This document shows, piece after piece, positions 1-64,000 of a DNA stretch of 64,000 nt. Made by a program: the position numbers and the translations under genes. This DNA is from Nitrospirota bacterium. Its GTDB lineage: Bacteria > Nitrospirota > UBA9217. Within the stretch, counting starts at the first letter, position 1, and each line of letters begins with the position of its first letter. Under the pieces are notes generated by a model, which saw only the letters and a list, made by a program, of their open reading frames with translations, did not search any database and was not told the origin of the DNA. The stretch covers positions 64,001 to 128,000 of the forward strand of contig CAWIYV010000007.1 of the NCBI GenBank assembly GCA_963840455.1, read 5' to 3'.

Positions 1-626
1 CCTGTGGAGAGCTGGGACGCACTTCCATCGACAAGCTGACGGCGCGGTTCGGTGTCATTGGCGAGCGGCTCCATGACATGGGGCTGGGCATCGACGACGA
101 TCCCGTGGTCTCCCTGGCGGAGCAGGATGAGGCAGACGCCAGGTCCATGGGCCACAGCATGACCCTGGAACAGGATTGCGGAGACCGCTCTCTGATCGAA
201 CGTCATCTCCTCCAGCTGTGCGAGAAGGTGGGTCGCAGGCTGCGGCGCGGCGGGTACACCGGCCGGACCGTGAGCTTGACCCTCCGGTACTCGGATTTCC
301 ATACGTTCACGCGTCAGCAGCGGCTTCGCCGCTCCGTGAACCACGGATTGGACATCTATGCGACAGCCGCGGCCCTCCTGGAGGGGCTGACGCTCGAGCA
401 GCCGGTCCGGCTTGTAGGCGTGAGCGTGTCAGGCCTCGAGCGGCAGATGGCGCAGGTCCCTCTGTTCGAGGATGAACGAAAGCGAACGTTCACAGCAGAG
501 GCCATGGACGAGATCAACGACCGCTACGGAGACTTTACCGTCACCTGGGGCACCCTTGCCGAACGGAACCAGCACGAACGGATCATCTCGCCGTCATGGC
601 GTCCGGGAGGGGATAGAGAGTACTGA
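1..626 (+). CDS. dinB: DNA polymerase IV (Y-family), C-terminal part; 5' end lies outside the window
   Basis: Little-finger (IMS_C)-like region: SMGHSMTL, LCEKVGRRLR, VSLTLRYSDF, VRLVGVSVSGL; next to lexA. Confidence 0.85.
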   Translation, partial: CGELGRTSIDKLTARFGVIGERLHDMGLGIDDDPVVSLAEQDEADARSMGHSMTLEQDCGDRSLIERHLLQLCEKVGRRLRRGGYTGRTVSLTLRYSDFHTFTRQQRLRRSVNHGLDIYATAAALLEGLTLEQPVRLVGVSVSGLERQMAQVPLFEDERKRTFTAEAMDEINDRYGDFTVTWGTLAERNQHERIISPSWRPGGDREY

Positions 627-635
627 ACTGCGCTG

Positions 636-774
636 TTTTACCGCGGAGAGTCGCTGAGTTCGCTGAGAAAAGATAGAACGCCCATAAGCGAGAAAGCTGG
701 AAGTAAACAATTGGACTTCTATCCTTTTATCTTAGTATTAAACTCTGCGGTCTCTGCGTACTCTGCGGTGAAAA
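636..774. repeat. Gene-less 9-bp-period inverted-repeat element (copy E1)
   Basis: Left arm TTTTACCGCGGAGAGTCGCTGAGTTCGCTGAGAA; right arm CTCTGCGGTCTCTGCGTACTCTGCGGTGAAAA; AT-rich loop. Confidence 0.85.
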
Positions 775-783
775 GGATTTACT

Positions 784-1395
784 ATGAACTATAAAATATC
801 CGAACGTCAGCAAACGATACTCGAATTCATCCGGGAAACGATGGCAAGCCGCGGCATGCCGCCGACCCTGCGGGAGATCGGCGAGAAGTTCGGCATCCGG
901 TCGACCAACGGCGTCGAGAAGCACCTGCTGGCCCTCGAGCGGAGCGGACATATCAACCGGGTTCGCGGAAAGTCGCGCGGCATTGCGGTCATCGGCGGGC
1001 TGCAAACGGCATCGAACGTGCCGCTTCTGGGCCGGGTCGCTGCCGGTGTTCCCGTACTCTCTCCCGAGAATCGGGAAGGCGATGTGACCGTGGACCCATC
1101 GCTGTTCGACATCAAGTCAGCTCAGCCGATGTTCGCCCTTGGCGTACGCGGCGACAGCATGGTTGAAGCGCACATCCTTGACGGGGACACGGTCCTGGTG
1201 AGAGAGCAGGCCACGGCCCGGAACGGCGATATCGTCGTGGCCCTCGTGGAGGGTGAAGCAACGGTCAAGCGGTTCTTCCTGGAGAACGACCGGATCCGGC
1301 TCCAGCCGGAGAACCGGAACATGGCACCCCTGTATTTTGACCGCGGCGACCTGCGCGTCATCGGCAAGGTCATCGGGGTCATGCGGAAGCTGTAG
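784..1395 (+). CDS. lexA: LexA SOS repressor
   Basis: N-terminal HTH (PPTLREIG), cleavage region VPLLGRVAAG, catalytic Ser (GDSM) and Lys (TVKRF). Confidence 0.95.
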   Translation: MNYKISERQQTILEFIRETMASRGMPPTLREIGEKFGIRSTNGVEKHLLALERSGHINRVRGKSRGIAVIGGLQTASNVPLLGRVAAGVPVLSPENREGDVTVDPSLFDIKSAQPMFALGVRGDSMVEAHILDGDTVLVREQATARNGDIVVALVEGEATVKRFFLENDRIRLQPENRNMAPLYFDRGDLRVIGKVIGVMRKL

Positions 1396-1590
1396 CGCTG
1401 GCGTTCAATGCATGGAAACCACCATGTTAACAATGTGGGGTCTTCTCCTTCGCAAGTGTATCGGGTATGCACGGCGATGATTTATTTCTGCACCCCGGCT
1501 CACAGGTCCGCGCAGGCATGCACTGCCGGTTCTGATAACGGGCTTTTTCATGCATCGCAGCACTTCCAAGCGTTTTTCTGCACCCCGGTT

Positions 1591-1697
1591 AACGCTCCCT
1601 CAGCAAACTGAAGAAAGCTTTGATCCTCAGGGTAGTAGCAATTTATTCTAATCGCTCGCTGAACCCCAAGTTTCGTGGCTGAGCTCACTCCTGGATT
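1591..1697 (+). mobile_element. TT|C-inserting hairpin element (107 bp, long form)
   Basis: Interrupts TTCTGCACCCCGGTT|CACAGGTC; an uninterrupted near-copy TTCTGCACCCCGGCTCACAGGTC sits at 1486-1508; ends CTCCTGGATT like the other copies. Confidence 0.75.
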
Positions 1698-1742
1698 CAC
1701 AGGTCTGCTTCGTGGAAAAAATTGTTGTGAGAAGAGGGAATT

Positions 1743-1809
1743 GAAGTTCTCTGCAGCAAGACTTCGGCGAGCTCGGTCGAGTCGCTGGAGGGGATGCGCT
1801 CGCTCCGAT
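1743..1809 (+). mobile_element. TT|C-inserting hairpin element, short form with a nested 24-bp insert (1760-1783)
   Basis: TT|GAAGTTCTCTGCAGCAA[GACTTCGGCGAGCTCGGTCGAGTC]GCTGGAGGGGATGCGCTCGCTCCGAT|CAA; aligns with the 46-bp copy at 63507-63552. Confidence 0.7.
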
Positions 1810-1840
1810 CAATACTTCGATAAGCCCTTGGAGGCGCGGA

Positions 1841-2590
1841 TCAGAGGCTCTGCCCCATCTTGCGATGGAGCTTCTTGTCCGGGTGGTTGGAGGGGTTGTC
1901 GGTGAGCAGGATCGTCCCGTCGGCGTTGGTGCCGACGTAGATGGTATAGCGGGGTGCGAACGTCTTGCCGGTGCCATTGTATATCTGCATGATCTTTCTT
2001 ACGTAATCCTGGGTCTCCTTGTACGGCGGAATAGTACCCCACTTCTTCACTGATGTCTCCCCCGAATTGTAAGCTGCCAGGCTGAGAGAAAGGTTCCCCT
2101 CGTAGCGGTCGAGCAGGTAGCGGAGATATTTCACGCCGCCCTCAATATTCTCGTGGGGGCTGAAGGTGTTCCTGACATTCATGGTGCTGGCCGTCTCCGG
2201 CATGAGCTGCATGAGACCCATGGCGCCCTTGCGGGAGATGGCGAAGGGATTGAAGTCGGACTCTACCTTCACAATGGCATGGACCAGGGACGGGTCAACG
2301 CCGTACCGTTCAGACGCCGAGTTGATGATGCTCACATAGGAGACCGGGATGTCTGACCTGCGCTCGCTCCCCGTTGACGTCGGTGCCGGCCGTGCCGCTG
2401 CTGACGAAGACATCGCGCCCCGGGCCTCAGCATGGACCTTCGCGGTGTTCTTCACCCGTCCGCCCGGGACGTTCGTGAAATGCACCACACCACTGTCATC
2501 TACGAACTGATAGATGTCGGCCTGGGCGTTTACTGCCAGGGAAGCCAGAAACGCTACAAGTGCCAGTATGTGCCGTGCAATGGATTTCAT
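1841..2590 (-). CDS. Lytic transglycosylase (SLT domain) with signal peptide and DUF4124-like N-terminus
   Basis: AIVKVESDFN, GAMGLMQLMP and LAAYNSG motifs; ADIYQFVDDSGVVHFTN N-terminal domain. Confidence 0.93.
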   Translation of the reverse strand: MKSIARHILALVAFLASLAVNAQADIYQFVDDSGVVHFTNVPGGRVKNTAKVHAEARGAMSSSAAARPAPTSTGSERRSDIPVSYVSIINSASERYGVDPSLVHAIVKVESDFNPFAISRKGAMGLMQLMPETASTMNVRNTFSPHENIEGGVKYLRYLLDRYEGNLSLSLAAYNSGETSVKKWGTIPPYKETQDYVRKIMQIYNGTGKTFAPRYTIYVGTNADGTILLTDNPSNHPDKKLHRKMGQSL

Positions 2591-2636
2591 CTCGTCTGAC
2601 TTTCTTTAGCGACAATTTGCAGACTAATTTTGCCTA

Positions 2637-2665
2637 ATAATACCAAAAAAATATGTTCCTGTCAA
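2637..2665 (-). promoter_or_regulatory. Sigma70-like promoter of the lytic transglycosylase
   Basis: Minus strand TTGACA-17 bp-TATTAT. Confidence 0.65.
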
Positions 2666-2761
2666 TAAGGAATGAGGTTTTTGAATTGGTCTGGCATGCT
2701 ATTAGGAATGTAACCTTAACACCGGGAAAACACCTTTATTACAACAAGAGCTCTATCGCTC

Positions 2762-2790
2762 TTGACTGTTCCGATTGGATAGATTATCAT
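2762..2790 (+). promoter_or_regulatory. Sigma70-like promoter of the GT2-DUF2304 operon
   Basis: TTGACT-17 bp-TATCAT. Confidence 0.6.
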
Positions 2791-2828
2791 CGTCAAACAA
2801 TCAGTTACCCGTTTCCTGAACTATCCCG

Positions 2829-3527
2829 ATGAACAAGATCCTGATCATCATTCCCGCTTACAACGAGGAAGAAAGCCTGCCCGGCGTCATGCAGGACCTG
2901 CGCAACCACGCTCCGGATGCGGACATCCTGGTCGTGGACGACGGATCCCGAGACCGTACCGCGGCAATGGCACGCCAGACGGGGGTGAAAGTGGCAAGCC
3001 TGCCGTACAACCTGGGGATCGGCGGCGCGATGCAGACCGGCTTCCAGTACGCCAGGGCGAAGGGCTACGATATAGCGATCCAGTTCGACGGCGACGGCCA
3101 GCACATGGCGGCCGAGATTGGCGAACTCCTCGACCTTCTCAGTCAGGGGCGTGCCGACATCGTGGTGGGATCACGGTTCCTGACGCGGGGGGACTACCGT
3201 CCTCCCATTTTCCGCAAGATAGGGATATGGATCTTTTCGACGGTCCTTTCGACCATTATTGGCATGCCCGTTACAGATACGACGTCGGGATTCCGTGCCG
3301 TGAACCGCAGGGTCATCGAGTTCTTCGCCCGGTCATACCCCGAGGATTATCCGGAGGTGGAGAGCCTGGTGCTCCTTCACCGCGCGGGAATGACCATTGC
3401 GGAGGTCCCCGTGCGCATGAGGGACCGGACCGGGGGGCGCTCCTCGATCACGCCCATACGGTCGGTGTACTACATGATCAAGGTCCTGCTGGCGGTATTT
3501 GTTGATCTTCTGAAAAAAGTGAGGTAA
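2829..3527 (+). CDS. Glycosyltransferase family 2 (DPM/DPG-synthase-like)
   Basis: IIPAYNEEE, VVDDGSRD, QFDGDGQH, DTTSGFR. Confidence 0.92.
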   Translation: MNKILIIIPAYNEEESLPGVMQDLRNHAPDADILVVDDGSRDRTAAMARQTGVKVASLPYNLGIGGAMQTGFQYARAKGYDIAIQFDGDGQHMAAEIGELLDLLSQGRADIVVGSRFLTRGDYRPPIFRKIGIWIFSTVLSTIIGMPVTDTTSGFRAVNRRVIEFFARSYPEDYPEVESLVLLHRAGMTIAEVPVRMRDRTGGRSSITPIRSVYYMIKVLLAVFVDLLKKVR

Positions 3528-3531
3528 GCCC

Positions 3532-3915
3532 ATGGACATAGTCAAGATATTGGCGATCACGGGCAGCGCCACGGTCCTGTTCCTCGTTCTGGAACTGATC
3601 CGGCGGGGGAGGCTGAAAGAGCGGTATTCGCTCTTGTGGCTGTTCTCGGGCGTGGTCATGCTCGTCCTTTCCCTGTCCCGGGAACTGCTCGAGTACATCG
3701 CCCGGCAGGTGGGGATCTTCTATCCGCCCTCGCTGCTCTTTTTGATCGCATTCGTCTTTCTTATGCTGATAACTCTCCATTTTTCGGCGGTCATCTCCGG
3801 CCTTTCCGAGAAGAACAAAAAGCTGGCCCAGGAGATCGCGCTGCTGCGGCAGGCCCTGAATGATCTGGACCGGTCGTGGCGAACCGGCACGGACGAACAG
3901 AAGAGTGAAGGATAA
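3532..3915 (+). CDS. DUF2304 family membrane protein
   Basis: Three hydrophobic segments, LKERYSLLW and KLAQEIALL; usual partner of DPM-like GT2. Confidence 0.85.
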   Translation: MDIVKILAITGSATVLFLVLELIRRGRLKERYSLLWLFSGVVMLVLSLSRELLEYIARQVGIFYPPSLLFLIAFVFLMLITLHFSAVISGLSEKNKKLAQEIALLRQALNDLDRSWRTGTDEQKSEG

Positions 3916-4008
3916 GAACAACTGCCGATCAGCTGCACGGCACTTTACATTCGCGGGCATCCATGGTAGATTTTGCGATCAGATGTCCCCGGAGGGAGCG
4001 AACAAACC

Positions 4009-5197
4009 ATGACCACCCTGATTGCCAGTATCAATGGAATATTCTCAAACAAGCGGTTCAATCTCATAGCCCTCTGCATAATAGCAGGCCTGATCCTGAT
4101 CGCGTACAGCAATACCTTCACTGCAAGCTTTCATTTTGACGACAATCCCGCGATCATCGAGAACCCGATCATCCGTCATGTGACCATGGATAACCTCATG
4201 GCGATCCTCAGGGCGGGACGCCCAATCGTTGATCTGTCGATCATGCTGAACTATCAGCTGAATGGCATGGATGTCGTCGGTTACCATATCTTCAACATCG
4301 CTACCCACATCCTGAACAGTGTCCTGGTGTATTTCCTGGTGCTCGGAACGCTTTCGCTGCCCCAGCTCCTTGTTCGCTACCAGGGAAAGGCTCAATGGAT
4401 GGCGTTGTTCTGCGCGCTTCTTTTTGGCGTTCATCCGGTCCAGACCGAGTCCGTGACCTATATCATCAGCCGGTCAGAACTGCTGGCAACGTGTTTCTAT
4501 CTCGCTGCATTTCTGCTCTTGATCAGGGGAGCGAGATCAGGGAACTTTATGTACGTCATCGGTGTAACGATCGCTTCGCTGCTCGCCATGAGCTCGAAAC
4601 AGTGGGCGGTGACACTACCCGGCTCTGCTTGTTCTCTATGATTACTTGTTCCTGGCGGAAGGCAAGATGCAGCCGGTCCTGTCGCGCTGGTACTATTATG
4701 TGCTCGCGGCGCTCCCCTGGATATTGGTTGTCTCAAAGCTCAATCTTTTTGCCACCGGAGGCGTTGCGGGCGTCGGATTCAATGTTGCAAGCGCAACCGG
4801 TATCACGCCGAAAACGTATCTCTATACGTCCTTTAATGTCATCTGGACCTATATCAGACTGCTATTCCTGCCGATCAACCAGAATCTCGATTATGACTAT
4901 CCCATCGCCAAGACACTGTTCGAACTGCCGACGATCCTTTCTTTTGCCGGACATTTGGCGATTATTACCGCGGCCGTCTGGCTCTACCGGACAAGAAGTG
5001 GACGCTCATCCCGTTCGGCGTTGCATGGTTCTATATCGGACTTTCTCCGGTCCAGAGCTTCGTCCCCGTTATCGATGTCATTTTCGAACATCGCCTGTAC
5101 ATGCCGTCGATCGGATTCTTTCATGGTCTTTATTGTGCGTTCGACGATGAAAAGCCTTGATGGCCTGAAGCGCCTGAGAAGGCGAAGCGGAGAGTAA
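4009..5197 (+). pseudogene. TMTC/DUF1736-like multi-pass membrane glycosyltransferase (GT-C), frameshifted
   Basis: FHFDDNPAI, LFGVHPVQTESVTYIISRSELL, RLLFLPINQNLDYD and FEHRLYMP distributed over several frames. Confidence 0.75.
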
Positions 5198-5242
5198 AGA
5201 AACGCCGGGAGAAGTCCGCCTCTGCGTTTGACCGTTGTCGGG

Positions 5243-6041
5243 TCACGCCTGCCCCGGAAGCGCGCGATGCTGTTCAGCACCACATAGGAGGCTGCGATGC
5301 CGAGGTAGCTCAGCCAGTGCAGCGCGTTCAGCATTGATGAGCCAGAGTGGCGCCTTGCCACCTCCAGTTCCTCGCGGAATGACCTGAGATAGGAGCTGGA
5401 GGTCTTCGAGGCCGTATAGACCCGGAACGATGCCAGGCACTCGTCCAGGACAACGAGAGGATATCTCTTTCCGATGCGCAGCCAATAATCGTAGTCCATC
5501 ACGAAATGCTCGTTCTTGTCGAAGACCCCGAGCTCATCCATGACCTGCCGACGCCAGAACGTGGCGGGCTGGCTCACCGGATTTGTCACCAGCAGCAGGG
5601 AATAGCTGAAATGGCGCAGGAGGAAGTTCTTGTATGCCGTGATAGCGCTCCGCATTTCCCGGTCCTGCTCATCGATGATCCGACACTTGCCCGTGACCCA
5701 CATGGCTTCGACGTGCTCCCGGAAGAAATCGCCCGACACGCATCAGCGCGCCCGGCTCATAGACATCGTCGGAATTCAGATAGGCGATAATGTCTCCGGT
5801 CGCCATCTGCGATCCCCTTGTTGATCGCATCTGCCTGCCCCTTGTCTTTTTCCGAGCACCATTTCAGCTGGCCTCCATACTTCCGTAGGATTTCGACCGT
5901 TCCGTCTGTTGAGCCTCCATCCATAATGATGTACTCGAGATTCGGATACCCCTGGTCCAGGACGCTCCTGATGGTCCGCTCGATGAACGGCGCCTGATTA
6001 TAGGAAGGGGTGATGACGGTGATGCACGGCAGGGCTTTCAT
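5243..6041 (-). pseudogene. Glycosyltransferase family 2 (WcaE/PGL-like), frameshifted
   Basis: [34 protein letters not shown] in one frame; VSQPATFWRR and MDYDYWLR in another; 3' end approximate. Confidence 0.8.
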
Positions 6042-7217
6042 TGTGATATTTCCTCTGCGAGAGAATGGACCTCTCTCCATACTTCATCGATCGCGATTTC
6101 ACTGATGCAACGGATTGTCGAATACCTGCATCTCCAGTCGCAGCCGAAGCAATTCATCTGTCTGTGAACAACGCGACCGTTGACGCCTCCGTAAGGATAG
6201 AACCTTCTAAAGTGGCCACCTCCCATAATGCACACAGTGGGGCATTCTACGGCAGCTGCCATATGGATGACGCCGGTCTCATTTGCGATCAGCATGCGAG
6301 CTTTGGATAACAGTGCCATCATTTGGGAAAGGGTGGTGATGCCTGCACAATAGACCCAGGGTAATTCCGGAGCATGCGCAGCGACTCGTCTGGCCACGTG
6401 TATATCCTTCGGTCCCCCGCAGAGCACCGGTATCCATTTAGTGCTGATAAAAAGCCGTCGTGCAATTTCTGCAAAACGTTCAGACGGCCATTGCCTTCCC
6501 TGCAAACTTGCGCCGGGAAAAATGATAAAATAGGGTTTAGCAATGCCAAATTTATCGAGCGTGGAACGGTCTGTAAGGACATCATGAGGATAGCGAGGAG
6601 GAGCAGCTTCGAATGTGTCCAGACCCAATCCCCGCAAAAATTCTGCATTCCTGTCCAGCTCGTTCAGGGGGAGGACGCGTGCCGGGATGAGACGCGTATA
6701 CCATCTGTCTGCTCGACGCTTCTGCCATCCGGTCATGTTGCTAAAATTTCCAGTGCTGCCGGCTCTGACCGGTGCGCAACTCACATGGACAACTGAATCG
6801 CCAAGGAGGGCAGACCGCGAGTACGTTGGTTCGATGGCGTGATCGAATCGGTAATTCCGGATATCCCTAGGATTCGGAAACGATAGACAGGATTTATGAC
6901 GAATTTCCTCGTATCCATGAAAACATAATGGTCGGCGTAAGGAAGTCGTTTCTCGCTAGTCCCGACCACACCCTGTTTCCCAAGAGGGTAATTTCCCACT
7001 GGTCCGGGGGGAAGAGTTTTCGATATTCCTTGAAGGAATCCAAAAAGAGGATAAAATCACCAATCATATCCAATCGTACAATGAGCAGGCGTTTCCTGCC
7101 GTCCTGGCGGGACGCAGACCTCCGCGGCAGAATCCGGACAACGGCATCGACGAGCTCGCACAGCGGAAGCGCGAGCACGACAGGGGCGAGCATGAGGATG
7201 CGTACTTTGAGGGTCAT
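6038..7217 (-). pseudogene. Glycosyltransferase family 9 (heptosyltransferase-like), frameshifted
   Basis: LLIVRLDMIGDFIL (6894-7217); FPGAS...RQWP and ANETGVIHMAAA (6038-6784). Confidence 0.8.
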
Positions 7218-7508
7218 GTATAGGTACTACAGTGAAGCTTTCCGTCGCTTAGTTGAACTCTGTTCCAGCTCTTTTGGGAACATCTCCCCTGGCGATGTCC
7301 CGATATCGACCTCATTGCCGCACAGCATAAGGTGAGATCTACACAACATAGCATCTTTACCGGCGGCTGATGTCTCAGCTCCGGCCGCCATTCTTCAATC
7401 TCAGGAAGATAAAGGTATCATGAGAAAAAGTCGTAGCTCCGTGGGCGCATCCTTTTACCATTGGGCGATCCAAGCGGTCAGCCTTTACAAGTTAATCGCC
7501 CGTTGGAG

Positions 7509-8266
7509 TCATTTGCTCTTAAAGATGACGGCCTGGCCCGTTGGTAGGACCAGAGGCACAATTTCTCGTCCAGTGAAATATGTATCGACAGCTTGTCTGG
7601 CCCCTGGGCATGATGGAAAGCCGTAATCATCAAATACAAGGAATCCACCTACGGATAGTCGCGGGAAAATAAAATCGCAGCAATCTGTCACGGATTGACG
7701 TATGTCTACGTCGATGTGTGCGAGGGCAATTCTCGAGCTCTCCAATCCGCGGAAGGTGTCAGGGATGAATCCTTGATGGTAAACAGCAATATCGTTTTGC
7801 TGCACATAGCTTTTGACTCCCGTAAGGGTCGTGTCTGAGAAATCGCCTTTTCGATGAAGGTCATTTGCATGATCTGCTTCCGGCATTCCTTCAAAAGTGT
7901 CAAAAAGATGCAGGCGTTTGGTGGGCGAGCCGTCATGAACTATCTGCGCGAGCATAGCTGCTGTACCGCCCTTGTAAACACCGCATTCCCAAATATCGCC
8001 GTCTAGGAAGAGCGCTTGTCAACACAGCGAATAGATAACCCAACAGCGGTCAGGGGAAACAAGAGTACGACTTTTTGCGGAATCGTAGTACCTCGCAAAA
8101 TCTCCATAGCCAAGCCATGGAGAGAATAATGGACGATAGTATTTGCGTCCGCGTTCCGAGATCCTTGAGGCCAGTGGGCCGGCCTCGGAAGACGGTAAAC
8201 TTCAAAGCCCATGTAATTCAACATTCTGCGTACAGCGTTTTTTAGCGGATCCATTATGATCTCCAT
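7509..8266 (-). pseudogene. TylF/MycF/NovP-like O-methyltransferase, frameshifted
   Basis: GDIWECGVYKGG (just upstream of the called ORF), LFDTFEGMP, HIDVD, VFDDYG. Confidence 0.8.
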
Positions 8267-8448
8267 GATTGATGAATCAAGCGGAGCGACGCTAGCATTA
8301 TATTTTGCATGCGATGGAACAGGTTTTCAGGACGTTACTGTACACTACCTCACATTGGGCGGAGCAATTGTGTGCAACTATCATAAGTAAGGATCATCAG
8401 TGAAATTATATACTTCAATCGATGCAACGGTATCAACAATTAATCGAA

Positions 8449-9087
8449 TCAGGAGGGATCCTTTTTTATTGCCCAGATTATCGACTCGAAACCATACAAC
8501 GCCCACGTAGAGCCCCAAGGCATGTTTCTTCCGATCAAGAAACCGATTGGTTCAAGGATCAGCCCCATCAAAAAAAGAAGGGGAGGCCTGTACCGCCTTG
8601 TCGAAATAGGGATGGAAAAACCCTTGGCGGCGATAAAACCGGTTATCTTATCGAACGGGGGTAGGAACCTGTGCGTCGGGTCATCGGAAAAATTGAGTGT
8701 TCCCCGTCTGGATGGGAACAAAACGCTCTTCTCAGAGGGAAAGGACAGGTATATGATTCCGCCGCTCTTCAGAGAATCGAGCATAGCCGTCAGAACGTCC
8801 CACGGTTGTTCGCAATGCTCAAGATTGTGGCTTGAGATCACCGCGTCGAAATGATTTATTCGGAGCGCGATCTCCCGGGAGAAATTCGCCGGGTCTGCAG
8901 TTATATATTCATCGGCGCAGCAGAGCGAAAAGTTACTTTGATTATAATCATTGATATCTATTCCCACGTAGTGGATGTCAGGTCGCTGGATTTTCACGCG
9001 TTCTGGGGAATTGTTCCCGCAGCCGACATCCAGCAATTTCGCTCCGGCAGGAAGCGACCTGATGAACCTGTCCCTTCCGCGGGACAC
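8449..9087 (-). CDS. Class I SAM-dependent methyltransferase (N-terminus possibly truncated)
   Basis: LLDVGCGN, FDAVISSHNLEH, LKSGG. Confidence 0.8.
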   Translation of the reverse strand: MSRGRDRFIRSLPAGAKLLDVGCGNNSPERVKIQRPDIHYVGIDINDYNQSNFSLCCADEYITADPANFSREIALRINHFDAVISSHNLEHCEQPWDVLTAMLDSLKSGGIIYLSFPSEKSVLFPSRRGTLNFSDDPTHRFLPPFDKITGFIAAKGFSIPISTRRYRPPLLFLMGLILEPIGFLIGRNMPWGSTWALYGFESIIWAIKKDPS

Positions 9088-9791
9088 TGTTCCAGCCAGT
9101 CCTTGATGCTATAGGCGTTGCCGGACCCGATCGTCGCCTCGAACACGGTGTCTTGCCGCACCAGCGTGAGCATGGCCGCGGCCACGTCGCCCGCGAAGGT
9201 CCATTCTTTCTCAACAGAAATATCTCCCAGTTCGAGCTTCTCGTTGCTTCCCGCATTGATCTGTTGCACAGCGAGGGCGATCATTTTGCTGACATGGCCG
9301 GGTTTTCGAAGAGGGCTCTCATGGTGAAAGAGGTAGCCGACATACACGCGGATCCCGAGGGAGCGGTAATATCGCGCTGCGTAGACCGACTGGATCCTTG
9401 CGACCGCGTACGGGCTCGAGGCCTCGAAGGGGTCGAGCTCGGAAATCGGTCTGCCGGTATTCTTGAACTGAAGACCGCTTCCCGCCAGGAACACCCGTGT
9501 TTGCGGGCAGTGGTCCTTCACCGACTCGAGGATGTTCAACGTTCCCGTCGAGATGGTTTCATGGTTCTCGAATAGGGCTGTGTGGCGGGTCGTTGAGTTG
9601 GCCGCAAGGTGAAAGATGTAGGCGGGGGTATATTTTCTGACCAGCGCCTGTAAGTCTTCATAGCTGCTTACATCGCCGCGCGTTCCGTTGCCGGTGCGCG
9701 ATATCCCGATGGGGGATATGCCCTGTGTCCGGCAGAGTTCACCGAGGTAGTGGCCGTCCTGACCGTTGGCTCCAAAAATGAGAGCGTTCAT
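9088..9791 (-). pseudogene. GDP-mannose 4,6-dehydratase-like SDR, C-terminally truncated
   Basis: GANGQDGHYL, HLAANS, SPYAVAR, FHHESPLR, LGD...KEW; family-like sequence stops at KDWLEQC where the next gene begins. Confidence 0.75.
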
Positions 9792-10002
9792 AGGTTTTAA
9801 AAGAACTGAAGAGGAAGATCGCCGCTCGGGCGCGAAGCCGAGAAAGTATTGCCAAGGTCAATACAGAAGCACCGTGCTTTCATCGTGGCCCGTGTTCCGT
9901 TAAACGTAGTGCACTATCATACTCGTCATGCGGATCAACGTCAACATCCGCGTACCCGCCACTCGTCCTGTTATTCGGACAAACCGGAACCGGGACCGTT
10001 CA

Positions 10003-10906
10003 TTATCCCAGTTTACCGGACCTGCCCTGAAGATAATGTGATGTGCCACGACATATCTGCGCAGCTCCCGCGGCTTTCGGGTGAGCGTGGGTAAAAAGAC
10101 TCAAGATCGCTGCCGAGAGAACAATTCCAAACCGCAAAAAGCGCAAAAGAGCGGGGAGCGGCTTATTAGCATCAAGACACATGAACATGTTTCTGACACT
10201 ATAATACAGTGATGTAGCGGAGCCGATGCCCATTGATCTGGATACTTTATGCCATACCCTGGAGGCAGGAACATACATGATCTTATAGCCTGCGTTTTGA
10301 GCACGCATGCCCCAGTCAACATCTTCGCAATAACAGAAATACTTATCACCAAGCAGGCCGATCTGCTTCGCATAGTCTTCTGCTCACCATCAATGAACAG
10401 CCAGTCGGCCGCTCTGTTTCTTCTACCGTGTCGAATTGTCCTTCATCGCGTACATTGTAACCTCTGTGGCGGCCCCAGCCGAGCCAGGGATAAAAGGACG
10501 CTCCCAGCATACCAGAGGATGTCAGGCCTGTCATAGAAATATATCTTCGAGCACAACATACCCGCGGTTTTGTCTGCTTCCGCGACAGTGACCAGTTCAG
10601 TTACAAAGTCCTTGTCCACGATCGTATCATTGTTCAATAAGATGATATAATCCGCGCCGTTGTCCAATGCATGCCGCATTCCGATATTGTTTCCACCGGT
10701 AAAGCCGAGATTATGTCCGGTCTGGATAAGGGCAATATCAGGAAATCGTTCGCGTAATAATGTTCGGAGCCGTCCGTAGATCCGTTATCCACAAGAACTT
10801 TGCGGTAATTTGGATACGTAATAGCCTTGAGGGAGTTGACGCACTCCACGGTGTCCTGGTATCCGTTCCAGTTCAAGACGATGATGAAAACCTTGGGGCT
10901 CATCAT
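10003..10906 (-). pseudogene. Glycosyltransferase family 2 (rhamnosyltransferase-like), multiple frameshifts
   Basis: IIVLNWNG, VDNGSTDGS, LLNNDTIV, TGCSLMV, YVPASRVWHKVS in different frames. Confidence 0.8.
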
Positions 10907-12038
10907 TCGTTTGGTCCAGCGGCGGACCTATGTGTTTCTATCGCCTTGTTAATAGCTTCTAGAAATTTTCTTCCGTTTTTTATATCAGGCTCGAGATGGC
11001 ATCCCTCGGCCCATTCATTCCATGCATTAATAAACACGATCTTCTCGTCATCGTCGTACTTATCCGCTCTGGTAAAGGCATTTAAGAGCCACGCTCTAAA
11101 CTGCAAAGGGTCGTTATTTTGGATGATGTTGGCTCTTCGTTTTCTCGCACTGTTGTCCCATGAAGGCGTAACGCAGGGGAATTTTTTATAACCATCTGGA
11201 TGCGGTTTGATCATTGCTCTGTCCGCCAATTTATTGTAACTGTAAATATTATTTTCATTCATCAAGGGAAAATAGGATTGTAATCCGAGTCGGCTGATGA
11301 TCTTATTATAACGATTAGCGACGGCGAGTTTAAATATCACGGATAGTGACCGTCCTGGAAAATCCTGATAGTAAGGTTGAAATTCAACGATTGCGTCGAA
11401 TCCGGTTGCTATAACTGCTTTTTCGTCCACCTGATCAAAGTTGCTTCTAACCGAGCACAGATAGATATCATCAAATCCGTGCTCTTGTACGATCCTTCTC
11501 CAATCACGGATCCGTTCCGATAAATCGGAAATATTGTCCGTCCGGTAAATAAGAAATAAGGGCTTGTTATTTACTTTTATATAGCGAGGGTCCTTAAAAG
11601 CTTTGCATAACCAATTAATGTGCTCGATCCTATCACTGGCATTGTAATCCTGCGTCATCAAGATATCCTTGTGCATCCCGTCCCACGACTTTGTCCAGTT
11701 CTCATTTGCCCAGCACAGGCAGAAAGGAAAATCCGGCCTCCCTGACCGCAGCACTTCACTGAAGGGCCGATCCAAGAGCATCTTGCCGTTGAACCAGTAA
11801 TGGTAGTAACAAAATGCGGAGATACCGTGTTCGGCGGCAAGTTCAGCCTGGGCCATCCGCGTCTCTTCTAGCCGGAGATCGTAAAATCCGAGGTCAGCGG
11901 GTATCTGCGGCTGGTTGTGTCGCGGAATCGCGGTCTCGCCTTAGCGACACTGACCCATTCGGTAAATCCTTTTCCCCACCAGAGATCATTTTCTGGGATA
12001 GGATGATATTGTGGGAGATAGAAGCTGATGATTTTCAC
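10903..12038 (-). CDS. WbsX / GH99-like glycosyltransferase, 5' part frameshifted
   Basis: [13 protein letters not shown] at 5' end; [38 protein letters not shown]. Confidence 0.85.
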
Positions 12039-12065
12039 GGTTCTAATAATTCCTTTGTCGAGTTC

Positions 12066-12815
12066 CTATGTATTTCTACTTACGAAGACGTCGAGAAATT
12101 CTGCTTCAAGGCCCTGTGATCTGTCACGAAAGGTGAAGATCCCGGTTGTCATACCGCAGTTCGTATGAATGAAATCCAACAGGTCATCACCCCAGTCAGT
12201 GACAACCAGAGAACCTTTTTTGATCTACCGGGTTGCCATGGTACATCGGTTCCAAGATATTTTCAATTTCATTTGATTCACCGACAGCACGGACAACAGT
12301 TTTTTTCCCCTTATATATAGGCAGTGTAAAAATATGCGCTCCTCCCGGTTTTAATATACGGCGGATTTCCCGAAACGCCGGCACAGGATGAAGAACATGC
12401 TCGAACACATCCTGAGTGATCACCAAATCGAAGGACTCGTCTGGAAAAGTCAGCTTTTCCAGATTTTCACACCTGAATCCCCGTTTAGAGGTGCCCGGCT
12501 TAACATCAGGAGAACACCGCGAGGGCAAATAAGAGGCGCATGCTTTCTGCAATTTCCGGGACGAAGCGCCGCTTGGTGAAGACTCATAGATCCTAAGCTG
12601 GCGCCAATGAGGATACTCAGCATGAAGTACCTTGATGAGTGCTCGCTGACGCGGGATTGACCAGCAAAAGACGCAGAAGTAGTGATCTCTCAACCATTCG
12701 GTTTGTCGTACGAATAAAGTCTTGTGCTCGCAGGATCGGGACAGAAGCCTACGTTCGTTTTGCCGTTCAAAATAGACAGGGGCAGTTTTGCTAGGGTTTT
12801 AAATGTCATTATCAT
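12066..12815 (-). pseudogene. Class I SAM methyltransferase (Methyltransf_11), frameshifted
   Basis: FPDESFDLVITQDVFEHV, ILKPGG, YHGNPVD; both ends are in other frames. Confidence 0.75.
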
Positions 12816-12888
12816 AGCGTCTGACTTTAATCGAGCGATGCTGTATCCAGAATGGGACAACCGCGTTCCTGAATAGCATTTAGCAGTA

Positions 12889-13954
12889 TCAGATACACAT
12901 AGTACTTCCCGAGAGAAACGGTTTTCTCAATACTGTCACAATCCGGCGGAAATACCCGCGGTAATAGAACCTGCTGGTTCTCAGGCCATGCCAGAGGATG
13001 ATGTCCTGTGATGCTTTCAGCGTGTAATAGACAACGGCAAGCAGATTGGGGATGCTGCCCGGCAGAAGGGCGGCCGTCTTGGCGATGAAACGGTCCCAGC
13101 GAGAATCAAGCCGCGGTTCCATGAACTTTCGATATTCGTCAATTGAATAGGCGCCTGATGCCCGCATCAGCAGGAGCGCCCGTATGTTGTTCCACGGTTC
13201 GCGGGGACCGATGCGCGACTTCGCAGCCTCACTGATTCCGGTAAAGGACCAGATCAGTTGCGGCCATTTAAACATCCAGACCTCAAAATATCGGGACGAC
13301 CACTGAGCATTTCCATACCGAATGGAAATATAAGGTTCGGCAACGGCGCAAGCACCGTGAGGGAGCGCTTTCTGAAAGATGACCCCTAGGTGGACGAATT
13401 CTGTGCCGATATAGGCTTCCTTGTCCCGTTCATTCCAGAGGGAACGGTCAATCACAACAGCACCGATAAACGACAAATAGGTTGCCGTCTCGATGAAAAG
13501 GGCCTCCTGTGCAGAGGGCTCATAGACGGCGTCATGGTCAATCTGAAGTCTTTTCGTCTCCAGGAGATGCAACAGACTTCGATCCTTCACTTCGGCGTTC
13601 AAAACAATGAGGCTGTACCCTCGTTGAAGTCGTTCGAGAATCGCGTTGACGGCTCCAGGCTTTACAATGTCATCATCGGTCATCAGCCAGCAGTATGCCC
13701 CTCTAGCAAAACTTACTGCATTGCAATAATCCCGATCGACACCGCCCTTGACAGGCAGACGGTGATAGTGAAGCTGGGGGCATTGGTCCTGGTAATGTTG
13801 AACAACAGCTTGCTGTGTCATCGGGTGATGCCCCGTCGACAACAATGATTTCTACGTCATCAGTGGCCTGAGTGATGATGCTTTCCAACGTTTGACCAAT
13901 CATATCGGCACGGTTGTAGGTAGCGATGCATATGGAGAGTAACGGTGTCTTCAT
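12889..13954 (-). pseudogene. Glycosyltransferase family 2 (RfbV/abequosyltransferase-like), one frameshift
   Basis: LSICIATYNRA, VDGASPD, then YCWLMTDDD. Confidence 0.8.
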
Positions 13955-14931
13955 GTCTTCTGCTCCGGCTTGATAAATTCGAGCATGACCACTCCTTCAC
14001 CTGGAAGTTCGTCTATAGAGGAGAATGGCCGATATTCGATAGCCATCATGTAGGGTTCGCGCCAGAAAGGATAGAGAGGACCAAGGAGGCGTTTCATGGC
14101 AGCATTTCTAAAAAAGAAACCGTTCCTTTTTTCGCCGTAGATCGCGATACGGGCGGGCATACCGGTTACACTGTAGATAGATGATTTTAAACGTTCACTA
14201 TCATAATAACGCTGCCAGAACGTATAACCATCATCTCCTGGTTTGAGCACGCCATACTGATTATGGCTGATGTACTGTTCAAGCGGTTGAGACATGCAGG
14301 GGAGCGTTAGAACAAGTTTTCCGCCGGGACGAAGAAGCGGCCACATGGTTTCAAGAGCAGCCTTGTCGTCAGGTATATGCTCAAGAACGGACAGACAGGT
14401 TATGAGATCAAATGAAGATTCAGGAAAACCGGCATTGTCAAGGATGTCATTAAGAAACTCGCAGCGAGATTTCAGTCCAAGTGCGTTTGCTAACTGCTCT
14501 GTCTCTTGCAGGTCACTGCGGTCTGGATTAATGATTTCAGCGGTTGCTGCCGACGTTGCCTTCAAGAGAAAGAGCGGCATGAGTCTTGGGGAAGAGACAT
14601 CTAAGTAGCGTGTAAAGGTAAAAGAATTCACGCTTTTCCAAACCTCGTGGAACTCAAAATAACGAGTAGAGTCCATGGGAAAGAAAAGAAGTCCGTAGCA
14701 TGTTCCCAGTGAAGCGCGGCCAGTAAACAACAAACGAGCACCGGTGGCCATGCAGCGCAGATGAAAGCCGATCCCCGGCGCTCCTGCAACGCGGGCCATT
14801 ACAAGATAGAGAGGCGACAGCACAATTCCCTTGAGGTGCATCCACACATTACGAAGGACACCGCGCGACATGGGAAGGGGGACTTCAATGAATTGTTTTC
14901 GTACACTCGGGTTATTTGAGGTCTCGTTCAT
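13951..14931 (-). CDS. Class I SAM-dependent methyltransferase
   Basis: YLDVSSPR, SFDLITCLSVLEHI, LRPGG. Confidence 0.8.
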   Translation of the reverse strand: MNETSNNPSVRKQFIEVPLPMSRGVLRNVWMHLKGIVLSPLYLVMARVAGAPGIGFHLRCMATGARLLFTGRASLGTCYGLLFFPMDSTRYFEFHEVWKSVNSFTFTRYLDVSSPRLMPLFLLKATSAATAEIINPDRSDLQETEQLANALGLKSRCEFLNDILDNAGFPESSFDLITCLSVLEHIPDDKAALETMWPLLRPGGKLVLTLPCMSQPLEQYISHNQYGVLKPGDDGYTFWQRYYDSERLKSSIYSVTGMPARIAIYGEKRNGFFFRNAAMKRLLGPLYPFWREPYMMAIEYRPFSSIDELPGEGVVMLEFIKPEQKT

Positions 14932-14971
14932 GTAGGTTTTCAGTAAACGTCAGCTCTCTCGGTTCGCGCAA

Positions 14972-16210
14972 TTACACTATCTCAATTTCCGGGAACGGAA
15001 ATATCATCTTCCCGCCGCTTGCCAAGTAATCCTTCTCCCGCCGGAGGATCCCGTCCTTGAAATGCCAAGGGAGCACGAAGAAATAATCCGGTTTCATGGC
15101 TCGCGCCTCCTGCTCCGGAATGATCGGAATATGCGTCCCCGGCGTGAAGCAGCCGAATTTATCAGGATTGACATCGGCGATCGCGAGAACGTCCTTGTTC
15201 GTGAGGCCGCAGAACTGAAGAACGACATTCCCTTTTGTAGAGGCGCCGTAGCCGAGGATCTTTTTGCCGTCCGCGGTCAACGCCCTGACCAACCGGGTGA
15301 GATCATCCCGATGGCGGAAGACGCGCTCTTCGAAATCACGGTAGGGGCGGGGCGTGCTCAGTCCCATCCGGTCTTCCTGCTCAAGCAGCCAGTCGATGAC
15401 CGCACTATTCTGCGTAATGCTTCGATTCCCGGCCTTTACTGCGGTCACGGCAAAACTGCCTCCATTGATCGCGTTCATCACGACGTCCACGATCTTCAGC
15501 CCGGCTTTCTCGAGGATATTCTTAACCACGCCAAGCGAATAGTACTCGAGGTGTTCATGGCATATCGTATCATAGGAGTTCATGCGGAGCATGGAAGGCA
15601 TATAGCTCTGCTCGAAGTGCCAGATCCCGTCGTCGGCAAGGATCGACTCGATCTGTTTCGCAAAGTCGACCGGCGAGTCGAGGTCGTAGAACATCGCGAT
15701 GGACGTGACGATGCGCGCAGGCTGGGATTCGACGGAACGATAGGCGGCGGCCGAAAAGAAGTCGGGAATGAGCTTGATCTCGTCGGTATAGTATTGGGTA
15801 AACTTCTTTCCCGTTGGATCAATGCCGATCCTCTTGATCCCTGCTGCTGAATAGGCCTTCAGCGTGGTGGCGTCGTTGCTTCCTATATCAAGCACGCTGT
15901 CGCCCGGTTTCAGGGTCACCATGCGCTCGAGATACCGGACTTTTTCCGTGAGATGGTTCACCATCGATTGATTGAGCCCGGAACGGTAGCCGTAATTCTC
16001 GCCGTACATTTCGCTGGATTCATAGGTGTGCCTGAGCTGGAGCAGCCCGCCGTCAGGACACCAGACGAGCTCAAGGGGCCCGGAAGTGATCTGGTCGGAT
16101 GTCCTCTTCGGAAATACCCCCGTCAAGACCTGATGGCCCAGGTTCAGCACCGACACCAGGTTATTACTTCCACTTATGCGGCATTGTTTGATCTCTTTGT
16201 ATGCAGTCAT
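14972..16210 (-). CDS. NDP-sugar C-methyltransferase-type protein
   Basis: LDIGSNDAT, YDTICHEHLEYY, GYGASTKG, GTHIPI, VLPWHF. Confidence 0.85.
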   Translation of the reverse strand: MTAYKEIKQCRISGSNNLVSVLNLGHQVLTGVFPKRTSDQITSGPLELVWCPDGGLLQLRHTYESSEMYGENYGYRSGLNQSMVNHLTEKVRYLERMVTLKPGDSVLDIGSNDATTLKAYSAAGIKRIGIDPTGKKFTQYYTDEIKLIPDFFSAAAYRSVESQPARIVTSIAMFYDLDSPVDFAKQIESILADDGIWHFEQSYMPSMLRMNSYDTICHEHLEYYSLGVVKNILEKAGLKIVDVVMNAINGGSFAVTAVKAGNRSITQNSAVIDWLLEQEDRMGLSTPRPYRDFEERVFRHRDDLTRLVRALTADGKKILGYGASTKGNVVLQFCGLTNKDVLAIADVNPDKFGCFTPGTHIPIIPEQEARAMKPDYFFVLPWHFKDGILRREKDYLASGGKMIFPFPEIEIV

Positions 16211-16298
16211 GGATATTTTCCCTATCAAAGAAAGAATTAAGCGCCAGCGTTGTTACCAGTATCATTATGGCCTAATGTACTGGTAATGTATTATGAAA

Positions 16299-16525
16299 CT
16301 ACTTTGGAATAAACAAGTAGTTAAAGTTATTTGGAATTGAATGTTTTCTGGCGACCCAGCTTTTTATATCGCCGGGAGTTACCAGAGTGAATTCTTTATT
16401 CGCCAGTCTTACCTCATAACCATGCTTCCAAACAGATCAAAAGTAGCTTCATAATGAGGGTTCATCGCGCCAGGATGAAACTCGTCCAAGCATATCTGTA
16501 TCAACCATGTGGGGCGTAAAGACAT
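16299..16525 (-). pseudogene. C-terminal remnant of a probable FkbM-family methyltransferase
   Basis: Manual translation: RPTWLIQICLDEFHPGAMNPHYEATFDLF/KHGYEVR...NYLFIPK*; no N-terminus. Confidence 0.5.
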
Positions 16526-16544
16526 ACAAACTTAAATTAAAAGG

Positions 16545-17492
16545 TCAATCCTGCTTCACTGAAGGAAGGACTATTCTGTTTAGTATAAATACTAACAACT
16601 GTGGAGCCGTAAAATGCCTAAATTTGTTGTTAATCTTAAAACAATTAAAAACATAATGTTCAATTTTGAATGCAATAACTGTCATCTTAAATTTAATTAA
16701 TATTTTTGATGCAACTGTTACTATCTTCGTTTGATTAATCTTGCTTGAAATATTTCGAATAAGGTAATTATTTTCATATTTATTTGGCAAGACTTCGATA
16801 AGCTTATATCCAACCAACTGCATAAGTTCTACATATAACGAGGCAGAATATGGCCATTCATATTGCCCATATTTGATAACGTGTGCATGATCCCGTAAGG
16901 CGGAATAGAATTCTTCCGCTGAGTTGGCAAAATACTCATCGAACATTAACCACTTCCCATCGCCACACATTTTACATCTAATCTCTGCCGCAACTTTGCT
17001 TACATTTTCAAAATGATGGACACACGCCTTTGTGATTATGAGATCATACAATTCGTCAGACTCATACCACTCATCTAAATCATTCCAAACATGGACGCCA
17101 TATTTATGAGCTGAATTAGAAATAAATCCAGTACCTGTTATCCATTCATTATTTGGTTCCAGGATGCTAATGTTCTTAAATCCAGACTTCGCCAATGCTA
17201 CAGCAAGAAATCCAGGGCCTGCTCCAATTTCACATATTTTAGCGTTCCAATCATAACCAGCATGACGGGCTATCTCATTAAAGAGAATTTTAAACTCTTT
17301 GCTTGCGCAAAATCGCTGGAAACTTGCTTCACGATCTTTGTCTAAGTATAGTGCCTCCAACATATTTTTAATTTCTAGATTTGTTTTTGATAGTTCCGTC
17401 TCTTTTCTGATGGCCTCCTCTTTGAGAGCAGATGACTCTTTCATATTCCGCAATATCGATTTCCACAGTTTGATTCTGACTAATTCACTCAT
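16545..17492 (-). CDS. Class I SAM-dependent methyltransferase, markedly AT-rich
   Basis: CEIGAGPGFL, YDLIITKACVHHF. Confidence 0.8.
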   Translation of the reverse strand: MSELVRIKLWKSILRNMKESSALKEEAIRKETELSKTNLEIKNMLEALYLDKDREASFQRFCASKEFKILFNEIARHAGYDWNAKICEIGAGPGFLAVALAKSGFKNISILEPNNEWITGTGFISNSAHKYGVHVWNDLDEWYESDELYDLIITKACVHHFENVSKVAAEIRCKMCGDGKWLMFDEYFANSAEEFYSALRDHAHVIKYGQYEWPYSASLYVELMQLVGYKLIEVLPNKYENNYLIRNISSKINQTKIVTVASKILIKFKMTVIAFKIEHYVFNCFKINNKFRHFTAPQLLVFILNRIVLPSVKQD

Positions 17493-17602
17493 ATGAATTC
17501 CTTATAATATCATTTAGTTGACTCAAGACCAGAATAGACATCTTCCTGTTTGGTCAGTCACTGTTTGACTCCTCAGAGAAAATATTTGTAGTTTTATTAT
17601 GT

Positions 17603-19117
17603 CTATACGCTGCCATATCTCATTCTTGATAGCTGGATTATCAGCCATGATTTCATATGTGGTGCCGTACAAGCGGCAGCCGCAAGTGCCCCGATCAATA
17701 GGGCCGACAGAATTATAATCGATTTTATGGCCGGCATTGGGCTTGTACACAGTACTCGCCCTACCCCGACAACAATGAGCACGGTAGCTGCAGGTGGGAT
17801 GGTGTCTCTTCGAAACCATATCCATGCTTCACCTTTTAGTAAACGACGATGAGTAAGCGGCACTCCAAGCAATAGATTTATGATGTTCAGCACGACCCAC
17901 ACAGCGGCTGCTCCTAACGCACCGAAACGTATAGTCATAAAAATAATCGCGGGAACAAGCGAAATAATTAAAAAGATAGTTATTTTTAAGCTAAGGCTAG
18001 TCCATCCACAGGCTAATTGCAATGCATATGGCACAGTCATCAAGCCATTCAAAGCCATACCGATTACTAGCAGGCTGACTATAGGAGAGGCAATTCTGGC
18101 TGTTTCTTCGCTACCCGTCCATAAAAATAGGATATCAAAAGAAAAGAATACCAGAATAGCAGCAACCGGCAAAACAAGCACTGCCATGAGTTGGGATCCT
18201 TGATGATATAAAAGTTTTAGAGCCGTTTCATCGCTCATAGCTCCGAGCGACGTGAAGCGCGGAAACAGTGCGTTGAATATCGGGCCGACCAGCATAAAGG
18301 GGATAATATTGCTTGCCACACCCGCAAGCGTATAAAAACCGAACATTTCGAGACTGAGCAGCTTGCTTAGGATCACTTTATCTAGCTGAGTCAGGATAAT
18401 TGCGGAGATTGCTATGCCGCCCATGCCAGCGGCAAAGCGCCAGATGTTGCGCATTAGATTAGGGTTATAAACTGGTGTGCGATTGGAAGGCGGCAGACTA
18501 TGCCAGAGTGCTGTTGTAAAGGAGATAAGCGTAAGAGCGCTTATGAATATTTGCCATGTGAAAAAAGCGGTTATCGTTGGAGAAACTTTCCAGAGAATCA
18601 ATACTGCTCCAAAACTGCTGATCGAGGAAAGGCCAATCTTGAGACCGTTAATTAGCACCTGTTTCTGCAAGCCCATGAGGCCACCGTCATAAAAACTGAG
18701 CGGCCATTGAATGGCGGATACGATACCCATGATCATCACGGCGTGCTGCACCGTTTTAACATGTATTGAACCGGGCTTGATCCAGTGCCCGGCAATGAAC
18801 GGTGCGGCGATCACTACCCCGATACCGATAACGATCCCGATTGCCCAGTACCCGATTTCCAGCGTTCTCACAAAGTCACGTGCCTCGCCTGCCTTCTCTG
18901 GTAAAGCAGCATAGCGGGCCATTTCCCGATTCATAGTCTGGCTCAGGCCGAGATCAAGTATCTGAAACGCGCCCTGAAGCATGGCAAAAAAACCGATCAA
19001 TCCGTACGCTTCGATACCAAGAAACTTGATATAGATCGGAACAAAAGCCAGGCCCATTAAGGCCGCCCAGCCCTGACCGGCGAAATTGGCGATGATATTT
19101 CGTTTAACGATGCTCAA
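17603..19117 (-). CDS. wzx: Polysaccharide flippase (Wzx/MOP family)
   Basis: Many hydrophobic segments; LGIEAYGLIG, DLGLSQ, TQLDKVILSKLL. Confidence 0.88.
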   Translation of the reverse strand: MSIVKRNIIANFAGQGWAALMGLAFVPIYIKFLGIEAYGLIGFFAMLQGAFQILDLGLSQTMNREMARYAALPEKAGEARDFVRTLEIGYWAIGIVIGIGVVIAAPFIAGHWIKPGSIHVKTVQHAVMIMGIVSAIQWPLSFYDGGLMGLQKQVLINGLKIGLSSISSFGAVLILWKVSPTITAFFTWQIFISALTLISFTTALWHSLPPSNRTPVYNPNLMRNIWRFAAGMGGIAISAIILTQLDKVILSKLLSLEMFGFYTLAGVASNIIPFMLVGPIFNALFPRFTSLGAMSDETALKLLYHQGSQLMAVLVLPVAAILVFFSFDILFLWTGSEETARIASPIVSLLVIGMALNGLMTVPYALQLACGWTSLSLKITIFLIISLVPAIIFMTIRFGALGAAAVWVVLNIINLLLGVPLTHRRLLKGEAWIWFRRDTIPPAATVLIVVGVGRVLCTSPMPAIKSIIILSALLIGALAAAACTAPHMKSWLIIQLSRMRYGSV

Positions 19118-19132
19118 TGTGATGCGTGGTCC

Positions 19133-19756
19133 TTATCGCCGGGTCGCGAAGATCTCCCGGATGTTCTTATCCGCTATTCCGTGGTCGAGCAGCGCACGGT
19201 GCAGTGATTCCCGCATCAGATACGAGGTGATGACGATGCTGTCATATTCCATGTTGTCCAAGCCGGTGATGGGCTGTATTTTCCTGCCGAAGAATACTTC
19301 CTCGGCCCTGTCGGGATCCACAACACCAGCAAGATCAAGCTTCGTGTCCTGCAGCGTGATGTAAGCGAACTCTGCCACCTCGTCGGCGCCAGCAAAGACG
19401 ATGCGTTTTGCTCCGGATCGTTCGAGCTCTAAGAAGAGCTGACGGTAGTTGTTCTTGGCCTCGCGATATATGCGGGTATAGTCCTGCAGGAGATCGTAGG
19501 CGAGGCGTGATTTTTCCGCGAATCCTTTCGGGGTCAGGTAATAGGCATAACGCTTGGTGGGAATGTTCCTGACGGTGATGTATCCCTTGGCCACGAGGTT
19601 CTTGATGTAGGAGTTCACGAGGCCGAGGGCGATGCCCATTCGCTTGCTCAGGTCGCGCTGCGTCAGGGCGTCATTGTTCGAGAGTTCATCAAGGATCTGG
19701 AGGTCCCGATAACGCCCTGTTTCCGATGGGGGAGGACTGGCTAATTCTTTGTTCAT
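19133..19756 (-). CDS. EPS-associated MarR-type winged-helix regulator with C-terminal Rossmann-like domain
   Basis: TQRDLSKRMGIALGLVNSYIK and YYLTPKGFAEKSRL; heads the glycan locus. Confidence 0.85.
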   Translation of the reverse strand: MNKELASPPPSETGRYRDLQILDELSNNDALTQRDLSKRMGIALGLVNSYIKNLVAKGYITVRNIPTKRYAYYLTPKGFAEKSRLAYDLLQDYTRIYREAKNNYRQLFLELERSGAKRIVFAGADEVAEFAYITLQDTKLDLAGVVDPDRAEEVFFGRKIQPITGLDNMEYDSIVITSYLMRESLHRALLDHGIADKNIREIFATRR

Positions 19757-19828
19757 AATGTGAACGATACCACTGGAATTTTGTTATGTCAAGGAAATTA
19801 ATGACTTTTTCATGTTCATAATATGAAA
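19751..19828 (-). promoter_or_regulatory. Promoter (TTGACA-17-TATCGT, 19764-19792) with two palindromic operator-like sites
   Basis: GTTCATAATGTGAAC at 19751-19765 overlaps the start codon; GTTCATAATATGAAA at 19814-19828. Confidence 0.65.
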
Positions 19829-20100
19829 CTGGACGGAAATATAGAAGTTCTAGTTGGGAATCGATCGCCCTCATCTCATGCAATGAGGTAGAAATGCAAT
19901 GCTTCAAATTTAAGTCAGTTGAGGCGAGCCGGAGAGCGGACAGATGAGGGCAGAGCGGCGCTATGTTCAGTGCCAATGAGGAAAGATCAGATGTCCCGCT
20001 GTAGTGTTTAAGACTCAGGAATCTTCTTTACTCTTTCCCATACCGATGCTATGATTCCCTGATCAGTGAGGCGAAATCCCATGAATGTCAGGAACCATTG

Positions 20101-21054
20101 ATGGAACCGAAGATCTGTCTGGCATTGGGGGGCGGCGCGGCACGGGGCCTGGCGCATCTCGGCGTGCTCAAGGTCTTCGAGGACGCGAAGCTCCCGGTCG
20201 ACATGATCGCCGGAACGAGCCTCGGGGCGCTCATGGGCGGGCTCTACGCATCAAATCCCGATGCCGAATACTGGATCGGCAGGGTGGACCAGTACCTCCG
20301 GAGCTTTCGTTCCCGCAAGACCCGCCTGGAGTTCATCCGGCGCCTGGAACAGCCGAGCAACGATCACGGGTTCTTCGCTGATATGGCGAACCTCATCCGC
20401 AAGGGTTATTTCTGGGGCGTTACGGCAACCAAACCTGCCTTCATATCCGAGGAGGAGTATCAGGAATTCCTGAACCCCCTGATCCCCGATATCAACATCG
20501 AACAGACGAAGATACCCTTCGCGTGTGTTGCCACGGACATCCGGAACGGCAAACGCGTCGTATATGCGAGCGGGCCGCTCCGGACAGCGGTCCGGGCAAG
20601 CTGCGCTCTGCCGGGCATCTTTCCGCCGGTCAAGGACGGCGACATGCTGCTGGTGGATGGGGGATGGGTGGAGCGGGTCCCGGTGATCTGCGCACAGAAC
20701 ATGGGCGCTGACGTGGTGATCGCCGTGGATGTCTCGAGCGAGATCGGGAAGTTCGAGGACACCTCGGGGCTCGACATCGTGCTCAGGGCCGACGCGGTCA
20801 CGCGGGTGTTCCTGAACGAGCTGCTGCTCGACGAGGCCGATGTGTCGATCCACCCGGATGTTGGCGGTGTCCACTGGGCGGATTTCAGTGATCCCCGCGA
20901 ACTTATCCGGCAGGGGGAGCTTGCCACGCTCGAACGCATGGTGGCCATCCGGAGCGCTATCCACCGCGCCGTGGTGCCGCAACGGAAGCTCGTGGACCAG
21001 ATCAAGGTCATCAAGGACATCATTCTCGAGAAGGTCGTGGGACCGAAATCCTAG
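20101..21054 (+). CDS. Patatin-like phospholipase
   Basis: GGGAARG, GTSLG nucleophile motif, DGG. Confidence 0.92.
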   Translation: MEPKICLALGGGAARGLAHLGVLKVFEDAKLPVDMIAGTSLGALMGGLYASNPDAEYWIGRVDQYLRSFRSRKTRLEFIRRLEQPSNDHGFFADMANLIRKGYFWGVTATKPAFISEEEYQEFLNPLIPDINIEQTKIPFACVATDIRNGKRVVYASGPLRTAVRASCALPGIFPPVKDGDMLLVDGGWVERVPVICAQNMGADVVIAVDVSSEIGKFEDTSGLDIVLRADAVTRVFLNELLLDEADVSIHPDVGGVHWADFSDPRELIRQGELATLERMVAIRSAIHRAVVPQRKLVDQIKVIKDIILEKVVGPKS

Positions 21055-21283
21055 TCGAGAGGCTGTCGAAATGCAGTCGTGAATCAGTCGAGCGGCAGTC
21101 AAAGGGCAGCCAGGAAACCAGGCAGAGATAATATTTATTACTGAAGACCACATTTCGACAACCCTGTTTAAAGGTTTTCGACTGCATCTCGACTGCTTAG
21201 TGAAGGCTTTATGACTGCTCTACGACTGCTCCATGACTGACGTTTGACTGCATGATGACTGCTTCCTGACCGCTGTTCGACCA
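21054..21283. repeat. 11-bp-period inverted tandem repeat
   Basis: GTC at 21054, 21065, 21076, 21087, 21098; complementary GAC at 21180, 21191, 21213, 21224, 21235, 21246, 21257, 21268, 21279. Confidence 0.85.
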
Positions 21284-21288
21284 CCCTT

Positions 21289-21984
21289 ATGAACAAACCC
21301 CTCGTCATCGCCCACCGGGGAGATTCCTCCCGCGCCCTGGAAAACTCACTGGATGCGTTCCGTCTTGCATTGTCCATCCCCGTTGACATGATCGAGTTCG
21401 ACCTCCGGAAGAGCCGCGACAATGTCCTCTATGTGATGCACGATAAGGAAACGGGCAGGACCGCTGATGGCAGCCTGGATATCGAGAAGGCAGTGTCGGA
21501 TGATATCTCCCGGCTCAGGCTCAAGAACGGTGAAGCGATACCGACGCTGAACGATGTGCTCATCCTTGTCGATGGAAAGGTCGGATTGAACATCGAGATC
21601 AAGAGCAAGGGCGCCGGGGCCTTGACCGCGGCCCATCTGGTCGGATCAGGATACCGGGGCAAGGTGCTTATCTCATCCTTCAAGGAGGAAGAGGTCATCG
21701 GAGCAAGACGGGTGATGCCGGATGTTCCCGTGGCCGGGATCTTTGACACCTTCATTCCAGCGGAAGTAGGCGTGTACAAGGCAAAGGGTTACCATTTCAT
21801 AAGTCTGAACAGGAAGACCGTCACCCGGGAACTGGTGGATCTCTGCCATAAACAAAACATCGCAATGTACGTCTGGACCATTGATGACAAGAAGGAAATG
21901 GAAAAGCTCATTTCCTGGGGGGTTGACGGGCTGTACACCAATAAACCGGATTTGCTCTGCAGCATAGTGGGAAATATAAGTTAA
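21289..21984 (+). CDS. Glycerophosphodiester phosphodiesterase
   Basis: IAHRG, ENSL, IEFD, HD, NIEIK, VWT, GVDGLYTN. Confidence 0.93.
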   Translation: MNKPLVIAHRGDSSRALENSLDAFRLALSIPVDMIEFDLRKSRDNVLYVMHDKETGRTADGSLDIEKAVSDDISRLRLKNGEAIPTLNDVLILVDGKVGLNIEIKSKGAGALTAAHLVGSGYRGKVLISSFKEEEVIGARRVMPDVPVAGIFDTFIPAEVGVYKAKGYHFISLNRKTVTRELVDLCHKQNIAMYVWTIDDKKEMEKLISWGVDGLYTNKPDLLCSIVGNIS

Positions 21985-22097
21985 TAATATGCTATTATTT
22001 GTTTATAAGTGGGGGATATAGTTTAATTTATTTCTATTTTATACATTTAAATGGTAATTGTGCTATATGTCCGCTGCAGGTTAGATGAGGGGAAAAA

Positions 22098-23681
22098 ATG
22101 GCATCCGATCAGGTCTTTGACATCATCGTCATCGGCGGAGGTATAACCGGCGCGGGAGTGGCGCGGGATGCCGCGCTTCGCGGGCTTTCGACGCTGCTTC
22201 TCGAGAAGCGCGATTATTCGTCGGGCGTGAGCTCGAAGACCACGCGCCTGGTGCACGGGGGGCTCAGATACCTGGCGAACTTCGAGGTCGATCTTGTGGC
22301 CGAGGCGCTCCGGGAGCGGGCGATCCTGCGCAAGCAGGCCCCGTACCTCATCACGCCCATGCCGATCCTGATCCCGATCTATAAGGGCGACCCGCACGGC
22401 AGGGCAACGATCTCCGTGGGGATCCACCTCTACGAGCTGCTTTCCCGCGAGAAGGACATCCCGCATTATTTCACCGCCGGAACAGACAGGACGCTCGTCA
22501 TGGAGCCGCGGCTGAACCAGGACGGTCTCAAGGGCAGCGCACTGTTCTACGACCACCAGATCATCCTGCCCGAGCGGCTGGTGATCGAGAACATCCTTTC
22601 CGCGCGGGACGCTCGTGCGAAGGTCCTGAACTACACGGCGGCGGAGAAGATCGCCGAGACGGGGGACGGCGTCGTCGTGACGGCCCGCGATACCCTGTCC
22701 AATGCTGCCATGACCTGTCGCGCCAAGGTTCTCGTCAATGCAAGCGGGCCCTGGGTGGATGACGTGCGCAAAGCCGGCGGCATCGACAGAAAAAAGATCA
22801 TTTGTCCCACCAAGGGCATCCATCTGATCATGCCGAAGCTATCCGAGCAGTCGCTCTTCATCGCCTCGAGGGACGGCAGGATGTTCTTTATCATACCCCT
22901 GGACAAGTGGTCGCTTATCGGGACAACGGACACGAAATATGACGGCGACCTCGACGAGGTGCATGCCGACGCGGCGGACGTTGACTATCTGCTGAACGAG
23001 AGCAGGCGCGTCCTGCCGGGTCTGAACCTGACGAAAGATAAGATCCTCTACACCTACGCTGGTGTCCGTCCTCTGGCCTTTGCCGGCGAACGGGAAAGCA
23101 GTATCTCGCGCAAGCACCGTGTCGTCGTCGAAGGGAGAACGGGCAGGATCATCACCATCGCGGGCGGCAAGTACACGACCTACCGGAACATGGCGGAGGA
23201 CGTCGTCGATGCCGCATGCCGGAAGCTCGGGAAAAGAGTCGCCTGCGAAACGGACCGGAAACCGCTTGCCGGGAGTCTTCCTGCGAGTCTGGACGAGTAC
23301 GTGAAGGAAGAAGTCCCTCAGCTGGCGAAACGGTTCAGTGTTGCTCCCGAGACCGTGCGCCATCTGGTCCACCTTTACGGCGCGCGCGCGGAGAAGGTCC
23401 TGCAGCTGGCGCACGATGACCCGCGTCTCGCAGAGGCCGTTTCCCCGGAGAGCAGGGACATCTACGCGCAGGTCCTGTATGGGATCCGGGAAGAGGGGGC
23501 CAAGACCATTTCCGATATTGTTCTCCGCAGGATGCACCTCGGCATCACCTCGTCGCGCGGTGGACCGCAGGCCGCGAAGATCGCGGAGACCGCGGGCAGA
23601 GAGCTTGGATGGAGCAATGACGAGAACAAGCACTGGGTGGAAAGATTCGCAGACGATCTGGCCAAGGAAAAGATGTTCTGA
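22098..23681 (+). CDS. glpD: FAD-dependent glycerol-3-phosphate dehydrogenase
   Basis: GGGITGAG, SSKTTRLVHGGLRYL, GTTD, AGVRPL, GGKYTTYR. Confidence 0.93.
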   Translation: MASDQVFDIIVIGGGITGAGVARDAALRGLSTLLLEKRDYSSGVSSKTTRLVHGGLRYLANFEVDLVAEALRERAILRKQAPYLITPMPILIPIYKGDPHGRATISVGIHLYELLSREKDIPHYFTAGTDRTLVMEPRLNQDGLKGSALFYDHQIILPERLVIENILSARDARAKVLNYTAAEKIAETGDGVVVTARDTLSNAAMTCRAKVLVNASGPWVDDVRKAGGIDRKKIICPTKGIHLIMPKLSEQSLFIASRDGRMFFIIPLDKWSLIGTTDTKYDGDLDEVHADAADVDYLLNESRRVLPGLNLTKDKILYTYAGVRPLAFAGERESSISRKHRVVVEGRTGRIITIAGGKYTTYRNMAEDVVDAACRKLGKRVACETDRKPLAGSLPASLDEYVKEEVPQLAKRFSVAPETVRHLVHLYGARAEKVLQLAHDDPRLAEAVSPESRDIYAQVLYGIREEGAKTISDIVLRRMHLGITSSRGGPQAAKIAETAGRELGWSNDENKHWVERFADDLAKEKMF

Positions 23682-23807
23682 TTACGGTTTTTGCCCCAAG
23701 TCGGAACAGGTATCTGCTCTCTACGCTACGAGCCATGCCGCAAAGCGATCGAGCGGTTAACCGCTCAATTTCTCGGCTGTTTTCCCCACTCCTTTCTTGA
23801 TTTTATA

Positions 23808-23836
23808 TTGACAAATGTTCCAAGGTGTTTTATTAT
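23808..23836 (+). promoter_or_regulatory. Sigma70-like promoter of the alaC-hom cluster
   Basis: TTGACA-17 bp-TATTAT. Confidence 0.65.
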
Positions 23837-23899
23837 CAACTTCGTTCTTTTTCCGGGAAGCATCAAGCGTAATTATCTCTTTTGAAACAAGAGGATAGG

Positions 23900-25078
23900 A
23901 TGCCCGAAGTATTCAGCAGAATAAAGCGCCTGCCTCCCTATGTTTTCGCCATCGTGAACACCATGAAGCTTGAAGCGAGGAGGCAGGGCGAGGACATCAT
24001 CGACCTCGGCATGGGAAATCCCGACCAGGGAACTCCGCAGCACATCGTCGACAAGCTCATCGAAGCGGCGCAGAACCCGAAGAACCACCGGTACTCGGCA
24101 TCCAAGGGCATCACCAAACTTCGCTCCGCCATCTGCGACCGGTACAGAACGAAATACGGCGTTGACCTCGACCCCGAGTCCGAGGCCGTGGTGACCATCG
24201 GTTCCAAGGAGGGACTGTCCCATCTTGCGCTTGCCACGGTGGAGCCGGGCGACGTGGTGCTTACGACCACGCCGGCCTATCCTATCCATCCCTACAGCGT
24301 GATCATCGCCGGCGGGGAGGTCCGCTCCATCCCGCTCCGGAAGGACAGCGACTTCTTTGCCGACCTGCAGGAGGCGTACAAGAACACCTGGCCGCGGCCG
24401 AAGATGCTCATCATCAACTTTCCGAACAATCCGACGACCCAGGTGGTCGACCTCGACTTCTTTCAGAGGATCGCGGACTTCGCGAAGGAGAACAACATCA
24501 TCGTGGTCCACGACCTGGCCTACGCGGACCTGAACTTCGACGGCTACCAGGCCCCCAGCTTCCTGCAGGCGAAGGGCGCGAAGGACGTGGGCGTGGAGTT
24601 CTACAGCCTCACGAAGAGCTTCAACATGGCGGGTTGGCGCGTGGGATTCTGCGTCGGGAACAAGGACATCGTGGGAGCGCTGATCAAGATCAAGAGCTAT
24701 CTGGACTACGGCATGTTCCAGCCAATCCAGATCGCATCCATTATCGCGCTCAACGGGCCGCAGGAGTGTGTGAAAGAGATCGCGGAGACGTACCGGTCAC
24801 GACGCGACGTGCTCGTGGAGGGGCTGAGCAAGGCGGGCTGGCAGATCGAGAAGCCCAAGGCCACCATGTTCGTCTGGGCCGAGATCCCCGAGGCGTTCCG
24901 GAAGAGGGGATCCCTCGAGTTCTCGAAGCACCTCATCAAGGAGGCAAAGGTCGCGGTCTCTCCCGGCATCGGCTTTGGCGAATACGGCGACAGCCATGTA
25001 CGGTTCGCACTCATCGAGAACGAGCACCGGCTGCGCCAGGCGGCGAAAGGCATTAAACAGGCGCTGCAGAAAAATTGA
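23900..25078 (+). CDS. alaC: Class I PLP aminotransferase (AlaC-like)
   Basis: [55 protein letters not shown]; upstream of hom. Confidence 0.8.
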
Positions 25079-25083
25079 AAGGC

Positions 25084-25173
25084 TTTTTACCGCGGAGATC
25101 GCAGAGATCGCGGAGCAAATACATTGAACGTTTTGAATAAAACTCTCAGCGTACTCTGCGTCCTCTGCGGTGA
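25084..25173. repeat. Gene-less 9-bp-period inverted-repeat element (E2)
   Basis: TTTTTACCGCGGAGATCGCAGAGATCGCGGAG ... CTCAGCGTACTCTGCGTCCTCTGCGGTGA. Confidence 0.85.
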
Positions 25174-25205
25174 GATTATTTGTATTTTGCATAAGGTGAG
25201 GTGAA

Positions 25206-26522
25206 ATGGCAACGAAGAAATCCATCAACGTCGGCATCATCGGGTTCGGCACCGTAGGCACGGGCACGGCGCGCATCCTCATCGAGAACGCGGACATCAT
25301 CAAGCGCAGGCTCGGCATGCCGGTGAAGCTCAGGAAGATCGCTGATCTGGACATCAAGCGCGACCGGGGCGTGAAGTTGGGCGAGGTGGTCCTCACGAAC
25401 GATGCGAAGGAGGTCCTTGCCGACCCGGACATCGACATCGTGGTTGAGCTCATCGGCGGCTACAAGCCGGCCAAGGAATTCATTCTCGAGGCCATCAAGA
25501 ACAAAAAACATGTGGTCACCGCGAACAAGGCGCTCCTGGCCGTGCACGGCGAGGAGATCTACGCGGCCGCGGACAAGGCGGGCGTGACCGTGGGATACGA
25601 GGCGTCCGTTGCCGGCGGCATCCCGATCCTCAAGTCGCTCAAAGAAGGGCTTGCGGCGAACCGGATCGAGTCCATCTACGGCATCGTGAACGGCACGTGC
25701 AACTATATCCTGACGCTCATGACGAACGAGGGCAGGAAGTTCGACGAGGTCCTGAAGGAGGCCCAGGCCAAGGGCTACGCCGAGGCGGACCCGACCTTCG
25801 ACATCGAAGGCATCGATTCCGCGCACAAGCTCGCGGTCCTGACCATGCTTGCCTTCGGCACGCCGGTAAAGTTCGAGGACATCTATACGGAAGGCATCTC
25901 GAAGATCACGCCGCTCGACATCGAATTTGCGAAGGAGCTCGGGTACAAGATCAAGCTCCTTGCCATCACCAAGATGGTGAATGGCGAGATCGAGGCGCGG
26001 GTCCACCCGACCATGCTGCCGGGCGATTTTCCCATCGCCACGGTGGACGGTGTGTTCAATGCGCTCAACGTGGTCGGGAACGCTGTGGGCTCCACGATGT
26101 TCTACGGCAGGGGAGCCGGCGACATGCCGACGGGCAGCGCTGTCGTCAGCGATATCATGGACATCGGCAGGGACATCCTGGCGGGCTGCACGGGCAGGAT
26201 GCCGGTCGCCGCGTTCCGGGAGAGGGCGCCGCTCAAGATACGCAGGATGGATGACATCACATCGTGCTACTACCTGCGGTTCACGGCGCTCGACAAGCCC
26301 GGCGTCCTGTCGCGGATCTCGGGCGTGCTCGGGAAGAACAATATCAGCATCGAGTCGGTGATCCAGAAGGGCCGGGGGGGGGCCGAAGCGGTGCCGCTCG
26401 TGATGATGAGCCACGAGGCCATCGAGCGCGACGTCCGGAAGGCGCTCGACGAGATCAATAAAATGGATTGCGTCGCCGGTCCAACGATGGTCATCCGGGT
26501 GGAGGAAGGAACAAAAGCATAG
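25206..26522 (+). CDS. hom: Homoserine dehydrogenase (with ACT domain)
   Basis: GFGTVG, VVTANKAL, EASVAGGIP, GYAEADP, GRGAG. Confidence 0.96.
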   Translation: MATKKSINVGIIGFGTVGTGTARILIENADIIKRRLGMPVKLRKIADLDIKRDRGVKLGEVVLTNDAKEVLADPDIDIVVELIGGYKPAKEFILEAIKNKKHVVTANKALLAVHGEEIYAAADKAGVTVGYEASVAGGIPILKSLKEGLAANRIESIYGIVNGTCNYILTLMTNEGRKFDEVLKEAQAKGYAEADPTFDIEGIDSAHKLAVLTMLAFGTPVKFEDIYTEGISKITPLDIEFAKELGYKIKLLAITKMVNGEIEARVHPTMLPGDFPIATVDGVFNALNVVGNAVGSTMFYGRGAGDMPTGSAVVSDIMDIGRDILAGCTGRMPVAAFRERAPLKIRRMDDITSCYYLRFTALDKPGVLSRISGVLGKNNISIESVIQKGRGGAEAVPLVMMSHEAIERDVRKALDEINKMDCVAGPTMVIRVEEGTKA

Positions 26523-26545
26523 GGTCGTAGTCCAGGGGGTAAGGC

Positions 26546-26806
26546 ATGGGAGATGACATCAAGGTGGATAAGACCATAGACATCAGGGGCCAGGTATGCC
26601 CCTATACCTTCGTTCGCTCCAAACTGGCCATCGAAAAGATGAACGTCGGCGAGGTGCTCGAGATCATTCTGGACCACAAGCCCGCCGTCGAGAACGTTCC
26701 CAAAAGCATGGAGAACGAGGGCCAGAAGGTCATGAAGGTCGAGCAGACCGGCGAGAAGGAGTGGCACATCATTGTCCGAAAGGACAAGGAGAAGAAAAAG
26801 TCCTAA
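26546..26806 (+). CDS. TusA/SirA-family sulfur carrier
   Basis: IDIRGQVCPY (CPx motif), 86 aa. Confidence 0.9.
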   Translation: MGDDIKVDKTIDIRGQVCPYTFVRSKLAIEKMNVGEVLEIILDHKPAVENVPKSMENEGQKVMKVEQTGEKEWHIIVRKDKEKKKS

Positions 26807-26814
26807 TCCTAATA

Positions 26815-26900
26815 GGGGAGGCGTGAGGAGTAAGGGGTAAGTGGCAAGGGGTAGGGAATATGCAGCACCAACCGTTCACCCCTGACCCCTAACCTTTCAC
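26815..26900. repeat. 7-bp-period degenerate inverted repeat (AGGGGTA / CCCCTRA)
   Basis: GAGGAGTAAGGGGTAAGTGGCAAGGGGTAGGG ... CACCCCTGACCCCTAACCTTTCAC. Confidence 0.65.
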
Positions 26901-26911
26901 GGAAGGTAACT

Positions 26912-27715
26912 ATGGAATTCACCGAAGACCAGATACTGCGCTACAGCAGGCATATCATCCTGCCCGAGGTCGGGGGCGACGGCCAGGAGAAGCTGCTGAA
27001 CGCGAAGGTAGTGCTCGTGGGCGCCGGAGGCCTCGGCTCGCCCGTCGGTTACTATCTCGCTGCAGCGGGGGTGGGCACCATCGGCGTTATCGACAACGAC
27101 CGCGTCGAGATGTCGAACCTCCAGCGCCAGATCGCGCACAACACGAAAAGGCTCGGCGTGCTCAAGGCCGACTCGGCGAAGGAGACCTACGAGACCCTGA
27201 ACCACGACGTGACGGTCGTGACGCACAAGGAACGGCTGACGTCCGTGAACATCAAGGACATCATCAAGGATTACGACATCGTGGTGGACGGCAGCGACAA
27301 TTTTCCGACGCGGTATCTCGTGAACGACGCCTGCGTCATGCTGAAGAAAACGCTGATCAGCGCCGCGGTGTTCCGGTTCGAGGGGCAGGTAATGTCCATC
27401 TACCCGGGCGACGGGCCATGCTACCGCTGCCTCTTTGAGGTGCCGCCGCCCGCCGGCATGGTGCCGTCGTGCCAGGAAGCGGGCATCCTCGGCGTGGTCA
27501 CCGGCGTGGTCGGTACGCTTCAGGCCACGGAGGTGGTGAAGGCGATCCTCGGCATCGGCGTTCCGCTCAAGGGGAGACTGCTGCTGTGGAACGCCCTCGA
27601 TATGAGCTTCCGGACAGTAAAGGTGCCGCGGAACCGTGAATGTCCGGTCTGCGGCGAGCATCCGACGATCAAGGAGCTGATCGACTACGAGCAGTTCTGC
27701 TCGATGTCGCACTGA
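26912..27715 (+). CDS. MoeB/ThiF/HesA-family adenylyltransferase
   Basis: RYSRHIIL, GAGGLG, SNLQRQ, DNFPTRY, CYRC, CPVCG. Confidence 0.93.
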   Translation: MEFTEDQILRYSRHIILPEVGGDGQEKLLNAKVVLVGAGGLGSPVGYYLAAAGVGTIGVIDNDRVEMSNLQRQIAHNTKRLGVLKADSAKETYETLNHDVTVVTHKERLTSVNIKDIIKDYDIVVDGSDNFPTRYLVNDACVMLKKTLISAAVFRFEGQVMSIYPGDGPCYRCLFEVPPPAGMVPSCQEAGILGVVTGVVGTLQATEVVKAILGIGVPLKGRLLLWNALDMSFRTVKVPRNRECPVCGEHPTIKELIDYEQFCSMSH

Positions 27716-27722
27716 GAAATGC

Positions 27723-27760
27723 GGACACGGTGACACGGGGACGGGGAGACTCGGGGATAG
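27723..27760 (+). repeat. 8-bp-period tandem arm (GACACGGG-like)
   Basis: GGACACGGTGACACGGGGACGGGGAGACTCGGGGA; same family at 39496-39560. Confidence 0.65.
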
Positions 27761-27773
27761 GAACCAATTCGGC

Positions 27774-28196
27774 ATGCTCACGATATCCCGTACCGATTTC
27801 CAGTCGATCATAGACCACTGCAATGCCGGATACCCCGATGAGGCCTGCGGCATCCTCGCAGGAAAGGCCGGCAGGGTGGAAAAGGTCTACTCCATGACGA
27901 ACGCGAGACCGGGCCCGGTCTCCTATGAAATGGACCCGGAAGAGCAGTTCCGCGTCATGAAGGACATCCGGCAGACAGGCCTTGAGATGGTCGGCATGTT
28001 CCACTCCCATCCGGATGGCCGCGCGTATCCTTCGGGCGTTGATGTGGAGAAGGCATACTGGCCCGGGACGCAGCTGCCGAACTACCCCGAGGCAGTGTAT
28101 GTCATCGTTTCCCTCATGGACCGCCCGAACCCGGATGTAAGAGGATACACGATCAGCGGGGGAGCGATACGCGAGGTTCCTCTGGCGGTCGTGTAG
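27774..28196 (+). CDS. M67/JAMM (Mec-like) metallopeptidase
   Basis: PDEACG and FHSHPDGRAYPSGVD (HxH-x7-SxxD). Confidence 0.92.
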   Translation: MLTISRTDFQSIIDHCNAGYPDEACGILAGKAGRVEKVYSMTNARPGPVSYEMDPEEQFRVMKDIRQTGLEMVGMFHSHPDGRAYPSGVDVEKAYWPGTQLPNYPEAVYVIVSLMDRPNPDVRGYTISGGAIREVPLAVV

Positions 28197-28248
28197 GCGC
28201 ATTTTTCGATTTTTAATTCCGGCCCGTCCGGATCAGGAGGAAGAATTC

Positions 28249-28533
28249 ATGGCGATCAAAGTAAGGATCCCGACCCCGCTGCAGAAACTGACGAACGGCA
28301 AATCGGAAGTGGAGTGCGCAGCGAAGAACATAACGGAACTGGTCGACGCCCTGGAGAAGGACTATCCGGGCATGAAAGAACGCCTTTCCGAGGGCGGCAA
28401 GATCAGGCGGTTCATCAATATCTATGTGAATGATGAGGATATCCGCTTCGTGAGCAAGGAAGATACCGCGCTGAAGGATGGAGATAATATCTCGATCGTG
28501 CCCGCCATCGCCGGGGGTGTGGATAACCGCTGA
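28249..28533 (+). CDS. MoaD/ThiS/CysO-like ubiquitin-fold sulfur carrier with extension after GG
   Basis: VRIPTPL, INIYVNDEDIRF, IVPAIAGG-VDNR. Confidence 0.9.
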   Translation: MAIKVRIPTPLQKLTNGKSEVECAAKNITELVDALEKDYPGMKERLSEGGKIRRFINIYVNDEDIRFVSKEDTALKDGDNISIVPAIAGGVDNR

Positions 28534-28540
28534 GTTCATG

Positions 28541-28641
28541 TTGCCGCAGAGTACGCCGAGAACACAGAGACGAAAAAAATTGAATCTTGCGCTTTGAATC
28601 TCAAATGTTTTTTCTCTCGTGTCCTCTGTTCCTCTGTGGCG
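28541..28641. repeat. Gene-less 9-bp-period inverted-repeat element (E3, degenerate)
   Basis: TTGCCGCAGAGTACGCCGAGAACACAGAGA ... TCTCTCGTGTCCTCTGTTCCTCTGTGGCG. Confidence 0.75.
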
Positions 28642-28661
28642 GAAAATCCCAAGGAGGCCAT

Positions 28662-28901
28662 ATGGCTACCAGAAGGATCAGATTGACGTTCCCGCAGGAC
28701 CTGATCAGAGAGCCGGTGATCTTTACCATGGCAAAGAAGTTCGATGTGATGCCGAACATCCGTCGTGCCAAGGTGACCGAAAACGTGGGCGAGGTCATCC
28801 TCGAGCTCGAAGGGTCAGAAAAGAAGCTTGAAGAGGGAATCGCTTATCTGAAAGAGCGGGGCGTCAAGGTGGATCCCGTGGAGGGAGAAGCGGCGGGATA
28901 G
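28662..28901 (+). CDS. NIL-domain protein
   Basis: LTFPQDLIREPVI...NIRRA...ELEG; AAGGAGG RBS. Confidence 0.85.
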   Translation: MATRRIRLTFPQDLIREPVIFTMAKKFDVMPNIRRAKVTENVGEVILELEGSEKKLEEGIAYLKERGVKVDPVEGEAAG

Positions 28902-28964
28902 TCAGGAGCGGACATCGGTCAACACCTGGCCAGAGACTGCTCGAGAGGCCCACAGTATGTCCTT

Positions 28965-30200
28965 ATGAAATACATCATCTTACTGGGAGACGGAATGGCG
29001 GACCGGCCGTGCGCCGACCTGGGGGGGAAGACCTGCCTCCAGGCCGCCAGGACGCCGAACCTTGACCAGCTGGCGACGCTCGGCCAGGTCGGGATGGTCC
29101 ATACCGTTCCCGACGGCTATGCCCCTGGCAGCGACGTGGCAAACCTGTCGGTGCTGGGATATGACCCGCGAAAGTATTATACCGGACGTTCTCCGCTTGA
29201 GGCGGCGAGCATCGGCGTGGCGCTCGGGCCCGATGACGTGGCGTTCCGGTGCAACCTCGTGACGCTCAAGCTATCGGGCGGCGGCACGGCCAGCACACGC
29301 CGGAAGGTGCTCATGGAGGACTTCAGCGCCGGCCATATCTCCACCCAGGAGGCGCGCACGCTCATCGAGGAGATCGACCGGGCGCTGGGAAGCGAGCATA
29401 TCCGCTTCTATCCGGGTGTGAGCTACCGGCACCTGATGGTCTGGAAGGGCGGCAGGGACCGGATCGAGTGCACGCCTCCCCATGATATCCAGGACAAGGA
29501 CATCCAGGACTATCTTCCCCGCGGCGAGGGCGACGACATCATCAACGAGCTGATGGCGGCGTCCTTAGATCTCCTGACCAACCACCCCGTCAACAAGGCC
29601 CGGCTCGAGAACGGCAAGCGCGCCGCGAACAGCATCTGGCTCTGGGGCCAGGGGAAGCGGCCGAGCATGCCCACCTTCCGGGAGAAGTACGGCATCGAGG
29701 GCGCGGTGATCTCCGCCGTGGACCTCACCAAGGGCCTCGGCGTCTACGCCGGGTTCGAGGTGATCAAGGTGCCCGGGGCCACCGGCTGGCTCGACACGAA
29801 CTACGTTGGCAAGGCGGAGCACGCGCTCTTCGCGCTCAAGACGAAGGATTTCGTGTACCTCCACGTGGAGGCGCCGGATGAAGCAGGACACACCGGTGAT
29901 GTGAAGAACAAGGTCAGGGCCATCGAGGACTTCGATGAGTTCATCGTCGGGAACATCATGCACGGGATGAAGCAGTTCGATGAGTACCGGATCCTTGCGC
30001 TGCCCGACCATCCCACGCCGCTCGAGATCCGGACCCATTCGGCGGAGCCGGTCCCGTTCGTGCTCTACGACAGCCGGAACGAGCGGAAGGGCGGACCGGT
30101 GACCTACGACGAGCGGATCGCGGACCGGAAGGAAGCGCTGGTGTTCAAGGAAGGGTACAAGCTGATGGACCATTTTTTAAATAGAACAACTAAGTCCTGA
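28965..30200 (+). CDS. apgM: Cofactor-independent phosphoglycerate mutase family (ApgM; proposed alternative homoserine kinase in this context)
   Basis: GDGMAD, PGSDVANL, FRCNLV, HVEAPDEAGH, PDHPTP. Confidence 0.88.
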   Translation: MKYIILLGDGMADRPCADLGGKTCLQAARTPNLDQLATLGQVGMVHTVPDGYAPGSDVANLSVLGYDPRKYYTGRSPLEAASIGVALGPDDVAFRCNLVTLKLSGGGTASTRRKVLMEDFSAGHISTQEARTLIEEIDRALGSEHIRFYPGVSYRHLMVWKGGRDRIECTPPHDIQDKDIQDYLPRGEGDDIINELMAASLDLLTNHPVNKARLENGKRAANSIWLWGQGKRPSMPTFREKYGIEGAVISAVDLTKGLGVYAGFEVIKVPGATGWLDTNYVGKAEHALFALKTKDFVYLHVEAPDEAGHTGDVKNKVRAIEDFDEFIVGNIMHGMKQFDEYRILALPDHPTPLEIRTHSAEPVPFVLYDSRNERKGGPVTYDERIADRKEALVFKEGYKLMDHFLNRTTKS

Positions 30201-30299
30201 ACACGAATGTCACGAATGGACGAATCACACGAATAAGATCTGATTTTAGTTTCGCCGTCATTCGTGACATTCGCGAATATTCGTGTAATTCGTGTTCAG
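30198..30299. repeat. ~9-bp-period inverted repeat (CACGAAT / ATTCGTG type)
   Basis: TGAACACGAATGTCACGAATGGACGAATCACACGAAT ... ATTCGTGACATTCGCGAATATTCGTGTAATTCGTGTTCA. Confidence 0.85.
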
Positions 30300-30330
30300 C
30301 GATTTTAGTTCTTTCATGATGGAGGGTTCG

Positions 30331-31548
30331 GTGCTTATTGTTCAGAAATACGGCGGCACATCCGTCGGAAATCCCGAGCGGATCAAGAACGTGGCGAAGC
30401 GCGTCGTCCGGACCAGGGAACAGGGCCATGATGTCGTGGTCGTCGTCTCGGCCATGAGCGGCGAGACGGACAAGCTGATCAATCTCGCGTCGCAGGTGAG
30501 CGACAACCCAGACCCGCGGGAGATGGACATGCTCCTCTCGACGGGCGAGCGCGTTACCATCGCGCTGCTCGCCCTTGCCATCCAGTCGCTCGGCCACAAA
30601 GCGCAGTCCTTCACGGGCAGGCAGGCGGGCATCGTATCGGACAGCGTCCACACCAAGGCGCGCATCGAAAAGATCTCCGGCGAGCGGGTAAAGCACGCTC
30701 TGAAGGAAGGCAAGATCGCGGTCGTGGCGGGGTTCCAGGGCATCACCGAATCGGATGATGTGACGACGCTCGGGCGGGGCGGTTCCGACCTCTCCGCGGT
30801 GGCGGTGGCAGCGGCGCTGAAGGCGGACGTGTGCGACATTTACACGGATGTGGACGGCGTGTACACCACGGACCCGAACATGGTTCCGCAGGCACGGAAG
30901 CTTGACAGGATCTCCTACGATGAGATGCTCGAACTGGCGAGCCTGGGGGCCAAGGTGCTCCAGACCCGCTCCGTCGAGTTTGCGAAAAAATACAACGTTC
31001 CCGTGCGGGTGCTCTCGAGCTTCAATGACAATCCGGGCACCCTGGTGACCAAGGAGGACTCAGACATGGAAAAGGTTGTGGTGTCCGGCGTGGCGTACGA
31101 CAAGAACCAGGTGAAGGTGACCGTGCAGGGCGTGCCGGACAAACCGGGGGTCGCGGCGAAGATCTTCAACACCATCTCGGACAACAACATCGTGGTGGAT
31201 ATGATCATCCAGAACGTCGGTGAGGGCGGGCTGACGGACATGTCGTTCACCGTTCCGAAGACCGACGCCAAGAAGATCAACGAGGTCATGAAGAAGATCG
31301 TGGCCGAGATCGGCGCCAAGGGCGTTACGATAAAGGAGGACATCGCCAAGGTCTCGATCGTCGGCGTGGGCATGCGTTCGCACTCTGGCGTGGCTTCGAA
31401 GATGTTCTCCGCCATGGCGAAGGAAGGCATCAACATCATGATGATCAGCACGTCGGAGATCAAGATCTCCATCGTGATCGACGCCAAGTACACCGAGCTC
31501 GCTGTCCGCGTGCTGCACGAGACCTTCGAGATGGACAAGGCAGCCTAG
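30331..31548 (+). CDS. lysC: Aspartate kinase
   Basis: [32 protein letters not shown] domains, STSEIKIS. Confidence 0.96.
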
Positions 31549-31550
31549 TA

Positions 31551-31616
31551 ATTGCGGATTGTAGATTGCGGATTGCGGATTGAAAAACCGCGGGAGTTCC
31601 GCTGTCAATCCGCAAT
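31551..31616. repeat. 7-bp-period inverted repeat (ATTGCGG / CCGCAAT)
   Basis: ATTGCGGATTGTAGATTGCGGATTGCGGATTG ... CAATCCGCAAT. Confidence 0.75.
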
Positions 31617-31660
31617 AAGTAACGTCGAACGAAATACGAACAGCTACCTCGCATCATGTC

Positions 31661-33262
31661 ATGAAAAGGAAAGTACTCATATACGACACGACGCTCCGCG
31701 ACGGCGCACAGGCCGAGGACCTGAACTTCTCGGTTGAGGACAAGGTGCGCGTCACACGGAAGCTCGATGAGTTCGGCGCCCACTATATCGAGGGGGGATG
31801 GCCGGGCTCGAACCCGCGGGACGTGGAGTTCTTCAAGGAGATGCGCCGCGTAAAGCTCAGGAAGGCGAAGCTCGCGGCCTTCGGCTCGACCCGCCGCGCC
31901 CGCCTCAAGGTCTCAGAGGACCCGAGCCTCAGGTCGCTGGTGACCTCCGGTGCCCGCGTTGCGACGATCTTCGGCAAGACCTGGGACCTGCACGTGCTCA
32001 AGGCGCTCAAGACCACACTGGGCGAGAACCTGGCCATGATCGAGGATTCGGTGGCGTTCCTCAAGGAACACCTGGACGAGGTGATCTACGACGCCGAGCA
32101 CTTCTTCGATGGGTACAAGGCGAATCCGGATTACGCCATCGAGACCCTGCTCGCGGCCGAAGCGGCCGGCGCAGACTGTCTTGTGCTGTGCGACACCAAC
32201 GGGGGGACCCTTCCGCACGAGGTGGAGGAGATCATCGCCCGGGTGAAGAACATCATCGGTACACCGTTCGGGATCCACGCGCACAACGATGCGGAGCTTG
32301 CGGTCGCCAACTCCCTGGCGGCGGTCAGACTCGGAGCGGTGATGGTCCACGGTACGGTCAACGGATACGGCGAGCGGTGCGGCAATGCGAACCTCTGTGC
32401 TATCATCCCCGACCTCAAGCTCAAGATGGGGATCGACTGCATCACCGATGGGAGTCTCCGGAAGCTCCGCGAGCTGTCGCGGTACGTCGATGAGCTGGCC
32501 AACCTTCCGCACCGGAAGTGGGCTCCCTTCGTGGGGGATAGCGCCTTCGCGCACAAGGGAGGCGTGCACGTGGACGCCGTCGCCAAGGTTCCGCGGTCCT
32601 ATGAACACATCATTCCCGACCAGGTGGGGAACCGGCGCAGGATCCTGGTATCCGACCTTGCGGGGAAGAGCAACATCATCCAGAAGGCGTCCGAGCTCGG
32701 CATCACCGTCAGGAAGGACAGCCCCGAGCTTGCCGGCATCCTCAAGCGGATCAAACAGCTGGAGAGTGAAGGCTACGAGTTCGAGGGCGCGGAAGGTTCC
32801 CTCGAGCTGCTCATGCTCCGGGCGCGACACAGCTACGAATCGGTCTTCGCCATGTTCGACCGCATCGATTACCGCGTGCTGACCGAAAAGCGGAAGGTCG
32901 ATCCCAACCCGGTGAGCGAGGCCACGGTGACCGTGGAGGTCAGCGGGCAGGTGGAGCATACCGCAGCGTGGGGGAACGGCCCCGTGAACGCGCTGGACAA
33001 GGCCCTGCGCAAGGTCCTGCCGCGGTATTTCCCGGGCAGGGGGCTGGAGAGCGTCCGGCTGCTGGACTATAAGGTCCGCGTCCTGACCGCGGCCGAAGGC
33101 ACTGCGGCGCGGGTCCGCGTCCTGATCGAGTCGGGCGACGGAAGGTCCAAGTGGGGCACGGTCGGCGTGTCGGAGAACGTCATCGAGGCGAGCTGGCAGG
33201 CGCTCGTGGACAGCATCGAGTACAAGCTCCTGAGGACTGCGAAGAAAAAACGCAAGGCGTGA
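31661..33262 (+). CDS. cimA: Citramalate synthase
   Basis: YDTTLRDGAQ, EGGWPGSNP, YDAEHFFDG, HAHND, GERCGNA, AFAHKGGVH. Confidence 0.92.
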   Translation: MKRKVLIYDTTLRDGAQAEDLNFSVEDKVRVTRKLDEFGAHYIEGGWPGSNPRDVEFFKEMRRVKLRKAKLAAFGSTRRARLKVSEDPSLRSLVTSGARVATIFGKTWDLHVLKALKTTLGENLAMIEDSVAFLKEHLDEVIYDAEHFFDGYKANPDYAIETLLAAEAAGADCLVLCDTNGGTLPHEVEEIIARVKNIIGTPFGIHAHNDAELAVANSLAAVRLGAVMVHGTVNGYGERCGNANLCAIIPDLKLKMGIDCITDGSLRKLRELSRYVDELANLPHRKWAPFVGDSAFAHKGGVHVDAVAKVPRSYEHIIPDQVGNRRRILVSDLAGKSNIIQKASELGITVRKDSPELAGILKRIKQLESEGYEFEGAEGSLELLMLRARHSYESVFAMFDRIDYRVLTEKRKVDPNPVSEATVTVEVSGQVEHTAAWGNGPVNALDKALRKVLPRYFPGRGLESVRLLDYKVRVLTAAEGTAARVRVLIESGDGRSKWGTVGVSENVIEASWQALVDSIEYKLLRTAKKKRKA

Positions 33263-33292
33263 AGCATACAAGGCAAGGGGAAGAGGTTTCGC

Positions 33293-33724
33293 ATGATCGA
33301 AGAAGAAGGCATCGTTATCGAAGCAGCTGGCGGTTTGGCGAAGGTGTCCATCCTGGCCAAGAGCGCCTGTGAGAAATGCGCTTCGGCCGGTGTCTGCCAT
33401 CCCGAAGGTGATGACTCCACCATGGAGGCGGCCAATCCTCTGAACGCGAAGAAAGGCCAGAGGGTCAAGGTCGTGCTGGCCCCGCAGGTATTTCTCAAGG
33501 CCTCTATCATCCTCTACGGCATCCCCATGGCCGTCTTTGTCGCCGCCGCCATCATCGGGAAGAATGTGGGATTGAAGTACGGCGGAGAGGCACAGTCGGA
33601 CCTCTGGGCGTTCCTGTCCGGCATGGTCTTCATGCTGGTATCTTTTTTCTTTATCAGGCGCTATAATAAGAAAGTTGAAAAGACCCAGGAATACAAGCCG
33701 GTGATCGTCGAGATCCTCGGCTGA
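33293..33724 (+). CDS. RseC/MucC family protein
   Basis: MIEEEG, SACEKC...C, LYGIP, two TM segments. Confidence 0.85.
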   Translation: MIEEEGIVIEAAGGLAKVSILAKSACEKCASAGVCHPEGDDSTMEAANPLNAKKGQRVKVVLAPQVFLKASIILYGIPMAVFVAAAIIGKNVGLKYGGEAQSDLWAFLSGMVFMLVSFFFIRRYNKKVEKTQEYKPVIVEILG

Positions 33725-33755
33725 TTACGGGCATCAGGGGAGGCGGACATTTCCT

Positions 33756-34022
33756 ATGGCATTGATCTCCACGAATGAACAGGCAAAGAGGCTGGCGCGG
33801 ACGATCCTTTCCGACATTCTTCTGTACAACCAGGCCAAGGTGAAAGAGGGGATCGAGAGGGACAGCCTCTTCGATGTGCTCTCGGAGGAACTCGCCGAAG
33901 GGAGGAAATATTACGAGAGCATGGTTGAAACAGCTCTCCGCCAGAGCACCAACTTCTTCAACGAGGCGGTCATCGACGTCCTGCTCAAACAGGGAGGGAA
34001 ACACAAGTCCGAAATCTGGTAG
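33756..34022 (+). CDS. Small hypothetical protein
   Basis: 88 aa, AKRLARTILSDILLYN...EELAEGR; in operon orientation. Confidence 0.75.
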   Translation: MALISTNEQAKRLARTILSDILLYNQAKVKEGIERDSLFDVLSEELAEGRKYYESMVETALRQSTNFFNEAVIDVLLKQGGKHKSEIW

Positions 34023-34094
34023 CGCCGCGACCGTTGTTCTGCAGCTTATCTGCATATCCCCACAATACAAAATTCTCTTGCAAAGGAGTCGTCC

Positions 34095-36209
34095 ATGCCG
34101 AACTCTGATGTGAAGGAAATCCGCAATATCGCCATACTGTCGCACGGCTCTGCCGGCAAGACCTCGCTTGCCGACGCCATCCTGTACGCCGCGGGGGCGA
34201 TCGACGCACCGGTGAGCGTGGATGGCGGAACTTCCGTGTTCATGCACGAACCGGAAGAGATCGCCCGGAAGATCACGATCACGGCTGCGGTCGGGTTCGC
34301 GGACTGGAAGGGGGTGCGCATCAACATCATCGACACCCCCGGCTACATCAACTTCCTCGAAGAGACGCGGGGAACGCTCCGGGCCGTCGACGGCGCCATC
34401 CTCATCATTTCCGCCATCTCGGGCGTCAAGGCCGAGACCGAGAAGATCTACAAGTTCGCCTGCGACTACGAGATCCCGCGCATCGCCTTCGTGAGCAAGC
34501 TCGACAAGGAGCGCGCCGACTTCTTCCGGGCCGTGGGCGATATGGAAAAGTACTTCTGCAAGAACGCGATCGTGCTCCAGCTGCCGATCGGCCTCGAGGA
34601 CAAGTTCTCCGGCGTCGTCGACCTCATCAGGATGAAAGCGCTGATGTTCGCCCAGGATGGGAGCGGCAAGATCGAGGAGAAGGACGTCCCCGCGGACATG
34701 CGGGACCAGGCAGCGGCCTTCCGGAAGAAGCTGGTGGAGCAGGTTGCCGAGACCGACGATGCGCTGCTCGAGAAGTACCTTGACAAGGGCGATCTTTCCA
34801 ACGACGACGTCATTGCCGGGCTCAAGCATGGAACCCTCGGCGGCGGCCTTCTGCCCGTGCTCTGCGGGTCGCCGGTCAGGAACATGGGCATCCAGCAGCT
34901 CCTCGATATGGTGCTGACCTGCCTGCCGTCGCCAGCAGAGCACGCGCGCATCGTTCAGATCAAGGGCAAAGACCCCAAGACCGGCAATGAGGTCGCCCGC
35001 AAGCCAACAGCGGACGAGCACCTTGCCGCCATCGTGTTCAAGACCATCATCGACCCCTTCGCAGGCAAGCTGTCCCTGGTCCGTGTCCTGTCGGGCACCC
35101 TCAAAGCGGACTCCACGGTCTATAATGCATCGAAGCAGGCCAGGGAGAAGATCGGCTCACTGTTCCACATCCAGGGGAAGAAACAGGTCTCCACCCAGGT
35201 CCTGACGGCCGGCCAGATCGGCGCCGCCGCGAAGCTCAAGGATACGCTCACCGGCGAGACCCTGTGCGCCGAGACGCATCCGATCATTCTGGAATTCGCG
35301 AAGTTCGCGGATCCGGTCATGTCCTACGCCATCGAGCCGAAGTCACGGGGCGATGAGGACAAGGTGAGCATCGGCGTCCATAAGATCCTCGACGAGGACC
35401 GGACGCTCAAGTTCGTCTTTGACGAGCAGACGAAGGAGATGGTCCTCTCCGGCATGGGACAGGTCCATCTCGAGGTGACGATCGAGAAGCTCAGACGGAA
35501 GTTCGGCGTGGACGTGAAGATGAAGACCCCCAAGGTCCCCTACAAGGAGACCATCCGCGCCCGGGCCAAGGCCCAGGGGAAATACAAGAAACAGACCGGC
35601 GGCCACGGCCAGTACGGCGACGCCTGGATCGAGATCGAGCCGCTGCCGCGCGGGACGGGCTTCGAGTTCGTCGACAAGATCGTGGGCGGCGTGATCCCGC
35701 GGCAGTATATCCCGGCCGTGGAGAAGGGCCTGCACGAGGCCCTGCATGAAGGGTTCCTCGCCGGCTATCCCCTCGTGGACATCCGCGCCACGGTGGTGGA
35801 CGGCTCGTACCATACCGTCGACTCGTCCGAGATGTCCTTCAAGATCGCCGCATCCATGGGCTTCAAGAAGGCGATGGAGGCGGCCAAGCCGGTGCTGCTC
35901 GAACCGATCATGAGCGTCGAGGTGGTCGCGCCCGACGATACGCTGGGCGCGGTCATCGGCGACCTGAACTCCCGCCGCGGCAAGGTGCAGGGCGTGGTCC
36001 CGCAGGCCAGCGGCCAGAACATCAAGGCCCTCGTGCCCATGGCCGAGATGCTGTCCTACGCGCCAACGCTGAACTCCCTCACGAGCGGCAGGGGCATGTA
36101 CACCATGGAGTTCTTCGGGTACGAGGACGTACCGAGCCACCTGTCCCAGAAGATCGTGCAGGAGCGGGCCGCTGCCCATCAGGCGCAGAACCACGGCAAA
36201 GAGAAATAA
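34095..36209 (+). CDS. Elongation factor G-like protein (second EF-G)
   Basis: IRNIA, GKTS, DTPG, SGMGQVHLE, KQTGGHGQYG, DGSYHTVDSS; not within an rpsL-rpsG-tuf operon. Confidence 0.92.
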   Translation: MPNSDVKEIRNIAILSHGSAGKTSLADAILYAAGAIDAPVSVDGGTSVFMHEPEEIARKITITAAVGFADWKGVRINIIDTPGYINFLEETRGTLRAVDGAILIISAISGVKAETEKIYKFACDYEIPRIAFVSKLDKERADFFRAVGDMEKYFCKNAIVLQLPIGLEDKFSGVVDLIRMKALMFAQDGSGKIEEKDVPADMRDQAAAFRKKLVEQVAETDDALLEKYLDKGDLSNDDVIAGLKHGTLGGGLLPVLCGSPVRNMGIQQLLDMVLTCLPSPAEHARIVQIKGKDPKTGNEVARKPTADEHLAAIVFKTIIDPFAGKLSLVRVLSGTLKADSTVYNASKQAREKIGSLFHIQGKKQVSTQVLTAGQIGAAAKLKDTLTGETLCAETHPIILEFAKFADPVMSYAIEPKSRGDEDKVSIGVHKILDEDRTLKFVFDEQTKEMVLSGMGQVHLEVTIEKLRRKFGVDVKMKTPKVPYKETIRARAKAQGKYKKQTGGHGQYGDAWIEIEPLPRGTGFEFVDKIVGGVIPRQYIPAVEKGLHEALHEGFLAGYPLVDIRATVVDGSYHTVDSSEMSFKIAASMGFKKAMEAAKPVLLEPIMSVEVVAPDDTLGAVIGDLNSRRGKVQGVVPQASGQNIKALVPMAEMLSYAPTLNSLTSGRGMYTMEFFGYEDVPSHLSQKIVQERAAAHQAQNHGKEK

Positions 36210-36307
36210 CGGGAGACCGCGGAGGCAATTTCCTGCCACAAAGACGCGCAGTCCGTCTTTGTGGCTGTTTTTTCGGGATCGTCTGCCGGTGACCGGAACG
36301 GAGCATC

Positions 36308-37564
36308 ATGTACAGAAAAGACACCCTTGCCAACGGCATCCGGGTCGTGTCCGAGACCCTGCCGAAAACGCGCTCTCTCTCCATCGGCGTATGGGTGAAG
36401 GTGGGTTCGCGGCACGAGCCGAAAGAGATCGGCGGGGTTTCCCATTTCATCGAACACATGTTCTTCAAGGGGACGCACAAGCGGTCGGCCCGGGACATCG
36501 CCACGGAGATCGACTCACTGGGCGGAGAGATGAACGCCTTCACCTCGCAGGAGAGCACCACGTATTACATCAAGGTCCTCGACGAGCACCTCCCCGTTGC
36601 CGTGGACATCCTTTCGGACATCCTGCTCGGCTCGAAGTTCGATCCGGCAGAAATGGAAAAGGAACGGAAGGTCATCCTCGAGGAGATCAAAGGCGTCGAG
36701 GACACGCCCGACGACTACATCCATGAGCTGTTCACGGCCACGGTGTGGCCCGATAACTCCCTGGGCCGCCCCATCCTCGGCACCAAGGAGACCATCAAGT
36801 CGCTGAAGCACAACGACATCGTGAAGTATATCGAAGACTATTACTCCCCCCGGGAGATCGTGATCTCCGTCGCGGGAAACTTCGAGCACGCGCGCCTCAT
36901 CGAACTCCTGGAAAGCGCTTTCGGCAAACTCGCGAGGACCGGCATTCCCAAGCAGGACGTCGCGCCGTCCTACAACCGTGCCGTGACGGTCAGGAAGAAG
37001 CAGCTGGAGCAGGTGCAGGTCTGCCTCGGCTGCAAGGGTCTGCAGTATACCCACGAGGACCGGTTCGTCGTCATGGCGCTGAACACGATCCTCGGGAACA
37101 GCATGAGCTCGAGGCTCTTCCAAGAAGTACGAGAGCAGAACGCGCTGGCGTACTCCATCTACTCCTATGTCACCGCGTACCGGGACGCAGGGCTCCTGAC
37201 GGTCTATGCGGGCACCGATCCCGCGAACACCATCCAGGCAATCCAGCTCATCGTCAAGGAATTCCGGAAGATCCGGGACGAGGGGATCACGTCCGCCGAG
37301 GAAACGCGGGTGAAGGACCAGATCAAGGGGAACCTGGTCCTTTCCCTGGAGACCAGCAACAGCCATATGGGCCGCATCGCGCGCCAGGAGATCTACTTCG
37401 GAAAGTATCTTTCCGTCGACGATATCATCAGGTCCGTTGACAAGGTCACGGCCGAGCAGGTCCAGCGCCTCGCCGGTCAATTGTTCACACGCGAGAGTCT
37501 TTCGCTCAGCATCCTGGGGCCGTTGAACAAAGTTGACGTGCCGGAGTCGGTGCTGGAAATTTAG
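36308..37564 (+). CDS. M16 (pitrilysin-family) zinc peptidase
   Basis: HFIEH (HxxEH), [20 protein letters not shown]. Confidence 0.93.
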
Positions 37565-37572
37565 ACGCATTC

Positions 37573-37654
37573 TACCGCAGAGATCGCCGAGAGCGCAGAG
37601 AATCGCTTATATCAAACGAGACTTTCTCCGCGGGCTCTGCGTGCTCTGCGGTGA
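37573..37654. repeat. Gene-less 9-bp-period inverted-repeat element (E4)
   Basis: TACCGCAGAGATCGCCGAGAGCGCAGAGAA ... TTCTCCGCGGGCTCTGCGTGCTCTGCGGTGA. Confidence 0.85.
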
Positions 37655-37668
37655 GACAGGTTGTTGAT

Positions 37669-38139
37669 ATGTCCGATCATCTTATCGTCGATATACTGCC
37701 GCTCCAGAACGCCGCCGGTCTGCCGGTCCCGCATTACCAGACCGAGCACTCGGCCGGGGTGGACCTTTACGCTGCCGTGGAAGGAGAGCTGGTGATCGGG
37801 CCGGGTACCTGGCGGCTCGTTCCCACGGGCATCGCCGTGGCGATCCCCGAGGGATACGAGGGCCAGGTCAGGCCCCGCAGCGGACTCGCCCTGAAGCACG
37901 GCATAGGCATGCTGAACGGACCGGGTACCATCGACGCGGACTACCGCGGCGAGATCGGCATCATCCTGTTCAACTTCAGCGACAGGCCGTTCCCGGTCCA
38001 TCGGGGGGACCGTATTGCCCAGCTGGTCTTCGCGAAGCTCGCGAAAGCGGGGTTCCGGAAGGTCGACGCTCTGAATGAGACCCGCAGGGGGAGCGGCGGT
38101 TTCGGGCACACGGGGACCAAGCAACATCAAGATCGATAG
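37669..38139 (+). CDS. dut: dUTP diphosphatase
   Basis: [38 protein letters not shown]. Confidence 0.96.
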
Positions 38140-38175
38140 TTCACTATTACTTTTCAAGAGGGCGGTGACATTTAC

Positions 38176-39498
38176 ATGCAAAAGATAAGGGAGACATTTA
38201 TGGTCGTGCTGCTGCTGCTGTTCCTGTCAACCTTGGGCTTTGGCCAGGAGATGAGGGTCACGGAGACGATACTGCCCAACGGTCTGAAGGTCCTGCTCAA
38301 GGAAGAGCACAAGTCTCCGGTGGTCACCTTCCAGGTCTGGTACCGGGTCGGGGCGCGGAACGAACGGCTCGGCAAGACCGGCATGTCGCATCTCCTGGAG
38401 CACATGATGTTCAAGGGGTCGAAGAAATACGGTCCCAAGCAGTTCTCCCAGGTCGTGCAGCGGAACGGCGGCAATGACAACGCCTTCACGAGCAAGGACT
38501 ACACGGCGTACTTCGAGAACCTCGCGGCCGACCGCCTCGAGATCGCCATGGACCTCGAGTCTGACCGCATGCAGAACCTCCTTCTGGACCCCAAGGAATT
38601 CCTGTCAGAGCGCGACGTGGTGAAGGAAGAGCGCCGCATGCGGTACGAGGACGACCCCACGCAGACCATGGTCGAGCAGATGATGGCAACGGCGTTCTCG
38701 GCGCATCCCTACCAGTGGCCGGTGATCGGGTGGATGGCCGATATTGGCAACATAACGCGCGAAGACCTGGAAAAGCATTACCGGACCTACTATGCGCCGA
38801 ACAACGCGACCGTCGTGGTGGTCGGCGACTTCGACCCGAAGAAGACGCTTGCCCTTGTGGACAAGTACTTCGGGAGCATCCCGCGGGGTCCGGAGGTCCC
38901 GAAGGTCGGCGCCGTGGAGCCGAAACAGCTGGGGGAGAAGCGCGTGAAGGTCAAGCAGGAGGCGGAACTGCCGGCGATCTATGCCGGTTACAAGGTTCCC
39001 AACCTCACCAGCGCCGATTCCCATGCCCTGAACGTGCTCCAGAGCATCCTGTCGTCGGGAAAGAGCTCGCGGCTGTACCGGTCCCTGGTCTACGACAAGC
39101 AGATTGCCCTGTATGCGGGCGGCGACTATGATGATGTCTCCACGGACCCGAATCTCTTCTATGTCTACGCCGGCATCATGCCGGGGAAGAGCGAAGACGA
39201 GGTCGAGAGGGCCCTTTACGTTGAGATCGACCGGATGAAGAACGAACCGGTCTCGGATGAGGAGCTTCAGAAAGCGAAGAACCAGGCCGAGGCGAGCTTC
39301 ATCATGAGCCAGGATTCGATGTTCTACCAGGCGATGCTGCTGGGCCAGTATGAGACCGTGGCGAACTGGAAGCTTTTGGGCGCTTACCTGGACGGCATCA
39401 GGGCCGTGAAGAAGGAAGATATCGAGCGTGTGGCCAGGCAGTATTTCACCGAGGACAACCGGACCGTGGGTATCCTGGTGCCGGTGAAGAAACCATGA
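38176..39498 (+). CDS. Exported M16 peptidase, catalytic subunit
   Basis: Signal peptide; HLLEHMMFKG; NAFTSKDYT. Confidence 0.92.
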   Translation: MQKIRETFMVVLLLLFLSTLGFGQEMRVTETILPNGLKVLLKEEHKSPVVTFQVWYRVGARNERLGKTGMSHLLEHMMFKGSKKYGPKQFSQVVQRNGGNDNAFTSKDYTAYFENLAADRLEIAMDLESDRMQNLLLDPKEFLSERDVVKEERRMRYEDDPTQTMVEQMMATAFSAHPYQWPVIGWMADIGNITREDLEKHYRTYYAPNNATVVVVGDFDPKKTLALVDKYFGSIPRGPEVPKVGAVEPKQLGEKRVKVKQEAELPAIYAGYKVPNLTSADSHALNVLQSILSSGKSSRLYRSLVYDKQIALYAGGDYDDVSTDPNLFYVYAGIMPGKSEDEVERALYVEIDRMKNEPVSDEELQKAKNQAEASFIMSQDSMFYQAMLLGQYETVANWKLLGAYLDGIRAVKKEDIERVARQYFTEDNRTVGILVPVKKP

Positions 39499-39560
39499 CA
39501 CGGGGACGGGAGACGGGGAGATCGAGACACGGGACGCGGGAACAGGGGACACGGAGAAAC
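39496..39560 (+). repeat. 8-bp-period tandem arm (GACACGGG-like)
   Basis: TGACACGGGGACGGGAGACGGGGAGATCGAGACACGGGACGCGGGAACAGGGGACACGGAGA. Confidence 0.7.
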
Positions 39561-39639
39561 GACAGATGCGGAATGTAAAAAAGTGCGGGATCGTCGAGAC
39601 GTATGATATTTTCATTCGCAGCGATCATGCTGTTCTCGC

Positions 39640-40926
39640 ATGGGGGTGCCTGCGGTTCACGCCGCCGAACCGCTGGGCAAGCGCATCGTGCTGGAGAACG
39701 GCATGGTCCTCCTGCTCTCCGAGAAGCATGAGCTGCCGGTGGTCACCGTGAGCATGGCCATCAAGGCGGGGGGCGTCGTCGAACCGGCGGACAAGCCGGG
39801 CCTGGCGTCCATCACGGCATCGCTCCTGACCCAGGGCACGAAGTCGCGCACGGCGAACCAGATCAGCCGGGAGATCGACTTCATCGGCGGCTCCCTCTCG
39901 GTCTCAGGCGGGGACGATTTTGCCAGCGCGAACCTTCGGGTGCTGAAGAAGGACGTCGGGAAAGGCTTCGACCTCCTGGCAGATGTGCTGATGAACCCCG
40001 TATTCGACCAGAAGGAGATCGATCGGAAGGTGAAGGAGACCCTGGCTGCGATCCAGCGCCAGAAGGAGGAACCCGAGGTGATCGCCGGCGAGGCATTCAC
40101 CAAGGCGGTCTTCGGGGCTCATCCCTACGGCAGGACGAACGACGACGTGGCCGCATACCTTCCCCGGATCACGAAACGGGACATCCAGGATTTCTACTCC
40201 CAGCGGTACGGTCCGAACGACTGTATCGTCGCCATTGTGGGCGATGTGACCGAAAAAGAGACCGCTGCGCTTCTGCGGCAGCGCTTCGCGGACTGGAAGC
40301 CTGCGGAGAAGGGCGAGCCTCCCCATGCCTCCCCTCCCGCGATCACGTCTCTCGCGGTCAGGAAAATGGACAAGAATATCACGCAGGCGAACATCGCTAT
40401 GGGGCAGGTGGGGATCAGCAGGGAAAACCCTGATTTTTATGCCGTCGTGGTCATGAACTACATCCTGGGAGGCGGAGGCTTCTCTTCCCGGCTCATGGAC
40501 AATATCCGGGACAACCGGGGTCTGGCCTATGACGTGCACAGCAGCTTTGCGGCCCAGAAGGAGCCCGGCGCGTTCCGCGTATGGACGCAGACGAAGAGCG
40601 AGTCGGCGAACGAGGCCATCGCGGAGATCTTCAAGGAGCTGAAACGGATCAGGACCGAGCCGGTATCGGACAAGGAACTGGCCGATGCCAAGGCCTATTT
40701 GACCGGCAGCTTCCCGCTCCGGATGGACACGTCCGCCAAGATCGCCGGGATCCTTACGAGCATCGAGATCTACCATCTGGGACTCGATTATCCGCAGCGC
40801 TACGCCAGCCTGATCAACGGCGTCACGAGGGAAGACATCCTCCGCGTGGCGAAGAAGTACATCGACCCGGACCATATGGTCATGGTCGTGCTGGGGAACC
40901 AGGAAAAGATCAAGCTGAAATATTAG
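39640..40926 (+). CDS. M16 peptidase partner subunit lacking HxxEH; signal-peptide region upstream looks frameshifted
   Basis: LENGM, HPYGR, ILGGGGFSSRLMDNIRDNRGLAY. Confidence 0.88.
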   Translation: MGVPAVHAAEPLGKRIVLENGMVLLLSEKHELPVVTVSMAIKAGGVVEPADKPGLASITASLLTQGTKSRTANQISREIDFIGGSLSVSGGDDFASANLRVLKKDVGKGFDLLADVLMNPVFDQKEIDRKVKETLAAIQRQKEEPEVIAGEAFTKAVFGAHPYGRTNDDVAAYLPRITKRDIQDFYSQRYGPNDCIVAIVGDVTEKETAALLRQRFADWKPAEKGEPPHASPPAITSLAVRKMDKNITQANIAMGQVGISRENPDFYAVVVMNYILGGGGFSSRLMDNIRDNRGLAYDVHSSFAAQKEPGAFRVWTQTKSESANEAIAEIFKELKRIRTEPVSDKELADAKAYLTGSFPLRMDTSAKIAGILTSIEIYHLGLDYPQRYASLINGVTREDILRVAKKYIDPDHMVMVVLGNQEKIKLKY

Positions 40927-40949
40927 GATGAGGAGCAGAAGTCAGACTT

Positions 40950-41241
40950 GAAGCTCCCTGCAGCAAGCTACAGGGAATCTTCGACCCTTAAGGAAGTATC
41001 CTTATTCTCATCGCTCGCTCCTGGATTTAAGCTCCCTACTGCAAGAGGCGTGGAGCTTCGATCCTTAGGGTAGTGTTTATCCTAATCGCTCGCTAACCCG
41101 CAGAAAACTGCGGGGATGCGCTCGCTCCTGGATTTAAGCTCCCTACTGCAGGAGGTGTGGAGCTTCGATCCTTAGGGTAGTGTTTATCCTGATCGCTCGC
41201 TAACCCGCAGAAAACTGCGGGGATGCGCTCGCTCCTGGATT
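40950..41241 (+). mobile_element. Tandem of three TT|C-inserting hairpin elements (78, 107, 107 bp)
   Basis: Units 40950-41027, 41028-41134, 41135-41241; each starts (G/T)AAGCTCCC and ends CTCGCTCCTGGATT; units 2 and 3 differ at 3 positions. Confidence 0.85.
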
Positions 41242-41291
41242 CAGGAGACGGGAGAGCTTCAATACCTTCTGGCTTCTGGCTCCTCAAGCTT

Positions 41292-43049
41292 ATGCCTTCA
41301 ATCAAGATCCTTCCCGACAATCTCATCAACAAGATCGCCGCCGGTGAGGTGGTGGAGCGCCCGGCATCCGTGGTCAAAGAGCTCGTCGAGAACGCCATCG
41401 ATGCCGGCGCCACGGAGATATTCGTCGAAATAGAACAGTCAGGAAAGCGCCTGATCGTTGTTTCGGACAATGGCAGCGGCATGTCACGGGAGGATGCCCG
41501 GACCTCGTTCGAACGGCACGCCACGAGCAAGATAACGTCGGAGTCCGACCTTGAAAGCATCAGGACCATGGGATTCCGCGGCGAGGCGCTGTCCAGCATC
41601 GCGTCTGTGGCGCAGGTGACCATGAAGACCGCGCAGAAAGGCGCGAATACGGGGACCCTGGTCCAGATCGAGGGCGGGACGGTCAAGGCGATTGCGGACG
41701 CCGCGGCCCCGCAGGGGACCACGATCGAGGTGAACCACCTCTTCTACAACACCCCCGCACGACTGAAGTTCCTGAAAAGCGCAGCCACCGAGCTGTCGCA
41801 TGTCATTGCCGCCGTGTCCCACCAGGCGCTTGCCCGTCCCGAGATCCGGTTCCGGCTGACGCACAACAAGACGATGCTGCTTGATCTGCCGATTGCAAGC
41901 AGCATTCGGGAACGGGCGTTCTCGATATACGGGAACGAACTTGCTGACAGCCTCATGGACTTCGCAGGCGGACGAGATAGCGTCCGGGTCTACGGCCTGA
42001 TCGCCAGACCGAACTATACCCGCGGGGACCGGACCTATCAGGAGTTCTATATCAATAACAGATATGTGAAGAACGCATCGCTGACCCACGCCCTGTACGA
42101 GGCATACAAGGAACTGATCATGCGCGACCGGCATCCAGTCGCGTTCGTGTTCATCGATATCGATCCTCTTCTCGTCGACGTGAACGTCCACCCCGCCAAG
42201 GCGGAGGTCCGGTTCCGGAACCAGTCGCAGGTCCACGACCTTGTGCGGGACGTGATCCGTGAGGCCCTGGGGAGCCACGGACGCCCGACTCGGCAGGCGG
42301 ACATCGGCGGCCATGAGAGCGTACAGGGATATACGGACCGGGTGAAGGAGGCTATCGCTGATTTCACTTCCCGTTCGCCGGAATACGGTACCACACACCC
42401 TCTCTCTCCGGGCGAGGGGGCAGGGACCAGGAGCGATGTTCCGCCGCCGCGCCTCCCTGTCGCCGCGTCTTCCCGTGAGCTCTTTCCCTTCGCCCAGGTC
42501 CATGACTCCTTCATCGTCGCGCAGTCGAACGACGGCATGGCGCTCATCGATCAGCATGCCGCGCACGAACGGGTGCTGTTCGAAAAGCTCCAGGACCAGT
42601 ATGCTGCGGGGACGATCCCGGTCCAGGACCTGCTCTTCCCGGTGCAGGTGGAACTCGGCCATGCCGAGAAGGAACTGCTCGCCGAATACCTCCCCGGGCT
42701 GAACCGTCTCGGACTGCTCGTCGAGGATTTCGGCGGGGCCACGTTCGTCATCAAGGCCGTCCCCGCTCTCCTGGCCAATGGGGACCATAAAAGGCTTCTC
42801 ATCGATATCATCGACGAGATCAAGGTCCACGGAAAAAGCGGGAAGATGGATGCGCTTCGCGACGAGGTCCTGAGCGTCATGGCATGCCATCCGGCCATCA
42901 AGGTCCACCGCAGGTTGAGCATGCAGGAGATGGAGGGCCTCATCCGGGACCTCTTTGCCTGCCGCATGCCCCACTCGTGCCCCCACGGCCGTCCGACGAT
43001 AGTGCGGTTCTCGATGGAAGATATCAAGAAGATGTTCAAGAGGACATGA
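41292..43049 (+). CDS. mutL: DNA mismatch repair endonuclease MutL
   Basis: IAAGEVVERPASVVKELVEN, GFRGEAL, DVNVHPAK, DQHAAHER, CPHGRP. Confidence 0.97.
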   Translation: MPSIKILPDNLINKIAAGEVVERPASVVKELVENAIDAGATEIFVEIEQSGKRLIVVSDNGSGMSREDARTSFERHATSKITSESDLESIRTMGFRGEALSSIASVAQVTMKTAQKGANTGTLVQIEGGTVKAIADAAAPQGTTIEVNHLFYNTPARLKFLKSAATELSHVIAAVSHQALARPEIRFRLTHNKTMLLDLPIASSIRERAFSIYGNELADSLMDFAGGRDSVRVYGLIARPNYTRGDRTYQEFYINNRYVKNASLTHALYEAYKELIMRDRHPVAFVFIDIDPLLVDVNVHPAKAEVRFRNQSQVHDLVRDVIREALGSHGRPTRQADIGGHESVQGYTDRVKEAIADFTSRSPEYGTTHPLSPGEGAGTRSDVPPPRLPVAASSRELFPFAQVHDSFIVAQSNDGMALIDQHAAHERVLFEKLQDQYAAGTIPVQDLLFPVQVELGHAEKELLAEYLPGLNRLGLLVEDFGGATFVIKAVPALLANGDHKRLLIDIIDEIKVHGKSGKMDALRDEVLSVMACHPAIKVHRRLSMQEMEGLIRDLFACRMPHSCPHGRPTIVRFSMEDIKKMFKRT

Positions 43050-43068
43050 TTATGAGGAGGGAAGTTCG

Positions 43069-43818
43069 ATGATGGACTGGCTGACCAATCCGGAAGCATG
43101 GATCGCACTTCTGACGCTCACAGCGCTCGAGATCGTGCTGGGCATCGACAACATCATCTTTATCTCCATCCTCGTCAACAGGCTGCCGGATCACCAGCGG
43201 CAGAAGGGCAGGGTGCTCGGGCTCGGCTTTGCCATGGTGACGCGCATCCTGCTGCTGCTCTCGATCACCTGGGTCATGAAGCTGACCTCACCGCTGTTCA
43301 CCGTTCTCGCGAAGGATATCTCGGGGCGTGACATCATTCTCATCGGCGGGGGGCTCTTCCTGCTCTGGAAGAGCACCGTGGAGATCCACGAAAGCCTGGA
43401 GGGGGCGGGTGAGGAGCGCACGGCAGGCGCGCTTGCCGGCTTCGCCGCGACCATCGCCCAGATCGCCATCATCGACATCATCTTCTCGCTTGATTCGGTG
43501 ATCACCGCCGTGGGGCTGGCGCAGGACGTAGCAGTTATGATCATCGCCATCATCGCGGCAGTCGTGGTCATGATGTTCGCGTCGAAGGGGATCGGCGAGT
43601 TCGTGGACCGCCACCCGACCATCAAGGTGCTGGCGCTCAGTTTCCTTGTGGTGATCGGGGTCACGCTGATCGCCGAGGGGTTCGGCTGGCACGTGCCGCG
43701 GGGATACATCTACTTCGCCATGGCCTTCTCCACGATTGTGGAGATGCTGAACATCAGGATGCGGAAGAAGGCTCAACCGGTGAAGCTGCATAAGGCAGTC
43801 GTCGACAAGCCCGAATAA
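43069..43818 (+). CDS. TerC family membrane protein
   Basis: LEIVLGIDNIIF, DIIFSLDSVITAVG, HVPRGYIYFAMAFS. Confidence 0.93.
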   Translation: MMDWLTNPEAWIALLTLTALEIVLGIDNIIFISILVNRLPDHQRQKGRVLGLGFAMVTRILLLLSITWVMKLTSPLFTVLAKDISGRDIILIGGGLFLLWKSTVEIHESLEGAGEERTAGALAGFAATIAQIAIIDIIFSLDSVITAVGLAQDVAVMIIAIIAAVVVMMFASKGIGEFVDRHPTIKVLALSFLVVIGVTLIAEGFGWHVPRGYIYFAMAFSTIVEMLNIRMRKKAQPVKLHKAVVDKPE

Positions 43819-43819
43819 T

Positions 43820-44770
43820 ATGCCTTCCGAACAGAAGCCCATCCTCATCCTCGCAGGGCCCACCGCGGTCGGAAAGACCGAAGCCTCGCTCCTGCTCGCC
43901 CGGGAGTGGGGTGCGGAGATCGTAAGCGCGGACTCGATGCAGATCTACCGCGGCATGGACATCGGGACGGCAAAGCCCTCTCCGGAGCAGCGGGCGCTGG
44001 TCTACCACCACATGATCGATATCGTGGACCCTGCCCAGCCCTACAGTGTCGGCGATTATCTCCGTGATGCGCGGAACGCCATCGACGGCATCCTGAAGAG
44101 CGGGGGCACGCCCGTCGTGGTGGGGGGGACGGGCCTGTACATCCGAGCTTTGATGCGCGGGCTGCTGCACGGGCCGCCGGCGGACATGGAGCTGCGGGAG
44201 CGGCTCCTGAGGAAGGAATCCGATAACGGCGAGGGAACGCTCTACGCGGACCTCGTCAGGCTCGATCCCGAGGCGGCCATCAAGATCCACCCGAATGACC
44301 TGCGGCGCACGATCAGGGCGCTGGAGGTGTACTACATCAGGGATCGGAAGCTTTCGGACCTCCAGAAGACCCACGCCTTTCAAGAGAAGACGCATGCGTT
44401 CCGGCTCCTCTTCCTGGTCAGGGGCCGGTCCGAGCTCTACCCGCGCATCGAACAGCGCGTGGACCAGATGATCTCCCTGGGGCTCGAGGACGAGGTCAAG
44501 AGGCTGATCCTGAAAGGGTACAGCAGAGACCTCATTTCCATGCAGGCCATCGGATACAGCCATTTTATCGATTATTTCAACAACCGGGCATCCTTCGAGG
44601 AGACTGTGGACCTTCTGAAGCGGGACACCAGGCGGTTCGCGAAGCGACAGTTCACCTGGTTCAGGCGGGAGCCGGACGCCCGGTGGGTGGACATCACGGG
44701 GCTCGAAACGCCCGGGGAAATAGTGCGGAAGATAAAGAAAACCATTGAAATTCCAGATAACTTGGTATAA
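43820..44770 (+). CDS. miaA: tRNA dimethylallyltransferase
   Basis: GPTAVGKT, SADSMQIYRGMDIGTAKP, GGTGLY, FAKRQFTW. Confidence 0.97.
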   Translation: MPSEQKPILILAGPTAVGKTEASLLLAREWGAEIVSADSMQIYRGMDIGTAKPSPEQRALVYHHMIDIVDPAQPYSVGDYLRDARNAIDGILKSGGTPVVVGGTGLYIRALMRGLLHGPPADMELRERLLRKESDNGEGTLYADLVRLDPEAAIKIHPNDLRRTIRALEVYYIRDRKLSDLQKTHAFQEKTHAFRLLFLVRGRSELYPRIEQRVDQMISLGLEDEVKRLILKGYSRDLISMQAIGYSHFIDYFNNRASFEETVDLLKRDTRRFAKRQFTWFRREPDARWVDITGLETPGEIVRKIKKTIEIPDNLV

Positions 44771-44841
44771 GATTGCAAAACTACAAAAATGGTTTGTGCG
44801 GTGCGGGATAATACTCTTGTTCCCGCGCCCCGGAGGATTTG

Positions 44842-45114
44842 ATGGGCAAGTCGCAGGTGAATCTGCAGGACATCTTCTTGAACCAGATGCGCAAGGAAAA
44901 GATCCCCGTGACCATGTACCTGGTGAACGGAGCCCGCATATCCGGGACCATCAAGGGCTTCGATAACTTCGTAATCCTCATGAAGCAGGAGAACCAGCAG
45001 CTCGTTTACAAACATGCCATCTCGACCATCATCCCCGAGAAGCCGGTAGAGCTTCTCGAAGGCATTGAAGCAAAGAAAGAGGCCGACCCGGCATCCGGAA
45101 CGGCGCAAAGCTAG
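44842..45114 (+). CDS. hfq: RNA chaperone Hfq
   Basis: [26 protein letters not shown]. Confidence 0.97.
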
Positions 45115-45119
45115 ACCTG

Positions 45120-45204
45120 TTACCGCAGAGCACGCAGAGACCGTTGAGAAAGGATCTTGTTCCGGGCTGTCCTTTCGAGCACGCTCCGCGGTCTCCGCGG
45201 TTAA
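45120..45204. repeat. Gene-less 9-bp-period inverted-repeat element (E5)
   Basis: TTACCGCAGAGCACGCAGAGACCGTTGAGAA ... CTCCGCGGTCTCCGCGGTTAA. Confidence 0.8.
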
Positions 45205-45224
45205 ACTATTTAAGGACATCAAGA

Positions 45225-46115
45225 ATGGCGAAAAGGACCGCACGAACGGAACAGGCGGCTGTCGGTGTCATCGGCGGCAGTGGCCTCTACGAGATCGAGG
45301 GGCTCACGAACATCAGGTCCACCAAGGTCGCCACACCCTTCGGAAGACCGTCGGACGACTATATCGTCGGCACGCTCCACGGCATGCGGATCGCGTTCCT
45401 CCCGCGCCATGGACGGGGCCACCGCATCATGCCCACGGATATCAACTACCGGGCGAACATCTACGGGATGAAGAAGCTGGGCGTGGAGCGGATCATCTCG
45501 GTCAGCGCCGTGGGCAGCATGAAGGAAGAGATCAAGCCGGGGGACATCGTGGTCCCGGACCAGTTCTATGATCATACGAAGCACCGCCGAAGCACGTTCT
45601 TTGGGAATGGCATTGTCGCCCACGTGGGGATGGCGGACCCGGTATGCGCCGGCCTCTGCTCGGTGCTGATCGATGCGGGGATCAAGGTCGGGGCAACGGT
45701 CCACCGGGGCGGCACCTACCTCTGCATGGAGGGTCCGCAGTTCTCAACCCGGGCCGAGTCCATGACCTACCGCGAATGGAACGTAGATGTCATCGGCATG
45801 ACGAACGCCACCGAGGCCAAGCTTGCGCGGGAGGCGGAGATCTGCTACAGCACCATCGCCTTGGCCACGGACTATGACTGCTGGCACCACAGTGAAGAGG
45901 CCGTGACGGTCGAAGCGGTGCTCGCCGTGATGAAGCACAACATCGAAACGTCCAAGGCCATGATCCGCCGGGCGGTCCAGATGCTGCCAAAGATGCGGGC
46001 CTGCGGATGCGGTGAGGCGCTCCGGAACACCATCATGACGCCGGCAAAGCTTGTCCCGGCGAAGACGAAGAAGGACCTCGCGCCGATCATCGGGAAGTAT
46101 CTGAAAAACAAATAA
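45225..46115 (+). CDS. mtnP: S-methyl-5'-thioadenosine phosphorylase
   Basis: IGGSG, PRHG, SAVGS, EGPQFSTRAES, IGMT, ATDYDCW. Confidence 0.95.
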   Translation: MAKRTARTEQAAVGVIGGSGLYEIEGLTNIRSTKVATPFGRPSDDYIVGTLHGMRIAFLPRHGRGHRIMPTDINYRANIYGMKKLGVERIISVSAVGSMKEEIKPGDIVVPDQFYDHTKHRRSTFFGNGIVAHVGMADPVCAGLCSVLIDAGIKVGATVHRGGTYLCMEGPQFSTRAESMTYREWNVDVIGMTNATEAKLAREAEICYSTIALATDYDCWHHSEEAVTVEAVLAVMKHNIETSKAMIRRAVQMLPKMRACGCGEALRNTIMTPAKLVPAKTKKDLAPIIGKYLKNK

Positions 46116-46121
46116 CAAAGC

Positions 46122-46208
46122 TTTTTTACCGCAGAGGTCGCAGAGGACGCAGATGGTTCATTGATATTGAATTCTTTCTCCGCGGTCTCCGCGTGCTCTG
46201 CGGTGAAA
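46122..46208. repeat. Gene-less 9-bp-period inverted-repeat element (E6)
   Basis: TTTTTTACCGCAGAGGTCGCAGAGGACGCAGA ... TCTCCGCGGTCTCCGCGTGCTCTGCGGTGAAA. Confidence 0.85.
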
Positions 46209-46235
46209 TGATCTATTATTGTTTTGGAGGTTGTT

Positions 46236-47144
46236 GTGAGTTTGCTCGTCGTGGGCACCGTGGCCCTGGATTCGGTCAAGACGCCCTTCGGGAACGTGGA
46301 CAATGCGCTCGGCGGGTCCGCCACCTATTTCTCCACATCGGCCAGCTATTTCACCGACGTGCGGCTCGTGGCGGTCATCGGCGAGGACTTCCCCAAGGAG
46401 CACATCAACTTTCTCAAGAGCAAGAGCATTGATGTCCGCGGATTGGAGGTCCAGAAGGGCCAGACCTTCCGATGGAAGGGTGAATACGGTTATGATCTGA
46501 ACGAAGCCCGCACGCTTGCCACGGACCTGAACGTGCTTGCCACGTTCAAGCCGACCATCGTGGAGGACTACCGGGGCTCCGATGTGGTGTTCCTCGCGAA
46601 CATCGATCCGGAGATCCAGCTTGATGTCCTCCGCCAGGTAAAACGGCCCAAGCTGGTTGCCTGTGACACGATGAACTACTGGATATCCAGCAAGCTCGAC
46701 GCCCTGAAGCGGACGCTCAAGGAGGTAGATCTCCTGACCATCAATGAAGGTGAGGTGCGGCAGCTCGCGGGCGAGGCCGGACTGGTGAAGGCGGCGAAGG
46801 CCGTCCAGGCCATGGGCCCGAAGACCGTCGTCGTGAAGCAGGGGAGCTATGGGGCGCTCATGTTCCACGAACACAGCGTGTTCAGCGCACCAGCCTATCC
46901 GCTCGAGTCCGTGTTCGATCCCACGGGCGCCGGTGATTCCTTTGCCGGAGGTTTCATGGGATACCTGGCGAACACCATGAACTTCACCGAGACGAGCATG
47001 CGGCAGGCAGTCATTTTCGGAAGCGTCATGGCGTCGCTGAACGTGGAATCCTTCAGCCTTGACAGGCTGCGCAGCCTGGACTACAAGGAGATCGAGGGAC
47101 GCTATCGGGAATTCAAGAAGCTTACGCATTTCGAAGATATCTGA
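46236..47144 (+). CDS. PfkB/ribokinase-family kinase
   Basis: GGSATY, DTMNYWI, DPTGAGDSFAGG. Confidence 0.92.
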   Translation: MSLLVVGTVALDSVKTPFGNVDNALGGSATYFSTSASYFTDVRLVAVIGEDFPKEHINFLKSKSIDVRGLEVQKGQTFRWKGEYGYDLNEARTLATDLNVLATFKPTIVEDYRGSDVVFLANIDPEIQLDVLRQVKRPKLVACDTMNYWISSKLDALKRTLKEVDLLTINEGEVRQLAGEAGLVKAAKAVQAMGPKTVVVKQGSYGALMFHEHSVFSAPAYPLESVFDPTGAGDSFAGGFMGYLANTMNFTETSMRQAVIFGSVMASLNVESFSLDRLRSLDYKEIEGRYREFKKLTHFEDI

Positions 47145-47201
47145 CATAACGCGTCGCGGGTCCCGGGCCGTATGATCAATCCACAGGGGTAAGGATATTG
47201 T

Positions 47202-48500
47202 ATGTTTACCATCAACAATAGTTTGACCGACCTGAAGGTCAAAGAGCGGAATATCTACAAGATACTGTATTCGATGAACAGCCCCCAGGTGGCGACTCCA
47301 GAGCTGGGTGTCGAAGAAGCGCGGTGTTATGTTCTGTTCTTCAGTGAAGGGCAGAACCTGTCGGCGTACATCGGCCTGTACCTTCCCGGCACCGACAGGA
47401 AGATCTTTTACGCGTATACGTCCAACCCGTTCCCGTTCGAAGCGGGGCCCGAAGTCGAAGTGGAAGCAACGGGCTTCGCCGAGGACATGGGGTTCCTGCT
47501 TGATGAGATCAGCGTGAGCGGCATGCCGGTCGATGACCGCAATCGGTGGATCGAGGAGCAGTACATCTTCGGCTATAAGAAACCGGAGCTTGAAAAAGCT
47601 GCCGTCGAGGTGAAGGAAGAGGAGAAGCCGGTTGCGGCCACCAAGGAAGAGGCCCCCGCGGCTCCGCCGAAAACGGAAACTCTAGCGACCCCTGCTCCTG
47701 CAGAACCTGCTCCCGTAGAACCTGCTGCTGCAGTACCGGCACCTGCTGCCAAGCCGGTGCCTGCTTCGGCGCCGTCCCCGGAGCCTGAGTCGCCTGCAGT
47801 TCCCGTGCTGAATGTTCCGACGCCACAGCCGCAGCAGCAGTCCTATCCCCCGTATCAGCAACAGCCGCAGCAACAGGGGCAGCCTGCGCCGCCTCAATAT
47901 CCGCCACAGCAGCCCCTGCAACAGCCGCCGCAATATCCTCTTCAGCAGGGTCAACCGTACGGCCAGCCGCAGCAGCCCTACGGCCAGCCGCAGCAGCCCT
48001 ACGGTCAGCCGCAGCAGCCCTACGGTCAGCCGCAGCAATACCCTCCTCAACAGGATAAACAATACGGTCAGCCTCAACAACCCTATGGCCAGCCTCCACA
48101 GGCGTATCAGCAGTACCCGCCGCAGGCGCCGCAGCACGGACAGCCGGTCCCGAGCCTGTACCCGCCGCCTCAGCCTCCTCAGCAGGTCCATATTCCGCCG
48201 GCAGCACCGCCGCAGAAAAAGACCGCGCCTGCAGCGCCGCCCAAAGCGCCGGTTGTCAAGAAGAAGGCCCAGAAGTCCGCTTCCCCGCCGCCGCCCCGTG
48301 GAGAAGAGCCCGAGGAAGAGGTGCCCGTCGAAACCGAGATGGTTCCCGCTCCCCAGCGTCCGTCCAGTTTATTCGAGGAGGCCCTCAAGGAAGGGGTGGT
48401 GAAACCGCCAAGACCCAAAGCAGCAAAGGCGGTCCGCAGTGCAGCAGGAGTCGTTGCGAGGGATAAAGAAGCCCTTGCCCGACTGCTTTCGTCATTTTGA
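47202..48500 (+). CDS. Hypothetical protein with globular N-terminus and long Pro/Gln-rich repeat region
   Basis: 432-aa ORF; PQQPYGQ repeats; short C-terminal helix EALARLLSSF; upstream of a TPR lipoprotein. Confidence 0.8.
   Translation: MFTINNSLTDLKVKERNIYKILYSMNSPQVATPELGVEEARCYVLFFSEGQNLSAYIGLYLPGTDRKIFYAYTSNPFPFEAGPEVEVEATGFAEDMGFLLDEISVSGMPVDDRNRWIEEQYIFGYKKPELEKAAVEVKEEEKPVAATKEEAPAAPPKTETLATPAPAEPAPVEPAAAVPAPAAKPVPASAPSPEPESPAVPVLNVPTPQPQQQSYPPYQQQPQQQGQPAPPQYPPQQPLQQPPQYPLQQGQPYGQPQQPYGQPQQPYGQPQQPYGQPQQYPPQQDKQYGQPQQPYGQPPQAYQQYPPQAPQHGQPVPSLYPPPQPPQQVHIPPAAPPQKKTAPAAPPKAPVVKKKAQKSASPPPPRGEEPEEEVPVETEMVPAPQRPSSLFEEALKEGVVKPPRPKAAKAVRSAAGVVARDKEALARLLSSF
47964..48037 (+). repeat. 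In-frame 21-bp tandem repeat (about 3.5 copies)
   Basis: CAGCCGCAGCAGCCCTACGG(C/T) at 47964, 47985, 48006 and partial at 48027. Confidence 0.9.
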
Positions 48501-48656
48501 ATCCAGGAGCGAGCGCATTCCCGCAGCTTGCTGCGGGGTTAGCGAGCGATGAGAGTAAGGATACTTCCTTAAGGATCGAAGATTCCCTGTAGCTTGCTGC
48601 AGGGAGCTTCAATCCAGAAAACTGGCTCGATTCCCGTCGTGTGCTGCGGGGGCTTC
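48500..48656 (-). mobile_element. Tandem of two TT|C-inserting hairpin elements (111 bp and 46 bp)
   Basis: Reverse complement of 48500-48610 reads GAAGCTCCCTGCAGCAAGCTACAGGGAATC...CTCGCTCCTGGATT|CAAA; the junction falls in the TGA stop of the upstream gene. Confidence 0.85.
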
Positions 48657-48777
48657 AACGTCCTGTTCCTGCGCTTTTCCCGGGACGGCTCGAACGATCA
48701 ACGTGAAGAAGGATGAATCCGTAGACATCGAAGGGTCCCTGCGGTTCCGCAGCGGCGCATATCAAAGGAGCAAATGC

Positions 48778-49551
48778 ATGAGAAGATTGTTAGCAACCAT
48801 CCTTGTTCTGGCGCTTGCCGGCTGCGCTACGACCGGCACGACGACGGACAAGACCAAGATGGCTGAAGGATACTATGGACGGGGGCTCTCGCACCTGCAG
48901 AACAAGGATTACGAAAAGGCGCTGGTTGAGTTCCAGCGTTCGATCAATACTGATCCGAAGTACAAGATGTCCTACTATGCCACGGGCATGGTCTACGATT
49001 TGATGGGCAAGTACGGGGACGCTGAAAAGAACTATAAAGAAGCGCTCGATATCGATTCCGAGTTCTCCGACGCTCATAACGCCCTGGGCACGGTCTACAT
49101 GAAGCAGAAAAAGTGGAAGGAAGCCCTCAAATCCTTCCAGCGGGCGCTGAACAACAAATTGTATGCAACGCCGAACATCACTTATGTTAATATGGGCGAC
49201 GTCTATATGACCCTGGAGGATTATCCAAAGGCGGCCGAAGCATATCGTGAGGCAAAACGGTACGCGAGCCAGGATTACATCATTTACCGCCTTGGTATGG
49301 CCCTGATGAAGGCGGGCAGCACGAAAGAGGCCATCGGTGAGTTTCAGGAAGGGGTCACCCTGACCCCGAAGAATTCGGAAATGCGGCTTGCCCTCGCCCT
49401 TGCGCTCCTTAAAGACGGCAACAAACGGTCCGCGCTCGCGGAATTCCGGAAGGTCGTCGAGCTTGATCCGCAGAGCGATAGTGCGAAGGTCGCCAGGGAC
49501 TACATCAGAACGCTGGACCCCGCAGCTGCGAAAAAACAGAAAACATTGTAA
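48778..49551 (+). CDS. TPR lipoprotein (PilF/PilW/Tgl-like)
   Basis: Lipobox LALAGC, serial TPRs, AL.N.LYATP motif; precedes rodZ. Confidence 0.8.
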   Translation: MRRLLATILVLALAGCATTGTTTDKTKMAEGYYGRGLSHLQNKDYEKALVEFQRSINTDPKYKMSYYATGMVYDLMGKYGDAEKNYKEALDIDSEFSDAHNALGTVYMKQKKWKEALKSFQRALNNKLYATPNITYVNMGDVYMTLEDYPKAAEAYREAKRYASQDYIIYRLGMALMKAGSTKEAIGEFQEGVTLTPKNSEMRLALALALLKDGNKRSALAEFRKVVELDPQSDSAKVARDYIRTLDPAAAKKQKTL

Positions 49552-49566
49552 CTCCGAGGAAATAGA

Positions 49567-50529
49567 ATGGGCACATTAGGATCCTATTTGCGATCAGCGC
49601 GGGAAGTTCGGGGCCTGGACCTCCGGGACGCCGCACAGCAGACGCGCATCAGCATCAGCTACCTGAAGGCCATCGAGGATGAGGATTTTTCCAAGCTGCC
49701 TGGCGAGGTCTTCGTCAGGGGATTTTTGAAGAACTATGCGAGGTTCCTCGGTCTTCCTGACGATGAGGTCATGAAACGGTACGGCGAGCTCGGCAAGCCC
49801 CAGTCCGCCCCCGCTTCAGCGCCGGTCCCCGATGCTCCCCGGGTGGAGCAGCAGAGGCACGAGCCTGTGGAGACGCATGCTCCCGGACCGGAGCCTGCGC
49901 ATCCAGGCCGCATGGGGGTGGAGCCGTTCCTTTGGGCCGGAGCTATCGTCATCGGACTGGTTGTCTTCATCCTCACCGCCATGCCCGCGAAGAGGCCTGC
50001 CAATAAAGAGGCCGGTTCCGCTGTCTCGAAGACCACGGCGACCGAGCATGTCCAGACCGCCTTGACCCCGACGGGAATTCCGGAAAAGTTGTACCTCAAT
50101 ATTGTCGCGCTTGAGGACGTGTGGGTGCTTGTCAGGACCGATTCCAGCCCTCAGAAGAAGGCCACCCTGAAGAAGGGGGAGAGCGTGACCTGGAGCGCCG
50201 ATGAACGATTTCTGCTGAGCTACGGCAGCGTGGGCGCGGCGAAACTGGAGCTGAACGGGAAAGAGCTGGTGGTGAACGGACCAAAGAACGCCATTGTGCG
50301 CGACCTGATCATTACCTCGGCAGGGATCGCCTTCCAGAAGGTGGAGTCCGAAAAGCCGAAACCGCTCAAGCCGAAGCCGGTGACCCGGGTGACGCCTACG
50401 GCCCAGCCGCAGCTCACTCCGCAGATACCCATGACTCTTGAACCGCAGGCCCCGGCGCCGCCGGCATCTGAGCCCACACAGGAACGGGCGACTCCCGTGG
50501 CGCCGATCTTCCCGCCCCCCCCGGACTAA
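49567..50529 (+). CDS. rodZ: RodZ-like protein (HTH, TM, DUF4115)
   Basis: LGSYLRSARE...TRI...YLKAIE...FVRGFLKNYARFLGL; one TM segment. Confidence 0.85.
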   Translation: MGTLGSYLRSAREVRGLDLRDAAQQTRISISYLKAIEDEDFSKLPGEVFVRGFLKNYARFLGLPDDEVMKRYGELGKPQSAPASAPVPDAPRVEQQRHEPVETHAPGPEPAHPGRMGVEPFLWAGAIVIGLVVFILTAMPAKRPANKEAGSAVSKTTATEHVQTALTPTGIPEKLYLNIVALEDVWVLVRTDSSPQKKATLKKGESVTWSADERFLLSYGSVGAAKLELNGKELVVNGPKNAIVRDLIITSAGIAFQKVESEKPKPLKPKPVTRVTPTAQPQLTPQIPMTLEPQAPAPPASEPTQERATPVAPIFPPPPD

Positions 50530-50551
50530 CCGTTCAGCTGCGGGCTGACCC

Positions 50552-50579
50552 TTGACAATAAGGGGTCTTTTGATATGAT
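50552..50579 (+). promoter_or_regulatory. Sigma70-like promoter of the beta-barrel gene
   Basis: TTGACA-16 bp-TATGAT with TG extension. Confidence 0.6.
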
Positions 50580-50613
50580 CTTGCATTAATCGTTTAAGGA
50601 AAGGGGACCACAT

Positions 50614-51153
50614 ATGAAAAGAACGTTGTCGTTGATAGCGCTTGCAGTGACGCTCATCGCAACGCCGGCTATGGCAAAGGAAGGGTTCTACCTGGGTGTG
50701 AACCTGCTGTTTAACGACATCAGCGGGGATATCAATTCAGGGGACACGTTTGATAGTGGGGACGGATTGGGTCTGCGCGGCGGATATGGTCTGAACCGGT
50801 ATCTTGCGATCGAGGCGGGTATCTGGAAGACGAGGCATGACCTGAAATATGGCGGGAATGCCGCCGACTTGAAGGCGGGAACGCTCGACCTCAAGATCAA
50901 CTTTCCGCTCTCCGGAAGTCATATTGAACCCTATCTGCTGGCAGGTGTAGGGACCTATACCCTCGAGCAGAACGGTTTCTCTGAGGATGGCAAGGGCGGC
51001 CGGATTGGCATTGGTATGGACATCTACCTGTTCCCTGAAATGAACTTCAATGTTGGGCTGACACGGAACAATGTCACTTTTACGCACAATGGCAACGATG
51101 TGGACGGAAAGATCACGACTCTTGATTTCGGCTTCACCTACCACTTCATCTAG
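50614..51153 (+). CDS. Outer-membrane beta-barrel protein (OMP_b-brl type)
   Basis: Signal peptide, GFYLG, GYGLNRYLAIE, PYLLAGVG, C-terminal YHF. Confidence 0.85.
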   Translation: MKRTLSLIALAVTLIATPAMAKEGFYLGVNLLFNDISGDINSGDTFDSGDGLGLRGGYGLNRYLAIEAGIWKTRHDLKYGGNAADLKAGTLDLKINFPLSGSHIEPYLLAGVGTYTLEQNGFSEDGKGGRIGIGMDIYLFPEMNFNVGLTRNNVTFTHNGNDVDGKITTLDFGFTYHFI

Positions 51154-51175
51154 CGGCTCAGTCGTACATTCACCG

Positions 51176-51210
51176 TAGCCGGCATCACATGATGCCGGCT
51201 ATTTCCTTTT
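51176..51210. terminator. Hairpin terminator between convergent genes
   Basis: TAGCCGGCATCA-CA-TGATGCCGGCTA perfect stem followed by TTTCCTTTT. Confidence 0.65.
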
Positions 51211-51642
51211 CCACAGACCGGCCATGTTCTTTACATGGCTTCCTTCCCAGTAGACACGGCCGCATCCCCTGCACTCGAAGAATGTCGTCACTGTTCTCAG
51301 CACATGCTCGGGAACCCGATCCCTTGCAATATCCCTGTCCAGCGGGGAAAGCTGCTGGTTGCAGACAGAACAGCGGGTCAGGAACCCTGCCGCGGGCAGG
51401 GAGAAAGCGTCGAGTACCTGCTGAACCTGGTCATCGACATGGTCGCTCTTGATCAGGATGTGGTTCCGGGCGAGGGGGCGGGCGGCAAGACCAGTGTCGC
51501 GGGTAAGGATGACACGGCCCTGCTCCAGGGCAAGGCGGAGGATCTCATTGTCCGCGAGGGTGTGGTCGTACAGCACATCAAAGCCGAGAAGACGGAGTCG
51601 CTTCGCGAGACTGCCCAGCATGGCATCGGCGATAAAGTTCAT
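51199..51642 (-). CDS. Mut7-C RNase (PIN-like) domain protein
   Basis: FIADAMLGSLAKRLRLLGFD, ILTRD, RCSVCN, CRGCGRVYWEGSH. Confidence 0.92.
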   Translation of the reverse strand: MNFIADAMLGSLAKRLRLLGFDVLYDHTLADNEILRLALEQGRVILTRDTGLAARPLARNHILIKSDHVDDQVQQVLDAFSLPAAGFLTRCSVCNQQLSPLDRDIARDRVPEHVLRTVTTFFECRGCGRVYWEGSHVKNMAGLWKRK

Positions 51643-51683
51643 ATGACCATTTTACCACAGAGGACGGACAGGAGAAGAGGTGG

Positions 51684-51796
51684 AGGATGCGGATCTGCGA
51701 GGATGAACGCGGATAGGGCAAAGAATATAAGCAGGGTATAACTATAATAAAAGAATTGGTTTTTAATCCGCGTCAATCAGATTTGATCCACGTTCC
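51684..51796. repeat. Degenerate ~9-bp-period inverted repeat (GATGAACGCGGAT type)
   Basis: GGATGCGGATCTGCGAGGATGAACGCGGAT ... ATCCGCGTCAATCAGATTTGATCCACGTTCC. Confidence 0.55.
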
Positions 51797-51813
51797 AAAT
51801 TAGCTCTTCCCGT

Positions 51814-54264
51814 TTATTCGAATCGTTTCAACCGTAGCGAGTTCGTCACCACGCTGACCGAGCTGAAGGCCATGGCGGCCGAGGCGTACATGGGGTTCAG
51901 CAGGCCAGCGGCGCCGAACACGGGATACAGGGCCCCGGCAGCAACGGGAATGCCGATGACATTATAGAAGAACGCCCAGAAAAGGTTCATCCTGATGGTC
52001 CTCATGGTCCGGCGGGACAACCGCATGGCCGTCGCCACTACGCGAAGATCGTCCTTGATCAGGGTGACGTCCGACGCCTCGATGGCAACGTCCGTGCCTG
52101 TGCCGATGGCGATGCCTACGTCTGCCTGGGTGAGGGCCGGTGCGTCATTGATGCCGTCCCCGACCATGGCGACCACGCGCCCCTCGGCCTGAAGCTTCTT
52201 CACCACGTCCATCTTGTCATGAGGAAGAACCTCGGCCAACACCCGGTCGATGCCCAGTTCCTTGGCGATGGCTTCGGCCGTTCGGCGGTTGTCGCCGGTC
52301 AGCATCACGACCTCGAGACCCAGCGCCTTGAGGCCGGCCACGGCCTCTTTCGAGTGCTCCTTCGGCGTGTCCGCAACAGCGATGATGCCCATGGCCCTTC
52401 CGTCGATTGCCACGAACATGGGCGTCTTGCCCTGCGAGGAGAGCCGTGCAGCTTCAGTGGAAAGGGGGCCGAGATCCACCTTCCGGTCCGCCATCAGTTT
52501 CTCGTTCCCCAGAGCGACCTCCCTGCCCATAACCACTGCCTTGATACCGTGGCCGGGAAGCGCCTCGAAATTATCAGACTGCTCGAGCGAGATGCCTTTG
52601 TCCTGAGCGCCCTGGACGATCGCCTCGCCCAGTGGATGCTCAGAGCCTTTTTCCGCTGAACCAGCGAAGAAAAGGATGTCCTTCTCGCTCGAACCATGGA
52701 CCACAACATCGGTCACTTTCGGTTCGCCGCGCGTGAGCGTGCCGGTCTTGTCCAGTACGATGGTGTCGATCTTCTGTGCCCGTTCGAGGCTTTCCGCGTT
52801 CTTGAACAGGATGCCCTGCTCGGCGCCTTTGCCGGTTCCGACCATGATTGCCGTGGGTGTGGCGAGACCCATTGCACAGGGGCAGGCGATGATGAGTACG
52901 GCGATGAAGTTCACGAAGGCAAAGGTGAACCTCGTCTCTGCAGCGCCGACGAAATACCAGATGAGGAACGTCACGATCCCGATGGAGATGACCGTGGGTA
53001 CGAAGATGCTCGAGATGTAGTCTGCCAGCCGCTGGATGGGCGCCTTGGACCCCTGCGCCTCCTGGACCATGCGGATGATCTGGGCCAGCATGGTGTCCTT
53101 GCCGACCTTGTTCGCTTCGAAGGTGAAGGACCCTGTCTTGTTGATGGTCGCACCGATGACCGTGTCACCCGTCTTCTTGTCGACGGGAAGGCTCTCGCCG
53201 GTAAGCATGGACTCATCGACAGACGAATACCCGTTCCGGATAATGCCGTCCACCGGGACCTTCTCGCCCGGCCGGACGATGATAAGGTCTCCTGCCTCCA
53301 CGTCCTCGATCGGGATGTCCTGTTCAACGCCTTCCCTGAGCACGCGGGCAGTGCGAGGCTGGAGGCCCATGAGTTTTTTGATGGCCTCACCTGCACGGCT
53401 CTTGGCTCGCGCTTCAAGAAATTTACCGAAGAGGATCAACGTGATGATCATCGTGGCCGTGTCATAGTAGGCGCCGCCGTGGGCAGCGTAATGACCCAGA
53501 AGGGCGGGGAAGAAGGTGAGCACGACGCTGTAACCATAGGCTGCAGAGGTACCGACGACCACGAGGGTGTTCATATTCGTGCTACCGTGTTTGAGCGAGG
53601 CCCAGGCGTTCTGGTAGAAGTGGCGGCCTGCCCAGAACTGGACCGGCGTGGCCAGAAGGAACAGAATGAACCACATGGTCTGGCGGGGGAATAACGACAG
53701 GCCCGGTACCATGTCCTGCATGCTGCCGATCATGACGAGCGCGGACAGGGTCGCGCTGACGACAAGCTTGGTCTTGAGCTCCCTGAGCTCACGTTCCCGC
53801 GCTTCCTTCTCTATGTCCAGGGCTGAGCGGCCCTCGACCTGCTCGGGTAGCCTGAATCCTTCGCGTTCGATAGCGCGGCGGATGTCACGGAGACCGATCT
53901 GGCCGGGGATGTATTCCACGTCCGCGGTCCCTGCAGTAGGGTTCACCGTGGCCCTGAGCACGCCGTCGATGGCGCCTGCGATACGCTCAAGCTCAGAAGA
54001 TCGCGACACGTCAAGGTCGATGACCGGGATGGTGACCGTCTCCGTGACCGCCTGGTAGCCGGACTCGTGAATGCTGGACACGAACTTCTCGAGACCGGTG
54101 ACAGAAGGGTCGTATTCGATGACCGCCTTCTCGTTCGCGTAGTTGACGTTCGTGCTCTGAACGCCCACGAGCTTCGAGATGTCCTTCTGGATCGCGGCTG
54201 CGCAGTTGACGCAGGTCATGCCTTTGACCGGGATGACGGCTTTCTTTGTTTCCATTGATTTCAT
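51814..54264 (-). CDS. copA: Copper-translocating P1B-type ATPase
   Basis: GMTCVNC metal-binding domain, [29 protein letters not shown]. Confidence 0.93.
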
Positions 54265-54413
54265 ATTACCACAAAGCAGCTTTTGGACAAAGGGTGAAGC
54301 GGCTGGAAATGCGGGAATAGAACAGGATTTGATTGCACGGAGAGAGCGAAAGATCGAAGAAACGGGGCTCGGCGTGTTCTTGTTAATCGACAGTAGGGCG
54401 CACTGGCAGGGCA

Positions 54414-55505
54414 CTACTTCCGCTTATAGAACGGCAGTGAAACGATCTTCGCCGCGATCTCCTGGTCCTTCACTTCGATCTCGATCTCCTGGCCGGGCTG
54501 GGCATAGCGGACGGACACGTAGCCGAGGCCGATGTCCTTGCGGCGATGAGGGGAGTGTACCGCGCTGGTAGCAATGCCGATCTCGCGGCTTTCGGAGAAT
54601 ATGGTGGCGCCAGGCTTGGGAAGGCCTTTGTCAAGCAGTTCATAGCCGACGATGGTTTCTTTGACGCCCTCGGTCCTGCGCTTCACGATGGTGTCCTTGC
54701 CAATGAAGTCCTTTTTCAGGTCAACGACTGCCATGAGGCCAGCCTCGATGGGGGTGCGGTTCTCGTCGATGTCGTTCCCGTAGATGACGTAACCTGCTTC
54801 GAGTCGCAGCATGTCCCGGCAGGTCATGCCGCAGGGGAGGAGGCCTGTGTCTTTACCAGCCGCCAGAATTGCAGTCCAGAGGCTTGCTGCCTGGCCTGCC
54901 GGCAGGAAGATCTCGTAACCCCGCTCTCCCGTGAGTCCGGTCCGTGAGACCGTGACGGGTATGCCTGCCAGTGTGATCGTTTTGGCCTGTTTCTGCCTGA
55001 TCTTCTTGAAGTGTTCTCCGGCCACAGATTCCAGCAGCGCGTCGGCCTTGGGGCCTTGCAGGGCGAACTGTGCGAGCGCTCCTGACAGGTCCGTCACCTG
55101 GACGTTCTTGCCGGCGTGGTTCTCGATCCACTTCAGGAGCTTTTCCGTACAAACAGCGTTCGTCGTGACAAGGAACCGCTTGCCCGGCTGAGCTGGCGGA
55201 AGCTTGAAAACGATGGCATTATCCAGGATGCGGCCGGACTCGTTGCAGAAGAGGCCGTACTGGGCCGAGCCGTCGGTGAGCTTGGTCACGTTGCGGGTGA
55301 AAAGCGACTGGAGCAAAGACTCGGCGCCGGCGCCCGAGACCTCGATCCTGCCGAGGAAGCCTACATCGAACAGGCCCGCGGCGGCGCGGACAGCGTGGTG
55401 CTCGTCAGCAGGGTCCCCGAACTGGACAGGCATCATCCAGCCCTGGAACTCGGCCATTTTCGCAGCACACTGGCTATGGATGGAGTGCAGCGCGGTCTGT
55501 TTCAT
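54414..55505 (-). CDS. gcvT: Glycine cleavage system aminomethyltransferase T
   Basis: [41 protein letters not shown]. Confidence 0.88.
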
Positions 55506-55559
55506 CGATCTCTCCGATCACCGTACGGGTAATGTCAACCGGCTCAGGAACAGGGGGGG

Positions 55560-56624
55560 TCAATCCTTGATTCTGAAGCGCTCCGGGTCCCGCTTCGGGT
55601 CGGAGAGATGATGGAGGTCCTGGGGCTTGAACGCGCCTTTCTCGGTGATGATCGCCGTGATGTACCGGGCAGGGGTGATGTCGAACGCCGGGTTCAGCAC
55701 GTTCACGCCATCCGGGGCGATCTGCGTCTTGCCGAGCACGTGGGTCACCTCGCGCGGGTCCCGCTCCTCAATGGGGATGTCGAAGCCCGTCGCCGTATCG
55801 TAATCGACGGTCGAGAAGGGGGCCGCGACATAGAAGGGGATGCCGTGCTCCTTGCACAGCACCGCCAGGGGATAGGTGCCGATCTTGTTGGCAACGTCGC
55901 CGTTCCGGGCAATGCGGTCGGCGCCGACGATGGCAACATCGACCATATCGCGGTACAGGAGGTAGCCGGCCATGCTGTCGGTCACGAGCGTGCACGGGAT
56001 CTTCTCCTCCATGAGCTCCCACGCTGTGAGACGCGCGCCCTGGAGCACGGGCCGGGTCTCGTCGATGTAGACGTGGATCTTCTTGCCTTCCTCGACTGCC
56101 GCGCGCATCACGCCCTCGGCCGTTCCGTAGCCCGCCGTGGCGATGGAGCCAGCATTGCAGTGCGTGATGATGTTGTCCTCGTCGGCAATGAAGGCTGCGC
56201 CGAAGGCCCCGATGCGCTTGTTCGTTGCGATGTCCTCATCGAGCATCTTCTGCGATTCCTTCACGAGCAGCTCGCGGATGGCGTCGAGAGGCAGCTCCTT
56301 GTTCTTCTGGACGAACGATTTGATCCGCTCGATGGCCCAGAAGAGGTTCACCGCCGTGGGACGGGTAGCGGCCATTTCGCCGCAGATGGCCTCGAACTTC
56401 GGCCAGAAGTCATCGAAGCCAGATGCCTCGACCTGCTTAGCGCCGAGGGCCAGGCCCATGGCGGCCGAGACGCCGATGGCCGGAGCGCCTCGCACCCAGA
56501 GCTCTTTGATGCCGCGTGCGACAGTCTGGTAGTCCCTGCATTCCTGGTAAACCGTCTCGAAGGGGAGTTTTGTCTGGTCAAGCATCATAACGATGCCGTT
56601 CTTCCACTCTACCGTGGGGATCAT
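55560..56624 (-). CDS. mtnA: S-methyl-5-thioribose-1-phosphate isomerase
   Basis: VRGAPAIG, RPTAVNL, THCNAG, ETRPVLQGARLT, GADRIA, NKIGTY, NPAFDITP. Confidence 0.95.
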   Translation of the reverse strand: MIPTVEWKNGIVMMLDQTKLPFETVYQECRDYQTVARGIKELWVRGAPAIGVSAAMGLALGAKQVEASGFDDFWPKFEAICGEMAATRPTAVNLFWAIERIKSFVQKNKELPLDAIRELLVKESQKMLDEDIATNKRIGAFGAAFIADEDNIITHCNAGSIATAGYGTAEGVMRAAVEEGKKIHVYIDETRPVLQGARLTAWELMEEKIPCTLVTDSMAGYLLYRDMVDVAIVGADRIARNGDVANKIGTYPLAVLCKEHGIPFYVAAPFSTVDYDTATGFDIPIEERDPREVTHVLGKTQIAPDGVNVLNPAFDITPARYITAIITEKGAFKPQDLHHLSDPKRDPERFRIKD

Positions 56625-56666
56625 GAAGGGTCTCCTTTTGGGGATATGAACCGGTTCCGATGTACT

Positions 56667-56695
56667 ACTATAAAGGATGCAAGCGTGGTTGTCAA
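56667..56695 (-). promoter_or_regulatory. Sigma70-like promoter of mtnA
   Basis: Minus strand TTGACA-17 bp-TATAGT. Confidence 0.6.
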
Positions 56696-56735
56696 AAAAA
56701 ATCGGGGAAAACGCCGATAAAAAGGCGCCCGGTGC

Positions 56736-57644
56736 TTAGGAACAGCGCTGGACCGCCAGCGTCCCCGAGCGGCCGTCCACGATACCCTCCGCCAGGTCGC
56801 ATATGGGCAGGGACGAGGGGTCCTGCAGGAGGCCTAGGACGACGTCGCGCAGCAGCATGGACCGGACACCGCGGGCCTTCGCCTGCCCCAGGAAACGGCG
56901 GAACAGGGAGAGGTATTTCATACCCTCGAGCTCGGCATGGATGGTCAGTACGTTCGGTATGCCGGGCTTGAGCAGGGAAAGATAGTGATCAACGAGACGC
57001 TCCTCGGGATACTCGGGTCTGCCCAGGAGCTCGTCCAACGTCGGCAAGGTGGTCGGGACCTGCAGGGTCTTGAAGGTCCGGCCGCCGCATTGCGGAAAGA
57101 ACGGGTGGGTCCCCCGTGCATCGCTGGCGTAGAGCAGGCCCGCCTCATCATATACGCCGAGGCTCAGCGCGTTGGCCTGCCAGCCTGCTGCGCCCGCTGT
57201 CCGGGCCGGCTCGCCGAAGATGCGCTCGAACTCCTTCCGGGCCTTCCCGAACTCTTCCCGAACTTCGTTCTCGCTCATGTTTACGAGCCCGTCCTGCCAG
57301 CGTATGTGGTCGTAGCAGTGGATGCCCGGTTCGTGGCCCCTGTCCCGGACCTGCCGCATGACGGCCTCGTTCCGCCTGCCTATGTGCGGCCCGGGGAGCA
57401 GCACGCCATTCAGGAGGGTGCGTATGCCGTAGACGCTGACCACGCTGGTCCGCGAGACCTTGGCGAAGAACCCGGGACGGAAGATGCGCTTGATGGCCCT
57501 GCCCGTGTTGTCCGGGCCGAGGGAGAACAGGAAGGTCGCCTTGACGCCGAAATCATCGAAGAGCGACAGGAGGTTCGGCACGCCGATGCGCGTGCCGCGG
57601 TCGGTGTCGATGTCGATCTTGATGGAGAGGAGGGGACTAGTCAT
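56736..57644 (-). CDS. arnD: Undecaprenyl-P-Ara4FN deformylase (polysaccharide deacetylase fold)
   Basis: KIDIDTDRGT, FSLGPDNTGRA, DHIRWQD, PTTLPTLDE, TIHAELEG, GRSG. Confidence 0.9.
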   Translation of the reverse strand: MTSPLLSIKIDIDTDRGTRIGVPNLLSLFDDFGVKATFLFSLGPDNTGRAIKRIFRPGFFAKVSRTSVVSVYGIRTLLNGVLLPGPHIGRRNEAVMRQVRDRGHEPGIHCYDHIRWQDGLVNMSENEVREEFGKARKEFERIFGEPARTAGAAGWQANALSLGVYDEAGLLYASDARGTHPFFPQCGGRTFKTLQVPTTLPTLDELLGRPEYPEERLVDHYLSLLKPGIPNVLTIHAELEGMKYLSLFRRFLGQAKARGVRSMLLRDVVLGLLQDPSSLPICDLAEGIVDGRSGTLAVQRCS

Positions 57645-57654
57645 TGTGTTTACT

Positions 57655-57713
57655 GGTTAACGCGCGCCTGACGCGCCGCTTTTGGCGCGTTGCTGTCGAG
57701 GCGCAGGTTGGGA
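57655..57713 (-). other. Integron attC site (higBA cassette; last in the array)
   Basis: Minus strand TCCCAAC...GTTAACC, 59 bp, internal stem ACGCGCC/GGCGCGT. Confidence 0.8.
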
Positions 57714-57735
57714 CATTTGCATGGATAGAGACGGC

Positions 57736-58068
57736 TTAGATGTGAGCTAAGGCAGGTAATCTTTTTATCTTCTTTATCTCTTTTGCAGTTGATGAGTGGG
57801 TTACATGATATAAATCCCAAGCCAGCTGCAAATTAAGCCAAAACTGCGCCTCCATGCCAAATAATTTCTCCAGACGAAGTGCTGTGTCAGGAGTGATTCC
57901 TCGCTTCGCATGAATCAGTTCATTAACGCGAGGGTATGAAACTCCGAGCTTTTCCGCCAACTCGCTCTGTGTTATTTTCAGAGGCTTGAGAAACTCCTCC
58001 AACAACATTTCGCCGGGGTGCGTCGGCGGACCATATTTAGGTATACGTACCATCTTCTTCTCCTTCAC
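57736..58068 (-). CDS. higA: HigA antitoxin
   Basis: HPGEMLLEEFL, HTH, TALRL, FWLNLQ. Confidence 0.95.
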   Translation of the reverse strand: MKEKKMVRIPKYGPPTHPGEMLLEEFLKPLKITQSELAEKLGVSYPRVNELIHAKRGITPDTALRLEKLFGMEAQFWLNLQLAWDLYHVTHSSTAKEIKKIKRLPALAHI

Positions 58069-58071
58069 TCG

Positions 58072-58365
58072 TCAGTGGTAATCGGTGATTTCTACGTTTT
58101 CCACGCCATCATCCGTCCACACAAAACAAACGCGGAACTGATCGTTAATCCGTATGCTATGCTGACCCTTCCGATCATGTTTAAGGGCTTCCAGTAAATT
58201 CCCCGGTGGAATTTTCAAGGATTCCAGGGAAACAACTCCATTTAGCTGATCAAGTTTTCGCTGTGCTATACGCCAGATTTGCTGCGGACAGGTTTCTCTA
58301 GCTTCTTTGGTGTTTCTTCTGTCAAAGATGTCCTCAGTGCCCTTGTCGCGAAACGATTTTATCAC
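58072..58365 (-). CDS. higB: HigB (RelE/ParE family) toxin
   Basis: IKSFRDKGTE, PPGN.LEAL, GQHSIRINDQFRVCF, VEITDYH. Confidence 0.95.
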   Translation of the reverse strand: MIKSFRDKGTEDIFDRRNTKEARETCPQQIWRIAQRKLDQLNGVVSLESLKIPPGNLLEALKHDRKGQHSIRINDQFRVCFVWTDDGVENVEITDYH

Positions 58366-58402
58366 CAGGCGTCCCCATCGGCTTAATCCATCACTACGAT
58401 AG

Positions 58403-58431
58403 ATTATAACGGATACCGTTATATATGGCAA
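58403..58431 (-). promoter_or_regulatory. higBA promoter with overlapping palindromic operator
   Basis: TTGCCA-17 bp-TATAAT; palindrome TATAACGGATACCGTTATA (58405-58423). Confidence 0.8.
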
Positions 58432-58445
58432 CAGCTATTTGACTG

Positions 58446-58679
58446 TCATAACCGGCATCTTACTGCACCAAAGATAATACCGAAACCGCCACAAAACAAG
58501 CAGGTTAGTAATGGCGGTGGACCGGCATAAGGATTCGATGCAACATTCATGGCACCAACCTGAATGAGTCGAAGCCAGGCGCCCCCAAAAAATAATGCAA
58601 AGCCAATCAGGGCAAAAAGAAACATCCGCAAATACAATTGTGTTCTCGATTTGGATTCGGAATTATTGTCGCTCGTCAT
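58446..58679 (-). CDS. Small two-TM hypothetical cassette protein, possibly truncated
   Basis: GAGG RBS after attC 58696; hydrophobic ORF ending at the GTTATGA junction. Confidence 0.55.
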   Translation of the reverse strand: MTSDNNSESKSRTQLYLRMFLFALIGFALFFGGAWLRLIQVGAMNVASNPYAGPPPLLTCLFCGGFGIIFGAVRCRL

Positions 58680-58695
58680 GAATGTACCTCGCACA

Positions 58696-58753
58696 ATACA
58701 ACGACAGTGCTCACTTGCGTGTGCAGCATGTCAGGTGGAGCACATTGTTAGAC
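58696..58753 (-). other. Integron attC site (PNPOx-like cassette)
   Basis: Minus strand GTCTAAC...GTTGTAT, 58 bp; stem GTGCTC/GAGCAC; R'' is complementary to the cassette start GTTAGAC. Confidence 0.85.
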
Positions 58754-58830
58754 AGTTTCGTTTTGAGGCTACGATTGTCACATGCTTGCCAAAGACATGA
58801 ACCTGCAACGTATAGACTTTTCACTCTCCT

Positions 58831-59202
58831 TTACCAGGTTTGAGTAGCAGAATCGATGGTAACGGCTAAGGTGGCTCGCAGCCAATTGAACTTTGCTTTC
58901 ATGAAATCAAAATCAGGTCCGGATGTGATGAAGGTCGCCTTTCCCTTGATCAAAAACCCGGCACCTGCCCCGTGCAAGCCCTTAACCTTGCTGCTTCCCA
59001 GCGTAATCAACACATTCGGGTTGTGGGCAATGTTAGCCTCTGTCCTATGCATGTAACCCGCAGGAATAAACAATCGTCCGTCTGACGATATTCTGATGTA
59101 GCTATTCCAGGTGTTGACCATATGCGGCCCATCCTTTCCCAATGTCGCAATGGCAACAACCCCATCTTGTTTCATAATTTCCAGCAGTTTTTCCGGGATC
59201 AT
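58831..59202 (-). CDS. Pyridoxamine 5'-phosphate oxidase-like FMN-binding protein (cassette)
   Basis: GVVAIAT, PHMVNTWNSY, TEAN, GAGFLIKG; AGGAGG RBS. Confidence 0.85.
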   Translation of the reverse strand: MIPEKLLEIMKQDGVVAIATLGKDGPHMVNTWNSYIRISSDGRLFIPAGYMHRTEANIAHNPNVLITLGSSKVKGLHGAGAGFLIKGKATFITSGPDFDFMKAKFNWLRATLAVTIDSATQTW

Positions 59203-59244
59203 CGTGATACCTCCTATTGTTTCTATTGTTTGGCTCGTTGTTCT

Positions 59245-59316
59245 GTCTAACGTTTGATATGAGGGGTGCACAAAAGGCGCAGCCTTTTGGGCATCCCCTC
59301 GATGGAAGGGCTAGGC
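59245..59316 (-). other. Integron attC site (DUF1428 cassette)
   Basis: Minus strand GCCTAGC...GTTAGAC, 72 bp; strong stem GAGGGGTGC-CAAAAGGC / GCCTTTTG-GCATCCCCTC; the gene's stop codon lies in R''. Confidence 0.85.
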
Positions 59317-59718
59317 ATCGCCCGCGGCGTCGAGCATGGGTTTGAATCCGGCGGCAATAAGGCGTCTCCCGTCGAAGGTAGGTGGCTGATGCGCAAACTG
59401 CATGCGTGGATCACTCGTAAGATTCTCCATGCCTGCGTCTCTCGTGGCCTTATCTGGCCACTCTACGAACGACATCACGACGGTTTCGCCCTTACGTGCT
59501 CCTGCAGCTTGAACGAAGGTCCCATACTGTTTGGACTCCTGTCTTGCGTCGGTCGCATGGTACGACGAGGCTTCTGGTCCAGAGTCATCCAGCCAGCACT
59601 CGACCACGCGCGTTGCACCGTACTCTCGTAGTACCTCAGCAGAGATACGCGCCAGTTCCTCGTAGGCTGTTCTGTTCTCGATTGGAACTGGTGCGAGGTA
59701 GCAGTCAATGTAGGACAT
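59311..59718 (-). CDS. DUF1428 (YbaA-like) protein (cassette)
   Basis: MSYID...VP, YGATRVVECW, ETVVMSFVEWPDKATRD, FDGRRLIAAGF. Confidence 0.88.
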   Translation of the reverse strand: MSYIDCYLAPVPIENRTAYEELARISAEVLREYGATRVVECWLDDSGPEASSYHATDARQESKQYGTFVQAAGARKGETVVMSFVEWPDKATRDAGMENLTSDPRMQFAHQPPTFDGRRLIAAGFKPMLDAAGDA

Positions 59719-59738
59719 GCGCTGTCTCCTGATGCGAG

Positions 59739-59796
59739 GCCTAACGCGCGCGTGAGGAGCGTGCTTTTCGCGACTCACTCGACGCGCTGGTTGGAC
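59739..59796 (-). other. Integron attC site (first cassette)
   Basis: Minus strand GTCCAAC...GTTAGGC, 58 bp, canonical RYYYAAC/GTTRRRY with GCGCGT-GAG stem. Confidence 0.9.
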
Positions 59797-59803
59797 GGAA
59801 TGT

Positions 59804-60346
59804 TCAATCGACGTAGTAGAACCACCCAACTGATGAAACGATAGAATTGTTGAATTGTATCTTGACGATGTCCTCTCCAGGATCATCGACATTATATACG
59901 GGTATATATTTGAAGATGGCCCCATCCACACTAGTCGGATCTCCGAACTTTTCCTTTATTGTTTTCTCGTCCTGGCCAATAAGTTCTGGCAACAGACCTG
60001 GTCGATTTTCTGTGAGGCGGACGGTAAGTAACATTTCTTTTTTGAAGGAAGGGACATCATAGATGCGTACGACAAGCCCTTTATATGTAAGGGTATGGAT
60101 TTGATCGATTTGTTTAGGATTGTGACGGTTTGTAAGTTGCTCTGTGCTTATAATAGAAGGAGGGCCGAGCTTGGATTGAACTGAACTGGGGCTTTCTCCG
60201 AGATTCTTCATGGGAGCGCTAATCAACTCATTAATGTGCTTAATGAACGCAGCTTTTCTTTCCGCTGGTGTCTCTCGGTGACATGAAATCACGGATAGAA
60301 TGTAGAGTATCAACAGACAAGTAGATAGATATTTGCTTTTGTTCAT
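59804..60346 (-). CDS. Hypothetical lipoprotein (first cassette)
   Basis: Signal peptide ending VISC; two similar LG.P / FG.P segments. Confidence 0.75.
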   Translation of the reverse strand: MNKSKYLSTCLLILYILSVISCHRETPAERKAAFIKHINELISAPMKNLGESPSSVQSKLGPPSIISTEQLTNRHNPKQIDQIHTLTYKGLVVRIYDVPSFKKEMLLTVRLTENRPGLLPELIGQDEKTIKEKFGDPTSVDGAIFKYIPVYNVDDPGEDIVKIQFNNSIVSSVGWFYYVD

Positions 60347-60359
60347 CGTAATTATCACA

Positions 60360-60380
60360 GTACAACCAGTTATTATCTGT
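60360..60380 (-). other. Putative attI (crossover G|TTGTAC at 60366)
   Basis: GTTGTAC lies 14 bp before the first cassette ATG and matches that cassette's R'' (GTCCAAC) at 6 of 7 positions. Confidence 0.65.
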
Positions 60381-60387
60381 GGGACTT

Positions 60388-60416
60388 ATCGTAGCATAGA
60401 CTAGCCGCTCGGTCAA
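60388..60416 (-). promoter_or_regulatory. Putative cassette promoter Pc
   Basis: Minus strand TTGACC-17 bp-TACGAT with TG extension, pointing into the array. Confidence 0.6.
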
Positions 60417-61084
60417 CGAAGTAGGAAATAATTGAGGGCCTATTAAATTGATTTTATTACATTTGGGTCAAACGGCTAACATGCACTTTATGGAATATCT
60501 GAAAATCCGAAATAACATGCAAATTCGGAATATCCTTTTGAGGGGGGATAACAGCATGGAGCCCATCCCGAATGACATTCTGACGCAGTTTAATGCAGTA
60601 TTGGCTCTAAAAGCCGTTCCGTCGGCATCGCACGACGATTACCGGAAGTGGTTGCGCTATTTTCTTGATTACCGGCTCAAGTATCCTCCACCGGAGCAGA
60701 GATCGGAGCAGGTACGATTGTTCATCGAGAAGCTCCGCTCGAAAGGCGAGTCCGGCAGGTCCCTAAACGACGCTGCGCATGCTCTCTCGCTCTTCTTCGC
60801 GCTGCGATCGCCACAGGCCGGAACAACTGCTCTCGCAGGGGATCAGATGCGGTCGCTTGGCATCGCCGAGATATCGTCGGTTGCGCGCGGCGTTCCATTG
60901 GCAAAGCAGGGTGCGCGGGAAGTCGATTCCGGCGGGTATGTCGCGGCAGCGGCAGGAAAGATGCCGCAAAACAGGGGCGGCAGGAAATATAACGAGTGGT
61001 GGTCCCTGGAAAGGGCAAGATCGCCTGAATGGGATGCTGTCGTCATCGATAGGCTGGCAGGAGAGATCAAAGCGCGGCACTATT

Positions 61085-61169
61085 TAAGCTCCAAAATGAA
61101 AGAGCATAGAGCTTCGATTCTCAAGGTGTAAGCATAATCGTATCCGCTCGCTCCGCTCACTCCAGAATT
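61085..61169 (+). mobile_element. TT|C-inserting hairpin element (85 bp) inside intI
   Basis: CACTATT|TAAGCTCC...CTCCAGAATT|CGCGTAAG; removal gives CAC TAT TCG CGT AAG (HYSRK). Confidence 0.85.
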
Positions 61170-61594
61170 CGCGTAAGACGCTGAAGGCCTATGCCGGCTG
61201 GTCGCGAAAGTTCCAGATCTACCTGAAGAACAAGCCGCCCCAGGACCTGTCAGCTGATGATGTGAAGTCCTATCTGACCCATCTCGCCGTCCAGTGCAAA
61301 GTGTCGGCGTCTACCCAGAACCAGGCCTTCAACTCGCTCCTGTTCCTATTCCGGCACATACTGAAGCGGGACTTTGGCGACCACAAGGACATTCCGCGAG
61401 CAAAGCGTTCGAGCTATATCCCCGTGGGGCTCACGCGCCAGGAGATCGATTCGGTCCTTCAGCATCTGACGCCCTCCTCTGACCTGGTCGTGAAGCTCCT
61501 GTACGGGTGCGGCCTGCGGCTTTTCGAGTGCGCCAAGCTTCGTCTCGAAAATTTCAATATCGAGGCAACATGGTTGCCCGAATAATAAGATTTC

Positions 61595-62071
61595 ACCGCG
61601 AAGGCGCGAAGGACGCGAGGACGTCCATAGGAGGGACCCAGTGAGAGATATCGAAACTATCGCCTCAAAGATCGTTGCAGCTGCAATGAAAGTCCATACT
61701 GTTCTGGGCCCAGGCTTGTTGGAATCAGCCTATCAGAAATGTATGCAATATGAATTGCAGAAAGACGGGTTAAAGGTAGCGTGTGAAGCGGCTTTGCCGA
61801 TCGTTTATGAAAAGATAACCATTGATGCGGGTTATCGAATTGATATGATGGCAGATGACATGATTATCATCGAAAATATAACGGTGGAAAAACTGCTGCC
61901 GATCCATGAGGCTCAATTGCTGACATATTTGAAGCTGAGAAGCTGCAAGCTGGATTCCTTCTTAACTGGAATGTACCGCGTAGGAAAGATGGTATCAAGA
62001 GGATGGTCAACAATCTATGAAGGTTGCGTCTCAATGTTAAGGTTTCCTCGCGTTCCTTGCGCCTTCGCGGT
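61595..62071 (+). mobile_element. GxxExxY element bounded by 27-bp inverted repeats
   Basis: ACCGCGAAGGCGCGAAGGACGCGAGGA (61595-61621) and TCCTCGCGTTCCTTGCGCCTTCGCGGT (62045-62071). Confidence 0.75.
61641..62020 (+). CDS. GxxExxY protein (PD-(D/E)XK-like); 1-nt frameshift near 61953
   Basis: VHTVLGPGLLESAY, GYRID, HEAQLLTYLKL, then the shifted tail FLLNWNV...DGIKRMVNNL*. Confidence 0.9.
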
Positions 62072-62147
62072 AATGAATTGTCTGGCTTCGTTTCGCATGC
62101 CTTCCGCCACCTATCTCCTGCAGGCCAATTACGATATCCGCACCATT

Positions 62148-62259
62148 GAAGCTCCTTGCAGCAAGCTGCAGGGAGTCTTCGATCCTCAAGGTTATAATAT
62201 TTATTCTAATCGCTCGCTCACCCCGCAACTGTCTACAGGGCTTGCTCTCGCTCCTGATT
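62148..62259 (+). mobile_element. TT|C-inserting hairpin element (112 bp) inside intI
   Basis: ACCATT|GAAGCTCC...CTCGCTCCTGATT|CAGGAA; removal gives ACC ATT CAG GAA TTG (TIQEL). Confidence 0.88.
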
Positions 62260-62440
62260 CAGGAATTGCTCGGCCATACCGATGTCCGGACCACGATGAT
62301 CTACACGCACTGCGTGCCGAGCAGGACGATCAAGGAACTGAAAACCCGCTCGATTTCTGAGCGGGCCTTTGGCGGAGCATAACGTGGTTGAAGCCCCGAT
62401 CAAGTTCGGGGTTGGCTCTGCGGCGACAATGTTAAAACAA

Positions 62441-63478
62441 CTAATCCAGCTGCAGGCCGGGCCGCGCGAGGTGATAGTCCAGGGTCTTCCGGAGCGCAGC
62501 CGTGAGGTCCGTGGTCGGCTTCCAGCCGAGGTACTGTTCCATGTTCCTGATGGACGGCACGCGGGTCTGGATGTCCTGGTAGCCTGCGCCATAGTAGTCG
62601 CCCGAGCTCACGGTCACGATCTTCACCGCGTCGGCCATCTTCGCATAGGCGGGATAGGTCCTGATGAGCTTGATGAGCGTCTCGGCAAGCTCCTTGATGG
62701 ACATGTCGTTCTTCGGATTGCCGATGTTGAAGATGCGTCCGTCGGCCGCATTGTCCCTGTTCTCGATGATGCGGTCCAGCGCGTCGATGCCGTCATCGAT
62801 GTAGGTGAAGCTGCGGCGCTGGGCCCCGCCGTCCACGAGCTGAATGTCCTTGCCGCGCAGGATGTTCCCGATGAACTGGGTGAGCACGCGCGAGCTGCCT
62901 TCCTTGGGCTCCAGGATGTTGTCCAGCTTCGGGCCGATCCAGTTGAAGGGCCGGAAGAGGGTGTACCGGAGACCGTGCTTCATGCCGTAGGCGTGGATCA
63001 CGCGGTCCATAAGCTGCTTGGAACAGGAGTAGATCCACCGTGGCTTGTTGATGGGCCCCAGGACGAGGTTCGAGGTCTCTTCGTTGAACTCGGCGTCAGC
63101 GCACATGCCGTACACCTCGGAGGTGGAGGGGAAAACCACCCGCTTTTTGTACTGAACGCATTTCCGGACGATGTCGAGGTTCGCCTCGAAGTCCAGTTCG
63201 AAGACCCGGAGCGGGTCCAGCACGTAGGTCGCGGGCGTCGCGATGGCCACGAGCGGGATGGCCACGTCGCATTTCCGGACATGGTACTCGATCCACTCCT
63301 TGTTGATGGTGATGTCGCCCTCGACGAACCGGAACCGGTCATGGCCCAGGCACTGGTCCAGCTTGTCGCTGGCCATGTCCATGCCGTACACCTCCCAGTC
63401 CCTGTGCTTCAGGATGTGCTCGGTCAGACTGTTTCCGATGAATCCGTTCACGCCGAGGATGAGAACTTTGAGGCTCAT
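62441..63478 (-). CDS. arnA: UDP-glucuronate dehydrogenase/decarboxylase (stand-alone ArnA C-terminal domain)
   Basis: LILGVNGFIG, LVAIATP, FPSTSEVYG, RWIYSCSKQL, FRPFNWIGP, GYQD. Confidence 0.93.
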   Translation of the reverse strand: MSLKVLILGVNGFIGNSLTEHILKHRDWEVYGMDMASDKLDQCLGHDRFRFVEGDITINKEWIEYHVRKCDVAIPLVAIATPATYVLDPLRVFELDFEANLDIVRKCVQYKKRVVFPSTSEVYGMCADAEFNEETSNLVLGPINKPRWIYSCSKQLMDRVIHAYGMKHGLRYTLFRPFNWIGPKLDNILEPKEGSSRVLTQFIGNILRGKDIQLVDGGAQRRSFTYIDDGIDALDRIIENRDNAADGRIFNIGNPKNDMSIKELAETLIKLIRTYPAYAKMADAVKIVTVSSGDYYGAGYQDIQTRVPSIRNMEQYLGWKPTTDLTAALRKTLDYHLARPGLQLD

Positions 63479-63506
63479 GAGGGTCTCCTGATAAACATGC
63501 TTGTTG

Positions 63507-63552
63507 AATTCAGAAGCGAGCGCATTCCCCGTAGCTTGCTGCAGGGAGCTTC
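63507..63552 (-). mobile_element. TT|C-inserting hairpin element, minimal 46-bp form
   Basis: Reverse complement ATT|GAAGCTCCCTGCAGCAAGCTACGGGGAATGCGCTCGCTTCTGAATT|CAAC. Confidence 0.8.
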
Positions 63553-63577
63553 AATGAATCTCGTAATTTTATGAGCG

Positions 63578-63649
63578 CGTCATTCCCGTGCAAACGGCGA
63601 TCCAGTCATGTATCAATGATCCTGGCTTCCCGCTTCCGCTGGAATGACG
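63578..63649. repeat. GTCATTCCCG...GGAATGAC composite palindrome (REP/dRS3-like)
   Basis: CGTCATTCCCGTGCAAACGGCGATCCAG ... CTGGCTTCCCGCTTCCGCTGGAATGACG. Confidence 0.7.
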
Positions 63650-63723
63650 AGAAATATATCGATCAGTATGCATCAGCGGCTTTTCTCTGTGTCCCCGGTG
63701 GTGAACGTTGTCAGGTTTTATCT

Positions 63724-64000
63724 TCAGTCGTGTGGTCTCCCGAGTACCACACCAGTCCTTAGGTCATGGGTCACATCGGCAGCGGATTCTTCGTGGTCGC
63801 CTTCCCACTGGTACCGGGTGATCTCGAGCGACCCTGAACCTGTTGCCACGCGGAGCGGATCGGCCGAAAGGACCGTTCCCGGCTTTCCCTCTCCCCGGCC
63901 GAGCGGCTTTGCCTGCCAGATGAAGAGCCGCTGTTCGTTGAACTCGGTGAACGCACCGGGGTAGGGGTGGGTCACGGCGCGGATGAGATTATATATCCTT
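63724..64000 (-). CDS. Formyltransferase (stand-alone ArnA N-terminal domain), C-terminal part only
   Basis: IYNLIRAVTHPYPGAFT, PGTVLS, VATGSGSL; upstream of the ArnA dehydrogenase domain. Confidence 0.85.
   Translation of the reverse strand, partial: RIYNLIRAVTHPYPGAFTEFNEQRLFIWQAKPLGRGEGKPGTVLSADPLRVATGSGSLEITRYQWEGDHEESAADVTHDLRTGVVLGRPHD

Follow-up and report, generated by a model that had tools for sequence, protein, structure and literature searches.

The window analysed here, a stretch of 64,000 nucleotides of Nitrospirota DNA, holds a dead copy of a cassette made up of a GxxExxY nuclease gene and the inverted, word-built arms that enclose it. Together with intergenic hairpins of the same build that carry no gene, such cassettes have the look of a selfish DNA system that is widespread, apparently has not been described, and has a nuclease that seems to read its own arms. 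The family (PF13366/TIGR04256) is very large, and PMC3424549 lists its function as unknown. No description of arms around GxxExxY/PF13366 genes was found in the published literature (full text, supplements aside), and in the papers listed for it the name GxxExxY receives passing mentions only.

A dead cassette inside a broken integrase

The left arm of the cassette (61595-61621, forward strand) opens with ACC and continues with the words CGCGAAG, CGCGAAG and CGCGAGG, spaced 8-9 bp, and the right arm (62045-62071, forward strand) is an inverted copy of it, with three words and GCGGT at its end. A repeat search returned the two as a single inverted pair of 27 nt, separated by 423 nt. The 27-bp, three-word arms described in an earlier sequence-only reading are therefore real, although at 89% complementarity its term "near-perfect" was slightly generous. 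Outside the left arm, positions 61580-61594 (forward strand) consist of an A-rich stretch, TTTC and then AC, which is not integrase sequence.

Between the arms lies a decayed GxxExxY/PF13366 nuclease gene (61641-62018, forward strand), with a GTG start after AGGAGG and its original-frame stop at 62016-62018. The gene matches the TIGR04256 GxxExxY profile with 109.4 bits (cut-off 35) and PF13366 (PDDEXK_3) with 104 bits (cut-off 22), and it carries the name-giving motif as G-L-L-E-S-A-Y. At 61872-61880 it reads E-N-I where intact copies have E-L-K, so that the catalytic lysine is replaced, and a one-base loss near 61955-61961 shifts its frame relative to the sister copy at C14:500166-500653. 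These two lesions bear out the earlier view of a decayed copy; a working member would have an intact D...E-x-K at full length, and here the profile match (2-99 of 116) ends at position 99. Because homology with the C14:500166-500653 copy begins and stops at the arms, the cassette is, judged from this alignment, a discrete unit of about 0.5 kb.

The cassette stands in an integron-type tyrosine recombinase gene (60448-62382, forward strand) that is broken into pieces at 60448-61082, 61169-61563, about 62090-62143 and 62262-62382. A genome of the same genus (G002, locus L140) has an intact integrase of 490 codons, which is matched by window positions 60363-61082 and 61169-61563. Homology to this intact frame ends at 61563; a weak match reappears near 62090 and a clear one at 62267, and the cassette occupies the place of about 310 bp of integrase, as expected from the earlier remark that the middle of intI is missing. 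Two further insertions lie outside the cassette, namely an 86-bp segment (61083-61168) that is absent from G002 and single-copy in the genome, and a 117-bp MITE copy (62144-62261) of an unrelated family with 245 matches in the genome. This MITE family is conserved over its full length, unlike the word-array hairpins.

Arms around GxxExxY genes across phyla

The association between gene and arms is close to general. All six GxxExxY loci of this genome are armed, with words CACAGAG, CACGAAT, CGCGAAG and a variant; three of the six copies are decayed, and intact ones lie at C9:141018, C4:158452 and C14:178478. The flanks of 79 loci from many phyla, archaea included, were compared with 414 shifted controls (L039 was excluded for its short flank), and 69 of the 79 exceeded the 95th percentile of the controls for arms, with 50 above the control maximum. 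In a phylum sample of 80 loci, 55 had at least three words of the search pattern and the remaining 25 all had other periodic inverted arms, so the search for inverted periodic arms proposed in the sequence-only reading was answered positively in 6/6 loci here and in 69/79 and 80/80 elsewhere. The arm layout consists of 2-4 copies of a 7-bp word, C-R-C-N-R-A-G/T, placed 8-11 bp apart, with TTTyAC at the outward end.

This layout is not exclusive to the GxxExxY nuclease, because other genes share it. Five loci of this genome encoding four-helix-bundle proteins (TIGR02436) lie in arms built of GTAGGTA, CAGTC-n6, GACGCGG and TGCAAAG words, and an ORF for a secreted protein lies inside CACAGAG arms at G000:C9:240236-240721. 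GxxExxY proteins of one subfamily are scattered over many phyla and archaea; for PF13366, "multiple transfers" are noted in PMC3424549.

Gene-less hairpins in the window and the genome

Hairpins of the same architecture without a gene are frequent. Those at 636-774 (loop of 75 nt) and 25084-25173 are built of CGCNGAG words, and that at 28541-28641 has the degenerate words CGCAGAG, CGCCGAG and CACAGAG and a decayed right arm. CGCNGAG words also form the hairpin at 37573-37654, whose orthologous site in relatives holds other elements or none, and the one at 46122-46208, whose left arm is replaced in the closest relative; the hairpin at 45120-45204 has two words per arm. These are the six gene-less elements listed earlier, all of which are present, and a seventh with the CACGAAT variant, missing from that list, was added at 30202-30294. 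The window contains 20 occurrences of the two-word pattern CRCNRAGNNCRCNRAG, where 0.15 would be expected by chance, and a genome census counted 141 paired elements, while shuffled sequence yielded 6. CGCNGAG is the commonest word class of the census with 51 elements, and CGCNAAG has 44; no gene with exact CGCNGAG words occurs in the genome, and the CGCNAAG class has two genes, both dead.

The ends of these elements are alike and their interiors are not. Taken over 93 gene-less copies, the flanks have as their consensus an A-rich stretch, nnn and TTTyAC, so that the ends read TTTyAC-stem-GTrAAA, while only 24 of 6555 pairs of loops resemble each other. In a blastx comparison of 66 loops with GxxExxY and four-helix proteins, none was similar (best E 0.086). 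With loops that are unrelated and none of them gene-like, the gene-less hairpins are not simple copies, deletion derivatives or plain MITE copies.

All seven window elements fold better than shuffled sequences (z -2.4 to -6.2), as 7-bp helices alternating with 2x2 internal loops. Among 82 elements with flanking genes assigned, 53 have neighbours running in the same direction, and convergent gene pairs are not enriched (13/82). A reading as intrinsic terminators was rejected, since no T run directly follows the stem, none of the five elements in 27000-46900 was terminator-like in a scan, and convergent pairs are not enriched. An Rfam search of the whole window gave 0 matches. The two ends of an element are usually unlike in this genome, with TAC at one end and CAC at the other in 29 cases among the listed pairs. 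The polarity that the sequence-only reading had suspected did not hold up, as it shows no tie to the direction of the neighbouring gene (19 vs 15) and is inconsistent in gene-bearing loci elsewhere.

Co-occurrence across genomes and turnover at sites

Gene and arms tend to occur together across genomes, as a survey of 151 genomes of the phylum indicates. In the family to which the window belongs, the gene is present in 20 of 27 genomes, all 20 of which have at least 16 three-word arms, while the seven gene-less genomes have 0-5. The split repeats within two genera, g11 (two genomes with, two without) and g27 (two with, three without). As to whether the repeats occur only with the gene, which an earlier check had proposed to follow through arm counts and gene presence, the split inside this family is perfect. 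Beyond the family, exceptions run in both directions, partly in incomplete genomes: arms without a detected gene occur in G023 (28 arms, 98% completeness), G051 (14 arms, 100%) and G038, and some surveyed genomes have the gene and no three-word arms fitting the search pattern.

A genome contains about 100-350 word arrays, and comparison of orthologous sites reveals how they turn over. Elements may persist, vanish or be exchanged as a whole for another word variant, and where they persist the word cores are kept while loops and spacers drift. Relatives carry, at the same sites, hairpins whose words are quite different; sites are reused and not random. In G003, with flanks 95-97% identical to this genome, the same site holds a different gene variant (pS 0.82) in CACGGAG arms; at the cassette site used in this comparison, G004 has a solo right arm only. 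The alignment of orthologous regions that had been proposed earlier thus yielded persistence, loss and swaps, but no clean junction between filled and empty states.

Signs of conventional transposition were absent. For target-site duplications, no direct repeats beyond chance were seen at offsets 0-5, and neither a transposition event nor an excision product was observed, with no excision joint in public contigs. Public contigs with many joints across the gene were considered as excision products and rejected; because their flanks differ from the window locus, they represent other gene-less hairpins. Among the public runs listed, no RNA run contained the stretch, and the metagenome contigs listed had at most 0.43 of its words. 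Conversion of gene-less into gene-bearing sites has no visible rate.

The nuclease and its link to the words

Conservation and structure suggest that intact GxxExxY proteins are probably active and maintained. In an alignment from which L028, L058, L069, L075 and L079 of the first set were excluded for internal stops, D67 and K79 are invariant among 78 sequences, E77 is at least 90% conserved, and the G, E and Y of the motif are invariant. An AlphaFold model (pLDDT 96) has a PD-(D/E)XK fold. A sequence-profile search of the PDB gave 0 matches, and Foldseek against the PDB gave nothing at E 0.001 or better. Via a wide fold comparison, the best match was Cas4 SSO0001 (Z 8.1), followed by BglII (7.9) and Hjc (6.6), with splicing endonucleases among the weaker matches (Z 5.3-5.8). 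Assignment to one nuclease family by fold was abandoned, the fold being generic and singling out none. Orthologous intact copies are under strong purifying selection, with dN/dS of 0.015-0.034 at dS 0.6-0.7, and one GxxExxY locus is kept in five of the six genomes of the genus.

The identity of the residues at the N-terminus covaries with that of the words. Residue 7 is Thr where word position 5 is G, and Ser or Ala where it is A, and the rule linking residues 7 and 8 to this position holds in 116 of 129 loci. It also holds among paralogues, being followed by 33 of 36 in 11 genomes that have both word classes. For residue 7 and position 5, the first set gave counts of 32, 12, 5 and 2, the metagenome set 22/22 and 5/5, and the phylum set 26 loci with Thr and G, none with Thr and A, 25 with non-Thr and A, and three with non-Thr and G. 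The combined mutual information with word position 5 is 0.40 for residue 7 and 0.39 for residue 8, whereas shuffles reached 0.18 at most. When the N-terminus was left out of the tree, 24 and 23 changes were counted, with joint changes amounting to only 29; independent pairs on well-supported branches numbered 4 vs 0 (p 0.125, an underpowered comparison). Word variants follow the protein tree weakly at position 2 (11 changes vs 14.2) and not at all at position 5 (14 vs 13.4). A signal at word position 7 (G or T) is confounded, because this position tracks a whole subfamily.

Within an element, words are uniform at positions 2, 5 and 7 (0.92, 0.95 and 0.98, against 0.69, 0.51 and 0.90 by chance), while position 4 is nearly free and its pairing between arms is barely above chance. 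Spacers of the two arms are complementary at 16.7% identity, against 29% by chance. With spacers less complementary than chance and position 4 barely above it, the hairpins are imperfect in a systematic way, and pairing is not what is conserved. Because residues covary with words, and because words are conserved while spacers are not complementary, the GxxExxY protein most likely reads the words of its own arms. If this reading of the covariation is right, the recognition rule would be Thr-Glu for GAG and Ser/Ala-Lys for AAG. The covariation of residues 7 and 8 with word position 5 is believed to be new here.

Relation to known systems

Gene-bearing cassettes and gene-less hairpins were earlier taken for an autonomous and a non-autonomous partner, analogous to RAYT/REPIN. 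The core of that reading, one RAYT/REPIN-like system built on a PD-(D/E)XK protein, holds up: the arms flank the gene, gene and arms co-occur and residues covary with words. The reading as a whole is partly supported, as loops are unrelated and no transposition was seen. According to published descriptions of REP/REPIN-RAYT systems, both have an enzyme gene between inverted short repeats that are also dispersed as intergenic gene-less hairpin doublets, and both combine co-occurrence of gene and repeats, long persistence at orthologous sites and an enzyme under purifying selection. The enzymes differ, as profile and fold indicate PD-(D/E)XK here and RAYT is an HUH Y1 IS200-like transposase. Furthermore, a cassette arm strings together direct 7-bp words whereas REP is a single palindrome, several paralogues per genome each have their own word variant, loops are unrelated, and sites are reused by different variants. 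No PD-(D/E)XK enzyme is known to perform strand transfer.

Also close in architecture are the ORF-bearing intervening sequences (IVS) of 23S rRNA, known from helix 45 in Coxiella burnetii and from Leptospira and others, which have a small ORF (an S23p four-helix-bundle gene), terminal inverted repeats and a stem about 28 bp long. In PMC4990558, the C. burnetii IVS is described with a 28-bp terminal stem containing three tandem heptamers, GACAGAT, in strain-variable number, around a four-helix ORF, and RNase III is stated to cut within the stem. That IVS arose as mobile elements is a long-standing suggestion (Ralph and McClelland 1993, Burgin 1990, as cited there). The window cassette shares the tandem heptamers in a stem around a small ORF, and the four-helix-bundle genes of this genome lie in the same type of arm outside rRNA. 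In contrast to IVS, the window copy lies in a broken integrase and others between protein genes, not in helix 25/45; the word-array system has a nuclease cargo and hundreds of gene-less copies, and cutting by RNase III is shown for the rRNA elements only.

Homing endonucleases offer a third comparison; I-Ssp6803I is a PD-(D/E)XK homing enzyme. With free-standing members, the cassettes would share a small nuclease gene that spreads or persists through DNA cutting and repair copying, as proposed here, and they share the replacement of the whole cassette at one fixed site, seen when close relatives are compared. They differ in having no intron or intein, in their presumed sites lying on both sides of the gene and being scattered over about 100-350 arrays in each genome, and in gene-less sites that are not visibly converted to gene-bearing ones. 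MITEs and small insertion sequences are likewise short, dispersed intergenic elements with inverted ends, but the word-array elements have neither target-site duplication nor shared internal sequence.

Proposed mechanism and alternatives

In the mechanism that we infer as most likely, which comprises nuclease binding and cleavage, the way in which elements spread and any processing of RNA, the nuclease would recognise its words in duplex DNA; the contact would be made by the first turns of the N-terminal helix, where residues 4, 7, 8 and 11 share one face. Cutting at or near the word arrays would provoke recombinational repair, which may copy, keep or replace arm-bounded segments. Words would thereby stay intact, one whole cassette would give way to another at the same intergenic site, and hairpins without a gene would persist as non-autonomous partners. 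An arm pair transcribed within an operon would form an interrupted stem, like that of 23S rRNA IVS. As an explanation of the whole, this armed nuclease cassette with word reading and repair-driven turnover is the best available, and we give it about an even chance. A broader proposal is more tentative and probably goes too far: an N-terminal-helix code (residue 4 for position 2, residues 7 and 8 for position 5) may unite GxxExxY, four-helix-bundle and rRNA IVS elements as one large, undescribed class of self-maintaining word-array elements; in archaea and over a dozen bacterial phyla, these would endure and displace each other at fixed intergenic sites through gene conversion that the nuclease provokes.

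The hairpins might instead be an independent REP- or IVS-like repeat family kept by another factor, with the GxxExxY protein inactive on the arms and its gene one of several small loop genes. Such passengers would fit the five TIGR02436 loci and the secreted-protein ORF in the same layout, the presence in relatives of hairpins with quite different words at these sites, and the arms of G023, G051 and G038. They become improbable in view of the covariation of residues 7 and 8 with word position 5, which extends to paralogues of the same genome, the near-universal CRCNRAG-type arms around GxxExxY across phyla, the joint presence or absence of gene and arms inside two genera, and their joint replacement at one site in G003. 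It is also unlikely that the transcribed stem is what matters, as an RNase III site, insulator or stabiliser in an operon, with the nuclease acting on RNA or being dispensable cargo. Spacer complementarity below chance and the near-chance pairing of position 4 speak against an RNA-level element, as do end polarity unbiased with respect to transcription, the lack of terminator-like elements in 27000-46900 and the empty Rfam search; the change from Thr to Ser that tracks G:C to A:T would fit contact with a thymine methyl group in DNA. On the other side stand the folding of the seven window elements, the excess of same-direction neighbours, the splicing endonucleases among the weaker fold matches and the heptamer stem of C. 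burnetii cut by RNase III (PMC4990558).

Low dN/dS over such a dS, retention of a locus in most genomes of the genus, and word cores that stay unchanged at orthologous sites where loops and spacers drift might instead reflect a domesticated host function, for example a vertically inherited system for binding DNA at dispersed sites or for targeting repair, or a defence module that uses self marks, and not selfish spread; in RAYT genes there is an earlier case of an enzyme domesticated together with its repeats. Decay of half the copies in this genome, congeneric genomes that lack both gene and arms, the scatter of one subfamily across archaea and many phyla, in line with the "multiple transfers" mentioned for PF13366 in PMC3424549, and cassettes that insert into and destroy genes, such as the window integrase, make this quite improbable.

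Should the armed-cassette reading be true, the substrate of PF13366/TIGR04256 proteins would be their own flanking words, and hundreds of intergenic hairpins per genome would gain an origin. The long-unexplained rRNA intervening sequences would be joined to a wider class of elements, and the recognition rule (Thr-Glu with GAG, Ser/Ala-Lys with AAG) would be directly testable. The RAYT/REPIN lifestyle would moreover gain a second example, one based on an unrelated enzyme, with a bearing on how repeat populations persist in bacterial genomes.

The cassette and its broken host gene

A repeat search resolves window positions 61595-62071 into one inverted repeat pair, 61595-61621 and 62045-62071, whose 27-nt arms are 89% complementary and lie 423 nt apart. 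The left arm reads ACC followed by three CGCGAAG-type words at 8-9 bp spacing, and the right arm is its inverted copy, again with ACC and three such words at 8-9 bp spacing. Between them, a frame opens at 61641 with a GTG start and an AGGAGG box ahead; in profile searches it matches TIGR04256 'GxxExxY' at 109.4 bits (cut-off 35) and also PF13366 PDDEXK_3. The match ends at position 99 of 116 because one base has been lost near 61955-61961, as comparison with the sister copy C14:500243 indicates. E-N-I stands at 61872-61880 where intact relatives have E-L-K. The window copy is, by its sequence, a dead gene. The sister copy aligns with it arm to arm and homology ends at the outer arm ends; the unit is therefore defined as an arm-to-arm cassette.

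The host of the cassette is a broken integron-type tyrosine recombinase gene, whose 490-codon frame is intact in the same-genus genome G002 (locus L140); compared with that frame, the cassette substitutes for ~310 bp. The sequence-only reading had described a GxxExxY gene bracketed by inverted three-word arms, decayed, and sitting where the middle of an integrase is missing, and each of these points is borne out. The integrase (60448-62382) has a long N-terminal extension, and three separate insertions break its frame; the intact copy of G002 is at another locus. An 86-bp insertion at 61083-61168 is absent from G002 and single-copy in the window's genome, and its first 44 bases resemble C11:261750 and C8:77567. 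At 62144-62261 (also L001:356-474, an extracted locus) lies a 117-bp MITE that has 245 matches in the window's genome, 155 of them near full length; match counts in the individual same-genus genomes range from dozens to hundreds. The MITE is conserved over its whole length and is unrelated to the word-array hairpins.

The encoded protein

D67 and K79 do not vary across 78 sequences and E77 is kept in at least 90% of them, with the same conservation at the name-motif residues G22, G24, E27 and Y30. A confident AlphaFold model (pLDDT 96, pTM 0.88) predicts a minimal PD-(D/E)XK fold. Foldseek returned no match at E 0.001 or better, the best being Cas4 SSO0001 at 3.8e-3. A wide structural search gave Z scores of 8.1 for Cas4, 7.9 for BglII and BpuSI, 6.6 for Hjc and 5.3-5.8 for splicing endonucleases, with no single family standing out, and a sequence search found no solved relative. 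Between true orthologues of the intact copy on contig C9, dN/dS is 0.015-0.034 at dS 0.6-0.7.

Arms around GxxExxY genes elsewhere

The window's genome (4.03 Mb, 14 contigs) holds six GxxExxY loci, all between inverted arms of short periodic words: CACAGAG at C9:141018, CACGAAT at C4:158452 and C7:63015, CGCGAAG at the window copy and C14:500243, and the variant GACACAGAAGAGGCGGATA at C14:178478. A first set of 80 loci covered Pseudomonadota, Bacteroidota, Acidobacteriota, Planctomycetota, Chloroflexota, Verrucomicrobiota, Cyanobacteriota, two archaeal records and others. Flanks could be used for 79 of them, and inverted matches were scored between the 200 bp before and the 200 bp after each gene. 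The top match had a median of 36, whereas 414 shifted control windows gave 17; the 95th percentile of the controls was passed by 69 loci and their maximum by 50. Arms in this set repeat C-R-C-N-R-A-G two to four times. Of the 80 loci, 41 show simply an arm, the gene and the inverted arm; in five or six a complete hairpin stands on each side of the gene, and in six no pattern-matching words were found on either side. A third set, 80 loci from the phylum sample, has at least three words by pattern in 55, and the remaining 25 all carry inverted arms of other periodic words (ACAGGAT, CACGGAT/CACGGTT, CACTGAG and others). The periodic arms sought beside GxxExxY genes elsewhere are thus present at every phylum-set locus.

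Gene-less hairpins

All six gene-less hairpins named from sequence alone are present, and 30202-30294 is a seventh, built of CACGAAT words. For the two-word pattern, 0.15 occurrences would be expected in the window and 20 were counted. A genome-wide census with the word C-R-C-N-R-A-K yields 141 paired elements, of which 115 have a loop of at most 250 nt; shuffled sequence yields 6. The word classes are CGCNGAG (51), CGCNAAG (44), CACNGAG (16), CACNAAT (13) and a few others. The gene-less loops are mutually unrelated (similar in 24 of 6555 pairs, one of which resembles a segmental duplication), and 66 loops show no relation to GxxExxY or four-helix proteins (best E 0.086). Both ends share an outer consensus, A-rich, nnn, TTTyAC, and no target-site duplication was found there. 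By neighbouring genes, 53 elements stand between co-directional, 16 between divergent and 13 between convergent genes; eleven fall inside crude ORF calls. The elements do not resemble terminators. Separately, the window has at 36235-36265 a hairpin that resembles a classical terminator, with a T run after it; its stem is formed by a single CACAAAG word and its complement, which may be a coincidence or a one-word relative of the arms.

Exchange at orthologous sites

The intact cassette C9:140973-141462, between patatin-like and UbiA-like genes, was compared across the genus. In genomes G001 and G002 the site holds the same gene between CACAGAG arms; in G003 and G005 the gene is a different variant and the arms are CACGGAG. 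G004 lacks a gene here; present are a hairpin of CGCAGAT words and one right arm of CACGGAG type standing alone. The G003 flanks are 97.5% and 94.7% identical to the window's genome, yet the G003 gene is saturated at synonymous sites against the copy of that genome (pS 0.82), so that the whole cassette was exchanged at this site. Across true orthologues, at dS 0.6-0.7, the 42 core word positions of the C9 arms are unchanged and only two spacer letters differ. The G005 orthologue (L124/L128, G005:C41) has four tandem left arms, each with ~45 bp, at a period of ~72 bp ahead of the nuclease gene, an arrangement that looks like repeated duplication of the arm with its surroundings.

Gene-less sites at 37573, 45120 and 46122, together with three in C9:220791-240290, were also compared in same-genus genomes. 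In some genomes the element persists with unaltered words and with drift in loop and spacers. Others hold hairpins of CAGGAGA/CATGAGA, GTCAGGAG, about 15 copies of CAGTAGA, AATGCAAA, GTAAGGG or ACAGGAT, or are nearly without a spacer (45 bp in G017 at 37573; 40 bp in G010 at 46122). At C9:221791, a CGCAAAG hairpin here faces a CACAGAG/CACGGAG hairpin in the closest relative, G003, between flanks 95.5% and 97.6% identical. In G016 (L119, G016:C3), the site orthologous to 37573 is occupied by a 507-bp element in which arms of AGTCAGGAG words enclose a four-helix-bundle gene; in the window, this gene junction holds a gene-less CGCAGAG hairpin. Elements at orthologous sites are thus retained, lost, or swapped for different word families.

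Presence and absence across genomes

In total, 151 phylum genomes, which are related and whose numbers are to be read as counts rather than independent samples, were searched for three-word arms and the GxxExxY family. The window's own family is represented by 27 genomes: 20 carry the gene and between 16 and 361 arms each, and seven lack it and have 0 to 5 arms. The same split runs through genus g11 (gene and arms in G015 and G090, neither in G058 and G078) and genus g27 (both in G072 and G116, neither in G096, G105 and G147). The proposed link between arm counts and gene presence holds cleanly in these groups, but outside the family exceptions occur both ways. Arms with the gene undetected were found in G023 (28 arms, 98% complete), G051 (14 arms, 100%) and G038 (11 arms), and in the less complete G091 (104 arms, 78%) and G097 (44 arms, 70%). 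The gene without pattern-matching arms was found in G019, G037, G039 and G119, the last with six CGCAGAT words, missed since the pattern demands G at position 7.

Covariation between protein and word

A scan of protein alignment columns against word variants showed that word position 5 (G or A) tracks reference-protein residues 7 and 8, which are the T and E of ELTEK where helix 1 begins. In the first set, which spans many phyla, residue 7 and position 5 combine as Thr-G 32, Ser-A 12, Ser-G 5 and Thr-A 2. An independent metagenome set, retrieved with the C4-type protein, has Ser with A in 22 of 22 cases (CACGAAT, CGCGAAT), one Ala with A, and Thr with G in 5 of 5 (CGCAGAT, CACAGAT, CACTGAT). 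The phylum set gives Thr-G 26, Thr-A 0, non-Thr-A 25 (Ala 13, Ser 9, others 3) and non-Thr-G 3. The copies examined in the genus also fit: ELTEK with CACAGAG, DLTEK with CACGGAG (G003), EWSYK with CACGAAT, and IASK and IAKR with CGCGAAG.

Of the 183 combined proteins, 130 are labelled for position 5, and residue 7 is present in 129 of those. With position 5, mutual information reaches 0.40 at residue 7 and 0.39 at residue 8 (where Glu, Gly or Asp goes with G and Lys, Tyr or His with A), against a maximum of 0.18 in 200 shuffles; residue 11 reaches 0.28, and residue 4 gives 0.18 with word position 2 (Asn with CGC; shuffle maximum 0.17). Residues 4, 7, 8 and 11 would occupy one helix face. When the first 13 residues are left out of the tree, it has 24 changes at position 5 and 23 between Thr and non-Thr, but only 29 of their joint state, so that roughly 18 changes coincide. 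Concordance is 0.90 for residue 7 and 0.82 for the best control column. An independent-pairs test on well-supported branches gave about four pairs in the same direction and none opposite, too few for significance. Base composition is not the cause, because 33 of 36 paralogues in 11 genomes holding both word classes obey the rule. It may be speculated that Thr, with its methyl group, facing G:C and the smaller Ser or Ala facing A:T would be compatible with contact close to the thymine methyl of duplex DNA.

Proposed word reading and its alternatives

A rival explanation places the function of the arms in an RNA-level stem. RNA folds of seven window elements beat shuffles (z -2.4 to -6.2), and the predicted fold is a regular chain of 7-bp helices and 2x2 internal loops, with the mismatch often at word position 4. 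However, selection for a stem would keep spacers complementary, whereas in 115 gene-less copies spacer letters agree between arms at 16.7% of positions against 29% expected from composition, and word position 4 at 43% against 36%. Within an element, word positions 2, 5 and 7 agree at 0.92, 0.95 and 0.98, against 0.69, 0.51 and 0.90 when shuffled among elements, while position 4 is almost free (0.47 against 0.36). Mechanical homogenisation of whole units would make position 4 and the spacers uniform as well. The conservation seen here instead fits a reader that recognizes sequence at six of the seven word positions.

Such a reader could be the nuclease itself, recognizing words in duplex DNA. 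Cutting at word arrays would provoke repair that copies, keeps or replaces arm-bounded segments, and the gene-less hairpins would be partners dependent on the nuclease. This mechanism is favoured by the covariation and the uniformity of read positions within an element, by co-occurrence within genera and joint replacement of gene and arms, and by strong selection on the protein; its rivals are a passenger gene, an RNA-level stem and a domesticated host function. The unrelated loops and the reuse of single sites by unrelated word families fall outside this account, and the comparisons caught no element moving and no junction that would show entry into a site. Taken as one reading, a word-reading nuclease, provoked repair and dependent hairpins stand at about an even chance.

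Related systems

Five TIGR02436 four-helix-bundle loci (L129-L134) occur in the window's genome, at C14:314078, C11:402181, C13:87240, C1:257771 and C11:111524. Inverted arms made of other tandem words, with a period of 7 to 11 bases, enclose four of them (GTAGGTA; CAGTC + 6 nt, six copies; GACGCGG, four copies; TGCAAAG), and at the fifth, C11:111524, the right flank alone is repeat-like. Outside the window, at C9:240236-240721, CACAGAG arms surround a minus-strand ORF of ~120 codons with a signal-peptide-like start, which is not a nuclease and makes a third type of cargo.

As described in PMC4990558, the 23S rRNA intervening sequence of Coxiella burnetii has a 28-bp terminal inverted-repeat stem, three tandem GACAGAT heptamers whose number varies between strains, and an S23p four-helix ORF; RNase III cleaves within the stem, and older proposals of mobility for such sequences are cited there. 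This layout of stem, tandem heptamers and ORF is like that of the cassettes, which by this analogy are therefore best seen as relatives of ORF-bearing intervening sequences outside rRNA, with a nuclease as cargo. In the main-text portions of the literature found under the family names, no description of the arms appeared, and main texts on intervening sequences and REPIN yielded no PD-(D/E)XK repeat system. The cassettes are of the same general kind as enzyme-associated dispersed palindromic repeats or intervening-sequence-type cassettes, but they differ from the known ones in enzyme and arm design.
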